From positions 3,103 through 67,102 of the IMG/VR virus record IMGVR_UViG_3300036761_001387: a DNA stretch of 64,000 nt, one strand, 5' to 3'. The notes beneath the pieces are model-generated. The model saw only the letters and a program-made list of their open reading frames with translations, did not search any database and was not told where the DNA came from. Made by a program: the position numbers and the translations under genes. The stretch is from a virus. This document shows, piece after piece, positions 1 to 64,000 of the stretch. Each line of letters opens with the position of its first letter. Position 1 is the first letter of the stretch.

Positions 1-93
1 CGCGATCTTTACCGTGACTACCGCGCCCAAGCGGAGGAAGCCGCCGAACAGGCGTACCGCGATGAATTGGAACGCTGGTAAGGAGGCGATACA

Positions 94-312
94 GTGAGCG
101 AGAACACCCGGACGCTGATCTCTGACAACGCCGCCGCGTGGCGCGACGGCACGCTCTCGATGCCGTGCGCGAAGTGCAAGGAGAAGGACGCCGAGGTCGC
201 CGCGCTGAAGGCGAAGGCCAAGGTCGCCGACGAGTATTACACCGGAGAGGCGACCCGCTCCATGGCGGAGGAGATCGTCAAACTGCGGGAGGCGCTGGAG
301 GAGAAGCCGTGA
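94..312 (+). CDS. Small hypothetical protein with CxxC and coiled coil
   Basis: AAGGAGG RBS before GTG; stop overlaps next start (GTGA). Confidence 0.75.
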   Translation: MSENTRTLISDNAAAWRDGTLSMPCAKCKEKDAEVAALKAKAKVADEYYTGEATRSMAEEIVKLREALEEKP

Positions 313-722
313 GCCTGACGCGAGCGGAGTTTGAGGCACAGTTCCGTCGGATGAACGGCCCAGCTGCCGAGGAGGCGCTTCTCGCCCACGACGCCGCACA
401 GCGGGCCGAGGTCGCCCGGCTGCGGGGGATCATCCGTCACCTTCTCCCTCTGGCTGCGTTCTGCGCCCCGCCGGACGGGATGGAGTGGGTCAGAATCGCC
501 CGCGAGGCGCTGGAGGGCAAGACGGTCGTTTCCGTTCAAGAAGTCCTCGCCGCGAAGGACGCGGAGTTGACGGCTCTGAACGCTGCGCTCCACGGCTGCG
601 CGATGAAGCTGACGAAGGCCGAGGCCGAGGTCGCCGCGCTGCGGGGGGCGCTGGAGAAGATCGGCAAGAGCGTCATCTGTGACCACGGCAAGACAGCCCG
701 AGCTGCGCTGGAGAAGCCGTGA
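309..722 (+). CDS. Hypothetical coiled-coil protein (repeated AEVAxL / ALExK modules)
   Basis: GTG at 309 coupled to the upstream stop; start revised from track ORF 138..722. Confidence 0.7.
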   Translation: MSLTRAEFEAQFRRMNGPAAEEALLAHDAAQRAEVARLRGIIRHLLPLAAFCAPPDGMEWVRIAREALEGKTVVSVQEVLAAKDAELTALNAALHGCAMKLTKAEAEVAALRGALEKIGKSVICDHGKTARAALEKP

Positions 723-1177
723 GTCCGCGCCCGATCTACGAGAACGCACAGAGCCTCAAGGACGAGCTGGAAATCGCCACTGCCGTTTGCAACCACCTCG
801 GCTGCACGGGCCTCAGGAAGCTCAACCCAATCTCCTACGGCATCGACTTCGCCATCCTCGTCGCGGGTCCGGAAGAGGATGGCGTCTGGTGCCTTCTCGA
901 GGCGAAAGCGCGCAATCGTTTCTACCATCAGTGGATCATCTCTGCCCTGAAGACGGAACGTGCGGCGGGCTTTGGCGCCTCCGGGCTCGCGGTCTATTTC
1001 GCTTGGGGTGCCCGGTCTGGCATCGACTGGGAGATCGATCTCTGGCAGTGGAACCCCAAAGTTCGCACCTTCATTCTCGCCGGCAGGGATGACCGGGGCG
1101 ACGAGGACGACAAGGAACCGTGCCTGCTCGTTCCCCGGAGCCTCTGTGATTCCTTTTCGTACAGGAGAACGTCTTGA
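719..1177 (+). CDS. PD-(D/E)XK-family nuclease-like protein
   Basis: YGIDFAIL...LLEAKARN gives a D...ExK motif; coupled start. Confidence 0.6.
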   Translation: MSPRPIYENAQSLKDELEIATAVCNHLGCTGLRKLNPISYGIDFAILVAGPEEDGVWCLLEAKARNRFYHQWIISALKTERAAGFGASGLAVYFAWGARSGIDWEIDLWQWNPKVRTFILAGRDDRGDEDDKEPCLLVPRSLCDSFSYRRTS

Positions 1178-1476
1178 GCGAACTTCCCGCCAACCCCGAG
1201 GCCGATCATCTCGGCTGGCTCATCGCCCGGATGTCCGCTGCTGCCCTCGGCCACATGAAGCCAGACGAGCCCTACCCCGGCAAGCCGCTCGCCCCCGTCG
1301 AGGAGATCCTGAGGCTCCGGTTCGCGGCCATGACGCTCGCCGAGGCCGTGGCGAAGCGGATCTACGGGGCGACCTTCACGCCGACCGACGTGGACACGAT
1401 CTTCACCGAGGCCCTGAACGAGGCGGCCGAGAAGCTGCCGATTGCCTACGCGAAACCGAAGGAGGACGGAGGCTGA
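1174..1476 (+). CDS. Hypothetical protein
   Basis: AGGAG RBS, TTGA coupling, GC3-rich codons. Confidence 0.65.
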   Translation: MSELPANPEADHLGWLIARMSAAALGHMKPDEPYPGKPLAPVEEILRLRFAAMTLAEAVAKRIYGATFTPTDVDTIFTEALNEAAEKLPIAYAKPKEDGG

Positions 1477-1658
1477 TGTGGACTTGGAGCGTGCTCTTCG
1501 GGATCCTGAATTTTCTCGCAGTCGTCTTTGCTGTGGTGGGCGTAATCGCCATTGGGGCGCTACTGCACATGGGCTGGCAGATCGGCGGCGCCCTGATGAC
1601 GAAGTTCCGGGACTGGCGGGATTGTCATCGCACTTCCTCGTCGCGCTGGCGCTGGTGA
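1476..1658 (+). CDS. Small membrane protein
   Basis: TGATG coupling; long hydrophobic N-terminus MWTWSVLFGILNFLAVVFAVVGVIAIGALL. Confidence 0.6.
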   Translation: MWTWSVLFGILNFLAVVFAVVGVIAIGALLHMGWQIGGALMTKFRDWRDCHRTSSSRWRW

Positions 1659-1755
1659 TTCTTCTGGGCGTTTGCGCTGACTTCTGCGTTCGTCACTGGA
1701 CCGACATCGTCAACGAGGCCGGGCGGGACGGGGCTTCCGCCGAGAGGACTGGGTT

Positions 1756-2001
1756 ATGAAGTTTGAAATCGTCAAGAGCCGCGCGAAGAAGCTGTACACA
1801 CCGGGGGCCACGAAGGGGAAGCTCCAGTACCGCGTTCGGGTGAGAGGCCGGAACGGTCGAATCCTGCTGTCCTCGGAGACTTACAACGCGCGCATCGCCG
1901 CGAGGCGGATGATCGCGCACGTCTCAGCACAGGCACTGTGGACGCGGGTCGTTGATATCGACGAGACCGGCGACAAGCCGAAGAAGAAAGGGAAGCGCTG
2001 A
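1756..2001 (+). CDS. YegP/DUF1508-like small protein
   Basis: KFEIVKS...QYRVRVRGRNGRILLSSETY pattern typical of DUF1508. Confidence 0.7.
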   Translation: MKFEIVKSRAKKLYTPGATKGKLQYRVRVRGRNGRILLSSETYNARIAARRMIAHVSAQALWTRVVDIDETGDKPKKKGKR

Positions 2002-2065
2002 TGTACGAGAAGGGCATGGTCACCATCGCGCCGGCCGACGGGCCGACGCCCGAGAAGGAGAAGAG

Positions 2066-2425
2066 ATGACAGACGAACAGACGGAAGCCGTCCCCGAGAA
2101 AATCGCCATCTCCCGCGACCAGCAGCCCGTCCTGCGCTTTCGCATCGAGGAGACGATCCCGACGATCGAGCTTGTCGGCCAGCCTTCGGGCCATATCCTG
2201 AAGCTCTGGATGAACAAGGCAGCCGTGCTGGCGATGGCGCACGGCCTGATCGACGTCGCGGCCACGATGCCACCCACTCCGGACGGGATCGCCATCCTCC
2301 AGTTCGGCGGCATGAAGATGCCCCGGAACGCCGAGATCAAGGTCGAGAACGCGGCAGACTCTCCGACCCAGATCAGCCCCCTCGTCGGGCCGGGCGGCGA
2401 CCAGATCGTCAAGGTCGTGAAGTAG
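2066..2425 (+). CDS. Hypothetical protein
   Basis: AAGGAG RBS before ATG 2066; GC3-rich codons. Confidence 0.65.
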   Translation: MTDEQTEAVPEKIAISRDQQPVLRFRIEETIPTIELVGQPSGHILKLWMNKAAVLAMAHGLIDVAATMPPTPDGIAILQFGGMKMPRNAEIKVENAADSPTQISPLVGPGGDQIVKVVK

Positions 2426-2426
2426 C

Positions 2427-2780
2427 GTGGGCCGGCCGCGGCAACGGTCCATCGGCGTGGAGTACTTCCTCCCGGCCGATGGGCCGACGGCGGAGAAGAA
2501 GATCGCCCGCTCCGTCATTGCTCAGGCCGGCATCGACGCCACGTCCCGCGACGAGGACATCCGGCTCGACGCGCTTCGCTTCTTTCTCGGGGAAAGCCAG
2601 CCCTGCCGGATCGTCCGGGAGCACTGGTTTATGACCGCGCAGCTCCAGATCCCGGACATCGAGACGCTCAGGGATGGCCTCGCGAATGCCGTGAAGGATC
2701 CAACCGTATCGCGCTGCAAGGCGATCACCGAGGCGTGGGTCGCATGGAGACGCGAGAAGGAACGGAGCGAGGAGAAGTGA
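2427..2780 (+). CDS. Hypothetical protein
   Basis: Operon position and codon bias. Confidence 0.6.
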   Translation: MGRPRQRSIGVEYFLPADGPTAEKKIARSVIAQAGIDATSRDEDIRLDALRFFLGESQPCRIVREHWFMTAQLQIPDIETLRDGLANAVKDPTVSRCKAITEAWVAWRREKERSEEK

Positions 2781-3007
2781 CGTTGCTCTGTCTGCGTTGC
2801 AAGAAGGCCGTGGAGCGTCTCGACTCTGGCACTCTGGCGGAGATCTTCTCGCCCGGCGCGTACTACGTCGCCGGGGAGCGCGTCGTCTGGTGCCCGAACT
2901 GCCGGATCGTCCTCTGCCAGATGGTCGAGACCCGCATCCGCGACGCCGGGGAGGTCAGCCGGCGCTACGTCAAGATGAAGGTGCGGCCCAAGGGCGAGGG
3001 GATCTAA
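2777..3007 (+). CDS. Small zinc-ribbon protein
   Basis: CLRC...CPNC; GTGA coupling with AGGAG RBS. Confidence 0.6.
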   Translation: MTLLCLRCKKAVERLDSGTLAEIFSPGAYYVAGERVVWCPNCRIVLCQMVETRIRDAGEVSRRYVKMKVRPKGEGI

Positions 3008-3483
3008 GCCCTCTGCTCGCGGAGCGCGTCGGCCCGCTCCATGATCGGGTCAACGTACTTCCCGAAGTTGTTCGGCGTCGGGCTTCCGGCGTTGTAGGCC
3101 GAGAGGGCGTCCCGTATGTTCGCGTATCGGCTGATCTTGAGGGCGAGGTGCTGCGCCCCGAGGTCGAGAGCGAGCGCCGGGTTCGCAGCGAGGTCCGCGA
3201 GGAACGCGCCCTTGAAGCCCCGCTCCCGGGCCACCGCTCCCATGATCTGGAGCAGCCCCCACGAGCACATCTGGAGGATCCGCTCCGTCTCGAGCGAGCA
3301 TGGCGCGACGGGCACGACGGCCGAGACGGACGGCCAGAGCCAGCGGTAGCCGGGCTCGTAGCGCACGGCCGACGGGTTCCCGCCGCTCTCCTGAATGACC
3401 TGCGAGACGAGGAGGAACTCGTCGATCCCGTAGCGGTTGGCCGCGTCGGTCACGAGGGCGGTGATGCCGAAGGGCAGCGTCAT
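3004..3483 (-). CDS. Lytic transglycosylase (SLT domain), probable endolysin
   Basis: IQESGG catalytic Glu, SWGLLQIM and ALSAYNAG motifs. Confidence 0.9.
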   Translation of the reverse strand: MTLPFGITALVTDAANRYGIDEFLLVSQVIQESGGNPSAVRYEPGYRWLWPSVSAVVPVAPCSLETERILQMCSWGLLQIMGAVARERGFKGAFLADLAANPALALDLGAQHLALKISRYANIRDALSAYNAGSPTPNNFGKYVDPIMERADALREQRA

Positions 3484-6400
3484 GGGGCGTACGCCGATTT
3501 CGTCGGCCCCTGCTTGATCAGGGCCATCGCCCGCTTCGTCAGGTCGTCGACCACGTCAGGCTTGTACTCCTCGCGCCACTTCGTCCCGCGGAACTTCTTC
3601 ACGAATGCCGGGTACAGTTCCTTCCGCTCGGCGGGCGTAGCGTACTCAAAGGCTTCGACCGCAGCGGCCATCCGGGCCCGCTGGAAGTTCCCGAGATTCT
3701 TGACCTGAGTTGCGGCCTTCTGGATGTCCTTCAGTTCGTGCGGCGGGAGCTTCCCTTCCTTGACGGCGGCGCCGATCTCCTCGCGAATGGTGACGGCGCG
3801 CTCCGTATCGCTTGACTTGATCGCGGCCCGCAGGCGCGACGTCAGGCCGTGGGTGATATCGGCCTGCTTGAGCTGTTCCGTCGTCTTCGCCTCGGTGGGC
3901 GGCACGTTCTCGCGCAGGATCGTCTCCAGCGGCGTGTCCTGCGAGCTGTACGGCCCGCCGAAGAGATTCGGGATCATGGTGTCGGCGAGGACGCGCGTCG
4001 CCGGATGCTCCTCGACCTTCCCCGTCTCCAGCCTTCTGAAGATCGGGTTCGACTGCACGAGCATCGCCTCGGCGATCTTGGATCGGCCGGGCCAGCCCTT
4101 CTCGACGCGCCCGCGAACGATGGATTTCAGGGTCGGCGTCGACCGTCCGGCGCTCGTAAGCGACTGGACGTACGGCTCGGTCCCGAAGAATGCTGCCGCC
4201 ATACGCGCCGGTGGCCCGAGGAACGGGTGGGTCCAGCCGTTCAGCGTGTCGAGCATCGACTGCTCGTCGGCCTTCCAGCCGGGCATCCCCTTCATCATCC
4301 GGTTCTCGATCTGGGAGCGCAGGCCCGTGACGCGCAGCCCGCGGGCGATCAGGGGCGACGTGAACCCGAGGTTGACCCACGCCGTCCGGTCGAGGTTGTC
4401 GCCGTAGATGGCGCGGGCGAGGGCCGTCTGCCGGTGCTCCGGCTTGATGGCGATCTGGAAGAGCCGACTCTCGTCGTCCTCCCAAGGCCACTTGTCGCGG
4501 TAGAGCTTGTTGACGACGGCCCACGTCGCCACGAGTCCCGTCAGGCCGGACATGACCTGCATCGCCCGGTAGCGGTTGAAGGTCTGCTTCGCGAGGCCCT
4601 CGCCTACGGGGAGATGCCCAGCACTCAGCATCCCCGCGATGCCGTTCCAGTTCATCTGGCGGCCCGCCGTGTAGAAGGGCGCCATCCCCGTGCTCTTCGC
4701 CCCTCGCTCGATCCGGCCCTCCGTCTCGAAGACGTAGTTCCCGAGCATCCGGGTGAACTGGAAGCGCTCGTTCGGCGTCATCTCGATCCCGGACTTCTCG
4801 GCGATGTGCTCCCCGATCTTGTCGAGGAGGAGCCGACAGCGAATATCGAGCCCATTCGGACCGAACACGATCGGGGAGAAGTCGATCGGGGAGCGGGCGT
4901 GACCTTTCCCGGCCCTGTCCCTGTGCCACGGAGTCTGAAGGAACGAAACCTTCTCAGCCCCGGTCGTTTCAGCGAGCCTCTTCGAGTACGTCACCGTGCC
5001 AGCGCGGTTCGGGATCTGGCCGTTCTCGACCATCTCCATGTACCGCTCGCTCCACTCCGCCGCCTCCGGCTTGACGGCCATGATGTTCGCGAGTCCCGCG
5101 ACGAACTTCGTCATCGCGTTGGCCGACGCGGCCTTCGAGAAGATGTCGGTCCCGACGATCGGGGCGCGCAGAACCATCGTTCCGACGAGGTTCGCCGTGT
5201 GAAAGACCGCGTCGGTCGGGCCGCCCATCTGGAAGGCCGTGATGAAGTGGAGGATCTTCTGGAACTGGGCCTCCTCGACCTTCGGGTCGCCCGTGAGGAT
5301 CGTGCTCAGTTCCTTCGCGAGCCACTTCGGGACCTCGGCTCGGGCCTGCGGGACCCGGATCAGCTTGCCGTCCTTGCTGATCATCATCGCGATGCCGATC
5401 GGGACGGTCTCGGCCTCGAACGTCTGGCCGCCCCACTTCACGGTCCCCGTGCTGCTCTGGCCCGGGGCGAGCGGCTTCAACAGTCCCTGCGTCTGCAGCT
5501 CGCCGATGAGCCCGCCGCGTCCGTTCAGCCGGATCGAGCGGGCGAGGGAGTTCCGGAGCGCCTCGACACCCGTGTCGTACTGGTCGGACAGGCCGGTCGC
5601 GAAGTTGTTCCCGGGGTTCTTCGGCTTGATCCACGGCGAGCGCTCACCGCGGTAGTCGCGGGGGGCCATCTCCGGAGCCTGCGACAGCGGGAAGTAGGCG
5701 TCCATCGGGCCGAGATGCTTCGAGACGAAGCCCTCGTTCAGCTCGTGCGCGTCGCGCATTGGCGCCTCGAGCAGTCGCTTGTAGATCTCCAGCGCTTTCT
5801 TCACCTCGGGCCGGGCGATGTAGGCCTCGAACTTCTCGTCGTTCGCGAGGACAGCCTCGCCGACGTTGTCGCGCGCCGTCGAGAAGACCTCCTTCAGGAA
5901 GCGCCGGAGCCCCTGCACGCTTTCAGCGATCTGCGCCTTCCGCTCGGCCTCTGTCCCCCTCGTCGCGGACTTCCCCTCGGCGTCGTAGAGCGCCGTAGAC
6001 AGCTCGTCCGGGAGGTCCCTCTCCTCGAATCCGCGTTTCCCGTCGATCGCCGTGATGGCCGTGTCGAACAGGCCGGTCTTGGCCTGCTCGATCAGCTCTT
6101 CCGGGGAGAGCTTGTCGACGTACCCGATCATGTCGGTGTACTTGTCCCGGATCCCGCGAAGCCGGCTCTCGGCCAGAGCCGTGAAGAAGTTCTCGGCGTC
6201 CTTCACGGTGCCCTTCAGCGCCTCGGCGATCTTCGGGACAGCGACCGAGACCATCTTGATGGCCTTCGGCAGGGAGGAGGCGGCCCGGCGTGCCAGTTCG
6301 GCAGCCCTCGCGGAGGCCATTTCGAGCTGGTTCAGGCCGTACCCGCCGAGGATGTCCTTCAGCTCGGCCAGCCGATTCAGCTTGGCCTTCGGCTTGAGGG

Positions 6401-9400
6401 GGTCCCCCTCGACCATGGCCGTGATCCGCTTCCCGAGGGGCGGCTGGGCCATTTCCTCGCCCTTCGTGGCGGGGCCGACGCCCCCCTCCATCCGGACGGG
6501 GGGTGCCGCCACGATCCGGCGGCGGGCGGCAGGCCCGAATTCCGGTTCCCGGGGGGCCGCGGCGGCCTCCGGCGGGGCGATCGGCTCGCGGGCCGGGGCT
6601 GGGGTCTCGGCCGGCGGTCGGGTCTCTACGGGCCTTGCAGCCCGCTCGGCGGCGCGCTCCCGCTCCCACTCCCCGACGTCCCGGACGTCTTCCGGGGGGG
6701 TCTCTTCTGGCCCTACTTCTCCGTACCCGGCACGGGGCTCGGCGGCAAGGGCTGCTGGCCCAGCTTCCGCTTCGGGGCCGGCTCCGCTGGCTCGCTCGGC
6801 TTCGGCGAGTCGGTCTTCCCAGCGGGCTTGGACTTCCCGAACGGCATCACTGGACCGATCCAGATCCGCCCGTAGCTCGGGTGGGATTCCGGTAAGTCGA
6901 CTCTCGTACCCATCGGCCCCTCCTTCGACGAGCCCGCCATCATGGGCCCGCTCGTCGAATGGTACATCCATTTTGCCCGTCGCGCGCTCCGCCGCTGCCA
7001 CTGCCCGCTGACGGAAGCTCTTGAGGACTTCCCTGTCTTGCCCGGCCCATGTGATCGCGCCGATCCCGTGCTCGTCCGGCACGACAAAGCCGTCCAGCCC
7101 GGCCGCCTCGAACTCGTGCAGGAAGGCCACCGCCTCCTCGGGCGTGGGCTTCTTCTCGAACGGGAAGTAGACCGCGTTCGCCTTGTCCGGCTCCAGAATG
7201 CGCCCGGACTGCTTGTCCCGCGCCAGCCTGAAGTAGCAGCCGTAGCCGACGCTGGCCTGACCCAGAGCCTTCCCGACCATGGCGGCGAAGCGCTCGACGA
7301 GCGCCCGAGCCGACGGCTCGATCTCGACAGGCGCACCGCCCGGCCCGGCCGGCATCGAGAGGTAGACGTGCGGGGCTGGGTTCGATTCCCCCTCGTACGC
7401 GCCGGCGTTGATCTCGACCTTCTCGGGCAGCAGGCCGAGCTTCCGCGCCCAGTCGAGAAGAGGGACGTGCTGCAGCGCCTCGTCCGTGTACTGCGCCTTG
7501 TTCTCAGGCGTCGTCCGCTCCAGATAGGAGCGCGGGGGGACCGCTTCCAGCGTGACGCGCCCGCTCTCCCGGGGCGCGAGGTCGGCGAAGTCCGCGCCGG
7601 CCTCCTCGATCGTGGGCTTCGGGCCCACTTTCCCGCCGGCCTCCCACTTCTTCGTGTTCTTCGTCCACTTCTCGTGCGTCCAGAGCGCGGCCTGAACCTG
7701 ATGCGGGCGCCAGTCGTTGCCGAGCTTCTTCGCGATGCGCTCCAGCGTCTTCTCGGCGAAGTCGTACTGGCGCTCGGTCGGCGCGCCCGTCTTGTACCCG
7801 AACTTGTCCATCACGTGGACGTCGACCGTGCTGCCCTGAATGCGGTGCGGGTCGATCTCCACCATGAGGTTCTTGTAGAAGTTGTTCGTCTTCCGGCCTT
7901 CCCAGTTCGCGCCAGCGTCGGCCGCGGCCTGCATCGCCTCGTCCTGCCTGTCCTGCTTGCTGGAATGGATCGGCTCGCCGTTCTTCCACTGGTGGAAGGC
8001 CTGAAGCGCGCGCCGCCAGTTGATCGGGACGGACTCCTGCGGGGACGTGATCGCCATGAAACGGCAGAGGATGCCCGCGTCCTCGACGTCGCCCTGCATG
8101 ATCTTGAGGACGTGCTTGCTGGTCTTCTCGTACCAGAAGCGCCGGGTCTCGGCCGCCTTGGCTTCCTTCGCGAGCTTGTTCTCCCAGACCCTGCGGTCGA
8201 GCAGCGTCTTGAGGTGCTCCGGTGCGCCGTTCAGTTCGCGCGGCCTGCCGCGCCACATATCCTCGTCCCTCTTCTCTCCGACGCCGTAGCCTCCCTCCGG
8301 CTCCGCCACGTGCATGACGGCGGGCTTCTCGCCGTACCGAAGCCCGGCGTCGGGACTCTTGACCGTGAGCCCTTCTGGGATGCCGCGGCCGTTGATCTTC
8401 GCGTCCCGGATCGCGCCTTCCGTCCGGAGGAAGTTCGCGAGGTCGCGGATGTACGCGTCGTACTTCCCCTCCGTTCCGTTGTGGACGAGGAAGACGTTGT
8501 GCGTGCCGTGGTCCGACATCGACTGGACGATGTAGTCACAGATCTTCTCGTACTGCGCGCCTCGGTCGCTGGCGGAGAGCACGAGATCGACCGGAATCGT
8601 CTCGACAGCACGGACGCGGCCGACGATGCTGAGTTGGGGATCGACGTCTCGGCTCGCGTGAACGAGTGTGATGGTTTCGGGGTCGCTGCCGAGCCGTTCT
8701 GCCACTTTCGCCAAGTCGTGATGATCCGCGACCCTCATCCCGAGCCCGATGCGGTTGTCCGTCTCAAGCGCGCGCAGCACGACGGGCTGCTTCACGCGGA
8801 GCGGGAGCATCTCGACGCGGGCCGCGAGCGTGTCGCTGTCCCGACCCGCCTCCGATAGTCGCAGGATCCCGTACGTCTTGTGGTTGATGATGACGTGACC
8901 CTCGAAAGTCAGGTCCGGGGCCGCCTTCCGAAAGGCCTCGTACGCCACCAGCGTCATCCGATGGTCGGCCGGGCTGGGGGTCGGGTCACCCGTCGGGTGG
9001 TTGTGGGTGATCGCGTAGCCCTCGGCGCGGTGCGCGCGGAGCCAGTCGACGACCTCGGCATGATGCTCGGCGAGCGGCACGTCCGCCGCCATGACCTGAG
9101 TCGGGAGGTTCGACGTGATCGCCCACTCGCCGACGATCTCGCCGTCGCGGATTGCGAGGTAGCGGAGGGTCTCGAAGCGACTGTCGCGGGCTACTTGGCC
9201 GACGGTCGCGAGGTCTTCAATGAAGCCTTCGCCTTGCCGGACCTTGAGCCCGACGAGCGAGACGACACCCTTCTCCTGAAGATCGTCGGCAATTCTGGTG
9301 CCGACGGTTCGGGCTCGTAAGTCGCTCTTAAGTGACTGTCGTCTATCAAGCCGTCCACGCAGTTCTTCGATACCTCGTCTGGCAGCGACAGCGGCCCGAA

Positions 9401-12400
9401 GCAGGACACTCTCTCGGACTGCCGGCGCCAGCTCTGGGTGAGCAGCACCCGGCCTTCCCGAACTCGGGAGGGCTTCCGCTCCGAAGAGGTCGAGCGTTTT
9501 CCTGTCACGGGGCGCCTCTACCCGAGCGGACCCTTCGATTTCGCGTGGATGGCCGCGTTCTGCTGCGGCGAGCGGGGTGCCTTGAACCCTTGGTAGGCCA
9601 CCGGGCCCGACGGGGGCTCGAACGAGGGCTCCTTCAACATCGCTGCGTGGTCCGCGGCCATAAGCGCCGGCAGCTTCGGGTTGACCCTCGCGAAGAACGC
9701 CGCCAGTTTCTTGCCATTCGCCATGATGGGTCTCCTTCGCTTTCCGGGCTGCGGCCAGTACCGCGTCGCCTTCGGAGGTATGGTATGTCGCCGTGCGGAG
9801 ATCTTCAAGTCCTTTCGCGACGTCGGCCGCAGAAAGCCCTTCACCCGCCCTTGAGTCGCCGGGGAGGTACCTGATGTCCCCCGTCCCGGCCAGCTCGTTC
9901 TCGGCGCCCCGCATCGCTTCGAGGACCGGGACCTCGGCCTTGCGGGGTAGGTGGTCTTGAACCATCTGGCCGCCGGCGGGCGTGTAGGCCTCGTCCGGAC
10001 CGCGTTTCACGCCCCGCTCCGACATCCGGGCCTGAACGCGATTCGTCGGCGTGAAGGGATCCAGTCGGCCGTTGTAGCGGGAGCGGTCGTAGTCGGCCAC
10101 GACGAGGTGGACACGACCGGATCCGTTCAGGACGGCGATGGCCCGACCGCCGCCCGGGTCTTCGGCGACGATGAGCCGGTACGGTAGCCCGTGATCCGTC
10201 TTCAGCTCCGCCTCGCGAACGCCACTCTTGTCCGGCGCCGAGAGGAGGTGTTGGTTCTTCGCGAACTTGTCGTTCGCTTCCTTGACGAGCGTTGTCCCGG
10301 CTTCGGCCGGAAGCGTCGCGACGACCTTGAACGGCACGGCGTGGTAGTTCGGGTCGGCCTTTGCCTTCGCCTGCTCTTCGCGATGGACGTCGATCTGTCG
10401 GAAGAGCTGTTCTTCCGCTTCGAGACGCGGCTCGATCTCTCCTTCGGCCCAGCCCGCCTCTCTCATTGCCCGCGTGACCCGTTCGTCGTACCGGCCGCGG
10501 GGCTCGGCTACGGTAGGAGGAGCCACGGCCTCGGTGGATTGGACGGGTGGGGTCGTGGCCTGCGGCTCCTCTGGGCGGCGGGCTTCTGGGCGGGCAGCCG
10601 CATTCGGCGGGGCGGCCTCTGCGGGGGTGGGCTCCTGACGGACCGAGGGGATCTCCATCGCCTTCTTCTTGGCGTCCCAGAGAAGCTCCTCGGCGTTCTT
10701 CCTGCTCATCGCGTACTGCTGCCGGAGAGCCTCGGGCGTCACTTCCTCGCCGCCGGCGATGCGCTGGGCGGTCTCGAGGACGCGGCCCTTGTAGCGCCAC
10801 TGCTCGCGGGGTCCGGCGGGGCCGCCTTGCGGCTCCGGGCCCAGCTCGAGCGCCAGCTCGGGCTTGAGCATCGGGAACTCCGCGAGCGGGACGGGCGGGA
10901 ACTGCAGCGGGCCTTCGGCGCCGCGCTCGGCGTTCAGCCCGATCGGAATTGTCGGGCCCTGCGCTTCGACGGGACGCGGTGGCGGCGCTGGGCCGAGCCC
11001 CGTGGCGTCGACTCCGGGCGGCAGCTCGTCGGCGAGATCCGGCCGCTGGTTGGCAGCGATGCCGACGGGCTCGGGCGCGAACTCGAAGCCGTCGGGCGGG
11101 GCGAAAGGCTTCGCCGCGGTCTCCACGTCGAGGGGTTCTTCGCCCGGTGGTCTGCCTTCGAACTGCTGGCGCATTCGCCACTGGTCGTAGAGGTGTTTGT
11201 TTGCTTCGTGTACTTTGGCGCCCTTCTCGTGGAGCCCGGGTACGAATGCCATGTAGGCGCTCGCGAGAATCCCTGAAATCGCAACGCCGCGCTCTTCCGG
11301 CGAGAGGGCGTCCCAGTTCTTCGTCAGATCGGTTAGGCCCTGCGCCGCTCCGACAGCCCCCTCGGCTCCGAAGTAACTCGTGATCGCGGCCGAGACATAG
11401 GGCACGGCTACCGGCGCTGCCGCGGCAACGATCGGAAGCCCGAGCAGGAGCGAGGCGTTCGTCGGCGAGCCAAGCGCGGTGATGAATTCAACCGGCGAGG
11501 CCGCAGCACGACCGATAGTGGTGGCGGCGTCCTTGGGAACGCCGAGCGTTGTCAGGACTCCGGCGACGGCATGGCCCGCCGCGCTCGCGACCGGCTCCGT
11601 GATGGTCTGTTGGTAGGCCTCGTTCCTGCGCCCGATGATCTCCCCGACGCCGCGCACGTTCTTTTCGAGATTTGTCGGGATCGACGTGACGCCCTCGGTC
11701 TGGATCCCTTCCCTTTCTGGCGCAGCCAAGGCCCCGGCCTCATGGAAGCGCCGGACCAGATCCTCGTCTCTCGCAACGAGAGGCTTACCCGGGACGGCCG
11801 GCACCTCCAGCGGCGCACTTTGTGTCGAGGCGATCCCGAACGCGCCGGGGAGAGACTTGATCGCCGTGCCGAGGAGTCCCGGCCGCGAGGCGTTCTCCGC
11901 CTCCTGCTCCTGCTGCAGCTTCGCCAACTCGGCCCTCTTGTCTCTTTGCTCGACGAGCCCACGCGACACGGCCATCAGCGGCTCTGTCGTCACGGGGGCA
12001 ATCTGATCTTGGAGCGCCTTCTTCGCCCGCAGTTGCTTCAGAAGGGCCTGCGTCTTCGGATCGAGCGTGCTTTCGGCGGCCGGATCCGGATTCTCGAAAA
12101 GCTGGTCGAGGGCCTTGGCCGAGAGACTGGTCGCCGCGGCATGGGCCTTCCGCCCCTCGATGATCCCGGGCGACGTAGCGAGTGGCGCCGGAGGGGGCGG
12201 CATGGCCTCTCCCACCGGCTCGTCGGTCGGCATCGCACCCTCGACCGTGGCCTCGAATGCATACTTCGGCGCCCTCGGTTTCTCCGGCTCGGCAAAGTCG
12301 AAGCCCGGCGGAGGGGCGAAGGTCTTCTTCTCCGGCTCGGGCGACGTCGGGTCGTTCGTGTCGGCGAAGTCGAAGCCCGGCGGCGGAGCAAACGATTCGG

Positions 12401-12404
12401 GCAC
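3480..12404 (-). CDS. 2974-aa polyvalent/ejection protein with RadC-like JAB domain and HhH-glycosylase-like domain
   Basis: HNHPTGDPTPSPAD JAB motif at 8964-9005; WY...ITSPQ...GRKTNNFY...TVDVHV...QVQAALW block at about 7680-8140; last gene of the ejection cluster. Confidence 0.8.
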   Translation of the reverse strand: MPESFAPPPGFDFADTNDPTSPEPEKKTFAPPPGFDFAEPEKPRAPKYAFEATVEGAMPTDEPVGEAMPPPPAPLATSPGIIEGRKAHAAATSLSAKALDQLFENPDPAAESTLDPKTQALLKQLRAKKALQDQIAPVTTEPLMAVSRGLVEQRDKRAELAKLQQEQEAENASRPGLLGTAIKSLPGAFGIASTQSAPLEVPAVPGKPLVARDEDLVRRFHEAGALAAPEREGIQTEGVTSIPTNLEKNVRGVGEIIGRRNEAYQQTITEPVASAAGHAVAGVLTTLGVPKDAATTIGRAAASPVEFITALGSPTNASLLLGLPIVAAAAPVAVPYVSAAITSYFGAEGAVGAAQGLTDLTKNWDALSPEERGVAISGILASAYMAFVPGLHEKGAKVHEANKHLYDQWRMRQQFEGRPPGEEPLDVETAAKPFAPPDGFEFAPEPVGIAANQRPDLADELPPGVDATGLGPAPPPRPVEAQGPTIPIGLNAERGAEGPLQFPPVPLAEFPMLKPELALELGPEPQGGPAGPREQWRYKGRVLETAQRIAGGEEVTPEALRQQYAMSRKNAEELLWDAKKKAMEIPSVRQEPTPAEAAPPNAAARPEARRPEEPQATTPPVQSTEAVAPPTVAEPRGRYDERVTRAMREAGWAEGEIEPRLEAEEQLFRQIDVHREEQAKAKADPNYHAVPFKVVATLPAEAGTTLVKEANDKFAKNQHLLSAPDKSGVREAELKTDHGLPYRLIVAEDPGGGRAIAVLNGSGRVHLVVADYDRSRYNGRLDPFTPTNRVQARMSERGVKRGPDEAYTPAGGQMVQDHLPRKAEVPVLEAMRGAENELAGTGDIRYLPGDSRAGEGLSAADVAKGLEDLRTATYHTSEGDAVLAAARKAKETHHGEWQETGGVLREGQPEAAGAYGRGPRSDVEGALVRAPVGPGGLPRVQGTPLAAAERGHPREIEGSARVEAPRDRKTLDLFGAEALPSSGRPGAAHPELAPAVRESVLLRAAVAARRGIEELRGRLDRRQSLKSDLRARTVGTRIADDLQEKGVVSLVGLKVRQGEGFIEDLATVGQVARDSRFETLRYLAIRDGEIVGEWAITSNLPTQVMAADVPLAEHHAEVVDWLRAHRAEGYAITHNHPTGDPTPSPADHRMTLVAYEAFRKAAPDLTFEGHVIINHKTYGILRLSEAGRDSDTLAARVEMLPLRVKQPVVLRALETDNRIGLGMRVADHHDLAKVAERLGSDPETITLVHASRDVDPQLSIVGRVRAVETIPVDLVLSASDRGAQYEKICDYIVQSMSDHGTHNVFLVHNGTEGKYDAYIRDLANFLRTEGAIRDAKINGRGIPEGLTVKSPDAGLRYGEKPAVMHVAEPEGGYGVGEKRDEDMWRGRPRELNGAPEHLKTLLDRRVWENKLAKEAKAAETRRFWYEKTSKHVLKIMQGDVEDAGILCRFMAITSPQESVPINWRRALQAFHQWKNGEPIHSSKQDRQDEAMQAAADAGANWEGRKTNNFYKNLMVEIDPHRIQGSTVDVHVMDKFGYKTGAPTERQYDFAEKTLERIAKKLGNDWRPHQVQAALWTHEKWTKNTKKWEAGGKVGPKPTIEEAGADFADLAPRESGRVTLEAVPPRSYLERTTPENKAQYTDEALQHVPLLDWARKLGLLPEKVEINAGAYEGESNPAPHVYLSMPAGPGGAPVEIEPSARALVERFAAMVGKALGQASVGYGCYFRLARDKQSGRILEPDKANAVYFPFEKKPTPEEAVAFLHEFEAAGLDGFVVPDEHGIGAITWAGQDREVLKSFRQRAVAAAERATGKMDVPFDERAHDGGLVEGGADGYESRLTGIPPELRADLDRSSDAVREVQARWEDRLAEAERASGAGPEAEAGPAALAAEPRAGYGEVGPEETPPEDVRDVGEWERERAAERAARPVETRPPAETPAPAREPIAPPEAAAAPREPEFGPAARRRIVAAPPVRMEGGVGPATKGEEMAQPPLGKRITAMVEGDPLKPKAKLNRLAELKDILGGYGLNQLEMASARAAELARRAASSLPKAIKMVSVAVPKIAEALKGTVKDAENFFTALAESRLRGIRDKYTDMIGYVDKLSPEELIEQAKTGLFDTAITAIDGKRGFEERDLPDELSTALYDAEGKSATRGTEAERKAQIAESVQGLRRFLKEVFSTARDNVGEAVLANDEKFEAYIARPEVKKALEIYKRLLEAPMRDAHELNEGFVSKHLGPMDAYFPLSQAPEMAPRDYRGERSPWIKPKNPGNNFATGLSDQYDTGVEALRNSLARSIRLNGRGGLIGELQTQGLLKPLAPGQSSTGTVKWGGQTFEAETVPIGIAMMISKDGKLIRVPQARAEVPKWLAKELSTILTGDPKVEEAQFQKILHFITAFQMGGPTDAVFHTANLVGTMVLRAPIVGTDIFSKAASANAMTKFVAGLANIMAVKPEAAEWSERYMEMVENGQIPNRAGTVTYSKRLAETTGAEKVSFLQTPWHRDRAGKGHARSPIDFSPIVFGPNGLDIRCRLLLDKIGEHIAEKSGIEMTPNERFQFTRMLGNYVFETEGRIERGAKSTGMAPFYTAGRQMNWNGIAGMLSAGHLPVGEGLAKQTFNRYRAMQVMSGLTGLVATWAVVNKLYRDKWPWEDDESRLFQIAIKPEHRQTALARAIYGDNLDRTAWVNLGFTSPLIARGLRVTGLRSQIENRMMKGMPGWKADEQSMLDTLNGWTHPFLGPPARMAAAFFGTEPYVQSLTSAGRSTPTLKSIVRGRVEKGWPGRSKIAEAMLVQSNPIFRRLETGKVEEHPATRVLADTMIPNLFGGPYSSQDTPLETILRENVPPTEAKTTEQLKQADITHGLTSRLRAAIKSSDTERAVTIREEIGAAVKEGKLPPHELKDIQKAATQVKNLGNFQRARMAAAVEAFEYATPAERKELYPAFVKKFRGTKWREEYKPDVVDDLTKRAMALIKQGPTKSAYAP
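6713..6913 (-). CDS. Putative nested gene (+1 frame) inside the polyvalent protein gene, 66 aa
   Basis: AAGGAGG just upstream of ATG 6913; GC3-rich codons in this frame while the host frame shows AGT/CGA/CTT/GGA/CCA. Confidence 0.55.
   Translation of the reverse strand: MGTRVDLPESHPSYGRIWIGPVMPFGKSKPAGKTDSPKPSEPAEPAPKRKLGQQPLPPSPVPGTEK
9518..9724 (-). CDS. Putative nested gene (+1 frame) inside the polyvalent protein gene, 68 aa
   Basis: GAAGGAG-N8-ATG 9724; MANGKKLAAFFARVNPKLPALM with genome-typical codons. Confidence 0.6.
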   Translation of the reverse strand: MANGKKLAAFFARVNPKLPALMAADHAAMLKEPSFEPPSGPVAYQGFKAPRSPQQNAAIHAKSKGPLG

Positions 12405-12405
12405 G

Positions 12406-13866
12406 CTACTTCACCGACACCCACGTTCCCTTCGTCGCGTCGAATCGCATCGGGGCCATCGCTCCCGTCTTCTTGTCGCGCATCATCGCTACGTCGCCGT
12501 TCTTCGGCGGCTTGCCGGCCGCAAAGTCTTCTTTCGTATAGTTCGCCGTGGGCGGCGGCGCCGCGGGGCCTTCCGGCTGCGGCTTCGGCGCGAACGGTGC
12601 CGGTTTGCCCGCCTGAGTGACGTGAAAGTTGAAATCGCCAACGATCCGGTCCCTGATCTTGGTACGCATCTCGTCCTGCTCTTCGGGCGTCGCCGTCGAG
12701 CCGAGGCCGGATTCCCACTTCTGGTAGGCCCGCTCGGTTTCCGCGACGATCGCGGGGGTGACCTTCTCGTCGAAGCCGGCCTTGGGCTGCGTCTTTTTCC
12801 CGCCGCCCCCCAAGCGCGTGAGCGCCATCTTCCCGGTCGTCGGGTCTTTCATAATGACCGACACGTTGCCGTCGTTGTCTACGATCGGCTGGCCGACCGC
12901 CTGTGGGGTCGTCTCCTTCGCCGGCTGCTTCGGTCTGAACGGCACGTCGGCCGTTTCCGGCACTCCGGCGAACCCGGTATCGGGCATCGGGCCCTGCGCC
13001 GTGTACTCCTGCGTGGCCTTGATGACTTCCTGCCGCTGGGTGACCGGGTTGAAGAAGGTGGCCTCGCCGTTCTCGTTGAGCTGCTCCTTCCCGGGCACCA
13101 TCGCGGCAGCCTTGGCCTTGGCGATCCTCTCCGCCGAGTCCGCGTGGATTCTGGCCGCCTTTTCGCGGTCGCTCTCCGGCCTAAGACCGAGATCGATCTG
13201 CTGGCCGCCACGAGTCATCTGCACCCGGTGCGTCCCGTCCGACCTGACGACGTCGAACGTCTTCCCCATCGGTTCGGTCGACCTCCGGTTGTCTTCGTAC
13301 TCGGCCTGACGGGTCAATTCGTTCCGTTCGGCCAGAAGGTCGCGCATCTTCATCGATTGCTGATACCGCGAGCTGGAATTACTGAAAAGACCGGCGATCC
13401 CTGACACCAAGCTGCCAGCGGAGCGCTTTTCCTCCGCGATCTCCGCATCGATGCGACTCACGGCGTCCCACGCCGGGCTTCTCGGCCTGTCCGGGGCGGC
13501 AGCCGCGTCTCCGTAGTCGTTCGGACGCTCTGGACTCGAGGCGGGGGGCTTTTCTCCCCTCACACCGGCCGGATCCGGCTCAGGGGCGTTCCCGGCCGAG
13601 GCGATCTTGTCGGGAACCGCTTGGGCAGCGCGCTCCGGCTCGTACCCGGGCTCATACGGGCTCACGTTACCCGAAAAGCCGCGCCGATCCGACGATCCAG
13701 TGCCCTCTCTTGCGAGTTGCTTCTCCAAAGCGACCTTGTAGGGCGATGGCTGCGGGTCCGCGACATCATCCGGCTCGAAAAGCTGGTACGGAGAGCCCGG
13801 ATAGTCCTCGTCCATGATCCCGCTGAAGGGACCCTGCATCCTGAAGGAGTTCCCGATCATGGTCAT
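12406..13866 (-). CDS. Putative ejection (DNA transfer) protein
   Basis: Largely disordered with coiled coil; directly upstream of the giant protein. Confidence 0.55.
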   Translation of the reverse strand: MTMIGNSFRMQGPFSGIMDEDYPGSPYQLFEPDDVADPQPSPYKVALEKQLAREGTGSSDRRGFSGNVSPYEPGYEPERAAQAVPDKIASAGNAPEPDPAGVRGEKPPASSPERPNDYGDAAAAPDRPRSPAWDAVSRIDAEIAEEKRSAGSLVSGIAGLFSNSSSRYQQSMKMRDLLAERNELTRQAEYEDNRRSTEPMGKTFDVVRSDGTHRVQMTRGGQQIDLGLRPESDREKAARIHADSAERIAKAKAAAMVPGKEQLNENGEATFFNPVTQRQEVIKATQEYTAQGPMPDTGFAGVPETADVPFRPKQPAKETTPQAVGQPIVDNDGNVSVIMKDPTTGKMALTRLGGGGKKTQPKAGFDEKVTPAIVAETERAYQKWESGLGSTATPEEQDEMRTKIRDRIVGDFNFHVTQAGKPAPFAPKPQPEGPAAPPPTANYTKEDFAAGKPPKNGDVAMMRDKKTGAMAPMRFDATKGTWVSVK

Positions 13867-13875
13867 AGTCGCCCC

Positions 13876-15036
13876 CTATCTCGGTTTCACGGTCGTCGAC
13901 GCGCCTTCCGTGTGATCCTCGCGACCCTGCTTGAGAATCGCGTCCTGAGCGGCCTGCTGCGCCGCCTGCTGCTGCGCGGCGAGCTGGGCGAGCGTCATCA
14001 GGCCCTGCGCGCCCGTCGTCTTGCGCCCGAAGATGTTCTGGCCGAGATTCGTGAGCCCGCTGGCCGCCGTCGCGGCCTTCCCGATCTGCTGCGCGTTCTG
14101 TCCTGCCTGAGAAGTGATGCCGAACTGCTGCCGGTTCGCCGCGATGCCAGCGACGTCTCCGGTTCCCCTGAGCCCCGCCTCTTTCTGGCGCTCCCGCTCG
14201 TTGAAAATGTCGATCGTGTTTTTCCGCGCGGCGTCCGTCATGGCCCGCGAGGCGTCACGGGCGAGCCCGACGCCTGAAACGGCGCTCGCGAGCGGGTTAT
14301 TCGTCGACGCGGCGAGCCTCGAGGCCCTTTCGCGCTCGACGCTGAAGGGCGTAGCGGCCGTTTCGAGCGCGATCCCGGTCAGCGCCTGCTTCGTGGCAGC
14401 GTCGAAGCCGCCGTTTTCGATCATGTCCTGATATTTCTTCCTCAGGAGCGACTCGTCAGCGCCAGAAGTCGTGCCGTAGGTGCCCGTTTGCTTGTAGAGC
14501 GCCTGCTCCTGCGCGTTCGGACCGGAAGCGAGTTCCGCGAGGGTCTTCCCGGCCTTCGTGTCGTAGCCGCTTTCCGGGTTCGTGATGAATCCGCGCAGGA
14601 CATCGAGGAGCCCGGGCGCGCCACCGGCCGCCGGAGCGGGCCCGGGCGCGGGGGCTGGCACCGGACCGCCAGCCGGAGCTGGCGGGGGAGTCTGTGAGAT
14701 GGCCGGAGCGGGCCCGGGCGCGCTCCCGCCGGGCACAGTCGCCGTGGTCCCGCCGACAGGGGGCCCCAGCCTCATGCTGACGCCCTTCGCGGGCGGGTTC
14801 GGAGGTGCGGTGCCGGGGCCGGGGGGCGGGGCGGGAGGGGGCGCCGCAGCCTGTCTCTGGGCTACTACCTCTGGCGGCCACTGATCCTGCGACGGCTCGG
14901 GACCGGGCCCCATCCACGCCCACTGACCGGACGTCTGCTTCTGCCAGCCCTGAGCGGAATTGGTCGCAGGGGTCGGGGAGGGACGCGGCTCCGTCTCTTC
15001 TGGATCGAGCTGATATCGGCTGACGTTGTACATCAC
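13876..15036 (-). CDS. Putative ejection protein, Pro-rich N-terminus and Ala/Gln/Gly helical C-terminus
   Basis: AAGGAAGG RBS; composition like podovirus pilot proteins. Confidence 0.55.
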   Translation of the reverse strand: MMYNVSRYQLDPEETEPRPSPTPATNSAQGWQKQTSGQWAWMGPGPEPSQDQWPPEVVAQRQAAAPPPAPPPGPGTAPPNPPAKGVSMRLGPPVGGTTATVPGGSAPGPAPAISQTPPPAPAGGPVPAPAPGPAPAAGGAPGLLDVLRGFITNPESGYDTKAGKTLAELASGPNAQEQALYKQTGTYGTTSGADESLLRKKYQDMIENGGFDAATKQALTGIALETAATPFSVERERASRLAASTNNPLASAVSGVGLARDASRAMTDAARKNTIDIFNERERQKEAGLRGTGDVAGIAANRQQFGITSQAGQNAQQIGKAATAASGLTNLGQNIFGRKTTGAQGLMTLAQLAAQQQAAQQAAQDAILKQGREDHTEGASTTVKPR

Positions 15037-15045
15037 ATCCTTCCT

Positions 15046-16221
15046 TTAGAAGAGGTACATCCAGTTCGCGTTGGTTGTACCGCCTCCACCACCAACGCCA
15101 ACGCCGAGACGTCCGCCAACGCCGCCGCCGCCCGGACGCTTTATCCTCGGCTGCCTCGTGATCGGATCGACCTCGGTCTGGGTTTCGTCGGGCGGAGGCG
15201 TCGCCGCGCCGTCTGTCGGGCTGGGGGGACGGAAGAGCGACACCGCTGGCCGCCCCGCGCCGGGACCCGGATGCGCCGGGTCACCCGGGCCACCGCCGGC
15301 CGGAGGATTCGGAGGAACGTCCGGCGGCGCCGGAGGCGGCGTCGTGACGGGAGGGGTCGTCAAGGGCTTGTTCCCTGCCCCGTACAGAACGTCGTCGAAG
15401 ATGTTCCCGAACTTGCTGGCGCCCGCCTGATGACCCTGCAGCGCGAGATCGAACGGACTCCCCGGCTGGATCTGGCCGGTGTCGCCGAGGTACGTCTTCG
15501 TGTTCTTCGACTGGCCCTTCGTGTAGCTCGTGCCGCCGAACAGGCCCTTGGCCGCGTCGAGCAGCGCCTTCATGGTGTCGCTGGAGGAGCCCTTGGACGA
15601 GCCGCCGCCGCTGCTCCCGCCGCCGCCGCTCCCGGATGGCGTGACTGCTTTCGGGGCCGCCTTCAAAGGTTGTCCGGTGACCGGGTTGGTCACAACCTTC
15701 CCGTCCCTCGTGACCTGCCCCTTCTCGTTCACGCCCATCGTCCCCTCGTCGACCGGGCCCTGCGGCTCGTTCGCGTTTACCGTCCACTCGCCGGTCTTCG
15801 AATCGAGAGAATGGACCGTGCCCCACGCATCGACGTACTTGTATCCACCATCGGCGCCGTAGCCGTAGTATTCCTTCCCGGTGGGCGCGTCGTCTCTCCA
15901 GTTCCCCGTGTTCTCGTCGAGGTAGTGCTTCCCGTTCGCGTCCTCGTAGAAATAGAGGCCGTTTGGGTCATAACCATATCCGCCCCCGCCCGTGTCGTCC
16001 CCAAACACAAGCGGGTCCCCATTCTCGTCTACGTCGGGCAATCCTCCGGGAGTGTAGTCTCCCGGATCCCAGCCGATCGGCTCGTCGCCCGGCTGCCATG
16101 GCCCGAAAATATCCCCCGGATCGCCGCCGCCGCCGGGATCTGGGTCCGTGAAATCAATCGGCCAGTCGCCGCCGCCGCCGGGATCCTCGTCGAGCCAGTC
16201 GCCTTCTTCGTTAAAGCCCAT
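15046..16221 (-). CDS. Low-complexity Asp/Gly/Tyr- and Pro-rich protein, probably virion-internal
   Basis: GGAGG RBS before ATG 16221. Confidence 0.6.
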   Translation of the reverse strand: MGFNEEGDWLDEDPGGGGDWPIDFTDPDPGGGGDPGDIFGPWQPGDEPIGWDPGDYTPGGLPDVDENGDPLVFGDDTGGGGYGYDPNGLYFYEDANGKHYLDENTGNWRDDAPTGKEYYGYGADGGYKYVDAWGTVHSLDSKTGEWTVNANEPQGPVDEGTMGVNEKGQVTRDGKVVTNPVTGQPLKAAPKAVTPSGSGGGGSSGGGSSKGSSSDTMKALLDAAKGLFGGTSYTKGQSKNTKTYLGDTGQIQPGSPFDLALQGHQAGASKFGNIFDDVLYGAGNKPLTTPPVTTPPPAPPDVPPNPPAGGGPGDPAHPGPGAGRPAVSLFRPPSPTDGAATPPPDETQTEVDPITRQPRIKRPGGGGVGGRLGVGVGGGGGTTNANWMYLF

Positions 16222-16705
16222 TTGCCACCTCCGCCCGCCAGTCCTCAAAGGTCTGGATGGCACCCGCACCGTGAAACAGTTCGTGGACTTCTCTGATCAC
16301 GGCACGCTGGTGCTCCCAGCCGCCGACGAGGAAGGCGATCATCCCCAGTACGCGCTCAAGCGCTTCCCTGTGGACGAACGCGAACATCTTCGTTTCTACC
16401 TTATCTTCCGCGAGCCAGTCGTTGCTCGCGTCCCAGTACGCCAGAGCCGAAACGATCAGCGGCGTCAGGCTGTTGCTGTGCCGCCTGAAGAATGGGTTCC
16501 CCACGATCTCGACGAAGACCATCCCGAGCAGCTTCGCGACCGCCGCCGACCGCCGCCCGAGCGTGCCCGTGATCTCGGGCCTGTCCATGTCGACGATGTC
16601 GTCGGCGAGGTGCGAGGCATTGAAGAGCGAACTGATCAGAGCGGAGGCATCCCCGTCACCGCACCCCCACTTGGCGATCAGCTCGTGCTCGGGCGGTCTG
16701 GTCAT
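16211..16705 (-). CDS. All-alpha protein with DDxxD motif (isoprenoid-synthase-like fold candidate)
   Basis: HLADDIVDMD...NPFF...WDASN...LVGG pattern. Confidence 0.6.
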   Translation of the reverse strand: MTRPPEHELIAKWGCGDGDASALISSLFNASHLADDIVDMDRPEITGTLGRRSAAVAKLLGMVFVEIVGNPFFRRHSNSLTPLIVSALAYWDASNDWLAEDKVETKMFAFVHREALERVLGMIAFLVGGWEHQRAVIREVHELFHGAGAIQTFEDWRAEVANGL

Positions 16706-17241
16706 CAGGGCTTGAAGGATCCGCCCTTCTTGAAGGGGCGGAATGACCGGCCGCCGCGAGAGAGGGGCTTGTGCTCCTCGTCGCTGTTCCGGAGGGAATG
16801 GCCCTCCTCCCAGCTCAGACCGAGGGCCGGCTTCCGGCTCTCCTCGATCGCTTCGACTTCCTTGGACTCGCCAGCCTCGTGCGCGGGCGTCTCCTCTTCC
16901 TCGCTCTCGACGGGGCCGTACTTCGCGGTCTCGACCGTATCGGGGGGCTTCTCGCTCGAGTCACCGAACATGATCGCGTTCGGCCCCTCCTCGTTGTCCG
17001 ATGTGTACGGCGAGGATTCCTGCTCGGCATTCTGCGGGGTGTCCTCGACGGCCGGCACGGTCGCGAATTTCCCGTGTTCCTCGGCGAGCGCATGGTGATG
17101 CTCGGCCAGCTTCTTGTGGTGCTCCGCCAGCGCGGCATGATCTCCGTCGCCCTCGTCGTTTGGAGCATCGCCGACCGGGCCGCCCTTGTCCTTCAGGGAC
17201 TGCTTCAGGTACTCGCGGCGCTTCTTCAGGATCGGGAACAT
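16705..17241 (-). CDS. Acidic/His-rich disordered protein
   Basis: AAGGAG RBS before ATG 17241; HAALAEHHKKLAEHHHALAEEH. Confidence 0.65.
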   Translation of the reverse strand: MFPILKKRREYLKQSLKDKGGPVGDAPNDEGDGDHAALAEHHKKLAEHHHALAEEHGKFATVPAVEDTPQNAEQESSPYTSDNEEGPNAIMFGDSSEKPPDTVETAKYGPVESEEEETPAHEAGESKEVEAIEESRKPALGLSWEEGHSLRNSDEEHKPLSRGGRSFRPFKKGGSFKP

Positions 17242-17251
17242 CTCGTTCTCC

Positions 17252-18310
17252 TTATGAGGTGCCAGCGGCACCGGGCGTTTGGTTGATTGCGGCCGTGATG
17301 GGCTTCTTCCGCGGATCGTACAGGTCAGCGCCCTGTTGCTGGGCCGTCGAACGCATCGTGCTGGGCCCACGCGCCCCGGTCGCCCATGCTGGCGGCGTGG
17401 GCGCCGAAGCGCCGGGCGCGCTGCCCTGCAGCGTTCCGGGATTCGTCGGCTTCGACACCGTGACGGCTGGATTCGTGGCCTGCACGGGGTTCGTCGGAGC
17501 CGTGTAACCCGGACCCGGCGTATAGGACATCGCCCCGCTGCCAGCCGGGGCCGTGGGCTGATTCGTCGCGCCGGCCACGGCCGTGTTCTTCAGCGTCTGG
17601 ACGACGTTCGCGTTGTTCTGGATCGCCTCGGCCGGAGCGGCCGTGGCGGGCGGCACCTCCTGATCGACGATGGGCGTGGTCGAAGCCGAGGCATCCTCTT
17701 GTGTCCCGTACCCCAACGAGCCACCGGCCGTGGATTGCGCGCCAGCATCGCCGGCAGCGTTCGGCCCAGAGACGGCCGCGGGCTTGCCGCCGGTCGCCGT
17801 CGTCTGGTACTGCTGCATCTTCTGGGTCGCATAGTTCGGGTCGCTGGCGACGGACTGCTTAAGCTGATCCATCGTGCCGGAACCGATATTTGCGAAGCTG
17901 GTCTTCGCGGCATCGGCCCCGTTTCCCTTCCATGTCTGCCCCGGAGCCGAGGCCGGCATCGCGCCCCGCAAACCTTCATCGTGCTTGGCTTGAATCATGT
18001 CCCATGCGGTTAGCCCCATGCTGTACCCGCTCTCGATGTAGTCGGCGTAGTATTTCGCCTTCTCCGCGGGCGTGCTCCCGGGGAGGTGGTCAATGGCGCT
18101 CATGGACGGCGAGGATGACGTCATCGCCAGAAACTTCAGGGGGTCGTTCCCGGCGCGCGCCATGATCTCCTGCGCGATAAGGGCGTCATAGCCGGCGCCC
18201 TGAACGGCGGCCCGCTGTTTACCCCAGCCGGTAGACGAAGCGCTGTTTGCGGCCGTCTGTGGACGGCCCTCCTGAGTCAGCTTTCGCCTCCGGTTGATGA
18301 CGTTGTACAT
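17252..18310 (-). CDS. Protein with N-terminal helical domain (paralog of 59596..60054) and Ala/Thr/Pro tail
   Basis: AGGAGG RBS; manual alignment to 59596..60054. Confidence 0.7.
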   Translation of the reverse strand: MYNVINRRRKLTQEGRPQTAANSASSTGWGKQRAAVQGAGYDALIAQEIMARAGNDPLKFLAMTSSSPSMSAIDHLPGSTPAEKAKYYADYIESGYSMGLTAWDMIQAKHDEGLRGAMPASAPGQTWKGNGADAAKTSFANIGSGTMDQLKQSVASDPNYATQKMQQYQTTATGGKPAAVSGPNAAGDAGAQSTAGGSLGYGTQEDASASTTPIVDQEVPPATAAPAEAIQNNANVVQTLKNTAVAGATNQPTAPAGSGAMSYTPGPGYTAPTNPVQATNPAVTVSKPTNPGTLQGSAPGASAPTPPAWATGARGPSTMRSTAQQQGADLYDPRKKPITAAINQTPGAAGTS

Positions 18311-18318
18311 GGGGCCTC

Positions 18319-18972
18319 CTACCAGCCGCGGCCCGGACCTTTCCTCCTGCCGGGCGGCTGATTCGCCATCTGACGAAAACGCGAAGGGCCCTGCGGAGGA
18401 GGCGTGCCGGGAGCGGGAGCGCCCGGAGCGCCACCGGCCGTGGCCTGCGGCAGAACGCCGCCGGTACGAGGAGCAGCCTGCCCACCCGGAGCCGGTCGCC
18501 CGGCGGTCACGGCGCCGCCGCTCATCGCGCTCGGCCTGACGCCCTTGCCGGCCATCCCCGGCGTGTTCGCGCCGTAGAAGGTGTTGTCAACGGGCGGCTT
18601 GGGCGCATACGCGCTGGGGTCCGTGTGCCCATACGTTCCGCGGTTCGGATCGAACCCAAGATTCGTCGTGTCGATGCCGCCGGACGGCGAGTCGGACTGG
18701 TAGTCGGACTGGTAGATGGTTCCCGTCTGCGGCGGCGGCAGCACCATCTTCGCTCCGGGCTTGTTGTCGGGGGGGTCGATGATTTCCGTCTGCGGCGGCG
18801 GCACCATCTTCGCTCCGGGCTGGTTGTCGGGGGGCGTTGCCGGGAACGTAGACCATGTGTCTCGGTTCATCGGGTCGTACTTGGTCGTTCCCGGAACGTA
18901 TCCGTCCGGGGCGTCGTTGGCGACGTAGGGCTTCCCCGTTTTCGGATCAATGGGCTGTGGAAGTGCTGGCAT
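18319..18972 (-). CDS. Pro/Gly-rich disordered protein with internal tandem repeat
   Basis: AGGAGG RBS; PPDNxPGAKMV(L)PPPQT occurs twice. Confidence 0.7.
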   Translation of the reverse strand: MPALPQPIDPKTGKPYVANDAPDGYVPGTTKYDPMNRDTWSTFPATPPDNQPGAKMVPPPQTEIIDPPDNKPGAKMVLPPPQTGTIYQSDYQSDSPSGGIDTTNLGFDPNRGTYGHTDPSAYAPKPPVDNTFYGANTPGMAGKGVRPSAMSGGAVTAGRPAPGGQAAPRTGGVLPQATAGGAPGAPAPGTPPPQGPSRFRQMANQPPGRRKGPGRGW

Positions 18973-18985
18973 GGTGTTCCTCCTA

Positions 18986-19321
18986 TTAGTCGTTGACTAC
19001 TTCCCAAGTGAAGGTGCTGTTGTCGAAGACGCTCGTGCTGCGAACGATGAAGCTGAACCCGGGGACGCGCTCGCTCGCGAGAGCCTCCAGCCGCGTGCCC
19101 GGGATCCCGATGGGCTTGAGGCACTCGAGGTGGATCACCGAGTCGGACAGCACTTCCGCGCTCTTCACGGTACAGACGCCGTTGATCAGCGTGCCGACGC
19201 CCGTGGTTCTCTCGTCGATCAGCTCGTTGATCTTGTCGCGGATCTCCTGAAGGATCTGGTACAGGGCCGGATCCGTGTACCGCTCCGCGAGCTTCACGAG
19301 GGCGACGCGCTTCGTGCTCAT
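18986..19321 (-). CDS. Small tail protein (needle/plug-like: helix plus beta domain)
   Basis: TGATG coupling to the nozzle C-terminal ORF; position after nozzle. Confidence 0.55.
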   Translation of the reverse strand: MSTKRVALVKLAERYTDPALYQILQEIRDKINELIDERTTGVGTLINGVCTVKSAEVLSDSVIHLECLKPIGIPGTRLEALASERVPGFSFIVRSTSVFDNSTFTWEVVND

Positions 19322-20019
19322 CAGTTCGTCTTCCCGCGCCGCGGCCCCTTGGCCGAGGGCTGCAGCATCGCGAAGATCCGGCGGATGACGAACCACGCGT
19401 CCTTCGCCGAAGTCGAAATCCGGAGCCCGAGCGACAGTTCGTGCTCGTTCGAGCGCGTCTCGATGTCGTACCGCGGGACGGACTGGAGGCTCGGCATCTG
19501 GTGGCCCGAGTTCACGGCCACGGTCGTCCCGTCGGGTCGCACCCAGTAAATGCTCATCACGCCGGCGCCGCGCGCTCGCACGATGGCCGCCCCGAAGTCC
19601 GCAAATGCCACGTCGAGGCCGAACGGGGCCGTCTCGTACGTCGGAGTGATCGGGCCGTCGAAGTCGTACGTCTGGCCGGAGATCGGCGTGGCGAGGATCC
19701 CGGCGGCGTTGAGCTGCATGGGCCGCGCCGATGAGGTCGTGAGGCACCAGCCTCCGTCGTAGGAAGGATTCGTGGCCGAGCCGAGGCCCGTCTGCGCCTG
19801 CGTCCCGAAGACGAAGTAGTCGCCGGTCGTCCCTGACGTCATCCTGACGACGAGGTTCGGATAGGTCCCCGTGTTGGCGTGAGGGCCGAAGAAGATCGTG
19901 AACCGTTGCCAGTTCGCCGTGACGGTCACGACCTGAGTCTGGATGCCCGTCCCCAGATTCGAGGACGTGAAGGTGACTGTCCCCGTGCCCGTCGACTTCC
20001 GGATCCAGATGGCGGTCAT
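19321..20019 (-). CDS. C-terminal 229 aa of tail hub/nozzle fused to an MTA start from an early gene (junction at 20011/20012)
   Basis: From IWIRKSTG onward identical in frame and sequence to the 61638..>64000 protein over the visible overlap. Confidence 0.75.
   Translation of the reverse strand: MTAIWIRKSTGTGTVTFTSSNLGTGIQTQVVTVTANWQRFTIFFGPHANTGTYPNLVVRMTSGTTGDYFVFGTQAQTGLGSATNPSYDGGWCLTTSSARPMQLNAAGILATPISGQTYDFDGPITPTYETAPFGLDVAFADFGAAIVRARGAGVMSIYWVRPDGTTVAVNSGHQMPSLQSVPRYDIETRSNEHELSLGLRISTSAKDAWFVIRRIFAMLQPSAKGPRRGKTN
19895..20011 (-). repeat. Perfect inverted repeat, copy 1 (at least 117 bp)
   Basis: Exact reverse complement of 63884..64000. Confidence 0.97.
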
Positions 20020-20201
20020 TCTTTCTCCCTCTGTTCTTCTTCGCGGCACTCTATGAGGGTACGGACCTCTTCACGCAGTTCGAGTAGGAACTCATCATAT
20101 TCGGCGAGCGTCATCCGTACCGGGTCCGTTGCCTTCGCAATGGCGACGCGGACCTCTTGAATGGCGGTGGTTTCGGGAGGAGCCTTGCGGGCGCGGGTCA
20201 T
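20016..20201 (-). CDS. Small hypothetical protein
   Basis: ATGA coupling at both ends. Confidence 0.6.
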   Translation of the reverse strand: MTRARKAPPETTAIQEVRVAIAKATDPVRMTLAEYDEFLLELREEVRTLIECREEEQREKE

Positions 20202-20668
20202 TTCATTTCCCCGAGTCGATACCTCGCCACCATCTGATTCGAGCAGCCACCGAAGAGCCAGTACCAGTTCCGGCTTTCCCACCGCACCAGCGGCAGGACG
20301 TTGTCGTGGTTGCTCATCGAGATCCGGATGTGGCCGTTCCTCTGGCTGGTGCTGCCCCACGCGCAGCAGGAGCCCACCTTGAAATCGCAGAGCAGCCATT
20401 CGATGTCGGTAGGGTAGTCCGTCACGTCGGCCACGCCGGGGCAGGTTGCGAGCGCGTCGGCCCTCCCCTGCTGGGTCGCCTCGTAGACGAGGCTCGCCGG
20501 CGGGGGCTGCGTTCCCACCGGCGCGCAGTTGCCGCAGTCTTCGACGGGCGAGTTGCCCTCGGTGCAGCCGGTCAGGAGAAGCGCGAAAAGGAGAACCACC
20601 ACAACGAGCAGCACCGCAAGCGCGGGGCACAGCGAAGCGGCCGGGTCAAGGGAGCGTCTGTATTTCAT
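20198..20668 (-). CDS. Cys-rich lipoprotein
   Basis: GGAGG RBS; hydrophobic stretch ending in LLTGC lipobox. Confidence 0.65.
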   Translation of the reverse strand: MKYRRSLDPAASLCPALAVLLVVVVLLFALLLTGCTEGNSPVEDCGNCAPVGTQPPPASLVYEATQQGRADALATCPGVADVTDYPTDIEWLLCDFKVGSCCAWGSTSQRNGHIRISMSNHDNVLPLVRWESRNWYWLFGGCSNQMVARYRLGEMK

Positions 20669-20683
20669 CGGGCCACCTCCGTA

Positions 20684-20720
20684 GAAGAACGCCCGGCCCC
20701 CCGCGAACGAGAGGCCGGGC
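20684..20720 (-). terminator. Possible intrinsic terminator/attenuator
   Basis: GCCCGGCCUCUCG-UUCG-CGGGGGGCCGGGC followed by weak GUUCUUCU. Confidence 0.45.
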
Positions 20721-20728
20721 AGAATGCG

Positions 20729-22081
20729 TTACTGATTCGGGGCGAAAAGCGAGACGGCCGGGTTCGCGCAACTGAGCGTACACCACTTGCCGCCGTCCTT
20801 AACCTTGAAAGTCTTCGACCCGATGGCGATGGCCGTATTGCCGCCGCCGTCGTAGCTATCGAAGACCGCGATGACGTTGTTGTCGATCGTGACCGAGCAC
20901 CAGTTGTTCTGCGTGTTGAGTTCGCCCACGACGATATGCGGCGGCACGATGCAGGTGTGGCACTGCGGGCAGGCGCCGTCCGCGCCGTCCTTGCCGTCCT
21001 TGCCGTTCGCCCCCGGCTGACCCGGAGGTCCGACTGGCCCGGGTAAGCCTATGCCGGCCGGGCCCTGCGCTCCGGTATCACCCTTTACGCCTGCGACTCC
21101 TTGCGGTCCCTGAATTCCAGCAGCTCCGGGGTCTCCTTTGTCACCTTTCGGACCCGCTTCTCCTTGAGGTCCAGCGGGACCAAGTAAACCACGATCACCC
21201 GCGTCGCCTTTATCTCCCTTTGGACCTGCCACCCCAGTTGCGCCAGTAGCGCCCGGATCTCCTTTCGGACCTTGGGCGCCCGGGTCTCCAGATACACCTT
21301 GAATTCCTTGGACTCCTTTTTCACCTTGGTCTCCTTTCTGGCCTTGGCGGCCCTGCTCACCTTGCGGCCCGATCTCCCCGCGCGCTCCGGCCGGTCCGGC
21401 CACGCCCGGCGTGTCGTCGGGGATGTAGTAGCCGAGGAGATCGACGAAGAGGTCGGTGTTCGCCGCGGCGTTGACGAGCGTGATCGAGTGCGCCTCGTCG
21501 AGCGCCACGTCGCCGGCCTGAACGTCGCCGAAGACCGTCTCGACCGGCGGAAGGTCGACGTGCCCGCCGTACTCGAGGAACAGCGGCAGGAAGCTGAAGT
21601 CTGCCGGGTAGAACACGGGGACGTACGCCGTCAGGAACGACAGCGCGCCCTTCGCGATGCCGTCGTTGATCGACCAGACCTGAACCTTGACGGCGATGGC
21701 GGCGTCGGGCACGGCCCAGCCGCAGGGGTTGGACTTCCCCTCGGGCAGGTGCGCCCGCACGTCGTAGGTCCGCGTCTCGCCCGCCTTCACGTCGTACGGC
21801 AGGCCGGTGATGGACCCGTACGGTGCGTCGAGGACGAACAGCGGGTACGTCGAGACGAGCCGGCAGGGTGTGATCTCGCGGAAGAGGACGCGATCGGCCG
21901 GGGCCGGTAGGCCGGTCTGGGACCGGACGAGGTGAGCCGCCGTCGTCAGGACGTCGGCGGTGTCTCCGACCACGGCCGGGGAGACGGGGATCGCGGGGTA
22001 GGTCGGGCTCGGCCCGATGTAGGTCTGCGCCGCCAGCGGAAGCGCCAGCGCGAGCAGGGCGAGGACGAAGAGTTTTTTCAT
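20729..22081 (-). CDS. Secreted collagen-like protein with a TPCRL...DLLGYY beta domain
   Basis: Signal peptide [19 protein letters not shown]; long (GXY)n tract. Confidence 0.85.
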
Positions 22082-22106
22082 AGGAACCTGCTTTCTTGTT
22101 GGTTGG

Positions 22107-22703
22107 TTATGTTTGATCGATTCCACGCATCCAGTTCTGGAGGCGTTCCAACTCGCCGGGGTCCACTTCCTCGCCGGCGTGAACGACTTCACCAAGTTCC
22201 TTCACCCAGTCCGGAGCGCTGGGCTCACTCCACGAGCGGACGTAGACGCGCTCGGGCGTGGGTGCCCGCATCCGGTAGAGCGCGGGATCCTCCTGCGGCT
22301 CGTCCGCCGGCAGATCGACGCCCTCCATCCACGCCCGGAGGTTCCGCGCCAGTTCGGGCCGCACCCGCTCGCCGCTCTCCGCCATGTCTGCCGCTGCCTG
22401 CACCCAGCCCGGGGCTCCGGGGTCGAAGGGGTCGCGGAGCACCAGCGGTTCCTCTCGGATGCCCAGCCTCCCCGCCTCGATCGCCGGCACCTCATCGAGA
22501 GGCAGCTCGATCTGCCTCGGGTTCTTCGCCCTGCGCTTGACCGCCTCCCAGTTCGTGGGCACCGCCCCGTTGATCTCGACGAACCAGCGCCCGCCCATCT
22601 TCACGCCCGGGAAGATGCCCAGCGCCACCCAGCGCCGGAGCGTGGACATCGGCACGTCGTAGCCGATCTGGTCTTTCGTCACCTTGGAAAGCGGAATCAT
22701 CAT
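22107..22703 (-). CDS. Excisionase-like HTH protein with duplicated C-terminal module
   Basis: [26 protein letters not shown]; TGATG coupling. Confidence 0.7.
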
Positions 22704-23113
22704 CAGGCACCCGGCACTCTCTGGCGAAGGTAGGCCTCGACCCACTCGACGGCCTTCTGACTCTTCACCTGTTTCGAAGTGAACCTCATCACGGCCCACC
22801 CTCTGATCACTGCGTTCGCGTCCTTCTCTCGATCGTTCTCGATGCCACCGCCCCGGGCGTGCGCGCCTCGGGAGTACGTCCCGCCGTCGATGTCCACGAG
22901 GAGCCCGTAGTCCGGCCAGCCGTAGTCATAACGCCACTTCCGGCTCGGCATGAACGGGTACTGCGGGATCGGCTTGGCCTGTTCCTGCATCGCCCGCCAC
23001 GGGTAAAGTCGGGCGAGTAGCCGCTGCGCGATCTGGCCTGCGAACTCGTTCTCGAGCGCGGCGTTCCGGGCGGCGAGCAGGGCGAGGGCGGCGGGAGAGC
23101 GCTTCGGCTTCAC
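22703..23113 (-). CDS. Vsr/DUF559-like PD-(D/E)XK endonuclease
   Basis: RKWRYDYGWP...VDIDGG...H...DREK...GWAVMRFT. Confidence 0.8.
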   Translation of the reverse strand: MKPKRSPAALALLAARNAALENEFAGQIAQRLLARLYPWRAMQEQAKPIPQYPFMPSRKWRYDYGWPDYGLLVDIDGGTYSRGAHARGGGIENDREKDANAVIRGWAVMRFTSKQVKSQKAVEWVEAYLRQRVPGA

Positions 23114-23285
23114 GGCAGATACCACCGCAGCTTGAAATCCGGGTCGAGCCACGGCCCGTCTGGCACGCGGGACGTCGGCTGCTTCACGGCGACGCGGGCG
23201 CAGAGCGTGCAGAGCCAGCGCAGGCAGCAGTCCTTCGCCGGGCACTTGTCGCAGCGGCAGCGCCACTGGTGACGACGACCGTGCT

Positions 23286-23510
23286 TCATGCGGGATCCCT
23301 CTTCCCGCACGTCGGGCAGGCCGGCAGTTCTACCGTCGTCCACTCATGGTCGTTCGAGCAGCGGAAGAACCGCGTTTCCCTGTTTGGATTGTGGTCGTGG
23401 TACTTGCCGTCCTCGTCGTAATAGGGCATCCAGCTCAGGAGCGTCCGGGTCAGCCCATTGACGAAGACCTTGCTGACCCTCCCTTCCTTGACGCACCCGG
23501 GGCACTTCAT
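23286..23510 (-). CDS. Zinc-ribbon protein
   Basis: CPGC, CSNDH, CPTC; ATGA coupling. Confidence 0.7.
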   Translation of the reverse strand: MKCPGCVKEGRVSKVFVNGLTRTLLSWMPYYDEDGKYHDHNPNRETRFFRCSNDHEWTTVELPACPTCGKRDPA

Positions 23511-24353
23511 GGCTTCTCCGTCTTGAGGGCTCTCTGCGGCGCTTCATTCTTCAGCGCTCGGATGCGGGCGGCGATGTCTTCTCGAATCTCTTGAAACGCG
23601 CCGAAGATCCGGAATGCTCCGGCGGCCACCGCGGCTCTCGCCGCCTCCTCCAGAGCGGCGTTGCGGATGCGCTCTGTACAGGTACGGCAGACAATACAGC
23701 GGTGGGCCTCGCTTAAATCCGGCATCAGATCAGATATGCGTTTGTAAGCCTCCGCCAGCTTCGCCGCAAGATCCTTGATCTTGCACCACGGGCACGGGGT
23801 CTCTGTCCAGTTCGTTGCCGTCAGCCTCCCGTGGCCCACGGAGCATTCGACAAAGCGGATCTTGCAGTGCTCCATGCCATCGGGAAGCTGCTTCTCCAGC
23901 TCCGCGATTCGGGCCTGTGCTTCCCGCATCTGCCCGTCGTGCTGATCCCGTTCTTGAAGCCAACCCGAGGCCGTGGCCGGGGGCGTGGCCTTCTCAAGCT
24001 TCGCCTCCAGCTCCCGCATCATGTCCCTCTGGAGCCGGATCACGTTCTTGTGGTCGGCACAGACTCCGGCGTTGAACTGAGCCTCACGTTCGAGATCCGC
24101 TATGCGGGCGTCCTTGGCGGCGAGTCGATGTCGTAGGTTGTCATTGCACGCCTCACAGCCAAATCCGGGGCATGGCCCAAGGTGCCAGTCCTTCGGCGAG
24201 CCATCAAATAGTGGGCTGTGACGCTCCTCCTCCACCACCGGCTTGCCGGCATCCTGCCACGCGACCAGCGTCTTGAAGCGCGGCTCATGCGCGTCCCGAT
24301 CCAGAAACGAGCAGATGAAGTCGTTGAAAAGGGGGTGTACCGTATTGCTCATG
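23507..24353 (-). CDS. Mosaic coiled-coil/Cys protein (start approximate)
   Basis: GGAGG RBS before MSNTVHP; KDARIADLE / AQARIAELE modules. Confidence 0.6.
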
Positions 24354-24500
24354 CCTCCTCCGCGTGCTTGGCGCAGTAGAACGGGCCGACGAGCCCCGGC
24401 CACGCCGGGCCGTACATCGGGCGCTTGCACTTCCGGCAGCGGTACTTCTTCGTGGCGCCCTTCGTGGCGTCGCGAACCTTCCGCTTGTAGTCGGCCTTCT

Positions 24501-25226
24501 TCACGCCCGCCCCCTGACCCCGGTCTCCGCGAAGATACGGACGCCCGGCAGGTTCACGTTGCCCTTCGTCGACCGGGCGAAGGAGTTCAGCGTCGAGTCG
24601 TTCGCGATCAGGAGGTGACCGTACGCATCGTAGTTGGCGGCGACAGCGAGCACGAGCGCCCGGAGGTCGGTGACCTCGGCCTTCCACGTCGTCGAGAACG
24701 AAACGCCCTCGACCACGGGCGCCGCGGCAACCGGAGCGGGCATCGGCACGATCGTCGGCGCAGCCAGCACGGCTTCCGCCGCCTTCTTCTGGCCGGCGGC
24801 CTCAAGCCGGGCGGCCTCCTCGAGCTGCCGATCCTCGGCCTGCTTCCGAAGCACCGCCTCGGCCTCGGCGCGTGCCTTCGCCGCAGCCGCGTCGGCCTCC
24901 GCCTTGTAGAGGCCCATCGCGCGCTTCAGGTAGATCTCGTCCATATTGATCGGGCCGAGCTTCTCTTTCTCGGCCAACGTCAGCCGCTTGTGCGCCTCGT
25001 GCGCGGCAGCTTTCAGGGGCGCGAAGAAGTCCACGATCAGCTTCTTCATGCGGAGCCGGTTCTTCAGCGCTTCCCCGGCCGACGCGTAGTCGGTGTCGTT
25101 GTAGACCCGGAAGGTCTGCGGGAGCGGCGAGTAAAGCTCGAGCGCTTCCTGCAGTTCCTCGGGCGGGCTCGGGTAAGAGAGGGGCGGTTCGTCGGGGAGG
25201 ACGATGTCGAGTTCGCTCATGATCAA
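24501..25226 (-). CDS. Recombination-module coiled-coil protein
   Basis: Follows the exonuclease; VEGVSFSTTWKAEVTD...LPGVRIF C-terminus. Confidence 0.6.
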   Translation of the reverse strand: MIMSELDIVLPDEPPLSYPSPPEELQEALELYSPLPQTFRVYNDTDYASAGEALKNRLRMKKLIVDFFAPLKAAAHEAHKRLTLAEKEKLGPINMDEIYLKRAMGLYKAEADAAAAKARAEAEAVLRKQAEDRQLEEAARLEAAGQKKAAEAVLAAPTIVPMPAPVAAAPVVEGVSFSTTWKAEVTDLRALVLAVAANYDAYGHLLIANDSTLNSFARSTKGNVNLPGVRIFAETGVRGRA

Positions 25227-25807
25227 TCTCCGTAGGCAATGCGGGCCTGCTGGATGGCGCAGCCTGCGATGAAGAGGGAGAGCGCGGAGCTTCGCATCTG
25301 GCAGATGTCGTAGACGTAGCCGCCGTTCTCGTTGAGATAGACCGTGGCAACTTGCTCCGCTTCGTTCTCGGTGAGCCAGTGCTGCCGGAGGTAGTCGTAG
25401 GCCGCGACCTGAACGTCGTACCGCCAGTGCCGGGCCCCGGTCTTGATGTCGAGCAGGATGCTCTTCCCGCCAACGTGGCCGAAGCGATCGTAGGTCCCGG
25501 CCACGCCAAGGACCGGGTCGCAGACCTTCACCTCGATCTCCCCGAGCTTGGGGCTGAATCCCGTCTCCTGCCGGAAGCGTTCCCAGCCGACGAGGTAGCC
25601 CATGATGGCGGGGTCCACCGTCTCGCGATCGAGGGTGCGCTTGTCGAAGAACTCGGTCGCCATGTGGACTGCCGTGCCCCTGAGCATGGCGATCGGATCG
25701 GAGAAGTTGAAGGGAGAGATCACGTTCAGCACGGACGACACGCCCATCAGCTCGCGCCCGTCGAGCCAGTACCGGTGATCCGGATCGCGGATCAGGTTCC
25801 TGTTCAC
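25223..25807 (-). CDS. PD-(D/E)XK exonuclease (Cas4/AddB-like)
   Basis: HRY...GVSSVL...RGTAVH...VAGTYDR...LLDIKTG...QVAAY. Confidence 0.85.
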   Translation of the reverse strand: MNRNLIRDPDHRYWLDGRELMGVSSVLNVISPFNFSDPIAMLRGTAVHMATEFFDKRTLDRETVDPAIMGYLVGWERFRQETGFSPKLGEIEVKVCDPVLGVAGTYDRFGHVGGKSILLDIKTGARHWRYDVQVAAYDYLRQHWLTENEAEQVATVYLNENGGYVYDICQMRSSALSLFIAGCAIQQARIAYGD

Positions 25808-26706
25808 GGGGCCTCGATGCTCGTGATGTGGCGCTGACCCGTCGACCGCGTCTCGATCGTCAGCTTGACCAGCTTCTTCTCGGCGATGGCTTCCTGTGCC
25901 TTGGCGAAGACGGTCTTGGAGAACGTCTCTTCCTTGCAGGGCTTCCCGTCCTTGTCGGCCCATTCGAGGTCGTAGGCCTGATACTTCGAGCCGTCCTTCC
26001 GTTCGCCGTTCCGGCCGGGCTTCGCCGCCACGAGGTGGACGATATCCGGCGGGAGCTGGGGCCCCTGCGTCTCGGGCTCGGCCGGGGGCACCGTGGGCTC
26101 GGGCGCAGCGGACAGCTCACGAGGCATGGCCGGCGCCACGCGCTCGGCCGTCGCGTTGAACTCTGCGTAGTCGGCGACCTCCTCGGCCATCGCGATCCCG
26201 CGAAGCGCATCCGCGAAGGTGTCGCGGGCGCAGAAGCTGCGGGCCCGGAGCTGGAGCATCCGCTTCGGGTAGTTCGTCCACGGGCCTTCCTTGCCCCAGA
26301 GCTTCGCCTTCTCGGCGTCGGCCTTCGAGAACGAGGAGAGGTGGGGCTCGGGGTCGCCCTTCCGCTTCATCACGCACGTTGCGGTCATCGTCTTCTCGTC
26401 GAAGAGTTCCTGATGGGACTCGTAGCTCGGCGAGCGCTGGACAAGGGCGAGGAGGAGATCGCCGTAGACGGCGGGCCTGCCGTTCACGACGGCGATGTTC
26501 TGGATCGCCTGCATCGGGGCGACGCCCAGCTCGGCTCCCATCTGCATCGCGACGAGGCAGTTGCCGGGCTTCCCCTTGTAGTCCTTGGGGACGAGGTCGG
26601 ATTCGGCCAGCAGCTTCGCGAAGGTCATCGCCTCCGAGAGGTTCTGCGGCGTGAAGGTCTGGATCGCGGCAACATCGCCACGCTTGGCGAGAGTCTTGTC
26701 GTTCAT
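25804..26706 (-). CDS. recT: RecT-like single-strand annealing protein
   Basis: SDLVPKDYKGKP...GAELG..PMQAIQNIAVVNGRP...WTNYPKRMLQLRA. Confidence 0.85.
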   Translation of the reverse strand: MNDKTLAKRGDVAAIQTFTPQNLSEAMTFAKLLAESDLVPKDYKGKPGNCLVAMQMGAELGVAPMQAIQNIAVVNGRPAVYGDLLLALVQRSPSYESHQELFDEKTMTATCVMKRKGDPEPHLSSFSKADAEKAKLWGKEGPWTNYPKRMLQLRARSFCARDTFADALRGIAMAEEVADYAEFNATAERVAPAMPRELSAAPEPTVPPAEPETQGPQLPPDIVHLVAAKPGRNGERKDGSKYQAYDLEWADKDGKPCKEETFSKTVFAKAQEAIAEKKLVKLTIETRSTGQRHITSIEAP

Positions 26707-26902
26707 GGGACATCCTTTCTCAGGCAGTTGATGGTGTGAGTGGTGATGACGGCCCAGCCGTCGGCTGGATCCTGCCGACGCACGATCTTCCGTGGGCAGT
26801 CGCAGGCTTCCTCTCCCTCCGCGCCGCGCAGCAGGAACCAGACGAAGACGGAGGCCGCCGCAGCAAGCATGAGGACGACGATGATCGCGCCCGGCAACGT
26901 GC

Positions 26903-27262
26903 TTACGATTTCCCGGAGCGACGGCGGCATGGCTGCGCCTCCTTCGGAAGCTTCAGGCGGGGCAAGACTTCCCAGTCGGGCTCCATCCTGACGACGCGCA
27001 TTTCGCCGGTCACGCGGTTGCGAATGACGGCCATCATCGCGTCGAGTTGCGGGGGCTTGGCGAAGGCCGCTGCCGCCCGCTCTTCCGGGATCGCATTCTT
27101 TTCGGGCAGGGAAGCGGGGCTCCCGGCCGCCCCGCCCGTGTCCGATTCGCACGAAGTGTGTTCCGCTGCCGGGCGCGGGCAGGTCCGCTCTTTCTCTACT
27201 TCTTCATCATCACCTCCATAGAAACCGGCGCTGCCCAGCAGCGAGTCCCAGATGTCCGACAT
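26903..27262 (-). CDS. Hypothetical protein
   Basis: TGATG coupling to the RHH gene. Confidence 0.5.
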   Translation of the reverse strand: MSDIWDSLLGSAGFYGGDDEEVEKERTCPRPAAEHTSCESDTGGAAGSPASLPEKNAIPEERAAAAFAKPPQLDAMMAVIRNRVTGEMRVVRMEPDWEVLPRLKLPKEAQPCRRRSGKS

Positions 27263-27450
27263 CAGAAAGCCTTCGCGCGGACCTTCTTGAGTTTCTCGAC
27301 GATCGCGCCCCGGACCCATGCCGAGGCGCTGGTCGAATTCTTCTTCGCTTCGGTCTTGATAGTCGTCCAAAGCTCGCCGGGGATCCTGATCGGACGGACC
27401 GGGGTTCTGTTCGAGGAATCCCGTGGGCCTTTTCCCAGTAGGTTCTGCAT
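27262..27450 (-). CDS. Ribbon-helix-helix (Arc/CopG-like) regulator, probably leaderless
   Basis: TPVRPIRIPGELWTTIKTEAKKNSTSASAWVRGAI; ATG lies 7 nt after the -10 box. Confidence 0.8.
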   Translation of the reverse strand: MQNLLGKGPRDSSNRTPVRPIRIPGELWTTIKTEAKKNSTSASAWVRGAIVEKLKKVRAKAF

Positions 27451-27457
27451 GGGCGGA

Positions 27458-27486
27458 AAGGTACGCCTCCCGAAAGTCAAAGTCAA
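27458..27486 (-). promoter_or_regulatory. sigma70-type promoter TTGACT-N17-TACCTT
   Basis: Read directly; back-to-back with a + strand extended -10 candidate (TGGTATGCT, about 27488-27496). Confidence 0.7.
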
Positions 27487-27516
27487 ATGGTATGCTGGGT
27501 CCCAAGGAGGCCGCCT

Positions 27517-27864
27517 ATGGTTCTACTCGTGAAGCTGCCCGGAGGGGTCGCGATCTGCTTCGCCGCGTGGAAGAAGGCAGAGCGCTACCTGCCCGAGATC
27601 CTGAACAACGCGATCATGGTCAGGATCGAGGAAGACGGCTGCGTGATGCCGATCAACCCCGACCCGAACCAGAGCCGACTCACGGCCCTCGCGGACATCC
27701 GGTTCATCGGCAACTACGCCCCCCAGATGCGCCGGATGGACGAGCTGGGCGACCGGCTGAACGCGCAGCGGCGGGAGCGGGAGGCGTCAGCCGCGGCCTC
27801 GGCGCTCCGACGGATGGGCGTCCCGATAGCGGCGCCGCCGGAGGACGAGGAGCCCAGCGCATGA
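27517..27864 (+). CDS. Hypothetical protein, first gene of the divergent operon
   Basis: AAGGAGG RBS. Confidence 0.7.
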   Translation: MVLLVKLPGGVAICFAAWKKAERYLPEILNNAIMVRIEEDGCVMPINPDPNQSRLTALADIRFIGNYAPQMRRMDELGDRLNAQRREREASAAASALRRMGVPIAAPPEDEEPSA

Positions 27865-28067
27865 AGGCATTGAAGGGTCGCTGCCCGATCATCGAAGACG
27901 GGAAGCCCTGCGGGAAAGAGGTCGTCGTCTTCATCATCAGTCACAAGCACCACCACGACCCGAAGAAGGAATCGTGCGCCTCGCACCGGCAGCTCCGGCG
28001 CACATCGGAGGAACGGAAGCGCGCCGCCGAAAAGGGGCAGGAAACACGGAGGTCGAAGAAGAGATGA
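27861..28067 (+). CDS. Small basic Cys/His protein
   Basis: ATGA coupling with GGAG RBS. Confidence 0.55.
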   Translation: MKALKGRCPIIEDGKPCGKEVVVFIISHKHHHDPKKESCASHRQLRRTSEERKRAAEKGQETRRSKKR

Positions 28068-28552
28068 GCGCAGAACCAGAACGCCACTACCACGTCGCGA
28101 CCAAGCCGCCCGACTGCCCGCACCATTCGTACGCGGCCAGAGAGTTCTGTGACGGCACAAGTCTCGGACGTGGCGTCGGTGCGACGTACACCACCGTTTG
28201 GCACACGGGCCCGCGCGAGGCCTGTACGATGCCGGATGCGCTGGACGAAGCGCCCGCTCGCCCGTGCTTCCGGCTCTGCTGCGAGAAGGTCGGGCACGAC
28301 TTCGTCCGGGGCCGCTGCACGGTCTGTCTGATGACGCCCGAAGGGCTCGAGGAAGAGCGGCTGGAGCGCGAGAGGGAGCAACACGAGGAGGATAGGCGCC
28401 ACTCGGTGTGGGAACAGTATGGCCGGGCTGACCTGCTCGAAGAGGTCGCCAACCTCTTCGACGCCCACCTCGTCGCGCGCCCGCCGAAAGCCCTTCTCGA
28501 AGCGCTACGCGACATGGTCTGGGACGCGGGCGATGAGTGGGGAGAACGCTGA
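28064..28552 (+). CDS. Cys/His-rich hypothetical protein
   Basis: ATGA coupling. Confidence 0.6.
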   Translation: MSAEPERHYHVATKPPDCPHHSYAAREFCDGTSLGRGVGATYTTVWHTGPREACTMPDALDEAPARPCFRLCCEKVGHDFVRGRCTVCLMTPEGLEEERLEREREQHEEDRRHSVWEQYGRADLLEEVANLFDAHLVARPPKALLEALRDMVWDAGDEWGER

Positions 28553-28797
28553 TGGCACCACTTCGCGAGGATCTGAATCCGAAGTACGGCGACACGGAGA
28601 ATTTCAGGCAGTTCTGCGAACGCACGTTCGAGCTGACCTTCGCCCGATACAACGCCGACTGGGACGCGTTGCAAAAGCGCGTCGAGCAGGCCGAGAAGCG
28701 CGTCGAGGAAGCTGCGTTGAGGGCGGAGCTTGCGGCACGGACGGCTGACGCCGTGCTTGCCACGCTGCGAGCGCTCGGGGAACGGGGGCCGAAGTGA
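28552..28797 (+). CDS. Coiled-coil hypothetical protein
   Basis: TGATG coupling. Confidence 0.6.
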   Translation: MAPLREDLNPKYGDTENFRQFCERTFELTFARYNADWDALQKRVEQAEKRVEEAALRAELAARTADAVLATLRALGERGPK

Positions 28798-29033
28798 ACG
28801 GTCCCCTCCAGTCACTGTCACACTCGGGGTACGCGATGCTCTCGTTCCGCGTGAATCCACCCGCTTCCGCCGAGTTCATCGCGCTCGTCCTCAACAGGGC
28901 TGGCTTCACGGCCGCGTTCCACGAGAGGCCCGACGCGAGCGAGACCGACCCGAATGTTGTGATGATCCTGCGGAAGGATCAGGTCGTCGGGGTCGAGCCC
29001 GATCTCTGGAAAAGGATGATGGGGGAAGCATGA
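28794..29033 (+). CDS. Hypothetical protein
   Basis: GTGA coupling. Confidence 0.6.
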   Translation: MNGPLQSLSHSGYAMLSFRVNPPASAEFIALVLNRAGFTAAFHERPDASETDPNVVMILRKDQVVGVEPDLWKRMMGEA

Positions 29034-29380
29034 ACACGCCGATCAGGGACAAGCACGACGAGGTCGTCGGCCGCGAGAAGTACGCCCGGTGGAAGCAGGT
29101 CAGCGGAGCCAAGCCGCAGTGGCTCCAGAACGCGATCACGAACAACGGCGCGCGGCTCGAAGGCTGGGAGATCAGCTTCTTCGAGGCCTACCTGAAGGAC
29201 GCCGGGGACAGGCAGCCGGCGACGCCGCCGCTCCCCCTGCCGGTCGACGAGCCAGTGGACGGCGGCGAGGTGGGCGTGCCGGTTCAGGGCGAGCTGCCGG
29301 TCGCACCGACCGACGGCCAGCCTCCCATCCCGCCCCTGCCGGTGGTGGACGCCAGCGACTGCGTCCTGCCGGACGAGTAG
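29030..29380 (+). CDS. Hypothetical protein with Pro-rich tail
   Basis: ATGA coupling. Confidence 0.6.
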   Translation: MNTPIRDKHDEVVGREKYARWKQVSGAKPQWLQNAITNNGARLEGWEISFFEAYLKDAGDRQPATPPLPLPVDEPVDGGEVGVPVQGELPVAPTDGQPPIPPLPVVDASDCVLPDE

Positions 29381-29419
29381 AAACAGAAAAGCCCCCGGAA
29401 GCGTGAGCCTCCGGGGGCT
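29381..29419 (-). terminator. Intrinsic terminator ending the early operon
   Basis: Minus strand AGCCCCCGGA...UCCGGGGGCU then UUUCUGUUU; lies between convergent operons. Confidence 0.8.
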
Positions 29420-29692
29420 GGGTGCGCTCAGATCTGCTCGAACGTGCGAGGGTCGCGTGTCACGAGGGCGTCGCGGACCTTGATCTCTGGGTGCCGTCGC
29501 CTGAGGGCCCGGGCGGCCTTTCCCGGTGTCGGACCCCACGCCCTGACTACCTCCCTGCCGATGTCACGGATCGCCCTGTAGAGCCTCCGGGGCTCTGGCT
29601 CATGGCTCTTCATGGGAGCCTCCCTTCATTCATGGCGTGATCGCAGCCGCTCGCGGCCGGATGGATGGCGTGGGCGAGCGTATGAGGTGTTC

Positions 29693-29998
29693 TCATGGTG
29701 TACCTCTCTTTCTTGCTTCACGGTGAGCCCACGCAACCAGCTTGCGCGAGCACATCGTGCATTCGACATTGGCCTTGAACGTGAGAACGCGCGCCCAGCG
29801 TGACGGCTCACCCGGGCGTATCTCGATCTTCCGAAGGCAAAGCGTGCCGTCTCGGGCGTGCCCGGCGTAGAGGTGGCGCCGCTTCGTTCCCCGCGTGGAC
29901 GTGTACTCCGCGACGCCGACGTACGAATTCCCGACCGGCAGCCCGGCCTTTATCACGTTGATGTAGCCGCGTCCGACCTTGGCACGGTTCCACTTCAC
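29693..29998 (-). CDS. Basic hypothetical early protein
   Basis: GGAGG RBS, GTGA coupling. Confidence 0.55.
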   Translation of the reverse strand: MKWNRAKVGRGYINVIKAGLPVGNSYVGVAEYTSTRGTKRRHLYAGHARDGTLCLRKIEIRPGEPSRWARVLTFKANVECTMCSRKLVAWAHREARKRGTP

Positions 29999-30392
29999 GG
30001 GACCATCCTCCCGGCGACGTACAGGATCTGCGCGAGCTGCTCGGGGCTCGGGACGCGCGGATAGACCCGCCGCCTCGGACCCGCCTTGCAGACCCGCCAG
30101 TGCGTGCCGTGCTTGCCGTGGGCCCGCGCCCGCGAGACGAACGCGACGAGAGCCCGCCCGTGCAGGACCGCGTCGCGCTCCTCGAGAGTGAGCCCGCAGA
30201 CGTACTGGTGCATCCCGCCACTGTGGTACGCAGTGGGGCTGATGACGATGTTCACTTTGGCCCTCCCTTCTCTGCGAGCGCCTTCTCCTGACGCGCGATC
30301 TTCTGGCGCCAGATCTCTTCGCGATCCCGCGCTCTCTTCCAGAGCCGCCACGTCCGCTTCAGGTCGGCCTCGGCCCGTGCGTGCAGCTTCCC

Positions 30393-30737
30393 TCAGATCA
30401 GATTGAGCGCGAGCAGCCAGCTCGGCGCCCCGTGTTGACAGATACCGTCCGGCTCGATCCTGCAGCCGTCAACGGCCTTCGCGACAGAGTCGAACGACCA
30501 GCGGTTCAGGGCCCGCTTCCCGGGCAGCCCGTACACCGTGAACGGCGCGGGGATCCTCGTCCAGCCCTTCGCCTCGCGCCCGGCGAGCCACTGCTCGGGC
30601 TCCAGCGGCTTCGTCGCGAACGCGTTGTAGTGGGCGCGCTCGCCCTCGCCCAGACCCGGCGACATCGCGAGAACGACGCGGTGAGCGGACGAGAAGAGCG
30701 CGATGCGCCCCCCCTTGGTGCAGGCGACGGTTGCCAT
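30393..30737 (-). CDS. Phage early protein with DGCxxEPDGxCxHGxPSW motif
   Basis: Metal-binding-like C-terminal motif; ATG 16 nt after ribozyme-like copy C. Confidence 0.75.
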   Translation of the reverse strand: MATVACTKGGRIALFSSAHRVVLAMSPGLGEGERAHYNAFATKPLEPEQWLAGREAKGWTRIPAPFTVYGLPGKRALNRWSFDSVAKAVDGCRIEPDGICQHGAPSWLLALNLI

Positions 30738-30753
30738 GGTGTACTCGCTTTCC

Positions 30754-30813
30754 GCCCGGAGTTGAGACCGGGCACTCGCTTTAACGGGCCCACGAGGCCC
30801 CGCGCTCTCTGCA
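30754..30813 (-). ncRNA. Twister-like ribozyme, copy C (degenerate)
   Basis: UGCA GA GAG CGCG GGGCC UCGUG GGCCC GU UAA AGC GAG U GCCCG G U CUC AA CUC CGGGC; A-A mismatch in P2. Confidence 0.6.
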
Positions 30814-31086
30814 TTACAGGGGGCCCTTGATTCCGACGGCCGTGCAGGCCGCGCGGAAGGCGAGACGGGATTCGGAGATGATGTAACGGCGGTTAGGCTC
30901 GTCAACAGGGTTAGCGCGGCGGATCGCGTCATCCTCCATGTAGCGGATCGCCCGCACGGCGGAGAGGCCGTGGGAGCGGGCGTCCTGTACGCAACGGCGG
31001 TTCACCCCGTATGGCAGCAAGAATGGGCGAAAGGATTCCCGCCTCGCCACCCGATGGAGTCTCTTGAGACTTTCGGCTTTGGTCAT
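30814..31086 (-). CDS. Hypothetical protein (MTKAESL...GIKGPL)
   Basis: GGGAG RBS, ATG 31086. Confidence 0.6.
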   Translation of the reverse strand: MTKAESLKRLHRVARRESFRPFLLPYGVNRRCVQDARSHGLSAVRAIRYMEDDAIRRANPVDEPNRRYIISESRLAFRAACTAVGIKGPL

Positions 31087-31212
31087 AACGCTCCCTCGAT
31101 TCCCACAGCGCGGAGAGCGCAGCGGAATGCGGCGGTCCCTTGCGTCCACTCTGTCGGAATGGGTTTCCTTCGCCCATTCTGAGAGCTTGCGGAGACTGTC
31201 GGCTTTGGTCAT
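31083..31212 (-). pseudogene. Internally deleted/frameshifted paralog of 30814..31086
   Basis: MTKADSLRKL in frame 0; AFRCALRAVGIEGAL-stop in +1 frame matches AFRAACTAVGIKGPL-stop. Confidence 0.55.
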
Positions 31213-31565
31213 GGCAGCTCCCTTCATGCGACGAGGAGGCCGTCGAGGATCGCGCCCTCGACGATCGCGCCGATGTACCGATGTTCGACCGGTTTCTTCG
31301 GTGCAGCCCTTCGGGCACGGATCCCAGACGCTGGGCGTGCCCGGCCCAGCCTCCTGCTTCTGCTTGGCCCGCTCCACGTTCAGGACGTGGCCGCTGTCCA
31401 TGCAGACCGGGCAGGTGTACCGCGATGACTTGCAGGCGATGCACTGGAAGCCCTCGGCCTTGATCCGGTGGCCGGTCTGCAGTACGCGGAAGTCTTCGCC
31501 GCACTTTTCGCACTTGACGATCTTCGCGAAGGTGCGCTGCTGGGGGCGCTCGGGATTCTCGTCGC

Positions 31566-32015
31566 TCACAGCCGCACCATCTTCAGCGTGATCGACTGCC
31601 ACGCGTAGCAGACGATGATGCCGCCCGTGGCGAGCTTGTAGCCGGGGGCTCCGAGGGCGTAGGAGTATTCCCCATCCTTCATGGTCAGGGTGGCCGAGCC
31701 TTGGGGCAGCGCCACGCGCACGCTGGCGCTCGTATGGACTTCCCGCAGATCAAGCCCCGCGTTCGGGACTCGCGTCCCGGTGGCCGAGTCCTCCACGTAG
31801 AACGTCATCAGCCTCTCGGACTTCGCGTCCGGGGCGCCGACGGTTGGCGTGGGCGTGGGCGTGGGCGTCAGCCACGGCAGCGTGGGCTGGGGGGCTGGCG
31901 TCGCCGTGCGGACGGGGAAGGGCGTGGGTGTCGGGTAGACGGGCGCGACGGGGTCGTTCGCCTTGCCGCATCCGCAGAGGATCAGGGCGAGGACGAGGGG
32001 TGCGGAGTGGTTCAT
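31566..32015 (-). CDS. Lipoprotein with PT linker and beta-sandwich domain
   Basis: LILCGC lipobox, PTPTPTPT, FYVEDSATGTRVPNA...APGY. Confidence 0.75.
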   Translation of the reverse strand: MNHSAPLVLALILCGCGKANDPVAPVYPTPTPFPVRTATPAPQPTLPWLTPTPTPTPTVGAPDAKSERLMTFYVEDSATGTRVPNAGLDLREVHTSASVRVALPQGSATLTMKDGEYSYALGAPGYKLATGGIIVCYAWQSITLKMVRL

Positions 32016-32359
32016 GCTTCCCTCCATTCTTCCAGTGGGACGACGCGTCCCGGTTTGAAGATGATGGCTTCCTGCGTGAAGTAGTCGAACTCGTGCCAGC
32101 TCTGGGGGCCGGCCTTGTCGAGGGCGTCGCGCAGCTTGCGGCCCGATGCGTCGGTCAGCATGATGCGGCGCGCCGGTTCGGACTGCGCCTGCCACGAGGG
32201 CTTTCCCGTGCGCGTCCCGTCGGCGTTGTGCGCCGGCGTCGTCCACGACTTGCCCGGGTCGCAGAGGTCGGCGCTATCCCAGACGAGGATGCCACCGCGC
32301 TCCTCCAGCCATTGCGAAATGAGTGGCGCGTTCTCTTCGGAGATTCGGTGTTTCTTCAC
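32012..32359 (-). CDS. Hypothetical early protein
   Basis: GGAGG RBS, GTGA coupling. Confidence 0.7.
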   Translation of the reverse strand: MKKHRISEENAPLISQWLEERGGILVWDSADLCDPGKSWTTPAHNADGTRTGKPSWQAQSEPARRIMLTDASGRKLRDALDKAGPQSWHEFDYFTQEAIIFKPGRVVPLEEWREA

Positions 32360-32601
32360 GGCTGCACCTCCTCGTCGTCCGGATACCGCAGGATGTCGCC
32401 CGTACGCGACAGGAAGCCGTCGAGGATCAACGCTCGCGCCGCGCGCCCGTAGCTGCCCTGCAGCGTCCACGCCATGCCGTTCTTCACGAGCAGCGAGAAC
32501 AGGCGGACCGTCTGCGGCCCGTCCAGTTCGCCCTGTTCGTACGCGATGATCTCGTCGGTCAGATCGATCGACCCGTGGCCGTACTTCGCGCGTTCTTCCA
32601 T
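32356..32601 (-). CDS. Small phage early protein (AYEQGEL...AWTLQGSYGR family)
   Basis: Motif recognised from phage early genes; ATG 15 nt after ribozyme-like copy B. Confidence 0.75.
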   Translation of the reverse strand: MEERAKYGHGSIDLTDEIIAYEQGELDGPQTVRLFSLLVKNGMAWTLQGSYGRAARALILDGFLSRTGDILRYPDDEEVQP

Positions 32602-32616
32602 GGTGACCTTCTTTCC

Positions 32617-32677
32617 GCCCCGTGCTTGAGATTCGGGGCTGCGGGTTTAACGCGGGCCGAAGCCCGCGCCTCTCACC
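32617..32677 (-). ncRNA. Twister-like ribozyme, copy B
   Basis: GGU GA GAG GCGCGGGC UUCG GCCCGCGU UAA ACC CGC A GCCCCG AA U CUC AA GCA CGGGGC. Confidence 0.75.
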
Positions 32678-33098
32678 TCTTGCTCTTGCTCGCGCGCTTC
32701 TTCCACGCGGCGACCACGATCTGAAATTGCCCGGCCTCCACGACGCTCCAGCCCACGCCCGGGTTCACCGACGCGAGGTCGACGAACTCCGCGAAGGTGA
32801 GAGCGCCCTCGCCCTCCTCGCCGAATCCGGACGCATCGACGAAGACGTACGACGGGTCGCAGAGCAGGCCGTCCAGCCTGTACTGCGAGACCTTGCGGCT
32901 CGGGTAGAGGTGCTTCCTCGGGATCAGCGACCAGCCCACGGGCTTGTAGTCGCCGAGAAACGGGATCTGGCGCAGCGTCTCGTCCGCCGTGCCGTTGAGA
33001 AAGTCCTCGCGCTCCACGGCGACGGGCTGCTTCTTGGCGCGCGCCGCCTTCACGGTCGCCTGCCGGCTGAGTTCGTTGATCTGGCTGAGTGACATCAT
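32673..33098 (-). CDS. Hypothetical early protein
   Basis: AGGAG RBS; FVDASGFG...GALT...IVV pattern. Confidence 0.7.
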   Translation of the reverse strand: MMSLSQINELSRQATVKAARAKKQPVAVEREDFLNGTADETLRQIPFLGDYKPVGWSLIPRKHLYPSRKVSQYRLDGLLCDPSYVFVDASGFGEEGEGALTFAEFVDLASVNPGVGWSVVEAGQFQIVVAAWKKRASKSKR

Positions 33099-33340
33099 GG
33101 CGTGCTCCTCTTCATTTCCTCGGTTACTTCGTCGCAAATGGCAAGGTCCGCGTCCGCCCATCCGGGGATCTCAACCGAGAGCCGCGCAAAGAGCGCCGAC
33201 TGGACGCGCACAACGTCGCCGAGGGTCGTTGCTCCTATGTGGGCCACGGCCTCGCGGTAGGGTGCGCTCCCGTCCATCCGCGAGAGGGTGGTGTAGAGGG
33301 TACTGGCGGTGGGGAGGGTGAGAGTCGTGATGTCGTACAT
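33095..33340 (-). CDS. Hypothetical early protein
   Basis: AAGGAG RBS before ATG 33340. Confidence 0.65.
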   Translation of the reverse strand: MYDITTLTLPTASTLYTTLSRMDGSAPYREAVAHIGATTLGDVVRVQSALFARLSVEIPGWADADLAICDEVTEEMKRSTP

Positions 33341-33357
33341 GCTGTACTCCTTTAGTC

Positions 33358-33585
33358 CTACGAGGACGCGACCCATTGCCGGGCCTGCTCGGTGAGAGGG
33401 TGGAGCAGGTAAATCGTGCCGCCACCCGTGACCTCGAAATCGGCTCCCGGCGCCACGATGACGGGCTTGACCTTCCGCGCCTTCGGGCGCGACTTGGCGT
33501 ATCCGAGACTCACGTCGGGACTGCAGCCGCGATGCGCCAGCTCCGGGTGTTCGTTGAGAGCGATGAGCGTTCTGAGATCATGCAT
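33358..33585 (-). CDS. First gene of the early operon, hypothetical
   Basis: AGGAGG RBS. Confidence 0.7.
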   Translation of the reverse strand: MHDLRTLIALNEHPELAHRGCSPDVSLGYAKSRPKARKVKPVIVAPGADFEVTGGGTIYLLHPLTEQARQWVASS

Positions 33586-33637
33586 GGTGTCCTCCTATTT
33601 CGTTTTGGAGCGTTCGAAGGCCGCGCGTTACCGGAGT

Positions 33638-33706
33638 GCCGGGGGCTTGAGACCCGGCCGCCGCATTAACAGGGCGCCGGATCTCTCCGCCGCCCCGCCC
33701 CTCTGC
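33638..33706 (-). ncRNA. Twister-like ribozyme, copy A
   Basis: GCA GA GGG GCGGGGCG G CGGA GAGA UCCG G CGCCCUGU UAA UGC GGC G GCCGGG U CUC AA GCC CCCGGC. Confidence 0.8.
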
Positions 33707-33789
33707 TGAACCGCCCTTCCTTGGGTCGGCTGGGGTGCTGGTTGTCAAAGAGCCCCGGTGCGGGGGCCACCTTCATCGTGGCAAGTGCA

Positions 33790-33818
33790 AAGGTAGTCCT
33801 TCGTCGGACCCCTGTCAA
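33790..33818 (-). promoter_or_regulatory. sigma70 early promoter TTGACA-N17-TACCTT
   Basis: Consensus -35 with 17-bp spacer, upstream of the early operon. Confidence 0.8.
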
Positions 33819-34686
33819 GGGGCGAAAGCGAGATACCGTACGAATGATGCATCTGCATGGGGCCGTCGAGCTAAGCGTCTGCAGCCCTCAAGAGCGCGCC
33901 CAGACCTATAGCGTTGAGGCACCTTCTGTCAGATTTACGAAGAATCAGTAACTTGGGTCTGAATTGTGTAGATAAATCGACAGTCTGAGGTGCGGAAAGA
34001 TCGACACATCGACGTCCGCAAAAACGCCCTTTGACCCCAGAATCGACCCTGAAACCGGCTCGGCGGGCGCGCGGTTTTCAACAGCCGTCAAGGTGTCGTC
34101 AGCCGGCTCCGCTCGGCCCGGGGCGGGCTCGTCGAGGGGCTCGGCTTGCACCTCACGGGTACATACCGGACGCGTAATTTCGCCTGTGGAATCGCCAGAT
34201 GGTGATGGTCTGTCAAGTCGCCCGAGGCGTAAGTGCCGGAGCCTTTAGAATCAACGGCTTCCGCGCTGCGTTAGCACGGTTCGGGCATGGCGCTGCGGCC
34301 GATACCGTGTATTATGTCAAAGCTTTTTCGTCGATTGGCGGGGCTTTCGGGCCGCTTTCGTCCGACGCGTGCGTACTCGGACGCTGGGCGCAAGTCGCCC
34401 TGCGGGTGTCGGGTCGCCTCGATCGGGGGTGCTGCCGGCGCGCCACGCGGCGAGCGCTTCGAGGCCGGGCAGCCCGGGCGCCGCCTCGTGGACGGACCGC
34501 GCGCCCTCGTCCCGGGCAGGACCCCCCGGGGGGAGGGGGTATGCCCTCGGGATCCGGGTCCCATCTTTCCGGGTCCCATCCGGCCCTCTCGCCACGCTAA
34601 ACCCCAAAGGACGGGTATATACCATTGTCCTCGCAAAGTCTATGCAGAAGAGCACGTTACGGTGGGTGAAGCAGAACCAACCGGTT

Positions 34687-35034
34687 TCATCGTGGTCGTG
34701 GGGGACGGGCTGGGGGTCGTCCGCGGGGCGAATCACGGCGGTCCGGCCCTACCCACGGCTTTCGGGAGATCCGGTGCTCTGAGGGGGGGGTTTCTGGGGG
34801 GTCTACGGGCAAGGCGGCCCCTTCTGGCTTCGAGCGGTAGGGCATCAGCGGGTACAGCGGGCAGACCGGGACGCGGCAGTCGACCTTGCCGTCTGCGTAG
34901 CCGCCGCAGCACTCGGCGCATTTTGCGACGATGGCTTGGCGCTGTGTGAGGCGTTTCCCGGCGAGGTAGCGCGAGTAGAAGTTCTTGCCCTGAGAGAGTT
35001 TCCAGTCTTTCGTGCGGTCGAGGATTTTGATCAT
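34687..35034 (-). CDS. Zinc-binding protein (AIxAKCxECCGG...CPLYP family)
   Basis: Cys motif; ATGA coupling to the replication gene. Confidence 0.75.
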   Translation of the reverse strand: MIKILDRTKDWKLSQGKNFYSRYLAGKRLTQRQAIVAKCAECCGGYADGKVDCRVPVCPLYPLMPYRSKPEGAALPVDPPETPPSEHRISRKPWVGPDRRDSPRGRPPARPPRPR

Positions 35035-36374
35035 TCCGGGGGTCCTTCGGTGGCCTGCTGGGCGGCAGCGAGTTCATCGCGGAGGAGGCCGAGTCTGAGG
35101 GAGACGCGGGCTTTTATGGCGGTATTCCCTTCATTTTCAGCATCTTGGAGCACGCCTTCGAGCTTTTCGATGAGGAGTTCGATCTGGCGCGGGGCAGAGG
35201 CGGCGGAGGAGGCGGGTTCTGCGCTGGGAGGCTCTGTGGGGCCCGAACTCGGTTCGTGGGGCCCGGGGGCGTCTTCGGGGTCGATCGTGGCTCCTGAGGG
35301 CGCCGGGGCCTCGGGGAGGGTGATTCCGGAGGCTTTCCGCATCTCGGCGTAGACCTCCTCGTTGAGGGCTTGGTTTTTGGGGTCGGCGCCCTTGTCGGTT
35401 CGGTCTGGGCGGGCTCCGTCTTCGGCGTACCACTGCTTTCCGCCCCTGACTGGGGAGAAGAACTTGCCATCGAACTTGCAGTTACCACTCTCCTGAAAGA
35501 ACTTAACCAGATGTTTCCTTGGGGGTTTTCTCTCAGTCGGGAGCTGGATCTTCGGAGCCGGCGTGGTCGAGGTTCGTTCAAAGGCGCCGTCGTTCTTGCG
35601 CCAAGTCACCATGGCGGCTCGCCACGAGGTCATCAGGACGCCGCCCTTGAGCTTCCAGCCGCGGGTCTCGTGGTGGGCGTGGAAGTGCTCGGCGTCGAAT
35701 CCGAACCAGCCGAGGCCTTGGGCGTGAGCCGCGACCTCGTCGATCGTGGGGGGTGTGAACCTCGAAGACCCCCTCGGCTTTTTTTCTGGCGCCCCAACCT
35801 CAGTCGAGAGTTCCACAGGTAACACTACGGGAGAACCTAACTCAACTGAAACCATACCACACTTATGTTTTTTGCTTACATTTTGATTAACATTGCTTTC
35901 GACGCTTACATCTGGCTTACTGGGTAAGGGCTCTGGATTACTCGTGCTTACCTCTGGCTTACTTCCTATAACTCCTTGTTCCTGAGCGGCTTTAACCTTG
36001 GCCCTGTACCTTGCGACTGCCTCGGCGGTCTGCTTTCGACGGTCTTCGGCCCTGAACTGTTTCGAGTAGACGTCCCAGTTCACGATCTCCCAGCCCCTCT
36101 CGGGCTGGTCTGGACGGAGGAGGATGAGCCGGCGACCCATGGCACGGTCTGACCGCGAGAAGGGGTCCGGTTCGAGTAGGACTTTCAGCGCCTCCCGGGT
36201 CTCGTCCTCGGTCATCCCGGCCTGTCGGGCGAGGATGAACAGGGGGACGTCGACCTGTCCGGATCTGGCCTTGTCTGCCATCGAGAGCATGGTGATGAAG
36301 AGCCACCGGACCGGCACGCTCGACGCCATGAGGGACGAGTCCCAGAGATCGTGGAACAGACGCAAGTACATCAT
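35031..36374 (-). CDS. Phage replication initiator (lambda O-like organisation)
   Basis: N-terminal HTH-like region, central iteron stretch, FTPPT...RGW...SWRAAMVTW domain. Confidence 0.75.
   Translation of the reverse strand: MMYLRLFHDLWDSSLMASSVPVRWLFITMLSMADKARSGQVDVPLFILARQAGMTEDETREALKVLLEPDPFSRSDRAMGRRLILLRPDQPERGWEIVNWDVYSKQFRAEDRRKQTAEAVARYRAKVKAAQEQGVIGSKPEVSTSNPEPLPSKPDVSVESNVNQNVSKKHKCGMVSVELGSPVVLPVELSTEVGAPEKKPRGSSRFTPPTIDEVAAHAQGLGWFGFDAEHFHAHHETRGWKLKGGVLMTSWRAAMVTWRKNDGAFERTSTTPAPKIQLPTERKPPRKHLVKFFQESGNCKFDGKFFSPVRGGKQWYAEDGARPDRTDKGADPKNQALNEEVYAEMRKASGITLPEAPAPSGATIDPEDAPGPHEPSSGPTEPPSAEPASSAASAPRQIELLIEKLEGVLQDAENEGNTAIKARVSLRLGLLRDELAAAQQATEGPPE
35820..35975. repeat. Putative replication origin: iterons plus AT-rich tract
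   Basis: TCTGG(C/A)TTACT at 35911, 35932 and 35953 (21-bp period) beside AT-rich 35820-35900. Confidence 0.75.
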
Positions 36375-37171
36375 TCTCCTCCTCTTATCGGCCGTATGTA
36401 GTCCGAAAATTGGCTGCAGCCGTCCCAGAACTCCTCCCAGTCGCGAACGTGGCCCGAGAGCCAGACCAGCGTCTCAACCGGGAGGCCCCCCTCGACGTAC
36501 TTCGTCAGCTCATCCACGAAGTTCACGCCGAACCCGAGCACCCTCTTCGGATCGCCGAAGCGGCGGCGCATGGTCGCCGCGGCGTAGAAGACCTGCTTCA
36601 GCCACGGCTTCTCCCGGACCTGAGGGACCCGGACGGCGTACCGCGGGACCATCCTCCAAAACAGGTCGAAGTCCTTGTCGATGTGGGCGGTTGCGGCCTC
36701 GTCGATGGCTTCGAGTAGGTCCGGGAGCGGGTACTTTCGGACCCACCTTCGGATGTCGCCGCGGCCGATATCGTTGATGCTCTGGCCGGGGATCCACCGG
36801 TTGATGGCCTCGACGACCGCCTCCTCCTCGTCCCGCTTCGCATCGGCCAGCCCCCGGGCCCACTCAGCCATCATCCGGACCTGCTCGCGCTTCGTCGCCC
36901 GGATCTCGATCTCGTTCCGCCGACGCGCGATGGCCGACTCGTCCGAGAGGAGGATGTCGGCCTTCCCGAGGTTGCAACCTGCACACGCGGTGAGCAGATT
37001 CAGGGGGTCGTTCCTGCCAGCTTTCGACCGGGGGGTGATGTGGTCGACGTGGAGGACGACGTCCGGAACCCCCTTCCCGCAGTACTGGCACCTGAACTTG
37101 TCCCTCTTGAAGACCTCGAACTTGGTGCGCTTCGAGACCCGTTTCGGTCCAGCCTCGGCGAGTTCGGCCAT
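36371..37171 (-). CDS. HNH endonuclease domain protein
   Basis: RDKFRCQYCG...LHVDHITP...NLLTACAGCNLGK. Confidence 0.9.
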   Translation of the reverse strand: MAELAEAGPKRVSKRTKFEVFKRDKFRCQYCGKGVPDVVLHVDHITPRSKAGRNDPLNLLTACAGCNLGKADILLSDESAIARRRNEIEIRATKREQVRMMAEWARGLADAKRDEEEAVVEAINRWIPGQSINDIGRGDIRRWVRKYPLPDLLEAIDEAATAHIDKDFDLFWRMVPRYAVRVPQVREKPWLKQVFYAAATMRRRFGDPKRVLGFGVNFVDELTKYVEGGLPVETLVWLSGHVRDWEEFWDGCSQFSDYIRPIRGGE

Positions 37172-37224
37172 GTCTGGGCCCGCCTTTCTTGCTTATCGCG
37201 TCTTACGGTAAGCTACGCCCCCCC

Positions 37225-37253
37225 AAGGTAGTCCCCTCCCTCCCCCCGCGCAA
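37225..37253 (-). promoter_or_regulatory. sigma70-type promoter TTGCGC-N17-TACCTT for the HNH-replication operon
   Basis: Same GGACTACCTT -10 context as the promoter at 33790. Confidence 0.6.
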
Positions 37254-37341
37254 GGTGAAAATTTTACTCTTCTGGGTAGAAGGGCTTACGAGAATTCTTG
37301 ACTTGCGTTCGGAGGTGTGCTTGGGCTACGAATTCGCGCCA

Positions 37342-37809
37342 GTGAGCGAAGCGAGCGTTCCGCCCGAGTCCAGAGACGCCGCGAAGCCGCGGACGAAACG
37401 AGGCCCGCGGGGAGGGAACTCGGTCCAACGCGCGCTCGCGAAGGTAGCAACTCCGACCGTACTTGCAAATCCCGATCAGGAACTCGCGTGGGAGAAGGAC
37501 TTTCTCGGGGCGATGCGAACCGACCCGATCCCGAAGAAGGCTGCGGAGATCGCCGGGATCAACATGAGCCTCGTCTTTCGCTGGCGCAGGGAGAGCGAAC
37601 GGTTCGAGGAGTTGTACCAGAGGTCGAAGGAGGAGGGCGTCGAGAACACTCTCGAGGCCGTCGCGTTCGAGCGTGCGAAGGAGAAGAGCGATCTGCTCAT
37701 GCTCGGTGCGCTGAACGCGTATATGCCCCAGCGTTACAAGCGAGACAACGCGAAGACGACGAGGTTCGCGGGAAACGGAATCGTTCTGGAGATCAGTGAC
37801 GCGAAGTGA
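37342..37809 (+). CDS. terS: Terminase small subunit (start uncertain)
   Basis: HTH AAEIAGINMSLVFRWRR...LEAVAFERA...SDLLML...PQRY; first gene of the late operon. Confidence 0.75.
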   Translation: MSEASVPPESRDAAKPRTKRGPRGGNSVQRALAKVATPTVLANPDQELAWEKDFLGAMRTDPIPKKAAEIAGINMSLVFRWRRESERFEELYQRSKEEGVENTLEAVAFERAKEKSDLLMLGALNAYMPQRYKRDNAKTTRFAGNGIVLEISDAK

Positions 37810-37835
37810 GTCCTGACTTCTGGGGAGATCGGTGA

Positions 37836-38945
37836 GTGGGGCGGCCGTACGAAGCCGGCCTCGACGCGCTGACCCTCGCGGACTACACGGGGCTGGGCAC
37901 GGCGGTCGCCGCGGCCGGATCGGCCAAGATCGCCTACGACAACGTGCTGAAGTCGTTCGTCTACTCGATCGACGGAGGCGCGTGGACGCCGATGAGCTTG
38001 AGTGGAAGCACCGTGGGCCCTGACAACATCTTCGGCTGGGCCGGGCTTTCCTACCCGTACAACAACGGCTCGGTCACGGACGTCACGATTTCGGGCGCCA
38101 CGACCTACGACAACACGACGCACCCCGGCGGCATCCTCCGCTGCCGGAAGCTGACGATCAACGCGAGCGTGACGCTCCGGATCAAATGCACGCCGTTCTA
38201 CATCTTCTGCGACGAACTGTACGGCGCGGGCGCGTCGGCCGTCATCGACATCTCCGGCTTCACCGGCGTCGGAACGGAAGAGGCGTGGAGCGCGCTCGGC
38301 GGGCGCGTCGCGACGACGGGCGGCAACGCCAAGGGCGGCAACGGCGGCGGGATTCTCTTCATCGTCTGCAACAAGACGACCGGCACGGCCATCACGATCA
38401 GGGCCGACGGCGGAGCCGGGGCCTTCTCGGGAACGAACGTGGCCGGGGCCATGATGGGCGGCGAGGGAGCCCTCGGCGCGAACCGCTACAGCGCGGCTGC
38501 AGTCTCCGAGAAGTGGACCGGGACGAACACCGGGTCCTCCTCGGCCTACCTCGGCGAATACCTCGGGACGGGCGGCGGCGACATGGCCCTCCCCGGCGGA
38601 TCCTTCGGGGGCTCGGGCGGCGTGGCTACCGACAAGGCGGCCGGCGGCTCCGGGATCGGCGGAGGCGGAGGGACCGGCGGCGCGCTCGGCGTAGCCGCCG
38701 CCGCGCGCATCATGCCGCCCCCGAACGTCGTCTACACCCTCGCCGAGTCGGGCTGCATGGGAGGCGGGGGCGGAGCGGCGACGAGCAACGGCCCCTCCAC
38801 CGGCGGCGGAGGCGGAGGGGCGGTCTGCGTCTGGAGAAAGTCGACCGGCTCGACCGTCGCCCACACGCTTTCGGCCGCCGCAGGATCCGGTTCCGGAGGC
38901 CACGCGGGCGGCGTCGGCATCACCTACGACACGGTGCTGGCATGA
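37836..38945 (+). CDS. Glycine-rich fibre/spike-like protein
   Basis: Multiple GGGG motifs with beta-rich spacers. Confidence 0.7.
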   Translation: MGRPYEAGLDALTLADYTGLGTAVAAAGSAKIAYDNVLKSFVYSIDGGAWTPMSLSGSTVGPDNIFGWAGLSYPYNNGSVTDVTISGATTYDNTTHPGGILRCRKLTINASVTLRIKCTPFYIFCDELYGAGASAVIDISGFTGVGTEEAWSALGGRVATTGGNAKGGNGGGILFIVCNKTTGTAITIRADGGAGAFSGTNVAGAMMGGEGALGANRYSAAAVSEKWTGTNTGSSSAYLGEYLGTGGGDMALPGGSFGGSGGVATDKAAGGSGIGGGGGTGGALGVAAAARIMPPPNVVYTLAESGCMGGGGGAATSNGPSTGGGGGGAVCVWRKSTGSTVAHTLSAAAGSGSGGHAGGVGITYDTVLA

Positions 38946-39048
38946 GAACGAAGGGAGAAGAGTAGATGGCAGAGATCACGATCGAGGTCCCGGACGCCAT
39001 CGACTTGTCCCAGCCCGTGGGGCTGAAGGTCGTGAAAGTAGGACCCTG

Positions 39049-39351
39049 ATGAAAATCACGCTCAATACGATCCTCCTCGACGTCTACGGCAAGGAAATCT
39101 CCGATCCCGCCGACAAGATCCCGCTCACGGTCGGCAAGGCGGCGGTCGCCGCGCTCTGCGCCGGCGGCCCGGACGAGAAGATCACGGGGGCGGAGAAGTT
39201 CAAGCGCTGGCAGCTCGCCCAGAAGATCGCCGGCGTCCTCGAGGCCGAACTCACGGTGGAAGAGGTCGCACTCATCAAGAAGGTCTCGGGCGAGGTCTGG
39301 GGGATCGTCGTGGTCGGACCGCTCTGGCTGGCCTTGGAGACCACGAACTGA
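39049..39351 (+). CDS. Hypothetical protein, fibre-associated chaperone-like
   Basis: EKFKRWQLAQKI...LTVEEVALIK pattern seen next to fibre genes. Confidence 0.55.
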   Translation: MKITLNTILLDVYGKEISDPADKIPLTVGKAAVAALCAGGPDEKITGAEKFKRWQLAQKIAGVLEAELTVEEVALIKKVSGEVWGIVVVGPLWLALETTN

Positions 39352-42086
39352 TGGGCCAGAAAGTCGGGAAGCCCGGGGACCTGCGGATCAGCGTCCAGTT
39401 CTGGCCGAAGCAGCGCCAGTTCTGGGAGCTGATCGACCGCTCGGAGAATCTCTGGATCGCCTACGGCGGGGCGAAAGGCGGCGGCAAGGCTAACCCATGT
39501 GACTGCAACGTTTACACGCCATCTGGTCCGGCGAAAATGGGCGATCTGAACACGGGGGATCTCGTCTCTTGCCCGGATGGTTCGACGGCGAAAGTGCTGG
39601 CGATCTGGCCCCACCCGAAGACGGACGTTTACCGCGTCACGTTCGATGACGGTGCGTCGGTCGAGGCCACGCTGAATCACCTCTGGAAGGTCCGCGGCGC
39701 GGGCACGCGGCGCTACGACGGCAAGAACGACCACTCGCGCAAGCCGGGCGATCACCAGTGGTCCGTCATCGATACGGCGACGCTGAAGAAGACCATCGAT
39801 TCCGGCAAGCGCGTCTACATCCCGTTGACCAAGCCGGTCGAATTTGAGCGCTCGGCGAATCTCCCGCTCGCGCCCTACGTTCTCGGTGCGCTATTGGGCG
39901 ACGGGAGCCTACAGGCGCTCGTTGCGAAGGAGCGGGTCGATCTCGTGAAGGTGGCCGGTGGCGAGACCGAGGGGCGGTACCGCGGCACCTACGCCTACGA
40001 CCGCGTCCGCATGACGTCGGCCGATCCGGAGATCGTCGCGCGCTGCGCCGAGCTGGGGGCGACGCCGTGGTCGGATCTTCCCAAGAAGAACAACCTCGCC
40101 CGCGAATACGGATTTGATCAAGTTGTCGCCGGCTCAATCCGGGATCTCGGCCTCGCCGGGAAGAAGGCTTGGGAGAAGTTCGTCCCGAAGCAGTACCTGA
40201 TCGCGCCCATCGCCGATCGGGAGGAACTGCTTCGCGGTCTGATGGACACCGACGGATCGGCCGACAAGAGGGGCCACGCGTACTTCGGCACCTCCTCTCG
40301 CCAGCTCGCCGAGGACGTCCAGTGGCTGGCCCGTTCGCTCGGCTACAAGGCGAACCTGACGTCTTTCACCCCAACGTACTTCTGGAAGAAGGAGAAGCGT
40401 TCGGGCCGACTGGCCTTTAGGGTCTGGATCAAGGGCCAGAACCACGAGAACCTCTTCTCGTTGCCGCGGAAGAAAGAGCGGGCGACCCTCCCGTACGGCG
40501 GCCGGAAAGAGAACGGCGCGAACGAGGCTGCGCGGGGCCGTCGCGTTATGGCCGTCGAGTTCTCGCGCAACACCGACTGTCGCTGCATCACGATCGGGCA
40601 TCCCGATGGCCTCTACGTCGCCGACGACTTCGTCGTGACGCACAACTCGGTTGCGCTCCGCGGCATCCTCCTGTCGCTCCTCGTGAAGTACAGGGGGATG
40701 ACCGCGCTCCTCCTGCGGAAGACGTACGAGGAGGTCTACAACAACCACGTCCTGAAGTTCTGGACGGAGTACCCCGAACTCGAGCAGTACTACGCCAAGA
40801 ACGAGAAGATCCTGCACCTCCCCAACGGCTCGAAGCTCTTCATCGGCTCGGGCGACAAGGAAGGCGACGTCCGGCGGTACAACGGGATGGCCGACTTCGC
40901 TCTCATCGGTGTCGATCAGGCCGAGGAGTTCAGCGAGGAAGATCTGGGGACTCTCGCGTCGTGCGTCCGGTCGACGATCCGGGGCTTCACGCCAAAAGTC
41001 GCTCTGACCTTCAACCCGGGAGGGCAAGGTCACGCGCACCTCAAACGGGTCTTCCTCGACCGCGAGTTCCTCACACACGAGAGTCCCGAGGACTATGCCC
41101 CGCTCCTGCGCGCGTTCGGCTGGGACAACTACGAGTGGGTGCGGCCAGAGGCCGAGGCCGAGAAGGTCGACTCGAAGGTCTATTTCGGTTGGCCCGAGGA
41201 GGAGCGGAAGAAGTTCTTCCTCACCACCAAGTACGGGCGGCAGCTCCTCGGCCTTGCCCCCGACCTGCAGTCAAAGTACCTCTGGGGGTCGTTTGACCTC
41301 TTCGAGGGCCAGTTCTTCCACAAGTTCGACGTCAACCGCGTCGGCTACCTGCCGCACGAGGTGCAGCCCGAGTCGTACTGGCCGCGGTGGATCTCGATCG
41401 ACGGCGGCTACGACCACCCGTCGGCCGTCTACTGGCACACGACGCCGGACGGGAAGCGCGTCTTCACGCTCAACGAGTTCGTGCAGTCGCGCCTCGAGCC
41501 GTCCGAACTGGGCCATGCCATCGCGAAGCTGACGCTCTTCGACGCGATGGGCAAGCCGCTCGACCCGAAGCCCGAGATCACCGACGTCATCCTGTCGCAC
41601 GACTGGTTCCGCGCCGACCACACCGTCAAGACGCGCGCCGACATCCTCGGCGACGTGCTCCAGAGCTACGGCCTGCCCTTCCCGAAGAACGGCGGGCGCG
41701 ACCGGAAGGGGCGCTACCGGCTGATGAGCCAGATGATGAGCAGCATCGGCCCCGACGGCTTTCCGGACTGGCGGATCGACCGCGTCCGCTGCCCGAAGCT
41801 GATCCGGACGATCCCGCTCTGCATCCGCGACCCGAAGGACGACGACGACGTGCTGAAGTTCGTCGGCGACGACCCGATCGACGGGGCCGGGCAGGGCATC
41901 CAGCAGATCTACATGGAGCCCTACATCCCGAAGGACGTCCGGCTGCAGCGCCGGATGGAGCCGTTCAAGGACGCCGACCCGCACACGCGGGCGATGATGG
42001 CCCGAATCGCGGCGGCCGACGACAAGAAGAACGACTTGGCGTTCGTTTCTCTCAGACGAGCCTACAGAAACGGAGGAGTGAGCTGA
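39351..42086 (+). CDS. terL: Terminase large subunit containing an intein
   Basis: Walker A GGAKGGGK|S, Walker B IGVDQAEE, TFNPGG, nuclease SIDGGYDHP...DDPIDG. Confidence 0.93.
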   Translation: MGQKVGKPGDLRISVQFWPKQRQFWELIDRSENLWIAYGGAKGGGKANPCDCNVYTPSGPAKMGDLNTGDLVSCPDGSTAKVLAIWPHPKTDVYRVTFDDGASVEATLNHLWKVRGAGTRRYDGKNDHSRKPGDHQWSVIDTATLKKTIDSGKRVYIPLTKPVEFERSANLPLAPYVLGALLGDGSLQALVAKERVDLVKVAGGETEGRYRGTYAYDRVRMTSADPEIVARCAELGATPWSDLPKKNNLAREYGFDQVVAGSIRDLGLAGKKAWEKFVPKQYLIAPIADREELLRGLMDTDGSADKRGHAYFGTSSRQLAEDVQWLARSLGYKANLTSFTPTYFWKKEKRSGRLAFRVWIKGQNHENLFSLPRKKERATLPYGGRKENGANEAARGRRVMAVEFSRNTDCRCITIGHPDGLYVADDFVVTHNSVALRGILLSLLVKYRGMTALLLRKTYEEVYNNHVLKFWTEYPELEQYYAKNEKILHLPNGSKLFIGSGDKEGDVRRYNGMADFALIGVDQAEEFSEEDLGTLASCVRSTIRGFTPKVALTFNPGGQGHAHLKRVFLDREFLTHESPEDYAPLLRAFGWDNYEWVRPEAEAEKVDSKVYFGWPEEERKKFFLTTKYGRQLLGLAPDLQSKYLWGSFDLFEGQFFHKFDVNRVGYLPHEVQPESYWPRWISIDGGYDHPSAVYWHTTPDGKRVFTLNEFVQSRLEPSELGHAIAKLTLFDAMGKPLDPKPEITDVILSHDWFRADHTVKTRADILGDVLQSYGLPFPKNGGRDRKGRYRLMSQMMSSIGPDGFPDWRIDRVRCPKLIRTIPLCIRDPKDDDDVLKFVGDDPIDGAGQGIQQIYMEPYIPKDVRLQRRMEPFKDADPHTRAMMARIAAADDKKNDLAFVSLRRAYRNGGVS
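39489..40646 (+). mobile_element. Class 3 intein (386 aa) with LAGLIDADG homing endonuclease
   Basis: Starts with Ala, ends VVTHN|S; WCT triplet (NHLW, CRCI, VTHN); LGALLGDGS and LRGLMDTDGS. Confidence 0.92.
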
Positions 42087-42262
42087 TGCCGCGTGCGTAC
42101 GAACAGGTCAAGCAGAAATTTCTCGATCAGGGTTCTTCACTCAAGGACGCCGAGAAGCGGGCGGCCATGATTTTCAACGGCGTGATTCGCAAGCCCGGCG
42201 AGGTTGCGATGGGGCCGAACTACGAGAAGCGGGCGGCGGCGGCACGAAAGGGCAAGAAGTGA
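42086..42262 (+). CDS. Small basic protein
   Basis: GGAGG RBS, TGATG coupling. Confidence 0.6.
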   Translation: MPRAYEQVKQKFLDQGSSLKDAEKRAAMIFNGVIRKPGEVAMGPNYEKRAAAARKGKK

Positions 42263-42570
42263 TCGTCCACCGGGAGAACCAGAAGCACGAGGAACTCTTC
42301 ACCTGCCCGGTGGAGATCGCGGCCGGGCTGCTCGTCTGCCAGAAAGAGCAGCTCTTCCACGAACCGGCCCGCGTCTTCCGCCTCCTCGGGCCGCAGGTCT
42401 GGTCGGTCTTCTCGGCCTTCTCGAACCTCGAGATCGAGGAAGCGATCAAGGAAGCGCGCGAGAAGGTGACGTACAACATCGTCATCCGGGTCCCGGCCGA
42501 CGGCGAGGTCCCCTCGGACGAGGCGGAGCGCCAGCTCGTCGGGAAGATCGCGAAGGGACGCCCGTGGTGA
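42259..42570 (+). CDS. Hypothetical protein
   Basis: GTGA coupling, codon bias. Confidence 0.6.
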   Translation: MIVHRENQKHEELFTCPVEIAAGLLVCQKEQLFHEPARVFRLLGPQVWSVFSAFSNLEIEEAIKEAREKVTYNIVIRVPADGEVPSDEAERQLVGKIAKGRPW

Positions 42571-42830
42571 AGAAGGGCGAGAAGCCGTCCCAGACCCCGC
42601 GCACGCCGTTCATGCTGCAGATCGTGGACGCGGACGGGGTCCTGCTCACCTTCCGCGGAGGCGGGCCGCTGGAGATCGGGATCGCGGAGGCCTGCGCGAA
42701 GGAGATCGCCCCGATGATCGCGTTCGTCTCGACCCGGAAGCAGCGCGAAGCGGCGATCCTCGAGGGCGTCAAGAGCGTCATCTGGAAGCTAAAACTCGAA
42801 ACGGCGAAGGTCACATAGGACCAATGACAG

Positions 42831-43250
42831 ATGTCCGTCCTGAATCTCAACGAACAGCGCGCCGGGATTCCCGTGATGTGCGCGGTGTGGGACGTCAACA
42901 CCCTCGACTGGGTGAGGATGGTTCAGCCTACGGGCGGTGGTGGCGGCGGGACTCAGGACACGAGGGAGACGAGGCCGGCGAACGCGGCCTGCGCGAACGT
43001 CGCGGCGTCCGTGACGAACGTGACACTCCTCGCGTCCAATTCATCGCGCCGAGCAGCGACCTTCTTCAACGACTCCGCGAGTGCCACCCTTTACCTGAAA
43101 TTCGGTGCGACAGCTTCGACGTCTTCCTTCACGGTGAAACTGGTTCCCGGCGCGTACTTCGAGATTCCGCAACCGTGCTATTCGGGGATCGTGGACGGCT
43201 TGTACGATGCCGCAATTGGCGCGTGCAGAGTCACTGAGGTGACCGACTAA
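42831..43250 (+). CDS. Beta-rich virion accessory protein
   Basis: LLASNSSRRAATFFNDS...LYLKFG pattern. Confidence 0.65.
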   Translation: MSVLNLNEQRAGIPVMCAVWDVNTLDWVRMVQPTGGGGGGTQDTRETRPANAACANVAASVTNVTLLASNSSRRAATFFNDSASATLYLKFGATASTSSFTVKLVPGAYFEIPQPCYSGIVDGLYDAAIGACRVTEVTD

Positions 43251-43251
43251 G

Positions 43252-44190
43252 ATGCCTCTCTACCCTCCCCCCAACGTCGGCGGTGGCGGCATCTCGCTTC
43301 AGGCGGTGACGCCGGGGGTGACCGACACGGGCCACGGGCACATCTCGGGGACGTTCATCGCGGACACCTCCGTCGGCATCGGCGTCACGCCCACCCACAA
43401 GCTCGACATCCTTCAGGTTGACGGAACGGCAGCCCTGAACATCGCGAAGTCCGGGGCCAGCGGTCAGATCCTGATCGGCGACGCGAACGCCATCGCGGGC
43501 AGCTTCGAGCCGTACTACTTCAACTACGTCACCGGGAACCAGTTCAGGCATGCCTCGATGGCCACGGCGGTGGATGCTGGCTCCGACACTGGAACCGTTC
43601 CGCTTTTCACGTTTGATGGCCGCCGGGACGGGGCGGCGCTGGTGAACCGGCCGATCTTCGCCGTGACGAACTACGGTGGGGCGGCGCTGCTTCAGGTTTC
43701 CGCGAACGGCGATGCGGCCATCGGATCGTCTTGGCTGACGGTGGCAAAAAGCGGCGAAACGGTCACGCTGACGAGCGCCAGCACCTACACAGCCCTAACG
43801 CAGATAAACTTCCTATTCGCCGGGCCGAAAGTAAGCGGCGGGCTGACGAACATCTGGTTTGATAGCGCCGCGCAGTTGATGACCGATGCGCTCTCATTAA
43901 GGATCGGAGCGGTGGCGGGGACCGCCTTAAGCATTTCAGCCGCCTTAATCGGATGTAGAGATACCGCAGTCTTCGGGTGGAGCAACGACGGGAATCCGGC
44001 CGGCACCGCCGACATCGGCCTCTCCCGCTCCTCCGCTGGCATCTTGCAAGTCGGCGACGGCGCGGCGAATGATAACGGCGCCTTGAAACTGACAGAACTG
44101 AAATTCCACGACGGCACCTCGCAGACGACCGCCGCGACAGGCGGCAGCTTCAACCCCGTGGCTGACCCCTTCATTCTGGCGGTGAGCTGA
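43252..44190 (+). CDS. Tail-fibre-like protein
   Basis: SVGIGVTPTHKLDI and DIGLSRSSAGILQVGDG fibre motifs. Confidence 0.7.
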   Translation: MPLYPPPNVGGGGISLQAVTPGVTDTGHGHISGTFIADTSVGIGVTPTHKLDILQVDGTAALNIAKSGASGQILIGDANAIAGSFEPYYFNYVTGNQFRHASMATAVDAGSDTGTVPLFTFDGRRDGAALVNRPIFAVTNYGGAALLQVSANGDAAIGSSWLTVAKSGETVTLTSASTYTALTQINFLFAGPKVSGGLTNIWFDSAAQLMTDALSLRIGAVAGTALSISAALIGCRDTAVFGWSNDGNPAGTADIGLSRSSAGILQVGDGAANDNGALKLTELKFHDGTSQTTAATGGSFNPVADPFILAVS

Positions 44191-44519
44191 TGGCGAACAC
44201 CCTGATGCCGGTCGCCGCCCTGCAGCTCACGACGGGCTTCCAGACCGTCTACACGGTCCCGGCCGTCACGGTCTTCACCTGCGCCGTGATCCACATCGCG
44301 AACACGACCGCCAGCCCGATCACCGTCGAGATCTGTCTCGTCCCGAGCGCCGGGTCCCCGACCGCAGCGAACGCCCTCGCGTGGGACTTCTCGATCGCCG
44401 CGAACGACTTCATCGAGTTCGCCAAGGGCGACATCTGGCCCGCCCAGTCGACCCTTCAGGCGAAGGCTTCGGCTGGAACCTCCGCCGTGTTAAAGCTTTC
44501 TGGAGTGGAGACGACGTAG
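44190..44519 (+). CDS. Small beta-sandwich virion protein
   Basis: TVYTVPA...IHIANTT...LSGVE pattern. Confidence 0.65.
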   Translation: MANTLMPVAALQLTTGFQTVYTVPAVTVFTCAVIHIANTTASPITVEICLVPSAGSPTAANALAWDFSIAANDFIEFAKGDIWPAQSTLQAKASAGTSAVLKLSGVETT

Positions 44520-44917
44520 TGGCGCTTCAATTCTCGGTCGCCGCGAGGAACAACAGGCTCGATACCTTCGAGTCTTCCGTCGGCGTGAACGCGAAGCTCT
44601 ACCTCTTCTCGGGCGCCGTCCCGGCCAACTGCGCCGCGGCGGATCCCGCCGGGCTGCTCGCGATGATCGTCCTCCCGGGCGACTGGATGGCCGCGGCCTC
44701 GGGAGGCACGAAGGCGAAGTCCGGCGTCTGGGCCGCCACGGCGATCGACGCGGGCACGATCCAGTCCTTCCGCATCAAGGACTCGACCGGCACGGTCTGC
44801 CACGCACAGGGCACCGTCGGCACCGGGAGCGGCGACCTTTCTCTCGACAACGCCGCGGTCATCATCGGGAAGGTTGTCACCGTGACTGGCCTCGTCATAA
44901 CAGATGGGAACGCGTAG
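44519..44917 (+). CDS. Virion structural protein
   Basis: ARNNRLD...LFSGAVPANC...SFRI...QGTVG pattern. Confidence 0.65.
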   Translation: MALQFSVAARNNRLDTFESSVGVNAKLYLFSGAVPANCAAADPAGLLAMIVLPGDWMAAASGGTKAKSGVWAATAIDAGTIQSFRIKDSTGTVCHAQGTVGTGSGDLSLDNAAVIIGKVVTVTGLVITDGNA

Positions 44918-44926
44918 GAGGACATC

Positions 44927-45355
44927 TTGGCGATTTACTCATTGGCGAACAGAACCACAAACGTCACGACGGCACAGGCCGCGATCGAACTCATCGCCGG
45001 CGCGACGCACCGCTACCGTCTGCTCGAGACGGGGACCTTCGGGGCGGCGGCTACGGCCTCCGTCTTCCTCTTCGGTCGCCCCGCAGCCATCGGCGTCACG
45101 CCGACGACGCCGATCCTGCTCCTCCCCGAGGAAACGTCCGACGCGGCCCCGGAGTGCAAGACGGCGCTCGCGTGGGGCACGTCGCCCACGCCACCGACGG
45201 CTGCGATGCGCCGGATCAACCTTCCGGCGACGATCGGGGCCGGGATCATCCTGACGTTCCCGCGCGGGATCTCGGTTGCGCTGAACGGGACGCTCATCTA
45301 CAGCAACAGCGGCGCGACCGGCGTGCAAGATCTCTATTTCGTCGCGGACGAATGA
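44927..45355 (+). CDS. Beta-sandwich protein, paralog pair 1a
   Basis: AGGAGG RBS; aligns with 45584..46018. Confidence 0.7.
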   Translation: MAIYSLANRTTNVTTAQAAIELIAGATHRYRLLETGTFGAAATASVFLFGRPAAIGVTPTTPILLLPEETSDAAPECKTALAWGTSPTPPTAAMRRINLPATIGAGIILTFPRGISVALNGTLIYSNSGATGVQDLYFVADE

Positions 45356-45582
45356 TGGATACCGTTAAGGAAATGGTCTGCAGCCGCTGCTACCGGGCAT
45401 TCATGCTGCCGGCCAAGACGACGTGGCTCACGGGGGAGCGGATGCCGTGTCCTTTCTGCAAGTCGACGGACACGACGCCGATGCTGAAGCTGCAGGTGGA
45501 CGGTCGAAAACTCGAGTCCTTCACCTTCAAGAGCCCGAACGACATCAAGGAAACCCGCGAACGCCTGATCGAAGGAGCATGA
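45352..45582 (+). CDS. Zinc-ribbon protein
   Basis: CSRC...CPFC; ATGA coupling. Confidence 0.6.
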   Translation: MMDTVKEMVCSRCYRAFMLPAKTTWLTGERMPCPFCKSTDTTPMLKLQVDGRKLESFTFKSPNDIKETRERLIEGA

Positions 45583-45583
45583 C

Positions 45584-46018
45584 GTGGCACGTTACGACCT
45601 TGGTTTCCGCACCTTGGACGGCACTGTGAGCCTTCCCGCCGCGGAGATCCGCTCGACGTCCAGCGACAAGCCCCGGCTTCTCGAGCTTGGGATGCTGCAG
45701 GCCGCAGCCGCGGCCTCGGCCCTGAACATCGGGATCGGCGTCCCGGCCGCGCTCGGGATCGGGCCGATCTCGGTCACGAAGATGCTCGCGGAGGAGACGG
45801 CCGACCCGAATGCCCCGTGCGTCATCGCGACCCAGTGGACGACAAAGCCGACGATCCCGAACGCCTTCTACCGGAGGGTCGGAGCAGCCACGGGGATCGG
45901 CAACGGCATCATCCTCGGCTTCCCGCGCGGCCTGACCATCGCCGTCTCGTCCTCTCTCGTCCTCTGGAACATCCTCGCCAACAGTCTTCTCGACTGCCAC
46001 GTCACCATCGGAGAATGA
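45584..46018 (+). CDS. Beta-sandwich protein, paralog pair 1b
   Basis: RLLE.G...EET.D...W.T.PT.P...RR...IG.GIIL.FPRG shared with 1a. Confidence 0.7.
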   Translation: MARYDLGFRTLDGTVSLPAAEIRSTSSDKPRLLELGMLQAAAAASALNIGIGVPAALGIGPISVTKMLAEETADPNAPCVIATQWTTKPTIPNAFYRRVGAATGIGNGIILGFPRGLTIAVSSSLVLWNILANSLLDCHVTIGE

Positions 46019-46019
46019 G

Positions 46020-46487
46020 TTGAGCCAGCACTACCCCCTGTTACTGAGTGTGGCGCTCCGGCGCAGGGACGACCGCGAGCTGGAGTACCAGATCGGCGAC
46101 CCAGTCGTTAGCGAAGGACTGAATTACTGGCCGCCGTGGGTTGACCCGCAGGTTTTCTACGCCGGCACCTACGACGGGGTCGGCGGCGTTGGCGGCGTGC
46201 TTTCGCTTCAGCCCATGTGGGATGACCGCATCCGCTACGGCGGCTGGTCGAACTTCCCCTACCGCATCACGGGGATCGTTCAGGACTCCGGCGGCACGCC
46301 CATCTCGAACGCCGTCTGCTCGCTCTTCCGGACCTCCGACAACCAGTTCATGTACAGCGCCGTGTCGAAGGACGGCGGGCAGTACGACTTCGGCGTCGAC
46401 GACACCGTGACTCGTTATTACATCGTGGCGTACCGCGCCGGACCAGACCTCGAAGGCACGACTTCCAACCAGTTGGTGGGGAGCTGA
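46020..46487 (+). CDS. Protein with carboxypeptidase-regulatory-like beta domain
   Basis: ITGIVQDSGGTPISNAVCSLF...GQYDF. Confidence 0.65.
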   Translation: MSQHYPLLLSVALRRRDDRELEYQIGDPVVSEGLNYWPPWVDPQVFYAGTYDGVGGVGGVLSLQPMWDDRIRYGGWSNFPYRITGIVQDSGGTPISNAVCSLFRTSDNQFMYSAVSKDGGQYDFGVDDTVTRYYIVAYRAGPDLEGTTSNQLVGS

Positions 46488-46807
46488 TGGCAGACCCAGC
46501 CTTCACGGTCGTCCTGAACGCCGGCGAGGCCTCTCCGGCCACGATCACGCTGCGGGGCCGGCCGTCACCGCTCGCGGCGCTGACCTTCGTCGCCATCAAC
46601 CTCTTCGTGGGCGAGGTCAGCCCGACGACGATCACGCTCTGGGGCGACAGCCCCCTCGGCTACGCGATGGGCCAGCTCTCGAGGACGCTGGACGACTCGA
46701 CCCTGACCGCCACCGGCACGGTCACCGCGGGCGGCGGGACCGGCGTGAACCCCGCCCGACGCGTCTCGGGCTCTCCACCGACAAAACGCTCCGGCAGCGG
46801 GGCATAA
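46487..46807 (+). CDS. Hypothetical protein with internal repeat
   Basis: GEASPATITLRG..SPL and GEVSPTTITLWGDSPL. Confidence 0.6.
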   Translation: MADPAFTVVLNAGEASPATITLRGRPSPLAALTFVAINLFVGEVSPTTITLWGDSPLGYAMGQLSRTLDDSTLTATGTVTAGGGTGVNPARRVSGSPPTKRSGSGA

Positions 46808-46817
46808 GGAGGATTTC

Positions 46818-47144
46818 ATGGTGTTCTACGAGCACGACAAGGATCTGAAGATCGTGGTGGCGAAGGATCTCATCCAAGCCGCCCTGAAGATCCAGAGTCA
46901 GCGACTCTTCAACGATACCGAGGAGGGCTTCAAGGCGATGGGTCCGGAGATCTACGCGATCTTCGCGAACTTCTCGGCGGGCGAGATCAGCGACGCCTGT
47001 CTCGAGGCCGAGAAGCAGAAGGTGGACTTCGTCTCGCTCGAGGCCGTTAAGGTCTCCAAGGCCGAGGCCGCTGCGGCCGTCATCGAAGCCGCCAAGGTCG
47101 CCGAAACGAAAGCAACAGCAACGACCGAAAAGGTCACGAATTAA
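46818..47144 (+). CDS. Hypothetical protein
   Basis: AAGGAGG RBS. Confidence 0.7.
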   Translation: MVFYEHDKDLKIVVAKDLIQAALKIQSQRLFNDTEEGFKAMGPEIYAIFANFSAGEISDACLEAEKQKVDFVSLEAVKVSKAEAAAAVIEAAKVAETKATATTEKVTN

Positions 47145-47168
47145 CGGATAACTAAAGGAGGAATTCAC

Positions 47169-47906
47169 ATGGCACTTCTCGGAGCAGGAACCCCATATCT
47201 CCTCGCGCAGCAGTCGACTGGCTGGCAGTTCGACAACACCAACTTCGACTTCGTGCCCGCCAGCGGCACGAACACCATTCAGGACATGGCCCGCGGCATC
47301 GGGCGGCAGGCGGGATCCGGCCTCCTGATCGGGCGCGCTCTCGTGAACCAGATGGTGCCGCCCGGCATCGCGATGATCCAGACGGTGATGGGGGCTGAGA
47401 CCAACACCTTCACCGCGCGTCAGGACATCAAGGGCACCGTCATCAACACGATGACGATCGGCGACGGCACGCAGACGAACGCGACCTTCCCGGCCGGCGC
47501 TCTCAACGTCCTCGGCCGGACGATCCGCGTGCGTGGAGGCGGGAACTGGGGCGCGACCGCGACCCCGAACTTCACCCTCGACGTGTCGCTCGGAGCCGGC
47601 GTCCTCGCCACGACCTCGGTCTGCGCGCTGGCGGCCATCACCACGCCGCAGAACTTCGCCTTCGACTTCATCTCGACCTGCACGACGATCGGCGCCTCCG
47701 GCGTGATGACCTCGGCCGGGATCTTCCAAGGCCAGATCACGACGATCACGACGTTCCCGATCGCGATGACGAACACCGTGGTGGGCACCGGCCTGACGGC
47801 CGACCTGACGACCGCGCTCGCCCTGAGCGTCGGCGTGACGTGGGGCGCGTCGAACGCCCTGAACCGCGTCAGGCTCACCAACCTCGTCGTCGAAATCCTC
47901 TACTAA
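47169..47906 (+). CDS. Virion protein, paralog pair 2a
   Basis: AAGGAGG RBS; aligns with 47937..48686. Confidence 0.75.
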   Translation: MALLGAGTPYLLAQQSTGWQFDNTNFDFVPASGTNTIQDMARGIGRQAGSGLLIGRALVNQMVPPGIAMIQTVMGAETNTFTARQDIKGTVINTMTIGDGTQTNATFPAGALNVLGRTIRVRGGGNWGATATPNFTLDVSLGAGVLATTSVCALAAITTPQNFAFDFISTCTTIGASGVMTSAGIFQGQITTITTFPIAMTNTVVGTGLTADLTTALALSVGVTWGASNALNRVRLTNLVVEILY

Positions 47907-47936
47907 CAGGACTTCAAGGAAAAAGGAGAAACGCAC

Positions 47937-48686
47937 ATGACACTCAGCACTCAGGGCTTCCCGTATGTCGGAGGCACCACGGCGTGGGAATACGACGACG
48001 TCGCCGGTGACCACGTCCCGGTCTTCGGGCCAGCGACCCCGGCCGACCTCCTCCGCGGCGTCGGAAGGCAGCTCACTGGCGGCCTCGCCTCGCGCGCTCT
48101 CGTGAACCAGCTCCTCCCGCCGGGCATCCTCTTCGTTCAGCCCGCCAACGGGACAGAGACGAACACCTTCACGACGCGCGTCGCGATCAACAACGCCGCA
48201 CTTCTCAAGGGCTTCAGCGACGCCTCCTTCGGCGTGGCCGCTGTCGCCAACACCATCCCGGCTGGCGCGCTCAACCTCGTCGGCCGCACGATGCGGATCA
48301 AGGCGAGCGGAACGCTGGGTACGACCGGCACCCCGAACCTCACGATCGACGTGGCCCTCGGCTCGGCCGGTGCCAGCGTCGTCGCCACGACGGGCGTTCT
48401 GGCCCTCGCGGCCGTCACGACCCCGGCTCCGTGGACGATGGACGTCATCGCGACGGTTCAGGTCGCGGGCTCCTCGGGCACGATCATCTCGGAGGGGCTG
48501 TTCAGCTACTCCACCACCTCCTCGGTCGTCGTCCTGAACTGGACGATGGGCAACACGACCCGCGGCACCCCGGTGACCCTCGACCTCACGGCGGCCCAGC
48601 TCTTCACGCTGAACGCCACCTGCGGCACGAGCAACGCGCTGAACCGCATCATCTGCAACACCTGCCTCGTCGAGCTTCTCTACTGA
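47937..48686 (+). CDS. Virion protein, paralog pair 2b
   Basis: RG.GRQ...RALVNQ..PPGI...ETNTFT.R...PAGALN..GRT.R...SNALNR...VE.LY shared with 2a. Confidence 0.75.
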   Translation: MTLSTQGFPYVGGTTAWEYDDVAGDHVPVFGPATPADLLRGVGRQLTGGLASRALVNQLLPPGILFVQPANGTETNTFTTRVAINNAALLKGFSDASFGVAAVANTIPAGALNLVGRTMRIKASGTLGTTGTPNLTIDVALGSAGASVVATTGVLALAAVTTPAPWTMDVIATVQVAGSSGTIISEGLFSYSTTSSVVVLNWTMGNTTRGTPVTLDLTAAQLFTLNATCGTSNALNRIICNTCLVELLY

Positions 48687-48697
48687 TCGGAGGAACC

Positions 48698-49060
48698 ATG
48701 AAGCGGCGCATCATCGCCGCGGCAGTCGTGATCGCCGCCTCCGCGTTCTTCGCGGGGGCGGCATCCGCCGCGGATACCATCTGGTCAGCCCAGACGGCAG
48801 CCTCCGGGACCGGGGCCGAGATCCCCGTGGTGGCTTACCGCGTTCTGAACGTGATGGCCTGCGGCACTGGCTTTTCCGGGACCGTCACGATCAACCAAGG
48901 CCCCGTCACCGGCAAGCTCACCCCGACGAAAGTCATCACCCTGACCACGAACTCCGACTGCACTTCGTACTACACCCTGAACCCGTCGTCGCTCATCAGG
49001 ATCGACTTCACGCTCACGGGCGGGACGCTCGCTGGCGTCTATCTTGAGTACTTCAAGTGA
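48698..49060 (+). CDS. Signal-peptide-bearing beta protein
   Basis: GGAGG RBS; MKRRIIAAAVVIAASAFFAGAASA|ADT. Confidence 0.7.
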   Translation: MKRRIIAAAVVIAASAFFAGAASAADTIWSAQTAASGTGAEIPVVAYRVLNVMACGTGFSGTVTINQGPVTGKLTPTKVITLTTNSDCTSYYTLNPSSLIRIDFTLTGGTLAGVYLEYFK

Positions 49061-49938
49061 GGGCGCTGAAACTCGCCCTCGCTGCGCTGCTGTTTGCAGC
49101 GCCGTCGGTACTCGGGCAGGTCGTCCAGTACGCGCCGAAGCCCTGCAAGATGGACGGAACGGACTGCGCGCCGGAGCGGTTGCTGCTCGGCAACGGCACG
49201 GCGGCGGCGCCGAGCTATTCGTTCGCGGCCGACCCCAGCACGGGCTTCTACAGCCTCGGCTCGGGGTACTCGGCGTACGCCGCGAGCGGCACCGGGTACT
49301 TCCGGCTCGGGCCGGACGTGTTCCAGCTCAAGAGCACGAGCGCGTTCGCGTGGTCGTCCGGGGCCATCGCTGCAGCCTCCGACCTCGGCCTCGCCCGCGC
49401 TGCCGCCGGCTGGGTGAAGGTCACGGACGGCGGAGTCGGCTACGGCAACGTCCTGATCGGCACAGGCGTCAAGATCAACGGGCAGCTCCTGACCTCGGGC
49501 ACCATGACGCCCATCGTGACGGGCGAGGCGAGAAAGGTCTGGAACCGTTACGACTGGGACAACGCGATGGTCGTCGCCCTCGGCGCCGTCGGGGCCGGCG
49601 ACATCGTGGCCGCCACCCTCCCCGCCAAAACCGTCGTCTCGAATATGTACGTCGTGATCACGGCGCCGGACACGTCGGCGAACGCGCTGACCGTGGCCTG
49701 TGGACGCACGAGCGCACTCTACATCGATTACATCGTGGCCTCGGACGCGAAGGCCGCGGCCGGCACGGTTTACGGCAACGACTTGGCGGAACGCGGGACG
49801 AACCTGACAGGGTATGACCTCCCGAACTTCAGCGGCACGACCACCCTGAGCTGCCATTTCATCAAGAGCATCACGACCCTCGACACCGTGACGGGCTCGA
49901 CGGGCAGCGTCTACATCGAAACGAGCATATTGCCATGA
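49057..49938 (+). CDS. Signal-peptide-bearing fibre-like protein
   Basis: MRALKLALAALLFAAPSVLG|Q; GTAAAPSYSFAADPSTGFY fibre motif. Confidence 0.7.
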   Translation: MRALKLALAALLFAAPSVLGQVVQYAPKPCKMDGTDCAPERLLLGNGTAAAPSYSFAADPSTGFYSLGSGYSAYAASGTGYFRLGPDVFQLKSTSAFAWSSGAIAAASDLGLARAAAGWVKVTDGGVGYGNVLIGTGVKINGQLLTSGTMTPIVTGEARKVWNRYDWDNAMVVALGAVGAGDIVAATLPAKTVVSNMYVVITAPDTSANALTVACGRTSALYIDYIVASDAKAAAGTVYGNDLAERGTNLTGYDLPNFSGTTTLSCHFIKSITTLDTVTGSTGSVYIETSILP

Positions 49939-50243
49939 ACGGCCGCCGCATTCTCCTCTCCCTCGGCCTCGTCGCCGTGATCGTCGGCTCGGTCGGGTGC
50001 CACACGCAGGCCTACCGAGCGCACACGGCGATGAACGCACATCTTTATAGAGAAGCGCGTTTCGAGGAGGCCTGCCTGCCTTACTCAACGAAGGCCTTCT
50101 GCACGCACGAAACAAAACTTCGCCTTGATGCAATGAGACGGCACGCGCAGGAATTAGCGAAAGCGCTCACGCTCGGAGGATCCGCAAAACTACAGCTTGA
50201 ATTGATTGAAGAGGATGCGAAAGGGCTGGCAGATGTTAAGTAA
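49935..50243 (+). CDS. Lipoprotein (spanin-like candidate)
   Basis: Hydrophobic leader ending SVGC; at the start of the membrane-protein cluster. Confidence 0.55.
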   Translation: MNGRRILLSLGLVAVIVGSVGCHTQAYRAHTAMNAHLYREARFEEACLPYSTKAFCTHETKLRLDAMRRHAQELAKALTLGGSAKLQLELIEEDAKGLADVK

Positions 50244-50805
50244 AGCAGGGCCAAGAGTGAGGATCTGCGTGAAATGTGGTACGCCGAAAGTCCTCTCGGA
50301 CTTCCCCAAGTACTCGCGTCGTGAAGACGGCCTCCATACGTCCTGTCGGCTCTGTCTCAATGCGTACGCTCGGGGGCAAACTAAGGCCCAGCTCGTGAAG
50401 GACCGCGAAGCGGTGAGGGCGAAACGCCTAGAGTACCAGCGTCGGTATCGCACACGGCACCCAGAAAAGGTTGCGGAGTTTAACGAACGGGCGCGTCCCC
50501 GGTTAGAGAAGATGCGTGCTGCTGGTTGGATGGCTAACCACAATCTGGTCCGCGACCGCGGGCTTACCCTCTCCGACAAAAAGTTATTGATGAACATAGC
50601 GCACGAGACGTGCCAGATTTGCGGGCGCGGGCTGCAGTCGGTGGCCGTCGCCTGTGTCGACCACAATCACGAGTCCGGGAACATCCGCGGGGTTCTCTGC
50701 CATAACTGTAATCTTGGCTTGGGTAATTTCCGTGATTCAGTTCGAGCACTCCACGCTGCCGCCCGATATCTCGAAACCGTGCCCGGCCAAGAGGTCTTCG
50801 TATGA
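50233..50805 (+). CDS. Endonuclease VII-like HNH homing endonuclease
   Basis: CVKC/CRLC...CQICG...VDHNH...IRGVLCHNCNLGLG. Confidence 0.85.
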   Translation: MLSKAGPRVRICVKCGTPKVLSDFPKYSRREDGLHTSCRLCLNAYARGQTKAQLVKDREAVRAKRLEYQRRYRTRHPEKVAEFNERARPRLEKMRAAGWMANHNLVRDRGLTLSDKKLLMNIAHETCQICGRGLQSVAVACVDHNHESGNIRGVLCHNCNLGLGNFRDSVRALHAAARYLETVPGQEVFV

Positions 50806-50987
50806 GCGCTCTACCCGCCCCGACCTCCTCACTGGCGGCCGTCATGGCCGCCGTGGTCGAGGTCTCGAAACTGGCGACCCTCTTGATCGAGAAGAACAAC
50901 GCGCTCCTCGCCGCCGTCATCACTCACGCCGACGCGCTGAAGATCGCGCCCGAAGCGGGGCCTCCACCGCCCCAGAAAGCAGGATGA
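50802..50987 (+). CDS. Small hydrophobic protein
   Basis: ATGA coupling at both ends. Confidence 0.55.
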   Translation: MSALPAPTSSLAAVMAAVVEVSKLATLLIEKNNALLAAVITHADALKIAPEAGPPPPQKAG

Positions 50988-51196
50988 CCATGCCCCTCAC
51001 GCTTCCGGAAGCCCTCGGATTCGTCCCGAAAGTCATCGGCAGCATCGAGAAGACGATCGACTCGATCAAGGAAATCAACCAGCTCCCGACGAAGAACTTC
51101 AAGTCCGTCGGCGGGAAGCTCGGCATCGTCGAAGGCTCAGTGCTCTACGGTCTGCTCGACATCACGGACGACATCCTTGCCGCCGCCCGCAGTTAA
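50984..51196 (+). CDS. Small hypothetical protein
   Basis: ATGA coupling. Confidence 0.55.
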   Translation: MTMPLTLPEALGFVPKVIGSIEKTIDSIKEINQLPTKNFKSVGGKLGIVEGSVLYGLLDITDDILAAARS

Positions 51197-51197
51197 G

Positions 51198-51749
51198 ATG
51201 ACCACCGGATCCGTCGCGAGCCCAATGTCGATGCGAGCGGCCGAAACGCGCCGCCGCTGGAACGCCGCGAATGCGGACAAGATCACCGCCTACGCAAAGA
51301 AGTATTCAGAAACCAACCGGGAGAAGATCCGGGAGCGTATGAAGGCGTGGGCGGCGGCCCATCCGGAACAGATCCGCGCGTCCTACGAGAAATACCGCTC
51401 CATTCACAAAGACCGGATACTGGAGCGGGCACGGCTCCGACACGACGCGAATCCGGGGCTGCGGCAAGAAAAACATCGCCGAGTCACATACGGGATGTCG
51501 GCTGGGGAGTATGACCGCCTACTGGCGGCGCAGGACGGAGCGTGCGCCATTTGCAACAAGCCCCCAGCGGGGCGGAGGCTTGAGGTCGATCACGACCATC
51601 GGACTCTGGAAATTCGCGGCCTCCTCTGTCGTGGCTGCAACGTCATGGTCGGATTAGCCGATGACGACATAGAAGTTCTCGACACGGCCATCGCTTATCT
51701 CGCTCGGTCGCGGCGGCCAAGGCTCGTCCTTGCGGCGGCTAAGACATGA
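51198..51749 (+). CDS. Endonuclease VII-like HNH homing endonuclease
   Basis: YGMS..EY..LL..QDGACAIC...VDHDH...IRGLLCRGCN. Confidence 0.88.
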   Translation: MTTGSVASPMSMRAAETRRRWNAANADKITAYAKKYSETNREKIRERMKAWAAAHPEQIRASYEKYRSIHKDRILERARLRHDANPGLRQEKHRRVTYGMSAGEYDRLLAAQDGACAICNKPPAGRRLEVDHDHRTLEIRGLLCRGCNVMVGLADDDIEVLDTAIAYLARSRRPRLVLAAAKT

Positions 51750-51907
51750 TCGAAGCACTCGTCGCCCTGCTGCTCTCCGTTCTCTGCATCGCCGTCTTCG
51801 GCGCTCCGTCGTGGGCGCTGACGATGGCGAAGTTCGGGGCACTCGGCTTCATCTTTTGGGTGCTGATTCTCGTCATCGAATGGATCGTCGGGAAGCTGCG
51901 CCAGTGA
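51746..51907 (+). CDS. 53-aa two-TM protein (holin-like); below the ORF track cutoff
   Basis: MIEALVALLLSVLCIAVFG...LGFIFWVLILVIEWIVGKLRQ; coupled at both ends. Confidence 0.6.
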   Translation: MIEALVALLLSVLCIAVFGAPSWALTMAKFGALGFIFWVLILVIEWIVGKLRQ

Positions 51908-52173
51908 TTGACTTCGGCGAGAAGATCGCGAACTGGGCGGTCACGACGATCTGTAATCATCCGGCATTCGTCGGGTGGTTCCTCCTCGTTTTCACGCTGG
52001 CGACATTGGTCAACACGGGAATCAAGATCGCTTGGACATACTCCGAAATGCCGCGCTGGGCGAAGTTCGTGCTGGGTTTCACGATGCCGCTCGCGCTGAA
52101 TTTCTACTGGCTCGGCAAGAAGATTGGTCTACAACAGCCGACCGATCCGCCGGCCAACGGAGGCAAACCATAA
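51904..52173 (+). CDS. Putative holin (two TM)
   Basis: GTGA coupling; two hydrophobic helices. Confidence 0.6.
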   Translation: MIDFGEKIANWAVTTICNHPAFVGWFLLVFTLATLVNTGIKIAWTYSEMPRWAKFVLGFTMPLALNFYWLGKKIGLQQPTDPPANGGKP

Positions 52174-52520
52174 TGAACGTCGCCGCTGTGGAGCGTCGGG
52201 CTCATCCAGAAGGCACGTCCTATCACTTCACAGCGGTACAGTTCTGGGTAACACTGCTGGCGCTCGTGGCCGTGATGGGTCTGACGCCGTTCGGCATTGC
52301 GAAGTGGGTCGTCACACAGGCGATCAAGGACCAAATCGCCGACCACGACAAAGACGCTGATTCCCACATGAAGACGCTGATCAAGCTGAATGAGCAGCGC
52401 GGGGAGATGCTCAGGACCATCGACCGGATCGATACGAGGCTCGATGGCATCGAGAAGATGTTGAGGAGCATCGCTGCAGACGGCGGATTCGACGCGTACC
52501 CAAACGGGAGAAAGAAGTAA
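52173..52520 (+). CDS. TM plus coiled-coil lysis-cluster protein
   Basis: TAATG coupling; FWVTLLALVAVMGL...IDRIDTRLDGIEKML. Confidence 0.6.
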   Translation: MNVAAVERRAHPEGTSYHFTAVQFWVTLLALVAVMGLTPFGIAKWVVTQAIKDQIADHDKDADSHMKTLIKLNEQRGEMLRTIDRIDTRLDGIEKMLRSIAADGGFDAYPNGRKK

Positions 52521-52521
52521 C

Positions 52522-52914
52522 GTGTACCCGACCATCGCCTTTCTCGCCCTCGCGATAGTCGTCTTCTTCCATGACCGGAAGGTTATGAAAGAGTTCGAGA
52601 CCACGAACAAGCGGATCGACGGTCTCTACGGGGGCCTCGCGCGTCTTGGCGAGCGGCTGGCCGGCATCGAGGCCTTCGCGGACTCGGCGCGGAACAACCT
52701 CCTCCGGGTCGACGGCACGCTGCCGGAGATCTCGATCCAGCTCCGTCGGCTCTCCGAAAACATCGAGGCAGACAGGAAGGAACGCACCGAGCCGCTCCCG
52801 GATAGCTGGAAAGCGGGCGAGGTGGCGCTCGGGCGGATCGCGCGAGCGAAGAAAGAGTTCGCGGATCTCGAGGAAAACTCCTACCAAGAAATGCTCGCGA
52901 AGGCGAATAAATGA
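52522..52914 (+). CDS. N-anchored coiled-coil protein
   Basis: N-terminal TM, immediately before the portal. Confidence 0.6.
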   Translation: MYPTIAFLALAIVVFFHDRKVMKEFETTNKRIDGLYGGLARLGERLAGIEAFADSARNNLLRVDGTLPEISIQLRRLSENIEADRKERTEPLPDSWKAGEVALGRIARAKKEFADLEENSYQEMLAKANK

Positions 52915-55337
52915 AACAGCCCGAGATGGAACTCCCGCCCGTCGACGAAACGCCGCTCGACCAGAAGCCGCCCACGCAGATCGCGGACGGCGGCAAGGAC
53001 TACGGCGATGGGATGCGGAACCTTCCGGACGAGATCAAGGAAGCCCTGCGGCAGCTTCGTCAGGTCTTCCAAGGCCAGTCGGACCTGAACCGGTCGCGCC
53101 GCGAATACGTCAAGAAAGTCCTGAAGCTCCACGAGTTCTTCCGCGGCAACCATTACGGATGGTGGGACTGGCGGATCGGCTCGTGGCGCACCGGCGCGAC
53201 CGTCTCCGGCGGCCAGCAGTCGGCCACGGCTCCCGTCACGTCGCAGGCCCTCTATGTGATGAACTTCTTTCAGGGCTTCTGCCTCTCGATCATCGGCCTC
53301 CTGATCGGCCAGAAGCTCACGCAGAAGTTCTTCCCCGAGGACCCGGGCCTGCCCGAGGACATCAACGCGGCGCAGAAGGCCGACCTCGTGATGCGGATCT
53401 TCGAGAAGAACGAGTCGCCCCACCAGCAGCTCGTCCGGACGATCTACGGGCTCTGCATCGGCGGCACGATCGGGTCCTACATCCGGACGGTCGTGGACGG
53501 CGAGCGCTACGGCTATTTCGACCAGCCGGTCTACGAGTACAAGCCGGTCCCGACGGGCCCGGCGCGCTTCAAGTGCACGATCTGCGGCGACGACCTGAAC
53601 ATGAAGCCCGGCCAGTGCGAGGGGTGCGGCGCCCCGCTCCCGAGCGCGCCGAACGTCCCGGCCCCAACGGCCATGCAGAGCGTCCAGACCGGCACGAAGC
53701 GCGTCCCCCGTGGCCGCACGGTCAGGACTGTCGTCGACGGCCTCGAGCTGAAGCTCCCCGCGGACGCGCAGGATCAGTCGGAATTCACGCACATCGTCCG
53801 CGACCGCGAGGTCGACAAGTCCATCCCGCGCGCGACCTACCCGGAGGTCGCCAACGAGATCATCGGGTCCTCGACATCGAACGACATCGAGGGCACGACC
53901 GAGTTCGAGCGCCGCATACGCCGTCAGGCGAATCAGGGCACGACGACCGAGAACCGGCCGCTGATCACGGACCAGCGGGACCGGATCACCTTCTCCGAGT
54001 GCTGGTTCCGGAAGAAGGCCTTCTACCACGTCGACGACGACAAGACCCGCGAGCAGCTCATCCAGCTCTTCCCCGAGGGCGTCTACGTCGCCTTTGCGAA
54101 CGACGTCTTCTGCGAGGCGCGGCCCGAGAACATGGACGACCACTGGCGGATCTGCCACGCCATGCCCGGCCGCGGCCAGATCCGCGAGCCGATCATGGGC
54201 GCCCTCGTCCCGATGCAGGAGATCGCCAACGACCTGATGAACATCATCCGGGACATCATCGAGTACACCCTGCCGGTCACCTTCGTGAACCAGCGGGTCC
54301 TCGACGTCCGGAAGTGGGCGCAGTCGCAGGCGATGGCCGGCGCCACCTACAACGTGAACGACACCGGCCGCCCGGTCTCGGAAGCCTTCTTCCAGACCAT
54401 GCCGGGCCGCCTCCCGGAATTCGCCACGACCTTCCTGACCCAGATCCGGACGGAGATCGCCCAGTTCCTGACGGGCGCCTTCCCGGCCGCGTACGGCGGC
54501 GGCACGCCCGGGAACAACACGGCTCAGGGCATCTCGATCGAGCGCCAGTCGGCCCTCGGCCGGATCAACCTCTTCCTTCAGGCCATCCGCGAGCACTACG
54601 CCGAGTGCGCGCCCCTCATCGTCGAGGACTTCAAGAAGAACGCGATCGAGCCGATGAGCTACGTCGACGAGATCTCGGGCGGCGAGCTGCAGCTCACGAC
54701 GGTCACCCCGGACGACTTTGAGGTCGGGAACTTCAGGACGAAGGCCGAGGTCGTCGAGGAATACCCGACGACGTGGGCGCAGCGCCAGCAGCAGCTCTTC
54801 CAGTTCATGGCGAGCCCGCTCTTCGGCGGCTGGATCGCGATGCTGAAGAACCTCACGAAGGTCAAGACGACGCTCGGGACGGACCTCACGGCCCCGGGCG
54901 AGGACGCCTACAAGCGGGCGTTCCAGATGATCACGCAGCTTCTGGGGGAGACCCCGCAGATTGGACCGCCCATGCCGGCGCCGCCCGACCCGATGACGGG
55001 CCTGCCGAACATCGACCCCACCACGGGCCAGCCGATCATGCTGCCCGGACAGCCGATGTCGTCGATCCGGCCGCTGCCTCTCGACGACAACGCCACGATC
55101 CTTCAGGCCTGCGTCGACTTCTACCTCGACGACCGCGGAGGCAAGGCGTCGCAGAAGGGCGGCCCCGGCTGGGAGAACTTCCTGCTCTTCGTCAGGGAGA
55201 GGCAGGCGCTCGTTGCCCCGCCTCCCCCCATGCCCGGTCAACCACCGGCCCCGGGCGGGCCGCCGAAGCTCGGCGCCGCTCCGGAGCCACCGACTGCCCC
55301 AACGGAAACCCCGCAGGAAACGGGGATGGTTCAGTAG
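52911..55337 (+). CDS. Portal protein (P22-like) with zinc-ribbon insertion
   Basis: 808 aa, precedes scaffold and capsid; LVPMQEIAN...TAQGI..ERQSALGRI; CTIC...CEGC insert. Confidence 0.85.
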   Translation: MKQPEMELPPVDETPLDQKPPTQIADGGKDYGDGMRNLPDEIKEALRQLRQVFQGQSDLNRSRREYVKKVLKLHEFFRGNHYGWWDWRIGSWRTGATVSGGQQSATAPVTSQALYVMNFFQGFCLSIIGLLIGQKLTQKFFPEDPGLPEDINAAQKADLVMRIFEKNESPHQQLVRTIYGLCIGGTIGSYIRTVVDGERYGYFDQPVYEYKPVPTGPARFKCTICGDDLNMKPGQCEGCGAPLPSAPNVPAPTAMQSVQTGTKRVPRGRTVRTVVDGLELKLPADAQDQSEFTHIVRDREVDKSIPRATYPEVANEIIGSSTSNDIEGTTEFERRIRRQANQGTTTENRPLITDQRDRITFSECWFRKKAFYHVDDDKTREQLIQLFPEGVYVAFANDVFCEARPENMDDHWRICHAMPGRGQIREPIMGALVPMQEIANDLMNIIRDIIEYTLPVTFVNQRVLDVRKWAQSQAMAGATYNVNDTGRPVSEAFFQTMPGRLPEFATTFLTQIRTEIAQFLTGAFPAAYGGGTPGNNTAQGISIERQSALGRINLFLQAIREHYAECAPLIVEDFKKNAIEPMSYVDEISGGELQLTTVTPDDFEVGNFRTKAEVVEEYPTTWAQRQQQLFQFMASPLFGGWIAMLKNLTKVKTTLGTDLTAPGEDAYKRAFQMITQLLGETPQIGPPMPAPPDPMTGLPNIDPTTGQPIMLPGQPMSSIRPLPLDDNATILQACVDFYLDDRGGKASQKGGPGWENFLLFVRERQALVAPPPPMPGQPPAPGGPPKLGAAPEPPTAPTETPQETGMVQ

Positions 55338-55392
55338 CTGGGCCGGGGTCGGCACCCCGTAATAAACGGACGCCCAGCGGAAGGAGACACGG

Positions 55393-56808
55393 ATGGAAAC
55401 CACAGGGACGACAGGAACCCCGGCACCGAGCGCCCCCGCCCCGGCGGCGCCAGCTCCGGCCGTATCAGAGAAACCATCACCGAAAACGGCGATCCGGGAC
55501 ATGGTCCCCAAGGACCGCGCCCGCGCCATCTTCGCTTCCCTTGATGGAGCTTCGACGACCGAAGGTCCGAAATCCCCGGAGCCCGAGAAGACCGAGCCCT
55601 CGAGGACGGGACTGCCCGAGAGAGCCGCGGAGACTTCAGAAAGCGCCGGAGACGAGCCCGCCGCTGCCCCCGGACAGACCGAGGAGCAGCTCCCCGAGAA
55701 CATTCGCAAGGCCCTGCAAGAGATCGCGGATCCGGCCCTCCGTAAGCGGCTGTCAGACGATCACTTCAGGCTGAAGCGGTGGGACAAGCTCGGGAGCCGG
55801 CTCGGGATGAAGATGCCCGATCTCGAAGGCTACATTATGAAGGCCGTGAAGATGGCCCCCAGCGCTGATGTGCTCGATCACATCAGCGTGACGGCAAGAG
55901 TCGCCAACCAGCTCGTGTCGGACTTCAACACGGGGACTCCCGAGGCGATGGAGAAGTTCGCCGCGGCGCAGTTCAAGATCAACCCCCAGTCCTTCGTGAA
56001 CTACGTCGGGTTCCTGCTGGGGAAGTACGACACCATGTACAACGGCCTGCGGAACATCGATCCGCCTCTGGCCCGCACGCTCCAGTCCAGCGTCGACAGT
56101 CTCGCCGATTCCCGCGTCAAGAATCTCGTCACGAACCTGCGACGGACGGCGGAAGCCGAAACGAAGCAGGGGCGCGAATCGGTTCTCGGCGAGGTCGCGG
56201 ACGAGCTGGAGAGGTTTCTGGGCTGGGACAAGAAGGTTGCGGAGCCCGAGAAGCCATCCGCGCCCGATCCGCGCGACGTGGAACTGGCAAAGCTGAAGGC
56301 CGAGCGCGAAGCGCAGACGCAGGGTCGGCAGCGGGCGATGGTCAACAGCGTCTACGACATCGCGGGCCACCGGCTCGCGAGCGACGTGAACGACTACGTC
56401 ACGAAGCTGACGACCGGCTATCCGCCGAAGGCCGTCGAGAAGATCAAAGCGCAGATCGAGGAGGCGCTCTACAACGACTTGCTCACGGGAAACAAGCACA
56501 TCCGTGACAGGGCGATTTCGATTCATCAGGCCGGTCGGTACGACAAGAACCACCATGACCGGCTGGTGAACTTCTACATCGAGCAGGGCCAGAAACTTCT
56601 CCCGCTTCTGGGGGAATCGATCATCAACGAATGGAAAGAGACGATCGGCCCTGTCAGAACACGAGATGCGGCACGCATCGAGCAGCACGAAAAGCGGCGG
56701 GACGTGGGCGCGGCTGGCGCTCCGCCGAAACCGAAGATCGAACCCGCACCTTCGGGGCGCGATCCGAAGAAGCTTTTCGACTATCTCGACCGCGTAGCCG
56801 AGCAGTGA
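55393..56808 (+). CDS. Capsid scaffolding protein
   Basis: Disordered N-terminus, helical body, between portal and capsid; AAGGAG RBS. Confidence 0.75.
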   Translation: METTGTTGTPAPSAPAPAAPAPAVSEKPSPKTAIRDMVPKDRARAIFASLDGASTTEGPKSPEPEKTEPSRTGLPERAAETSESAGDEPAAAPGQTEEQLPENIRKALQEIADPALRKRLSDDHFRLKRWDKLGSRLGMKMPDLEGYIMKAVKMAPSADVLDHISVTARVANQLVSDFNTGTPEAMEKFAAAQFKINPQSFVNYVGFLLGKYDTMYNGLRNIDPPLARTLQSSVDSLADSRVKNLVTNLRRTAEAETKQGRESVLGEVADELERFLGWDKKVAEPEKPSAPDPRDVELAKLKAEREAQTQGRQRAMVNSVYDIAGHRLASDVNDYVTKLTTGYPPKAVEKIKAQIEEALYNDLLTGNKHIRDRAISIHQAGRYDKNHHDRLVNFYIEQGQKLLPLLGESIINEWKETIGPVRTRDAARIEQHEKRRDVGAAGAPPKPKIEPAPSGRDPKKLFDYLDRVAEQ

Positions 56809-56833
56809 CGGGAGTCACTGAAGGAGCATTCCA

Positions 56834-58096
56834 ATGGCTGTTATGAACGCCGCTGCGGTAGACGCCCTTCTGAAGGAGCGCTATCGCAAGGCTGTCCCGC
56901 AACTCTACGAGTCGGCCAAGACCTTCTGCGGCCGTCTCAAGAAGCGGGAAGATGTCGAACTCGTCGGTCGCCGGACCATCCGCGCGGCCAAGAAGCTGAA
57001 GCCCGGTGGTCAGTTCCGGACGTTCAACCCGGACGGCGGAGACCTCGGCCGCGGCGCTGGCGCGAACTACCAGTACACCACGATGACCACCCTCCCGCTC
57101 CTCCTCGCGCTCGAGAAGACCAAGAGCGCGATGTGGGAGACCGAACAGAGCGAGCTGTCGATCAAGAACGCCGTGCAGGAGCAGCTCACCGACGGCGTCT
57201 CCGAGTTCCAGTCGCACTGCGACCGCCACCTCCAGACGGACGGCACCGGCGCCCTCTGCCAGATCGCCTCGGGGCAGGGTACTGCCACACTCACGATGAC
57301 GACCCCCTACCGCTCGCGTCTCGTCCGTGAGAACAACCGGTACAGCATCTACGATTCCGGCCTCACCACGAACCGCGGAATCGTCGAGATCGACCAGAAC
57401 AACATGGAGACGGGCGTCGTCACGCTCATCAACAGCCCGGTCAACCCGGTCGTCGCGCTCACGCAGGCGAACGACTACTTCCTCGTCGACAACATCACCG
57501 GCGCGAACCCGACGTGGATCTACGGTCTGCGCTACCACCACAACAACGCGGCCTCGGGCTTCTGGATGGGCCTGAACCGCGCGAACGTCGCTCAGGTCCG
57601 CACCGTCGCCGTCAACGCGAACGGCCCCCTGAACGCCGTCCACTTCCGGCAGCTCAAGAACCGGATGCTGCTGCTCCGTGACGACTGCTTCTCCTCGGGC
57701 TCGTGGAGCTGGTACATGGCTCCCCAGCAGCAGCAGGCGTACGAAGAGCTGTCGCTCCAGATCACGAGCCGCCGCCGGCAGGGCACCACGCAGGAAGGCC
57801 CGGAGCTTCTCGACGACGTCGACCAGCTTCGGATCGACGGCATGGAAGCCGTGATCAACCCCAACGCCAACCCGTCGATCATCGACCTCATCCGCTGGGA
57901 CAACTGGTGGAGGGGTGAGACCGTCGAGTTCGGCCTCTACACCGTCGACGAGATCGACACGTTCCCGATCTACGGCGCCTCCGGCGGTATCGCCGCGGCC
58001 GACGTCATGTACTTCTGCCAGCTGGCCCAGTGGGGCGTCGACGACCCGCGCATGGGTGGGTACATCTACGGAGCTACGGTTCCGAGCGGATACTGA
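56834..58096 (+). CDS. Major capsid protein
   Basis: 420 aa, strongest codon bias, AAGGAG RBS, LQTDGTGAL motif, follows the scaffold. Confidence 0.85.
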   Translation: MAVMNAAAVDALLKERYRKAVPQLYESAKTFCGRLKKREDVELVGRRTIRAAKKLKPGGQFRTFNPDGGDLGRGAGANYQYTTMTTLPLLLALEKTKSAMWETEQSELSIKNAVQEQLTDGVSEFQSHCDRHLQTDGTGALCQIASGQGTATLTMTTPYRSRLVRENNRYSIYDSGLTTNRGIVEIDQNNMETGVVTLINSPVNPVVALTQANDYFLVDNITGANPTWIYGLRYHHNNAASGFWMGLNRANVAQVRTVAVNANGPLNAVHFRQLKNRMLLLRDDCFSSGSWSWYMAPQQQQAYEELSLQITSRRRQGTTQEGPELLDDVDQLRIDGMEAVINPNANPSIIDLIRWDNWWRGETVEFGLYTVDEIDTFPIYGASGGIAAADVMYFCQLAQWGVDDPRMGGYIYGATVPSGY

Positions 58097-58142
58097 TAAC
58101 TCGTGATGCTACAATACTTTACAGGAGAGAGCGACTAACCAC

Positions 58143-58805
58143 ATGATGTCTTCTACGCCCCGCCCCGACACGGAATCGCACGGGCTCCCGCAAGGGGCGG
58201 GGCCCTTTTCGTTCGACGACACGACCCTCGTCGTCCCCGACGGCGCGCGGATCGTCTGCCGCGAGCAGATGGATTACGAGCCGTACCCCGAGTGGAACGA
58301 ACACCTCGTGAAGCTCGGTGGCCTGAACCGATTCGGCAAACCGAACTACCGGCTCATCTGGGGCTGGGATCACGTCAATTACTACCCGTATCCGCTCCGT
58401 TCCTTCTTCCACTTCGAGCGCTGGCTCTCTCCCGAGATGCTCGGGACCGAAGAGCTTTGGGAGGCCCAGAACAAGCGTGAAGAAGAAATGGGAAACCACG
58501 TCGCCGTGACTGCATTCCCGAGGGAGGGCTCGTACTTCTGGATCTGGACTTGCCGTCTGCCCGACCGGAAGCCGAACCTCGACTACATCGAGGCCGTCTA
58601 CATCCGTAGCCGGATGAAGGTGAACCGGACGAGGCAGGAAGTGATTCAAGAATCCCGGGCGCAACGGATCCACGACAAGGTCGTGGACCGCGAATGGAAG
58701 CGCCAGATTCTCGCCGAACACGGCGTCCTCGACATCTCGGAAGACTACGCGCGCCATCGCCTCAGGAATCCGTCCGAGTGGCGGAACATCAACACGCTCG
58801 TTTAG
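58143..58805 (+). CDS. Hypothetical protein
   Basis: GGLNRFGKPNYRLIWG...FERWLSPE; AGGAG RBS. Confidence 0.7.
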   Translation: MMSSTPRPDTESHGLPQGAGPFSFDDTTLVVPDGARIVCREQMDYEPYPEWNEHLVKLGGLNRFGKPNYRLIWGWDHVNYYPYPLRSFFHFERWLSPEMLGTEELWEAQNKREEEMGNHVAVTAFPREGSYFWIWTCRLPDRKPNLDYIEAVYIRSRMKVNRTRQEVIQESRAQRIHDKVVDREWKRQILAEHGVLDISEDYARHRLRNPSEWRNINTLV

Positions 58806-58817
58806 AAAGGAGCCCCC

Positions 58818-59594
58818 ATGCCTCGCCCCGAATTCGCCCAGTCGACGATCTACAAGGACGCTCTTGCGCCGTCGGAGAAACGGCTCAAGAAGATCGTGTC
58901 CGTGTTCCCGGAGCCGATCTACATCCCGCACCACAGCGGGCATCGGAACATCCCCGCGAAGGGGAAGAACCAGAGGTACGCCTTCGTCGAGGTCGGTCCC
59001 TCGGTGGAGCGGATAGATCTCGGAGAGGGCCAGAACCTCGCCATGCTCTCGGTCTCGGCCCGCCGGACAGCGATGGACATCATCGGGCTGTCCGAGGAGG
59101 GCAAGGACGAGCTGACGGGGAAGGTGCTCGCGCCGGCCTACACGAGCAGCGATCTCTTCGATCAGGGGCTCTTCGTCCCGGAGGGCGCCGAGCCGACCGA
59201 GGAAGAGCTGCTGGCGGCCGAGCATCGCCGGGAACTCTGGATGGAGAGGATGATCATTCGCGGCGACAAGGCGTGGGACGTCAAAAATCGCCTGAGCGAC
59301 GTCCCCGGCGAGGCGCTTCTGGCGGCTCGCTACCGCGGCATCACGCGGCCGTGGTTCGGCGCGACGACCGGCTCGAGGATGGAGCGCTATCAGGACGGAT
59401 GCCCGGCCTGCGGGGCCGAACTCTTCACCGGGAAGAAGGTCTGCGGCGGGCCAGCCGCCCACCTCGTCCTGTGGGAAGAGGGCGTCGCGTACTGGAAGGA
59501 CGACCCCGACAGGAAGGCTCAGATGACGCCGCCCCCACCGCCGCTGCCGCGGCCTGCCACGGTCAACCAGAAAAAGGGAATGGAGGAGTTCTGA
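58818..59594 (+). CDS. Hypothetical protein with C-terminal zinc ribbon
   Basis: AAGGAG RBS; CPACG...C. Confidence 0.7.
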   Translation: MPRPEFAQSTIYKDALAPSEKRLKKIVSVFPEPIYIPHHSGHRNIPAKGKNQRYAFVEVGPSVERIDLGEGQNLAMLSVSARRTAMDIIGLSEEGKDELTGKVLAPAYTSSDLFDQGLFVPEGAEPTEEELLAAEHRRELWMERMIIRGDKAWDVKNRLSDVPGEALLAARYRGITRPWFGATTGSRMERYQDGCPACGAELFTGKKVCGGPAAHLVLWEEGVAYWKDDPDRKAQMTPPPPPLPRPATVNQKKGMEEF

Positions 59595-59595
59595 A

Positions 59596-60054
59596 ATGAG
59601 TTGGCTCGACATCCGAAACCAGAGACAGGCCGCGCAGGCCTACGACGCGGTCTACGCCAAGGCGGTCCTCGCCCACGCGGGCGGCGATTCGCTCAAGTTC
59701 CTGTGCCTCACCAGCACGGAGCCTTCGCTCAACGCCCTCTCCCACCTCCCGGGCGCGACGCCCGAGGCGAAGGTGGGCTACTTCCTCGACTGGCTCATGG
59801 CCGGTCTGTCGGTCTACCTGACCGCGTGGGACATGATCGGCGCAACCCACGACAGCGCCGGGCTCCGTGGGTGTACCCCCGTGAGAAACGGGGTCAAGAT
59901 CGAGGATCCGGCGGCGGCGGCGGAAGCAGCGTTCCCCGACGGCGGGGACCCGGACTGGGGCACCTACCATCTGCTCCGCAAGGCCGTGGCCGAGAACCCG
60001 AACTGCGCCGACGCCAAGTTCGCCATCTTCCAGAAGCGGGCCGCGGCAGCGTAA
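59596..60054 (+). CDS. Hypothetical protein, paralog of the 17252..18310 N-domain
   Basis: GGAGG RBS; manual alignment. Confidence 0.7.
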   Translation: MSWLDIRNQRQAAQAYDAVYAKAVLAHAGGDSLKFLCLTSTEPSLNALSHLPGATPEAKVGYFLDWLMAGLSVYLTAWDMIGATHDSAGLRGCTPVRNGVKIEDPAAAAEAAFPDGGDPDWGTYHLLRKAVAENPNCADAKFAIFQKRAAAA

Positions 60055-60057
60055 GCC

Positions 60058-61230
60058 ATGAGCGTCCCGACCTACGCCGAGATCACGGGCTCCGTAAGAG
60101 CGCTTCTCGACGATCTCGCCGTCGCTGGCGGCGCGATCTACGACGATACGTTCCTGCAGCCCTTCGTGCAGCTCGCCCAGAACACACTCGTCGCGCAGCT
60201 CGTCAGTGGAAGCGTGCAGTCGATGCTGTTTCGGACGGAGCTTCTTGTGCCGGCCGGGACGCTCTTCCTTTCTTTCCCCTTCGACGCGGCGCCGTCCACA
60301 CCGGCGCTCCCGACTGCGCTGATCGCGCCGGACCAGCTCTGGGAAGCCAAGGCTGGCTCGAACCTGATCAGCCCGAACGACTTCGCCTTCACGCCGTGGA
60401 CGAACGACAGCACCGTCAACCCGACCGTCACGGCCGGGCAGACGGACCCCTTCGGCGGAGTGCTCGCGACGAAGTGGGCTTACGCCGGGGTCGTCGCCCA
60501 CAGGGCACGCCAGATCACGACGAGCCTCCTCCAGCTCGGCCAGAACAACACGATCTCGATCTGGATGAAGGCGACGGCCCCGGCAAACGTCATCGTGAAG
60601 TCTCCGTTCGTCGGCGGCACGGACCAGACGATCGCCGTCACGACGAGCTGGCAGCAGTTCAACGTCTCCTTCGGCCCGAAGACGGACCAGACCAACGTCT
60701 ACCAGCAGGTCTGGCTGGATTTCGGCACGGCGGTCAACGACTTCTACCTCTACAACGTCCTGCTCGGAGCCGGGCAGGCTCTCAACGAAGACTTCTTCCC
60801 GATGACGGGGCCGGCGGAGATCCCGCGGATCCCGATGACGGACAGAATCAAGTTCTGGAACTGGACGGGCGACCGGATCTGGTTCCTTGGCGCGACGCAG
60901 GACCGGATCGTCCGGGTCGACTTCTGGGGCGATCTCAGTGCGGTCAGCTCGGCCGCCCCGACGGGGCGCGTGATGATCATCAACGGCGGGAACGCCCTCG
61001 CCTGTCTCGTCGCGTCGATGGCCGCGCGCTCGCGCCAGCAGCACAGTACAGCCGACCGGCTCGCCACTTTCAACATGAACGGCTCGATCGGCGGGCAGGC
61101 CGGCGTCGAGATCAACTCCATCATCAACACCGAGACGAAGACGCAGCAGGCCAATCCGGTCAGGCGCCGCCCGTACTTCGGGCGTGACCGCTACAGCAAT
61201 GCCGACTACTGGATCCGCGGAAGATATTAG
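60058..61230 (+). CDS. Head-tail adaptor-like protein with inserted CBM-like domain
   Basis: TYAEI...VRALLDD adaptor-type N-terminus; internal beta-sandwich. Confidence 0.65.
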   Translation: MSVPTYAEITGSVRALLDDLAVAGGAIYDDTFLQPFVQLAQNTLVAQLVSGSVQSMLFRTELLVPAGTLFLSFPFDAAPSTPALPTALIAPDQLWEAKAGSNLISPNDFAFTPWTNDSTVNPTVTAGQTDPFGGVLATKWAYAGVVAHRARQITTSLLQLGQNNTISIWMKATAPANVIVKSPFVGGTDQTIAVTTSWQQFNVSFGPKTDQTNVYQQVWLDFGTAVNDFYLYNVLLGAGQALNEDFFPMTGPAEIPRIPMTDRIKFWNWTGDRIWFLGATQDRIVRVDFWGDLSAVSSAAPTGRVMIINGGNALACLVASMAARSRQQHSTADRLATFNMNGSIGGQAGVEINSIINTETKTQQANPVRRRPYFGRDRYSNADYWIRGRY

Positions 61231-61249
61231 CCATAAGGAGGAAACGAAA

Positions 61250-61633
61250 ATGGCTTTGACTGGAACTGGTTCCGGGTTTCTCGACGCAGCCGACTTCGAG
61301 ATGGGTCGGCTCGTCACCGTCATCGTGGCCCCGACCGGCAGCTATCCGGCTGCCGGCGAGCCGCTGAACGACATCCTCGTGAATGCCGTGATGAAGGGGA
61401 TGGTGAAGATCGTCTCCGGCATCACTCCGATCAACGTGCTCGCGATCAACGACGACCTCGGGCACCTCTGGACGTACGACCGGGCGAACAACAAGCTCCG
61501 GAACTGGACGGCGATCAGCGCGACGCCCACGGAGCATTCGACCGGCGCGTACATCGGCAACGAGGCATCCTCGAAGATCGCGATCACCATCCTGATCGAC
61601 AAGGCCGCCTCGATGACCAAGGTCATCTTCTAA
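61250..61633 (+). CDS. Decoration/cement-like virion protein
   Basis: AAGGAGG RBS; TGSYPAAGEPL...YDRANNKL. Confidence 0.6.
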   Translation: MALTGTGSGFLDAADFEMGRLVTVIVAPTGSYPAAGEPLNDILVNAVMKGMVKIVSGITPINVLAINDDLGHLWTYDRANNKLRNWTAISATPTEHSTGAYIGNEASSKIAITILIDKAASMTKVIF

Positions 61634-61637
61634 TACC

Positions 61638-64000
61638 GTGTCGGAAGAAAACTTCAGCCCGGATACCCTGAGGATCTTCGGGGGGCTCTGTACCTTCGAG
61701 GATCGGCTGACCCTCCCGAAGGGTCTTTCCCCGAATTGCGCGGACGTCGAGTTCACGCCGGGGAGCGTGCGCTCGAGAGACGGGTACGGGCTGAAGTTGA
61801 CTTTCGAGTCCTATGTCGACTGGTTCAAGACCTTCGTTCGGAACGGCGTCCGGAAGATGCTTCTCCTGCTCAAGACGGGCGAGCTGATGGTCGAGTATCC
61901 CGAGGGGACCTGCGTCAAGCTGATGACCAACATCGGCTCGTACATCGACGTGCAGGGCTCATCGGAGACGATCGGGGAGCGCGCAATCGTCGCGATCTCG
62001 CAGGCCGGGGTCGGCATCGTGCCGCCCATCGTGACGGACGGCGCGACCGTCAGGCGCTTCACGTCTTCCGCCCCGCCGATCGGGGTCTCGATCGCCTCCT
62101 CGGCCACTGCCGGAACCATCCCGGCGGGGGTTTACTGGTTCTTCTGCTTCTACAAGTCTGAGGCGGGTTACCTGAGCCCGGCCTCCGTCCGCACCGGCTA
62201 CACGGCGCCGGGGGGCAAGAAGGCCGACATCACGGACATACCCCTCGGCCCGCCGGGGACTGTCGCCCGGATGTTCGCGTTCGGTCTGGCCGGTGGCGCT
62301 CCGACCGGGCCCTTCTTCTATCTCCCCGGGGATTTCGACGTCGGGAACAACACCACGACCACGCTGACGGTGAACTTCACGGCCGAAAAGCTGGCGGCCG
62401 GAGAGGACGCGAGCGAGTTGATGGAGAAGATCGTCCTCCCGCCTTGCGTCGGCATCGCGAGCTACAACGGGCGATCCGTCGCGATCGGCGTCCCGAACTT
62501 CGCGACGCCGGCTCTGGACCCGACCGGGACCATCTACTGCAGCACGTCGATTCTGCGCTACGTCACGACCCAGCTCTACAGCCCGGCCTTGGGCCACGAT
62601 CTTCCACTCGGCTGGGCGTCGGCCGCCGGGATCGCCGGAACCTTCGCGGTCTCCGCCATCGCGGGGCAGCCGAACTACTCGGCGGCCTTCACGAGCGCGG
62701 TCGGAGGCGGCGCCGATGCGTTCGAGACCATGTTCGGCTACGGGAACGGCGCAGCCTACGTCCGGGCGGGCGTCCAGTACCGGCTCGGAGTGCGGGTCAA
62801 GCGCAGCTCCGGTTTCGCCGCCGGGACATTCACGGCCGAGCTGAAGCTCTACTACGGGGCCTATCCGACGATCGCGAAGATCGACACCGTCAGCATCCCC
62901 GGCGCGATCGGGACAGAGTGGACGATGCTCTGGAGCACGCCGATTCTCGCTGGCCCGGCCGTGTCGGAACGCGCCGACATCTTCGTCACGCTCGCGGGGA
63001 TGACGGGCAGCCAGACCCTGACCTTCGGCGAGTGGTTTGTCCAGCTCGTCGAGACGGGCGACTCGAACTCCACCGCGTGGATCTCCGACGGCCAGAACCC
63101 GGAGGACTTCTTCCTCTCGCGCTCGCCTGTTCAGGTCTCCCCGGGAGATGGGCAGCAGATCCGAGCGGCCTTCATGCAGTCCGGGAACCTGTACCTCGTG
63201 AAAGACAACTCGATGTGGGTCACGACAGACAACAACGGGCCTCCGATCAAATGGGGTAAGGAGATCATCTCGCCGATCTGCGGGACGCCTTCCGTGAACG
63301 GGGTGGGGACAGGGAACAAGTTCGCGATCATCGCGGGCCGCGCCGGCGTCTATCGATTCGACGGCGGCTCCCCGGACAAGCTCTCGCAGGAGATCGAGCC
63401 GACGTGGCGCACGATCGACTGGACTCAGGGCTACCGGATCTGGGTGGCTGTGGATCCCGAGAAACAGCGGGTCAGGATCGGGATCCCGACGGACACCACG
63501 AAGCTCTACTGCGACAAGATGCTCGAGCTGGACTACGTCGACGGCTGGCAGTCCGGCCTGCTGTCGGGGGACGGTCGTGGCCGGAAGTGGTCGATCACGA
63601 ACCTGCGGAGCTACCACGGGGACATCGTGGAGCGGGACGACCTGTCGGCCTCTTTCTTCCTCGCGGGCGGGCGGGACACGACCTCGAATCTCGTCCCGAA
63701 CTCGATCTCCTTCGCCTTCACGCCGTGGGTGGCGAGCGGTGGCGCAGCGCCGACCGTCACGGGGTCTCAGGTCGATCCGCTCGGCGGAACATCCGCCTCG
63801 AAGTGGGCGACGTGGACATCGGGCGTGATGTGTTCGTACGACACGACGGCCTCGATCTCTGATGGGGTCTACTACACGATCAACATCTGGATCCGGAAGT
63901 CGACGGGCACGGGGACAGTCACCTTCACGTCCTCGAATCTGGGGACGGGCATCCAGACTCAGGTCGTGACCGTCACGGCGAACTGGCAACGGTTCACGAT
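61638..64000 (+). CDS. Tail hub/nozzle protein (P22 gp10/T7 gp12-like), runs off the window; absent from the ORF track
   Basis: GTG 61638 gives MSEENFSPDTLRIFGGL...PKGLSPNCADVEFTPGSVRSRDG; still in frame at IWIRK (63885). Confidence 0.8.
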   Translation, partial: MSEENFSPDTLRIFGGLCTFEDRLTLPKGLSPNCADVEFTPGSVRSRDGYGLKLTFESYVDWFKTFVRNGVRKMLLLLKTGELMVEYPEGTCVKLMTNIGSYIDVQGSSETIGERAIVAISQAGVGIVPPIVTDGATVRRFTSSAPPIGVSIASSATAGTIPAGVYWFFCFYKSEAGYLSPASVRTGYTAPGGKKADITDIPLGPPGTVARMFAFGLAGGAPTGPFFYLPGDFDVGNNTTTTLTVNFTAEKLAAGEDASELMEKIVLPPCVGIASYNGRSVAIGVPNFATPALDPTGTIYCSTSILRYVTTQLYSPALGHDLPLGWASAAGIAGTFAVSAIAGQPNYSAAFTSAVGGGADAFETMFGYGNGAAYVRAGVQYRLGVRVKRSSGFAAGTFTAELKLYYGAYPTIAKIDTVSIPGAIGTEWTMLWSTPILAGPAVSERADIFVTLAGMTGSQTLTFGEWFVQLVETGDSNSTAWISDGQNPEDFFLSRSPVQVSPGDGQQIRAAFMQSGNLYLVKDNSMWVTTDNNGPPIKWGKEIISPICGTPSVNGVGTGNKFAIIAGRAGVYRFDGGSPDKLSQEIEPTWRTIDWTQGYRIWVAVDPEKQRVRIGIPTDTTKLYCDKMLELDYVDGWQSGLLSGDGRGRKWSITNLRSYHGDIVERDDLSASFFLAGGRDTTSNLVPNSISFAFTPWVASGGAAPTVTGSQVDPLGGTSASKWATWTSGVMCSYDTTASISDGVYYTINIWIRKSTGTGTVTFTSSNLGTGIQTQVVTVTANWQRFT
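63884..64000 (+). repeat. Perfect inverted repeat, copy 2 (extends to the window end)
   Basis: Exact reverse complement of 19895..20011. Confidence 0.97.

Follow-up and report, generated by a model that had tools for sequence, protein, structure and literature searches.

The window analysed here, a 64,000-nucleotide stretch from a virus record (IMGVR_UViG_3300036761_001387:3103-67102), carries a 2974-codon open reading frame that contains two far shorter ones, n1 and n2, in its +1 frame. Are these short frames genes in their own right, and, if so, which of the overlapping frames is the older? We estimate, with a probability of about 0.68, that n1 and n2 are real small protein genes read from the same strand as the giant virion-protein gene and older than the linker overprinted on them. 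Both are probably genuine and separately initiated, because each combines a Shine-Dalgarno (SD) motif and ATG with coding-like codon usage, because n1 has homologs, and because analogous nested genes are found in relatives of the giant gene. Taken separately, the status of a real gene is very probable for n1 and probable for n2, the case for n2 being built on its SD motif with ATG and its codon usage.

The giant gene and its nested frames

The giant ORF is 8925 nt long, and an identical copy of its protein is present on other contigs. Only two Pfam matches were obtained in the protein (P0001), RadC/JAB and DUF7178 (Table 1). Matches to the RadC models of NCBIfam stayed under the cutoff, and no methylase or helicase domain was detected. 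A glycosylase-like region assigned to this protein by an initial sequence-only reading thus finds no counterpart among the Pfam matches. Relatives of the giant protein carry ART-PolyVal, LPD38, Zeta_toxin and DUF7178 domains. Its size, its source in a virus record, the RadC/JAB domain and a DUF7178 domain held in common with ART-PolyVal, LPD38 and Zeta_toxin proteins place the predicted product within the definition of polyvalent proteins (Iyer et al. 2017).

Table 1. Features of the giant gene, its nested frames and their surroundings (positions in the window).
Feature	Position	Strand	Details
Giant ORF	3480..12404	-	2974 codons, GTG start, TGA stop; polyvalent-type virion protein (predicted); frame hosting n1 and n2
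n1, nested +1-frame gene (very probable)	9518..9724	-	68 aa; ATG 9724, TAG 9520-9518
n2, nested +1-frame ORF	6713..6913	-	66 aa; ATG 6913, TAG 6715-6713
SD-like GAAGGAG	9732..9738	-	7-nt spacer to n1 ATG
SD-like AAGGAGG	6919..6925	-	5-nt spacer to n2 ATG
Main-frame domain, aa 665-882	9759..10412	-	Upstream of n1; common to giant protein P0003; no family match
RadC-like JAB core, aa 1114-1178	8871..9065	-	PF04002, E 4e-7, 30.4 bits vs cutoff 22.1; module downstream of n1
DUF7178, aa 1414-1577	7674..8165	-	E 1.2e-6, 29 bits vs cutoff 27; part of block upstream of n2
Conserved C-terminal module, ~1000 aa (aa 1974-2945)	3570..6485	-	Starts ~80 codons past n2 stop
Low main-frame GC3 stretch around n1	9261..9860	-	Wider than n1, spills over both sides
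Low main-frame GC3 stretch around n2	6681..7010	-	

The coordinates, frame offset and ribosome-binding motifs that the sequence-only reading had given for the two nested ORFs were all confirmed. Relative to the long frame, both ATGs have an offset of 1, and both ORFs are wholly contained in the giant ORF on the same strand. Measured from stop to stop, the +1 ORFs span 9518..9844 (n1) and 6713..7336 (n2), and n2 has further in-frame ATGs upstream (6967, 6943 and 6940), none of which is preceded by an SD motif. Each nested frame is a complete inner ORF with its own start signals, as in embedded same-strand gene pairs of the Rz/Rz1 type. Each is located at a domain boundary of the giant protein, where the open host frame is translated into a hydrophobic-poor, G/A/P/E/R-rich interdomain spacer, in agreement with its previous description as linker-like.

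The start signals single out the two frames. Of the 79 ATGs in the giant gene, just two, the starts of n1 and n2, are preceded by a strong SD motif at a distance of 4-10 nt. The window contains 16 instances of the arrangement AAGGAG-N4-10-ATG, compared with 1.82 expected from shuffled sequences (~9-fold), and 0 of 100 shuffles reached 16. When an SD core of at least 6 nt followed by an ATG was considered, 19 of the 22 sites in the window opened ORFs 60 aa or longer. In a resampling that kept the main-frame protein constant and drew its codons from the low-GC3 usage found within the dips (Table 1), an SD motif plus ATG opening at least 50 codons arose by chance with P = 0.041 in the first dip and P = 0.015 in the second.

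Codon usage and homologs of n1 and n2

The GC content at the 3 codon positions (GC1/2/3) is 0.69/0.48/0.85 for the whole giant gene, 0.62/0.50/0.88 for n1 and 0.60/0.58/0.86 for n2, whereas the main-frame GC3 is 0.50 over n1 and 0.58 over n2. The codon switch between frames reported from the sequence alone is therefore real. Resampling of synonymous codons under a fixed main-frame protein yielded z-scores for main-frame GC3 of -8.7 (n1) and -7.0 (n2), against 0.3, -2.2 and -0.4 for 3 control linkers of the giant gene, and the switch is thus beyond chance. By contrast, the bare openness of the +1 frame is not, because it is expected from the amino-acid composition of the linkers: the frame remained open in 83% (n1) and 53% (n2) of the codon resamples (P 0.83 and 0.53). 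An open main frame across n1 or n2 is not rare either when the window alone is considered (P 0.42 and 0.39, respectively).

Codon log-likelihood ratios (LLR) gave the same picture as GC3. The difference between the +1 and the main frame was +0.84 for n1, compared with a null mean of -1.36 (sd 0.41, maximum -0.44, 257 windows), and +0.37 for n2, a smaller margin. The +1 frame scored highest only at ~9750-9515 and ~6950-6715, corresponding to n1 and n2. However, a collagen-like Gly-X-Y stretch elsewhere in the window (21421-21002), which clearly codes in its main frame, also combines low main-frame GC3 with a higher LLR in the +1 frame, which weakens codon usage, taken alone, as evidence for nested genes. 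No SD motif with ATG and no nested gene were found in the collagen-like stretch.

A HMMER search of 1.84 billion representative sequences with n1 returned 3 matches. One of these, P0011, is a 1135-aa repetitive sequence and was discarded as a spurious match, leaving two small proteins: P0012 (86 aa, 54% identity to n1, E 1.7e-5) and P0013 (66 aa, 47% identity, E 3.2e-4), the alignment of the latter starting at the first residues of n1. The resulting family of 3 members displays 20 invariant alignment columns, two N-terminal helices and a conserved proline/glycine-rich motif, and the AlphaFold model of n1 is of moderate confidence (mean pLDDT 67.8). Relatives of n1 were not found in viral, metagenome or genome contigs, nor in the records of 5 relatives, and n1 is absent from a collection of 5.8 billion proteins in which the giant protein is present. 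For n2, which is proline-rich and of low complexity, no homologs were found, and neither n1 nor n2 matched any family in Pfam, PHROGs or NCBIfam.

The nearest giant relative, P0003, aligns to the main frame over aa 883-951, and a back-translation test indicated that the +1 frame of its equivalent linker could not encode any n1-like peptide. The comparison with P0003 thus does not support an old age of n1 at its present site. No close relatives of the giant gene usable for frame-specific substitution counts were found.

Nested genes in relatives and a proposed origin of the overlap

Scanning 15 giant ORFs from distant relatives flagged +1-frame coding segments in 11 of them. The nested ORFs are a mixed set, including TnpV-like proteins, DUF559 endonuclease-like proteins and a common small phage protein; one segment carries DUF559 (E 2.8e-12, above the cutoff), and one shares 60% identity over 40 aa with a stand-alone small ORF of Aeromonas phage 1233. 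The TnpV-like family, F1, is nested in 5 IMG/VR loci as well as in the cultured Pseudomonas phage Itty13. In the nested frame, 8 of 10 pairs of F1 loci are similar (E <= 2.4e-4), compared with 1 of 10 pairs in the main frame (at E < 1e-3). In these relatives, the shifted frame is thus the conserved one, and the giant frame is simply kept open. Given fixed nested proteins, the probability of an open main frame by chance is 0.001-0.43 per ORF, with a product of 8e-11 for 10 ORFs and of 6.5e-16 for 11 more.

F1 lies 0-16 residues ahead of a methylase-like module and keeps company with this downstream module, the upstream region being variable. It has been retained across giant proteins in which the adjoining module is 43-72% identical, which argues for long-term upkeep of the nested/giant pairs. 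Since the position of nested genes in relatives is conserved relative to the downstream module, the module that follows n1 or n2 is a likelier partner than the block that precedes it, if either has a partner protein. Neither n1 nor n2 could be assigned to the TnpV-like proteins: profile comparison (hhalign) of the n1 family with F1 gave a probability of 0.2%, that of n2 with family F2 0.1%, and there was no Pfam match. Nor do n1 and n2 share the F1 position ahead of a methylase-like module. We found no published description of small genes nested in polyvalent-gene linkers, and the terms 'overlapping', 'linker', 'low-complexity', 'frameshift', 'TnpV', 'DUF559' and 'homing' are all absent from the main text of Iyer et al. 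2017 (PMC5512222), whose account of polyvalent proteins does not include nested genes.

According to the proposed scenario, ribosomes that start at the beginning of the giant gene would read through both stretches in frame 0, and other ribosomes would load at the internal GAAGGAG and AAGGAGG motifs and initiate in the +1 frame at ATG 9724 and ATG 6913, respectively. Nested translation would end at the TAG codons, producing proteins of 68 and 66 residues. With regard to origin, the small genes would represent the older frame, with the giant linkers arising by read-through in a -1-shifted frame, which is stop-poor in GC-rich DNA. Such read-through of small genes would be one way for polyvalent proteins to accrete neighboring modules. 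The giant linker appears to be the younger, overprinted sequence because the small frame has genome-typical codons and small separate homologs, and because it is the conserved frame in relatives. As outlined by Sabath et al. 2012 (PMC3494269), young overprinted frames have a codon usage unlike that of the genome, and proteins overprinted de novo are mostly disordered. The sequence-only reading had taken the small genes to be the overprinted ones; their separate initiation is probable, but the direction seems to be the reverse. Whether the giant polyvalent proteins of GC-rich phages and mobile elements in general grow by -1-shifted read-through of small genes, the swallowed genes becoming disordered linkers while still active from their own ribosome-binding sites, is a broader proposition that we put forward tentatively and with more doubt than conviction.

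Alternative readings, implications and known systems

It is conceivable, though unlikely, that the unusual A/T-ending linker codons have a cause within the giant gene itself, for example the coding of low-complexity sequence, as seen in the collagen-like gene, or a slowing of translation from one domain to the next, and that the +1 ORFs and the SD-like purine runs are untranslated accidents. The collagen-like stretch is a precedent for such a codon switch without a nested gene, and the openness of the +1 frame in 53-83% of resamples, the spread of low GC3 past n1 and the lack of n2 homologs also fit. The stop codons point in the same direction: the nested ORFs (n = 21, after exclusion of a flagged L003 segment that ends in TGA and occupies the 5' end of its run) use TAG 16 times, TAA 5 times and TGA 0 times, compared with 30 TGA, 7 TAG and 5 TAA in the ordinary frames of the window. 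The nested pattern is the one that local base composition predicts for chance stops. Such accidents would, however, have to account for two small homologs of n1, one with the same start position, for SD motifs at just these 2 ATGs, unlikely even under the codon usage of the dips, for the normal GC3 of the 3 other linkers, and for +1 ORFs in relatives with Pfam-level or stand-alone homology. A somewhat smaller chance is given to n1 and n2 being relics, once independent genes swallowed by a recent fusion, whose signature persists although the phage no longer needs them. This would agree with the P0003 linker, with the lack of close relatives that could show maintenance, and with a main frame whose openness is not improbable for the window alone, but start codon, SD motif and full length are intact in both n1 and n2, and F1 has been kept in relatives despite the divergence of the adjoining module.

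The sequence-only reading had gone further, regarding the nested proteins as cognate inhibitors or chaperones that restrain the effector block just upstream. The position at domain boundaries is the sole type of support for such effector-plus-antidote cassettes, to which it may be added that co-translation from one mRNA would fix the stoichiometry. Neither nested protein could be linked to any domain, no antitoxin, immunity or chaperone family was matched in Pfam, PHROGs or NCBIfam, and the upstream blocks are not recognised toxins: that before n1 has no family and that before n2 contains DUF7178. Moreover, the only enzyme-like domain near n1, RadC/JAB, is located downstream of it, the nested genes of relatives are a mixed set, and F1 is tied to the downstream module. 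We consequently regard this function as improbable. Programmed +1 frameshifting, which would yield truncated isoforms consisting of the N-terminal part of the giant protein and an n1 or n2 tail ending at the TAG, without internal initiation, could draw on the long open stretches of the +1 frame before the two ATGs, 94 codons for n1 and ~300 codons for n2. Yet coding signal in the +1 frame sets in no earlier than the ATGs, the P0013 alignment begins at the first residues of n1, and the SD motifs are at the usual spacing, leaving this explanation with hardly any likelihood.

Gene callers disallow genes nested within other genes, and nested proteins are therefore missing from databases. The layout apparent here, a small gene with its own ribosome-binding site in the spacer of a giant phage gene, escapes routine annotation. 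If polyvalent proteins do grow by such read-through, their linkers would be a systematic reservoir of unannotated small genes, n1 and n2 included. The output of these genes would depend on how the giant gene is translated, and their products may act with the following module. If the layout is general, giant proteins of phages and conjugative elements would harbor a hidden class of small proteins where one domain adjoins the next, and linkers derived from out-of-frame read-through of small genes would provide a concrete mechanism of polyvalent protein accretion. Nested genes of this kind would be lost unnoticed if the giant genes were recoded or codon-optimised. The analogous nested ORF in cultured phage Itty13 makes the idea directly testable.

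Among the systems compared, F1 is similar to n1 and n2 in being a small complete ORF with its own SD motif in the +1 frame of the same strand that covers the same stretch as a disordered linker in a giant multi-domain protein, with both frames open. It differs in being TnpV-like, whereas the giant gene described here has no detected methylase-helicase module and hosts two unrelated nested ORFs. In phage lambda, the spanin gene Rz1 is embedded in Rz in the +1 frame of the same strand and has its own start, the two products being partners in lysis. The wholly embedded +1 gene on the same strand is common to both cases, as is the separate start, predicted for n1 and n2, but the host gene of n1 and n2 encodes a virion protein over 2974 codons, and what they overlap is a spacer, not a folded domain. 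In Bacillus subtilis, comS is a short regulatory ORF with a role in competence that lies out of frame in the giant multi-domain gene srfAB; n1 and n2 resemble it by layout alone, comS being located in a bacterial chromosome gene and having its competence role. The host protein itself resembles the polyvalent proteins of phages and conjugative elements, which are giant and multi-domain and for which growth by accretion of solo modules has been proposed (Iyer et al. 2017, PMC5512222), in its size, its multiple domains, its RadC/JAB domain and its relatives with ART-PolyVal, LPD38 and Zeta_toxin. Finally, in viral overprinting as treated by Sabath et al. 2012 (PMC3494269) and Pavesi 2021 (PMC8227390), one frame has genome-like codon usage and the other is atypical and disordered. 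In the classic cases the small gene is the newcomer, arising within an older gene, whereas here the linker of the large gene would have been overprinted on an older small gene.

Two +1-frame ORFs inside a polyvalent-type gene

The IMG/VR virus record is ~67 kb long and estimated to be about 52% complete, with the window covering 64 kb. Other contigs encode a giant protein identical save for V/M at residue 1, so the long frame cannot be put down to an error in one assembly. The sequencing runs listed are three of DNA, and the contigs compared with the window are identical to it, offering no variants by which the two frames could be compared. What distant giant relatives have in common with this protein is aa 665-882, the DUF7178 region and a ~1000-aa C-terminal module; they carry ART-PolyVal, LPD38, Zeta_toxin, SNF2 and methylase domains. 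Together with its own Pfam domains, this domain content marks the host gene as a polyvalent-type protein. The domains found, RadC-like JAB and DUF7178, lend no support to the 'glycosylase-like' region that the sequence-only reading had placed ahead of the nested ORF n2. Neither scans of viral and metagenome contigs with single proteins nor tblastn against phages revealed close relatives of the giant protein, and a plasmid search with it returned only 2 matches, both to the JAB region; in the Nitrosomonas plasmid match, no small gene precedes the JAB gene.

Coordinates of the features discussed (window positions unless a locus or protein is named)
Feature	Location	Strand	Length	Remark
Giant ORF	12404-3480	-	2974 codons	host of n1 and n2
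Nested ORF n1	9724-9518	-	68 aa	inside giant ORF
Nested ORF n2	6913-6713	-	66 aa	inside giant ORF
RadC-like JAB domain	giant protein aa 1114-1178			Pfam
DUF7178	giant protein aa 1414-1577			Pfam
Low-GC3 flanks of n1	9261-9517 and 9725-9860			main-frame GC3 0.40-0.73; no alternative frame scores better
Collagen-like Gly-X-Y repeat	21002-21421	-		in ORF 20729-22201
Short internal GC3 dips	1943-2122, 17350-17559, 28085-28294			in other gene-like frames
P0012			86 aa	n1 homolog, 54% identity, E 1.7e-5
P0013			66 aa	n1 homolog, 47% identity, E 3.2e-4
DUF559 (endonuclease-like) protein	L014 6972-7622		217 aa	E 2.8e-12; +1 frame of 3956-codon ORF
Itty13 long ORF	L023 (reverse complement of NC_070969.1 1-15955) 3619-15954			tblastn and GC3 (0.69/0.46/0.90)
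Itty13 nested TnpV-like ORF	L023 8633-8956		107 aa	+1 frame of long ORF

Both nested ORFs are shifted by +1 relative to the long frame and end in TAG. GC1/2/3 is 0.69/0.48/0.85 for the whole giant gene and, in the nested frame, 0.62/0.50/0.88 for n1 and 0.60/0.58/0.86 for n2, against a main-frame GC3 of 0.50 and 0.58 across the same stretches. When synonymous codons were resampled with the main-frame protein fixed, main-frame GC3 deviated by z = -8.7 across n1 and z = -7.0 across n2, compared with 0.3, -2.2 and -0.4 in three control linkers elsewhere in the gene. Codon log-likelihood (LLR), trained on the remainder of the giant gene, prefers the +1 frame only at about 9750-9515 and 6950-6715, the limits of n1 and n2, with differences (+1 minus main) of +0.84 and +0.37 against a null of -1.36 ± 0.41 (maximum -0.44; 257 windows). 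Further short internal GC3 dips occur elsewhere in the window (see table).

The window contains 16 copies of AAGGAG-N4-10-ATG, against 1.82 ± 1.34 in shuffles, and 19 of its 22 sites combining an SD core of at least 6 nt with ATG lead into ORFs of 60 aa or more; thus, this signal is a mark of real starts in this phage. Among the 79 ATGs of the giant gene (60 in frame, 16 in +1 and 3 in +2), a strong SD at 4-10 nt precedes only two, the starts of n1 (GAAGGAG, 7-nt spacer, ATG 9724) and n2 (AAGGAGG, 5-nt spacer, ATG 6913), which are the ribosome-binding sites originally proposed. With codons resampled from the dips' own low-GC3 usage, the chance of such a site opening at least 50 codons is P = 0.041 and P = 0.015. 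Local mRNA folding is weaker at the n1 start than in 85% of windows and average at that of n2, and a scan of 6400-10100 detected 0 promoters and 0 terminators. Two other ways of reading these stretches were rejected: an antisense gene across n1, where the + strand frames score lower, and TAG read-through, the continuation beyond the stops being garbage-like. The tRNA scan yielded 0, hence no suppressor tRNA that would point to recoding of TAG.

Homologs and the same layout in relatives

HMMER search with n1 against 1.84 billion representatives gave 3 matches. A repetitive 1135-aa sequence among them was discounted as spurious; the remaining two, P0012 and P0013, are separately called small proteins, encoded on contigs 5.5 and 2.4 kb in length; the P0013 alignment begins at the first residues of n1, and the family alignment has 20 invariant columns. 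A profile search with this family recovered P0012 and P0013 again and nothing further, no family locus was present in viral, metagenome or genome contigs or in any of 5 relatives' records, and ESM Atlas contained no usable match for n1. The AlphaFold model of n1 (three-sequence alignment) has two N-terminal helices, the first 30 residues scoring pLDDT 76-85, and is otherwise of low confidence (mean pLDDT 67.8). For n2, sequence and family searches found no homolog and no family match.

Giant ORFs of relatives were retrieved from IMG/VR via the C-terminal module. In 11 of 15, the frame scan picked out coding segments in the +1 frame; the remaining 4 are low-GC loci (0.41-0.54 GC) in which the scan has little power. 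Over 40 aa, one such segment in L002 shares 60% identity with a small ORF that stands alone in Aeromonas phage 1233, and another is the DUF559 gene of L014, through which the giant frame stays open (chance 0.006 with the nested protein fixed). A TnpV-like family, F1 (alignment A4), is common to 5 loci, and a weaker one, F2 (A5), to 6; 2 of the 5 F1 members match PHROG 938, and one matches PF14198 with E 6e-5, below cutoff. Similarity resides in the nested frame: 8 of 10 F1 pairs are similar (E 2e-19 to 2.4e-4) versus 1 of 10 at E<1e-3 for the main-frame translation, and 4 of 15 F2 pairs versus 0 of 15. By homology, the flagged segments in relatives are judged to be real genes. The main frame is open across every one of their nested ORFs, with chances of 0.001-0.43 each when nested proteins are fixed; the products are 8e-11 (10 ORFs) and 6.5e-16 (11 more), the longest open run having been picked per locus. 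The end of F1 invariably lies 0-16 residues ahead of a conserved methylase-like module (43-72% identical), and the region upstream of F1 varies.

According to hhalign and sequence comparison, n1 and n2 fall outside F1 and F2, and the window's nested peptides have no cross-homology with those of relatives. The L009 nested peptide, modeled from a single sequence, is all-helical with pLDDT 56.3 and not informative. A main-frame TLDLFG motif, which may be the start of the next module, follows within ~10 codons of a nested stop in the window (about 9500-9483) and in L003 (stop at 9122). Cysteine is nearly absent from giant ORFs of 1537-4269 codons, with 0 codons in L013, L015 and L021, 1 in L016 and L020, 2 in L017 and 5 in L014, unlike several nested peptides, in which it is present.

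Real genes, chance frames and relative age

Could n1 and n2 be by-products of linker composition? The collagen-like repeat has low GC3 and an LLR preference for +1, with neither a nested gene nor SD+ATG; since it mimics the signal, codon evidence by itself is not specific, and the repeat makes a useful negative control when frames are scanned in this genome. Low main-frame GC3 also extends past n1, by 136 nt on the upstream side and 257 nt on the downstream side, with no preference for any frame in these flanks, and the upstream flank is conserved at the protein level with P0003, the nearest giant relative. The P0003 linker is alignable to the giant protein in the main frame; among all the +1-frame peptides that it could encode, enumeration showed none like n1 (best window <38, background maximum 41, positive control 217). 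By codon resampling, a stop-free +1 frame is not significant in itself (P 0.83 for n1, 0.53 for n2): a +1 stop requires a main-frame NTA or NTG codon, hence a hydrophobic residue, and these are scarce in linkers. Across the nested ORFs, G/A/P/E/R make up 0.67-0.68 of giant-frame residues and hydrophobic ones 0.17-0.18. Finally, nested ORFs from the window, L002-L004, L009, L013-L017, L020, L021 and L023 stop at TAG (16) or TAA (5) and never at TGA (0 of 21, leaving out one TGA-ending segment at the L003 5' end), with one further TAA from Itty13, whereas ordinary frames in the window use TGA 30 times out of 42, TAG 7 and TAA 5. This pattern fits composition-driven chance stops and is unaccounted for if the nested ORFs are old genes. 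The control, the stop codons, the GC3 spill and the P0003 +1 frame thus count against nested genes. Weighing them against start signals, codon usage and, for n1, homologs, we consider n1 to be probably a real nested gene (probability about 0.8), and lean, with less assurance, toward the same for n2. The original observation of nested +1 ORFs with ribosome-binding sites and a codon switch is confirmed.

Its interpretation as overprinted inhibitors or chaperones of adjoining effector domains fares differently. The small frame uses codons in a genome-like way, has small homologs called as separate proteins and is conserved across relatives, whereas the giant frame across the nested ORFs is atypical and unconserved between relatives. 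By the usual codon-usage criterion for ranking the age of overlapping frames (PMC3494269), the linker of the giant protein would be the younger reading and the small gene the older, which reverses the proposed direction of overprinting. The inhibitor or antidote role is unsupported: the searches gave no relevant family and no recognised toxin upstream, and the nested genes of relatives are a mixed set linked to the downstream module.

Literature searches and look-ups in the main text of PMC5512222 turned up no published account of genes lying inside the linkers of polyvalent proteins. The layout does recur in a cultured virus, Pseudomonas phage Itty13. Where its long ORF lies, RefSeq instead places gp01-gp03, three 'hypothetical proteins' antisense to it (GC1 0.87-0.94). 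In Itty13, the +1 frame of this ORF, which spans at least 4112 codons, holds an F1 member at NC_070969.1 complement 7000-7323, and main-frame GC3 is 0.50 across the nested ORF versus 0.90 overall.

What the first reader, a model, noticed from the sequence alone, without database searches (positions are those of the whole stretch)
30754..33706. Three permuted twister-like ribozymes punctuate the phage early mRNA
Seen: three intergenic minus-strand elements (A 33706-33638, B 32677-32617, C 30813-30754) share one register: P2'-GA-G(A/G)G-[P1 hairpin]-UAA-P2-T2-N-P4-U-CUC-AA-T2'-P4'. The stems differ in sequence but keep pairing. P2 is UGC/GCA (A) and ACC/GGU (B). T2 is GGC/GCC (A), GAG/CUC (C) and GC/GC (B). 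T1 is CUC with GGG or GAG. P1 is capped by GAGA (A) and cUUCGg (B) tetraloops on the transcribed strand. Each element is followed by a gene start in the context CACCATG (52, 15 and 16 nt away), and all lie between the TTGACA promoter (33818) and the terminator (29381-29419). Established: this is the twister ribozyme core (U^A cleavage in UAA, general-base G after P2', two pseudoknots). Inference: the phage cuts its own polycistronic host-takeover transcript into 5'-OH segments, a protein-free analogue of RNase III processing of T7 early mRNA. Predicted cuts are 33668/33667, 32649/32648 and 30783/30782.
Basis: partly seen in the sequence, partly recalled or inferred. Interest (0 to 1): 0.93.

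Follow-up and report, generated by a model that had tools for sequence, protein, structure and literature searches.

The report
Three twister ribozymes in phage operon
Three copies of a known self-cutting RNA, the type-P5 twister ribozyme, sit at the main gaps of one operon of small genes in an uncultivated phage and probably cut its long message into three gene blocks, a small, clean example of an arrangement already described for phages.

Summary
Rfam's Twister-P5 model (RF02684, gathering score 37.6) matches all three minus-strand elements over its full length. A scores 45.4 bits, B 30.7 and C 24.8. These are the only hits at E<=1 among 4227 families in the 64-kb window.

The model does not score the two pseudoknots, yet both are intact in all three copies. 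T2 is changed on both sides in C (AG/CU instead of GC/GC).

B and C fill the operon's two largest gaps between genes. B overlaps the upstream stop codon and C begins directly after one. Each is followed 15-16 nt later by a start codon. A lies in the leader.

Nine same-subtype elements in eight metagenome contigs show the same stop-ribozyme-ribosome-site-start layout.

Cleavage itself is inferred, not shown. C has an A/A mismatch beside the core. The 'early/host-takeover' label and the promoter are unsupported.

Clustered ribozymes flanking phage genes were described in 2011. This scan has already noted such twister arrays on other DNA, some with about 15 copies. Verdict: a new member of a known kind, of modest interest.

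The parts
33638..33707 (-). Twister ribozyme A (type P5), in the leader 52 nt upstream of the first gene's ATG. Predicted cut between 33668 and 33667.
   Evidence: RF02684 at 45.4 bits, above the gathering score of 37.6. P2 GCA/UGC; P1 is 8 bp plus a 4-bp extension with a GAGA loop; P4 GCCGGG/CCCGGC; T1 GGG:CUC; T2 GC/GC. The MFE fold is essentially the twister 2D fold: -39.3 against -37.7 kcal/mol, which differ by one extra P1 pair.
32617..32678 (-). Twister ribozyme B (type P5). It overlaps the TGA stop (32675-32673) of the upstream gene and lies 15 nt before the next ATG. Predicted cut between 32649 and 32648.
   Evidence: RF02684 at 30.7 bits, full length, below the gathering score. E=4.3e-6 in its own record. 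P2 GGU/ACC; P1 is 8 bp with a UUCG loop; P4 GCCCCG/CGGGGC; T1 GAG:CUC; T2 GC/GC; two extra A's in L4. MFE -30.8 against -30.0 for the twister fold.
30754..30813 (-). Twister ribozyme C (type P5). It begins on the base after the TAA stop (30816-30814) and lies 16 nt before the next ATG. Predicted cut between 30783 and 30782. This is the weakest copy.
   Evidence: RF02684 at 24.8 bits, full length. E=1.3e-4 in its own record. T2 AG/CU is changed on both sides and still pairs. T1 GAG:CUC; P4 GCCCGG/CCGGGC. P2 is U.G, G-C, C-G with A/A innermost. P1 is 5 bp, a G/G mismatch, then 2 bp, with one extra C. The twister fold is 0.8 kcal/mol above the MFE.
32673..33585 (-). Gene block 1 between cuts A and B: three small ORFs (33585-33358, 33340-33095, 33098-32673). 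The last two overlap by 4 nt.
   Evidence: ORF list and sequence. No Pfam or PHROG family.
30814..32601 (-). Gene block 2 between cuts B and C: four ORFs joined by 4-nt overlaps. 32601-32356 is DUF7417. The others are 32359-32012, 32015-31566 (lipoprotein-like N-terminus, read by eye) and 31569-30814.
   Evidence: DUF7417 at 1.6e-23 and phrog_3908 at 1.9e-23 for the first ORF only.
29428..30737 (-). Gene block 3 after cut C: small ORFs 30737-30393, 30351-29995, 29998-29693, a 28-codon ORF from 29696, and 29613-29428.
   Evidence: No family for the three ORFs that were scanned.
29380..29419 (-). Intrinsic-terminator-like hairpin and T-run that close the operon.
   Evidence: 13-pair stem at 29419..29390 with 10 G-C pairs, followed by TTTCTGTTTC.
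33708..34686 (-). Upstream stretch of about 1 kb, not tested for coding, holding 4 of the window's 6 TTGACA hexamers, all in the operon's orientation. Candidate promoter region, not verified.
   Evidence: TTGACA at 33748, 33818, 34216 and 34320 on the minus strand. The promoter scan calls none of them. Sequence read.

Best explanation
The three elements are genuine type-P5 twister self-cleaving ribozymes embedded in one phage transcript.

Shown:
- The motif, its stems and both pseudoknots are present.
- The conserved core (GA, UAA, UCUCAA) is present.
- B and C sit exactly at stop-to-start junctions.

Inferred: as the minus-strand message is made, each element folds and cuts itself between U and A of UAA.
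- Ribozyme A removes the leader.
- B and C divide the message into three blocks of genes. Within each block most genes stay translationally coupled through 4-nt overlaps.
- In the P5 permutation the closed, GC-rich P1 hairpin lies 5' of the cut. Each upstream piece therefore ends in stop codon, P1 hairpin and a 2',3'-cyclic phosphate.
- Each downstream piece starts with a 5'-OH and the 6-bp P4 hairpin, followed closely by the ribosome-binding site and ATG.

The likely effect is that the blocks get their own stability and translation, independent of their neighbours. A and B are probably active. C is less certain.
For: - Rfam Twister-P5 matches over the full model length at 45.4, 30.7 and 24.8 bits. 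These are the only hits at E<=1 in the 64-kb window, and all three are on the strand of the operon.
- Pseudoknots, which the covariance model does not score, are complementary in 3 of 3 copies. T2 in C is changed on both sides.
- Among the three copies, P2 (GCA/UGC against GGU/ACC) and the inner P4 pairs (GG/CC, CC/GG, CG/CG) differ by compensatory changes.
- With the 6-bp P4 included, the minimum-energy fold is the twister 2D fold, or lies within 1.6 kcal/mol of it, for all three.
- Same-subtype elements from metagenomes: 8 Twister-P5 hits in 7 of the 14 loci given to cmscan, 5 of them above the gathering score.
- Over 12 elements T2 pairs in 12 of 12, with 7 different pair types. Cross-combinations pair in 52 of 132, and 0 of 20000 shuffles reach the observed count.
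- Layout: in 11 of 12 elements an upstream frame open for at least 60 codons stops within -6..+7 nt of the element. In 11 of 12 a start follows 14-52 nt after P4'. In L035 two twisters flank one 59-aa gene.
- Negative control: none of the pattern matches in 6 viral and 32 reference-genome loci passes the stem screen.
- Phage context: RecT, tail fibre, terminase-like, portal and HNH hits, in an IMG/VR virus record.
- A synthetic twister placed between cistrons is cleaved in E. coli. It gave good expression only once a stem-loop was placed upstream of the cut (PMC9872166, passages). The P1 hairpin supplies such a stem-loop here.
Against: - No cleavage data. No RNA run was available to me.
- B and C score below Rfam's gathering threshold of 37.6.
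- At E<=1, 7 of 14 control genomes also give weak Twister-P5 matches, though none above the cut-off. Weak hits alone mean little.
- C has an A/A mismatch at the P2 pair next to the active site, a G/G mismatch and an extra C in P1, and U instead of the consensus A after T2.
- B has a 2-nt insertion in loop L4.
- No close relative of this phage was found, so conservation at these three sites could not be tested. Three of the four protein-based scans of viral contigs gave 0-1 loci. The fourth, with the DUF7417 gene, gave 7 loci, and 0 of the 5 records searched hold a twister. L004 has none.
- The metagenome elements were picked with a pattern that fixes T1 and part of P4, then by pairing or by the model. 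Only T2 and the gene context are unbiased, and my parse allowed a 1-nt register choice for T2.
- L083 is counted among the 12 although cmscan did not report it at E<=1.
- The transcript's start and its unity as one operon are inferred from gene order only.
Confidence: 0.72

Rival explanations
1. Mixed array. A, and probably B, is an active ribozyme, but C, and possibly B, is a decayed copy that no longer cuts. It would survive only as an intercistronic hairpin pair, acting as an mRNA stabiliser or spacer.
For: C scores 24.8 bits and B 30.7, against a gathering score of 37.6. C has A/A at the innermost P2 pair, G/G in P1 and an inserted C. B has two extra A's in L4.
Against: - All unpaired consensus core letters other than T2 and the base after it are kept in C, and T2 is changed on both sides so that it still pairs. 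That is not expected of a decaying copy.
- The review's abstract states that twister keeps wild-type activity with P1 deleted (PMC5408937), so the P1 defects matter little.
- Another element with one extra base at the same L4 position scores 37.1 bits (L025).
Confidence: 0.2
2. The ribozymes mainly mark the joints of exchangeable gene cassettes, as recombination or mobility scars. Any effect on expression is secondary.
For: The ribozymes bound blocks of ORFan genes. B and C share their 3' flank GGCGGAAAG.
Against: - Homologues of the gene just downstream of B occur without any twister. Of the 7 loci found, 5 records were searched and 0 hold one.
- The partial homologue of the gene after C also has none within 8 kb.
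- So no cassette-with-ribozyme unit is seen here.
- The shared flank is the end of P4' plus a ribosome-binding site.
Confidence: 0.06
3. Chance resemblance. The elements are ordinary GC-rich intergenic hairpins or attenuators that happen to fit the twister model.
For: The DNA is about 65% G+C, and stems form easily in such sequence. Weak Twister-P5 matches at E<=1 occur in 7 of 14 control genomes.
Against: - A is above the curated threshold.
- The three are the only hits in 128 kb of both strands. They share strand and operon and fill the two largest gaps between genes.
- The unmodelled pseudoknots pair in all three.
- None of the chance pattern matches in 38 loci elsewhere forms the stems.
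Confidence: 0.02

Closest known systems
Type-P5 twister self-cleaving ribozyme (Rfam RF02684). The class was defined by Roth et al. 2014, which I saw only as reviewed in PMC5408937 (parts 1-2 read).
   Same: Stems P1, P2 and P4, pseudoknots T1 and T2, the conserved loop letters, the U-A cleavage step next to P1, and the P5 permutation, in which the chain enters at P2', leaves after P4' and P1 is closed by a loop.
   Different: - No P3 and no P5 stem at all.
- P4 is lengthened to 6 bp.
- The middle pair of T1 is A-U or G.U (loop CUC) instead of the consensus G-C.
- B and C fall below the family's gathering score.
Clustered hammerhead ribozymes flanking genes or short gene blocks in prophages (Perreault et al. 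2011, PMC3088659, passages read).
   Same: Several self-cleaving ribozymes lie close together on one strand and bound single genes or short blocks of phage genes. The proposed role is processing long phage transcripts into operon- or gene-length mRNAs. Triple arrangements were cleaved in vitro in that paper.
   Different: The ribozyme class differs (twister, not hammerhead). Nothing was assayed here. That paper's figures and supplements were not visible to me.
Synthetic ribozyme-assisted polycistronic expression, pRAP (PMC9872166, passages read).
   Same: A twister sits between cistrons, just upstream of the ribosome-binding site. Released cistrons need a 3' stem-loop to be expressed.
   Different: pRAP is engineered and uses a twister that cuts at its own 5' end, plus an added stem-loop. 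The natural type-P5 form has that hairpin (P1) built in on the 5' side of the cut.
RNase III processing of the phage T7 early polycistronic mRNA (recalled from my own knowledge; no call).
   Same: A phage message is cut at intercistronic structured sites into separately stable pieces that end in hairpins.
   Different: T7 relies on a host protein nuclease that recognises double-stranded sites and leaves 5'-phosphate and 3'-OH ends. Here the RNA would cut itself and leave 5'-OH and a 2',3'-cyclic phosphate. This is an analogy only, not membership.

Membership tests
Twister ribozyme, type P5 (RF02684) | Score at or above Rfam's curated gathering threshold (37.6 bits) | tested here: met
   Copy A: 45.4 bits, model positions 1-58 of 58.
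Twister ribozyme, type P5 (RF02684) | Score at or above the gathering threshold, copies B and C | tested here: not met
   B 30.7 bits and C 24.8 bits, both full length. E=4.3e-6 and 1.3e-4 in the 67-kb record. Points are lost to covaried P2 and T2 letters and to small insertions, not to the core.
Twister ribozyme, type P5 (RF02684) | [quoted passage not shown] | tested here: met
   A and B: P2 3 bp, P1 8 bp or more, P4 6 bp. C: P2 3 pairs with an A/A mismatch innermost, P1 5+2 bp with a G/G mismatch, P4 6 bp.
Twister ribozyme, type P5 (RF02684) | Two pseudoknots T1 and T2 joining loop L1 and the strand after P2 to loop L4 | tested here: met
   T1 is GGG:CUC in A and GAG:CUC in B and C. T2 is GC/GC in A and B and AG/CU in C. 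T2 pairs in 12 of 12 elements of the subtype, against 52 of 132 cross-combinations.
Twister ribozyme, type P5 (RF02684) | Strongly conserved loop nucleotides, and the U-A cleavage step adjoining P1 | tested here: met
   Compared with the upper-case consensus letters of the Rfam model. GAG.G, UAA and UC.CAA are kept in all three. Deviations: A has G for the consensus A after T2. C has AG/CU for GC/GC (compensated) and U for that A.
Twister ribozyme, type P5 (RF02684) | P5 circular permutation (termini on the P5 side, P1 closed) | tested here: met
   The chain enters at P2' and leaves after P4', and P1 is a closed hairpin. No P5 stem forms in folds with flanks. P5 is optional.
Twister ribozyme, type P5 (RF02684) | Site-specific self-cleavage giving 2',3'-cyclic phosphate and 5'-OH ends | not testable with these tools
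Clustered ribozymes flanking phage genes (Perreault 2011 arrangement) | Several ribozymes close together on one strand, bounding genes or short gene blocks in a phage or prophage | tested here: met
   Three copies within 2.95 kb on the minus strand bound blocks of 3 and 4 ORFs. Phage hallmark genes are present, and the record is a virus record.
RNase III sites of T7 early mRNA | Cleavage by host RNase III at double-stranded processing sites | not tested
The elements match a self-cleaving ribozyme model instead.

The most novel reading that the evidence does not exclude
The P5 permutation is the form used at gene junctions because it hands a ready-made protective hairpin to both products: P1 at the 3' end of the upstream piece and P4 plus 5'-OH at the 5' end of the downstream piece. 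In addition, cleavage is gated by translation. In B, and in two unrelated metagenome elements (L046 and L066), the upstream gene's UGA stop is built from the last P2' base plus the conserved GA of the core. A terminating ribosome would then have to leave before the ribozyme can fold and cut, which would couple mRNA processing to completed translation of the upstream gene.
Probability: 0.15. Interest if true: 0.55.

Novelty: new member of a known kind. Interest (0 to 1): 0.3.

Why it matters
The biological role of bacterial and phage twister ribozymes is still described as undetermined (2019 review PMC6765202, passages). This operon is a compact natural test case. It has one copy in the leader and two at stop-to-start junctions, and the three copies differ in quality (45, 31 and 25 bits). 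It could be used to ask two questions: whether weak-scoring copies with compensated pseudoknots still cut, and whether cutting changes the stability or translation of the flanking gene blocks. It adds no new principle. The arrangement has been proposed since 2011, and this scan has already found larger arrays on other DNA.

Tried and rejected
- Relatives of the phage, to test conservation at the three sites. Protein-based scans of viral contigs with the genes beside the ribozymes gave 0 loci and 1 locus (L004), which has no twister at E<=1.
- The DUF7417 gene gave 7 loci. I searched the whole records of 5 of the 7, and 0 of 5 hold a Twister-P5 match at E<=1. L016 and L017 were not searched.
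- GenBank phages: the 420-aa ORF 56834-58096, which has no PHROG hit, gave no match. The operon DNA matched only 138 nt of the DUF7417 gene in 45 Streptomyces phage records.
- Pattern scans. Viral contigs gave 6 hits, none of them a twister. Reference genomes gave 32 loci, and none passes the stem screen. Metagenomes gave 69 loci. I passed only 14 of the 69 to cmscan, namely those with partial pairing. Seven of the 14 hold Twister-P5 hits and 7 do not: L018, L026, L040, L041, L069, L083 and L086. I kept L083 in the 12-element tables because it parses well.
- A covariance model of my own and the count of structure pairs. I dropped both because MAFFT misaligned the 5' register and the variable P1 hairpins (alignments A1-A3). 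I parsed the elements by script instead. That parse picks the best of a few registers and so leans towards pairing.
- Other ribozyme classes or decayed copies in the window: none at E<=1.
- Promoter. The scan calls nothing at 33818. It calls a weak site at 30905..30878 inside the gene before C. I did not pursue this.
- RNA evidence. No RNA holder was listed for 29300-34000.
- Papers. Roth et al. 2014 and Felletti et al. 2017 are not held and are cited only through reviews.
- The statements on T7 RNase III are recalled, not from a call.

Full report
WHAT THE WINDOW IS. The window is bases 3103-67102 of a 67.1-kb IMG/VR virus record that CheckV rates 52% complete. Its G+C content is about 65%. 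PHROG hits to RecT, tail fibre, terminase-like, portal and HNH endonuclease proteins show that it is a tailed phage. It has no close relative in GenBank phages.

THE OBSERVATION. Rfam's covariance model for the type-P5 twister ribozyme (RF02684, gathering score 37.6 bits) matches the minus strand three times:
- A at 33707..33640, 45.4 bits;
- B at 32678..32619, 30.7 bits;
- C at 30813..30756, 24.8 bits.

Each match covers all 58 model positions. In a permissive scan of the whole window against all 4227 families, these are the only three hits at E<=1. For this family alone, in the phage's own record, the E-values are 7.6e-10, 4.3e-6 and 1.3e-4. The same call shows that weak matches at E<=1 occur in 7 of 14 control genomes. 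B and C therefore need support beyond their scores.

That support comes from features the model does not score.
- Pseudoknot T1 is complementary in all three copies. Loop L4 carries CUC, facing GGG in A and GAG in B and C.
- Pseudoknot T2 is GC/GC in A and B but AG/CU in C. Both pairs have changed and both still pair.
- P2 differs between A (GCA/UGC) and B (GGU/ACC) by compensatory changes. So do the inner two pairs of P4: GG/CC, CC/GG and CG/CG.
- P4 extends to 6 bp in all three copies (GCCNNG/CNNGGC), beyond the end of the Rfam model.
- With that extension included, the minimum-energy fold is the twister secondary structure, or lies within 1.6 kcal/mol of it. The values are A -39.3 against -37.7, B -30.8 against -30.0, and C -26.2 against -25.4.

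No P5 stem forms. P5 is optional in the class (PMC5408937).

DEFECTS.
- C has an A/A mismatch at the P2 pair next to UAA, a G/G mismatch and an extra C in P1, and U where the consensus has A after T2.
- B has two extra A's at the 5' side of L4.
- A has G for that same consensus A.
- The review's abstract states that twister keeps wild-type activity with P1 deleted. The P1 defects therefore weigh little. The P2 mismatch in C is the main doubt.

SETTING.
- The minus-strand genes from 33585 to 29428 are small, and several are joined by 4-nt overlaps.
- Of the 10 proteins scanned, only one has a family, DUF7417 / phrog_3908.
- The operon's two largest gaps between genes are 71 nt (32672-32602) and 76 nt (30813-30738), by my count. 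B and C fill them.
- B overlaps the TGA stop of the gene before it. That stop is made of the last P2' base plus the conserved GA. C starts on the base after a TAA stop.
- A lies in the leader, 52 nt before the first ATG, with no credible gene before it.
- A terminator-like hairpin with a T-run closes the block at 29419-29380.
- Predicted cleavage would give a leader and then pieces of about 1019, 1866 and 1400 nt, carrying 3, 4 and about 5 ORFs.

The claimed promoter at 33818 is not called by the scan. However, 4 of the window's 6 TTGACA hexamers lie in the operon's orientation within 33743-34320. The roughly 1-kb stretch upstream of A may therefore hold promoters. 'Early' and 'host-takeover' are guesses. 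CACCATG is a general start context of this phage, with 15 copies against 3.7 expected, and is not tied to the ribozymes.

RELATIVES.
- I found no close relative of the phage. Records holding homologues of the DUF7417 gene lack twisters: 0 of the 5 searched, out of 7 loci found.
- I built a pattern from the positions shared by the three copies, with the stems left free. It found only chance matches in viral contigs (6 hits, 0 twisters) and in reference genomes (32 loci, 0 passing a stem screen).
- In metagenome contigs the pattern gave 69 loci. I passed 14 to cmscan on the basis of partial pairing. Seven hold Twister-P5 hits, 8 in all, and 5 of those are above the gathering score.
- I added L083, which parses well although cmscan did not report it. 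Together with the three window copies this gives 12 elements.
- Over these 12 elements T2 pairs in 12 of 12, with 7 pair types. Cross-combinations pair in 52 of 132, and 0 of 20000 shuffles reach the observed count.

The limits of this comparison are as follows. The pattern fixes T1 and part of P4. The selection used stems. My parse allowed a small choice of register. L035a, L035b and L076 share most of their core sequence and may not be independent. The gene context was not used in the selection, and it is uniform.
- In 11 of 12 elements an upstream open frame stops within -6..+7 nt of the element.
- In 11 of 12 a start codon follows 14-52 nt after P4', in most cases preceded by a purine-rich ribosome-binding site.
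- In L035 two twisters flank one 59-aa gene.
- The UGA-inside-the-core arrangement of B recurs in L046 and L066, so it is seen in 3 of 12 elements.

MECHANISM. This is inferred from the anatomy.
- Each ribozyme cuts itself between U and A of UAA.
- In the P5 permutation the closed P1 hairpin lies 5' of the cut. The upstream product therefore ends in stop codon, P1 hairpin and a cyclic phosphate.
- The downstream product begins with 5'-OH, the P2 and T2 strands and the P4 hairpin, just before the ribosome-binding site.
- An engineered system that places a twister between cistrons in E. coli showed cleavage in vivo. It showed good expression only when a stem-loop was added upstream of the cut (PMC9872166). 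The natural type-P5 form carries that stem-loop as P1.
- The likely result is three gene blocks with independent stability and translation.
- I cannot predict whether 5'-OH ends stabilise or destabilise the pieces in this phage's unknown host.

WHAT IS KNOWN.
- Perreault et al. 2011 reported multiple hammerheads flanking genes or short gene blocks in prophages. They proposed processing of long phage transcripts and showed cleavage of triple arrangements (PMC3088659, passages).
[quoted passage not shown] It also says the purpose remains undefined (PMC6765202, passages).
- Earlier notes of this scan report the same arrangement on other DNA. 342 notes in at least 247 genomes hold my search words, and they include arrays of 7, 11 and about 15 type-P5 twisters and the stop-flush layout. 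I treat these as leads. The layout claim I re-tested here.

VERDICT. The 'early/host-takeover' and promoter parts are unsupported, and it is not new. This is a small, tidy new member of a known kind. Interest is 0.3. Its value is as a test case with three copies of graded quality.

Noticed in passing
window 33743-34320 (minus strand): Four of the window's six TTGACA hexamers cluster here in the operon's orientation, inside a stretch of about 1 kb upstream of ribozyme A that I did not test for coding. TTGACA is otherwise under-represented (6 found, 11.4 expected). No convincing -10 follows any of them. They may be tandem promoters or operator sites.
   Followed up: partly
window 32673-32678; L046 1930-1937; L066 1899-1906: The upstream gene's UGA stop is formed by the last P2' base plus the conserved GA of the twister core. 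This is seen in 3 of 12 elements of this subtype, so a terminating ribosome would sit on the ribozyme's 5' half.
   Followed up: partly
L035 699-1026: In an unrelated metagenome contig, two type-P5 twisters (48.6 and 34.8 bits) flank a single 59-aa gene. Each lies between a stop codon and an AAAGGAG ribosome-binding site.
   Followed up: partly
window 31066-31212 (minus strand): A 21-nt direct repeat 126 nt apart inside the 251-aa ORF 31569-30814 encodes two similar ATG-led peptide starts (MTKADSL / MTKAESL) in the same frame. This suggests an internal duplication or internal starts.
   Followed up: no
window, 15 sites (e.g. 29694, 30735, 32599, 33583): CACCATG is four-fold enriched in the window (15 against 3.7 expected), including at four gene starts in this operon. 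It looks like a phage-wide start-codon context.
   Followed up: partly
window 30878-30905 (minus strand): A promoter-like site (TTGACG, 16 nt, CATCAT) lies inside the end of the gene before ribozyme C, about 60 nt upstream of it. It is a consensus match only.
   Followed up: no
window 32417-32554: The DUF7417 gene after ribozyme B is the only part of the operon with DNA similarity to GenBank phages: about 73% identity over 138 nt to 45 Streptomyces phage records.
   Followed up: no
L076 11739-11893: The metagenome contig that carries the best-scoring relative of these twisters (52.1 bits) also has two adjacent tRNA genes, which fits a phage origin.
   Followed up: no

Follow-up and report, generated by a model that had tools for sequence, protein, structure and literature searches.

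The parent virus record is a linear sequence of 67.1 kb with an estimated completeness of 52%, of which a stretch of 64 kb with a G+C content of about 65%, referred to below as the window, was analysed. Structural genes occupy the plus strand from about 39 kb and include a portal gene and a large terminase gene (39351–42086), in which LAGLIDADG and Hom_end homing-endonuclease domains are placed ahead of the Terminase_3 domain and which is probably intein-containing. The minus strand below about 37 kb carries early and DNA-metabolism genes, including those of an HNH endonuclease, a replication-initiator-like protein, and a RecT-like protein. The HNH endonuclease, RecT-like protein, terminase, and portal, along with a DUF7417 protein, define a phage gene context for the three ribozymes described below. 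The minus strand also contains a single 2974-aa ORF at 3480–12404 (GC3 0.85) and, at 20729–22195, a gene for a 488-aa protein with collagen triple-helix repeats (PF01391, 2.7e-22), which is likely to be a tail fibre or a comparable protein. In a blastn search of positions 30000–37500 against deposited phages, only the DUF7417 gene found matches, at 71–73% identity, in Streptomyces phages.

Between positions 33586 and 34286, 700 nt with no convincing ORF separate a minus-strand operon, of which ribozyme A is the first element, from the plus-strand ORF 34287–34949, for which no family match was obtained. This interval is AT-richer, contains TTGACA motifs, and may be a divergent regulatory region. 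The first gene after ribozyme A (33358..33585, minus strand, 75 aa) is followed by ORF 33376..33095 and then by ORF 33098..32673, whose ATG shares bases with the stop codon of the preceding ORF (ATGA). The latter ORF is strongly coding (GC3 0.93), and its 141-aa product had no Pfam or PHROG match and no relative among viral contigs. Farther downstream on the same strand lie the gene of the 81-aa DUF7417 protein (32356..32601; PF24192, 1.6e-23; phrog_3908, 1.9e-23), a 262-aa ORF (30814..31602; GC3 0.75 overall, higher at both ends), and a gene starting with an ATG at 30737 (30393..30737; in-frame GC3 0.9–1.0). Relatives of the DUF7417 protein are encoded in seven other viral loci, none of which has an adjacent twister; the ribozymes thus show no fixed association with these genes, and no locus syntenic with that of B was found. 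Another viral contig (L010) carries a weak, sub-threshold match to a hammerhead ribozyme (HH9; 1153–1224, plus strand; 26.3 bits, E 0.015) with an intact core, CUGAUGAG...GAAAC; a DUF7417 homologue of this contig lies about 1.8 kb downstream of it.

An Rfam cmscan revealed three matches to Twister-P5 (RF02684, gathering cut-off 37.6 bits) in the window, all on the minus strand. Copy A (33640..33707) scored 45.4 bits, with an E-value of 3e-6 over the whole window, and is the only reason that any Rfam family stands above threshold there, Twister-P5 being the sole one. Copies B (32619..32678; 30.7 bits, E 0.0068) and C (30756..30813; 24.8 bits, E 0.22) are sub-threshold matches from a permissive Rfam scan of 20–45 kb, on the same strand as A. 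A filter-free exhaustive search of the 64-kb window with our own model returned no further match above 12.5 bits; A, B, and C were included in building this model, and their own scores in it are true by construction, so that only the absence of extra matches is informative. The entire virus record contains three twisters in all.

Twisters, a class reportedly described by Roth et al. in 2014, cleave UAA directly after its U. In all three copies the strand order from 5′ to 3′ is P2′ (4 nt), L1, the P1 hairpin, U|AA, P2, the T2 dinucleotide, a short joiner, and P4; the chain enters at P2′ and leaves after P4, and the RF02684 matches and the anatomy of all three copies agree in this with the type-P5 topology assigned in an earlier sequence-only reading of this DNA. 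L1 consists of G, A, and three T1 nucleotides, and the P4 loop is UCUCAA followed by GC or CU. P1, P2, P4, the UAA cleavage site, and both pseudoknots are kept in A, B, and C, as is the conserved core: U-A-A at the cleavage site, G-A after P2′, and U, C, and A-A in the P4 loop. T1, formed by L1 with the P4 loop, is a 3-bp pseudoknot, and T2 has 2 bp in every copy, as in the canonical fold; the 3-bp T2 of the sequence-only reading was an error, the pseudoknot of that length being T1. Pseudoknot pairs are not scored by the Rfam model, and their presence therefore supports the sub-threshold copies B and C independently. The fold z-scores of the three copies are unremarkable (−1.8, −1.1, and −0.5). 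All three are on the coding strand, each in a gap that separates ORFs of the same orientation, and a Shine-Dalgarno sequence and an ATG follow 17–54 nt downstream. Sequence and structure identify A as a member of the twister family; B and C display the structural features listed here, and the placement of the copies relative to the genes can be read directly.

Copy A, with a predicted cleavage site between U33668 and A33667, is situated in a 5′ leader about 54–55 nt upstream of the ATG at 33585, within a non-coding stretch of about 380 nt, and has no upstream ORF. Its P1 comprises 8 bp plus a 4-bp extension (a 14-nt extension), its P2 (AGCA/UGCG) has an outer A-G mismatch, T1 is GGG:CUC with one G-U pair, T2 is GC:GC, and one C is inserted after T2. 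The minimum-energy fold of A is 1.1 kcal/mol more stable than its twister fold. A candidate promoter, TTGACA-17 nt-TACCTT (33790..33818, minus strand), may be read by eye about 80 nt upstream of A; a consensus promoter scan did not report 33790..33818, the −10 element of which matches at only three of six positions.

In copy B, P2′ occupies 32678–32675, followed by G5 (32674), A6 (32673), the T1 strand (32672–32670), and P1 (32669–32650), a 9-bp GC-rich hairpin with a UUCG loop. Cleavage is predicted at U32649|A32648. P2 (32646–32643; AGGU/ACCC) consists of three pairs and an outer A-C mismatch, T2 pairs 32642–32641 with 32625–32624, and P4 pairs 32637–32634 with 32622–32619; the sequence gives GAG:CUC for T1 and GC:GC for T2. 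Energy minimisation of the 60 nt of B yields exactly the nested P2/P1/P4 twister fold. ORF 33098..32673 ends in ...AAG AGG TGA, and this TGA (32675–32673) is located inside the ribozyme, where it supplies U4 (the last base of P2′, paired with A33), the candidate catalytic nucleotide G5, and the conserved A6, exactly as had been proposed from the sequence alone. By the numbering in Table 1 and the structure passages of the review PMC5408937, the G directly after P2′ would be the conserved guanine proposed as the general base; on this numbering, G5 would correspond to the catalytic guanine (G45 or G48 of the crystal structures) and A6 to the A of the A-A contact. The ATG of the DUF7417 gene lies 17 nt past P4 of B and is preceded by the Shine-Dalgarno sequence GGAAAGAAGG.

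Copy C has its predicted cleavage site between U30783 and A30782. As noticed earlier, its P2 (UGCA/AGCG) contains an A-A mismatch next to the cleavage site, and this helix is weak, with two Watson-Crick pairs and one U-G pair. The twister fold is 4.2 kcal/mol less stable than a competing fold in which GCA of P2′ pairs with UGC of the joiner. T1 is GAG:CUC. T2 is AG:CU, both strands being changed with two Watson-Crick pairs kept; T2 of C, as far as its sequence goes, is rescued by covariation, which the sequence-only reading had overlooked. The UAA that this reading had placed against P2′ is the stop codon of ORF 31602..30814 (TAA, 30816–30814) and directly precedes position 1 of the ribozyme at 30813. 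The next ATG, at 30737, is 18 nt past P4, and both this ATG and that following B carry Shine-Dalgarno sequences of the GGAAAG type.

A T2 of the AG:CU type was also found in two twisters of the viral contig G001, one of which is above the Rfam cut-off at 38.5 bits. The scan for T2 variants like that of C yielded 51 stretches, with real twisters at one locus only; one of 55 matches passed a strict filter, and a second copy in the same locus was confirmed by Rfam. Contig G001 (of locus L131) contains four twister-like matches in total. Two further, diverged elements (11757–11812 and 12053–12107; 38.7 and 28.1 bits) have L1 GAUGG, the P4 loop UCCAAAGG, and apparently T1 UGG:CCA and T2 CC:GG, with a UGA at the P2′/L1 junction in each.

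The copies were compared in an alignment of 50 sequences comprising the three window copies, two from G001, and 45 twisters of the Rfam-qualified set, which numbers 49 and comes from 15 other viral loci; the four left out are two duplicates from L065 and two copies with a very long P1. Positions assigned to P1, P2, P4, T1, and T2 are 92.5% paired in this alignment, and the covariation score is 0.542 versus 0.131 in shuffles, none of the 500 shuffles reaching 0.542, with covariation of at most 0.131 in controls with slid partners. The window copies carry all eight invariant columns. The T1 helix is 99.3% paired, and its middle pair takes five pair types: G-C in 21 sequences, U-A in 20, C-G in four, A-U in three (two of them being B and C), and G-U in one, copy A. 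T1 variants also include GCA:UGC (L019e, L030b). The first pair of T2 is, besides G-C, A-U in three sequences (C and the two G001 copies) and C-G in two; natural covariants of T2 as a whole are GG:CC (L032c), CC:GG (L043d), CG:CG (L043a), AC:GU (L115e), and AG:CU (C and G001).

The alignment also reveals a peculiarity of B that the sequence-only reading had missed. An insertion of the form AA...A lies at the top of P4, between the near-invariant G-C pair and the loop, so that B is the one exception among 50 sequences in lacking the otherwise invariant G-C pair at this alignment position; the pair, which closes P4 under the loop, is present in A and C. Pattern searches for such an insertion elsewhere gave 0 of 2 viral-contig and 0 of 110 metagenome-contig matches that passed the P1/P2/P4 pairing filter, with a narrow pattern in which GAGAG and TCTC were fixed and the insertion was exactly 2+1 nt. 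Since no second example of the insertion turned up in these scans, B is, on its sequence, the copy whose activity is the most uncertain. The P4 insertion is a bigger threat to activity than anything found in C.

It is conceivable that only A is active and that B, C, or both are decayed and catalytically dead, surviving as nothing more than intergenic hairpins (P1 and P4) or simply not purged so far. Both copies are below the Rfam cut-off, the insertion in B displaces a near-invariant pair and was met nowhere else in the viral and metagenome pattern scans, and C combines a mismatch next to the active site with a more stable competing fold. However, no invariant nucleotide of the 50-sequence alignment is missing from B or C, the five pseudoknot pairs are intact in both, and T2 of C is preserved by changes on both strands, with AG:CU recurring in two G001 twisters, one at 38.5 bits. 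Such preservation is not expected from random decay, and a loss of activity in B, C, or both is improbable; the compensated T2 of C argues for selection, with its weak P2 as a liability.

The sequence-only reading had further noted that the copies lack a closing P5 stem, and this holds: the flanks form only three contiguous pairs at the junction in A, one in B, and four in C (two of the latter being G-U), and the duplex energies of the 30-nt flanks of A, B, and C are no better than those of shuffles, with no P5 helix. An extended fold of B, in which GGUGA would pair with UCACC before the ATG, was considered as a candidate P5 and rejected, being no better than shuffles and absent from C and G001. 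The lack of P5 had been taken to mark these copies as a minimal open permutation, but the Rfam model contains none either, and other phage type-P5 twisters usually lack it. The structure line of the curated type-P5 consensus in Rfam has zero P5 pairs, and a passage of PMC5408937 lists P5 as optional.

For a wider sample, viral contigs were scanned with a type-P5 core pattern that fixes the canonical T2 and the loop nucleotides, which gave at least 119 stretches; matches with at least three P2 pairs and at least four P1 pairs were kept, amounting, among the matches listed, to 106 candidates and 89 distinct sequences, 87 of them with enough flank. Four or more contiguous flank pairs occur in 10 of these 87 phage type-P5 twisters versus 2 of 87 with swapped flanks, and the flank duplexes average −8.99 kcal/mol, those of the swapped flanks −8.78 kcal/mol (p = 0.34, n = 99), both comparisons being among the matches listed. 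A P5 from more distal flanks, the configuration that the sequence-only reading had named as speaking against it, was likewise rejected, the flank duplex energies being no better than shuffles in the window copies and equal to the swapped control among the matches listed. Because the Rfam model has no P5 pairs, the flanks in the window resemble shuffles, and those of the wider sample resemble the swapped control, the absence of P5 is, judging from these sequences, the usual state of phage type-P5 twisters and not an adaptation of this locus.

The position of the upstream stop codon was surveyed in 101 non-redundant phage contexts among the matches listed from the core-pattern scan, taking the longest ORF of at least 60 codons that ends between −150 and +12 of the ribozyme start, a naive rule under which related phages were counted separately. 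Among the matches listed, the stop overlaps the ribozyme in 19 of the 101 contexts, abuts it in 24, and is 1–2 nt away in 16, 3–12 nt away in 15, 13–27 nt away in 8, and farther than 27 nt in 6, with no upstream ORF found in the remaining 13. Overlap or a distance of at most 2 nt was thus seen in 59 of 101 contexts among the matches listed, versus 5.5% at random positions. Among the matches listed, 14 of the 19 overlapping stops are a UGA within GAG-UGA of L1/T1 and five are uAG across position 1, and a downstream start lies at a median of 27 nt past P4 in 85 of the 101 contexts.

An independent, Rfam-defined set of 49 matches above the cut-off from 15 viral loci, in which two rows from L065 duplicate L014, has the stop at −5 or closer in 31 of 49 rows. 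On contig G001, two twisters with P2′ GGGU follow ORFs of 205 and 162 open codons and contain a UGA at U4-G5-A6, as in B. The arrangement in B is accordingly recurrent rather than accidental, which is no demonstration of gating, and stop codons touching the 5′ strand appear, from these sequences, to be a general property of phage type-P5 twisters, not special to this locus. In the papers covered by a full-text search, no description of stop codons overlapping twisters and no statistics on P5-less type-P5 twisters were found.

Arrays of four to six Rfam-qualified type-P5 twisters per locus were found in six of the 15 viral loci. Twister arrays with spacings of a few hundred nt occur at L019, L043, L115, L072, L023, L032, L058/L077, L128, and L088, and a pistol ribozyme (L128, 5527–5607) and an HDV-like ribozyme (L088, 11533–11601) were seen beside twisters. 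A further regularity concerns the sequence after P4: among the matches listed, 32 of 101 phage twisters carry, within the 45 nt past P4, a perfect complement of at least 5 nt to the 5′ end of the 3′ cleavage product (AA + P2 + G). Shuffles would give about 11 versus these 32, and about 2 versus 15 for at least 6 nt (among the matches listed; set L011–L129). The complement covaries with P2, UGCG occurring with CCGCAUU, UGUA with CUACAU, and UGUG with CACAUU, which suggests, at the sequence level, that the downstream RNA would have a 5′-terminal stem once cleaved, or that an off-state exists. It is absent from A and B, and C is outside this set.

Taken together, it is likely that A, B, and C are cis-acting type-P5 twisters that serve the intercistronic self-cleavage of a polycistronic phage early transcript, made from a minus-strand operon of small genes adjacent to those of the HNH endonuclease and the RecT-like protein; cleavage, the stabilisation of the fragments, and the promoter upstream of A are what we infer from their sequence and placement. 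Each ribozyme would fold from one continuous strand, with the P4 loop supplying the partners of T1 and T2, and the polycistronic RNA would be split at 33668|33667, 32649|32648, and 30783|30782. The upstream product would retain a complete ORF with its stop codon and end in the GC-rich P1 hairpin with a 2′,3′-cyclic phosphate. The downstream product would start with 5′-OH-AA and continue through the P2 strand into the P4 hairpin; 17–54 nt farther on come the ribosome-binding site and ATG of the next gene. In bacterial mRNA decay, 3′ hairpins block 3′ exonucleases, and 5′-hydroxyl ends are poor substrates for the 5′-end-dependent RNase E and RNase J; with hairpins at the 3′ ends and hydroxyls at the 5′ ends, both products would therefore be relatively protected. 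The operon would be divided into the leader, a 1019-nt segment with three small genes, a 1866-nt segment from the DUF7417 gene to the 262-aa ORF, and the remainder, and the likely outcome is independent stability and translation of these segments. Section 13 of PMC6765202 records a proposal that bacterial twisters and hammerheads, which are located close to phage genes, process polycistronic transcripts, and the reading given here agrees with it. Since arrays of four to six twisters exist in six of 15 other viral loci, the locus is a typical example of a common phage design.

A rival reading, the core of which had been put forward in the sequence-only reading, holds that cleavage is gated by translation; the terminating ribosome would cover the catalytic G and the T1 strand and thereby time cleavage or the release of the downstream fragment. 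A ribosome footprint extends about 12 nt downstream of the A-site codon, so that P2′, the catalytic G, the T1 strand, and part (about half) of P1 would be hidden under a ribosome at the UGA of B, and P2′ and L1 under one at the UAA of C. With the P2′/L1 strand covered, the twister fold would be impossible as long as the ribosome sits there. The geometry of a stop in or at the ribozyme is real in B and C, the two G001 twisters have UGA at U4-G5-A6 exactly as B does, and a stop overlapping the ribozyme or within 2 nt of it recurs in 59 of the 101 phage contexts among the matches listed versus 5.5% at random. However, compact phage intergenic spacing explains the proximity of the stop equally well without any function, and a transient block could do no more than postpone cutting, a reaction that is irreversible and, in twisters, fast. 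Moreover, copy A has no upstream ORF at all, and 42 of the 101 contexts (among the matches listed) have either a stop more than 2 nt away or no identified ORF. Gating at this locus is unlikely in our judgement; the ribosome could delay the reaction, and could equally strip off the cleaved 3′ fragment or have no effect that matters.

We are similarly doubtful of the general form of this proposal, in which phage type-P5 twisters would be built so that the upstream cistron ends on the 5′ strand of the ribozyme, either abutting P2′ or using core nucleotides (uAG at P2′, UGA at U4-G5-A6, or UGA in the T1 strand), and every terminating ribosome would unfold P2 and T1. If true, gating would couple mRNA segmentation to the translation of the preceding gene and offer a first mechanistic handle on the purpose of twisters in bacteria and phages. 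B is a convenient natural test case, because its stop codon and the catalytic guanine share nucleotides.

A chance origin of the matches, for which the weak E-values of B and C taken alone (0.0068 and 0.22) could speak, is extremely improbable and, on the sequence evidence, effectively refuted, since A exceeds a curated cut-off with an E-value of 3e-6 over the whole window, the three matches share one strand, each is intergenic and has pseudoknot complementarity that the model does not score, and the next best match in the 64-kb window reaches only 12.5 bits. Circularisation of a segment between two twisters, through a hybrid ribozyme reassembled from its two ends, was also considered and discarded for this window, the P2 strands of A, B, and C being mutually incompatible (AGCA/UGCG, AGGU/ACCC, and UGCA/AGCG).

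The survey is the more useful result: phage type-P5 twisters usually lack P5, occur in arrays, and, among the matches listed, follow an architecture in which the upstream stop codon borders on the catalytic strand or reaches into it and the ribosome-binding site of the next gene follows at no more than about 27 nt. This regular architecture makes intercistronic processing, possibly coupled to translation, a directly testable hypothesis. Two of the three new copies are natural variants that probe the limits of the fold, C by its swapped T2 and B by its enlarged P4 loop.

Compared with known systems, the locus adds three members to a known ribozyme class, reviewed in PMC5408937, in its usual phage setting, B and C being minor variants. 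The copies share with type-P5 twisters (RF02684) the strand order P2′, L1, P1 hairpin, UAA, P2, GC, and P4, the conserved nucleotides, a T1 of three pairs plus the A-A contact, a T2 of two pairs, and, as in the Rfam model, the lack of P5. They differ in the AA...A insertion at the top of P4 in B, in T2 AG:CU and the P2 A-A mismatch in C, in the 14-nt P1 extension and the extra C after T2 in A, and in the scores of B and C, which are below the gathering score.

According to section 13 of PMC6765202, clusters of hammerhead, twister, pistol, and hatchet ribozymes near phage-like bacterial genes were the basis of the ribozyme discoveries of 2015, and the role of twisters in bacteria and phages is still called elusive in that source. 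As in these bacterial clusters, several ribozymes are found here within a few kb, on the coding strand, beside small hypothetical phage genes, and the proposed role is the processing of polycistronic RNA. All three ribozymes here are of one class, whereas the other viral contigs examined also contain a pistol (L128) and an HDV-like ribozyme (L088) beside their twisters.

Phage T7 has RNase III processing sites between its early genes. As at those sites, intercistronic cuts by the ribozymes would leave a 3′ hairpin on the upstream message and free the downstream cistron; unlike the T7 system, no host enzyme would be involved, and the ends would be a 2′,3′-cyclic phosphate and a 5′-OH in place of the 3′-OH and 5′-phosphate of T7.
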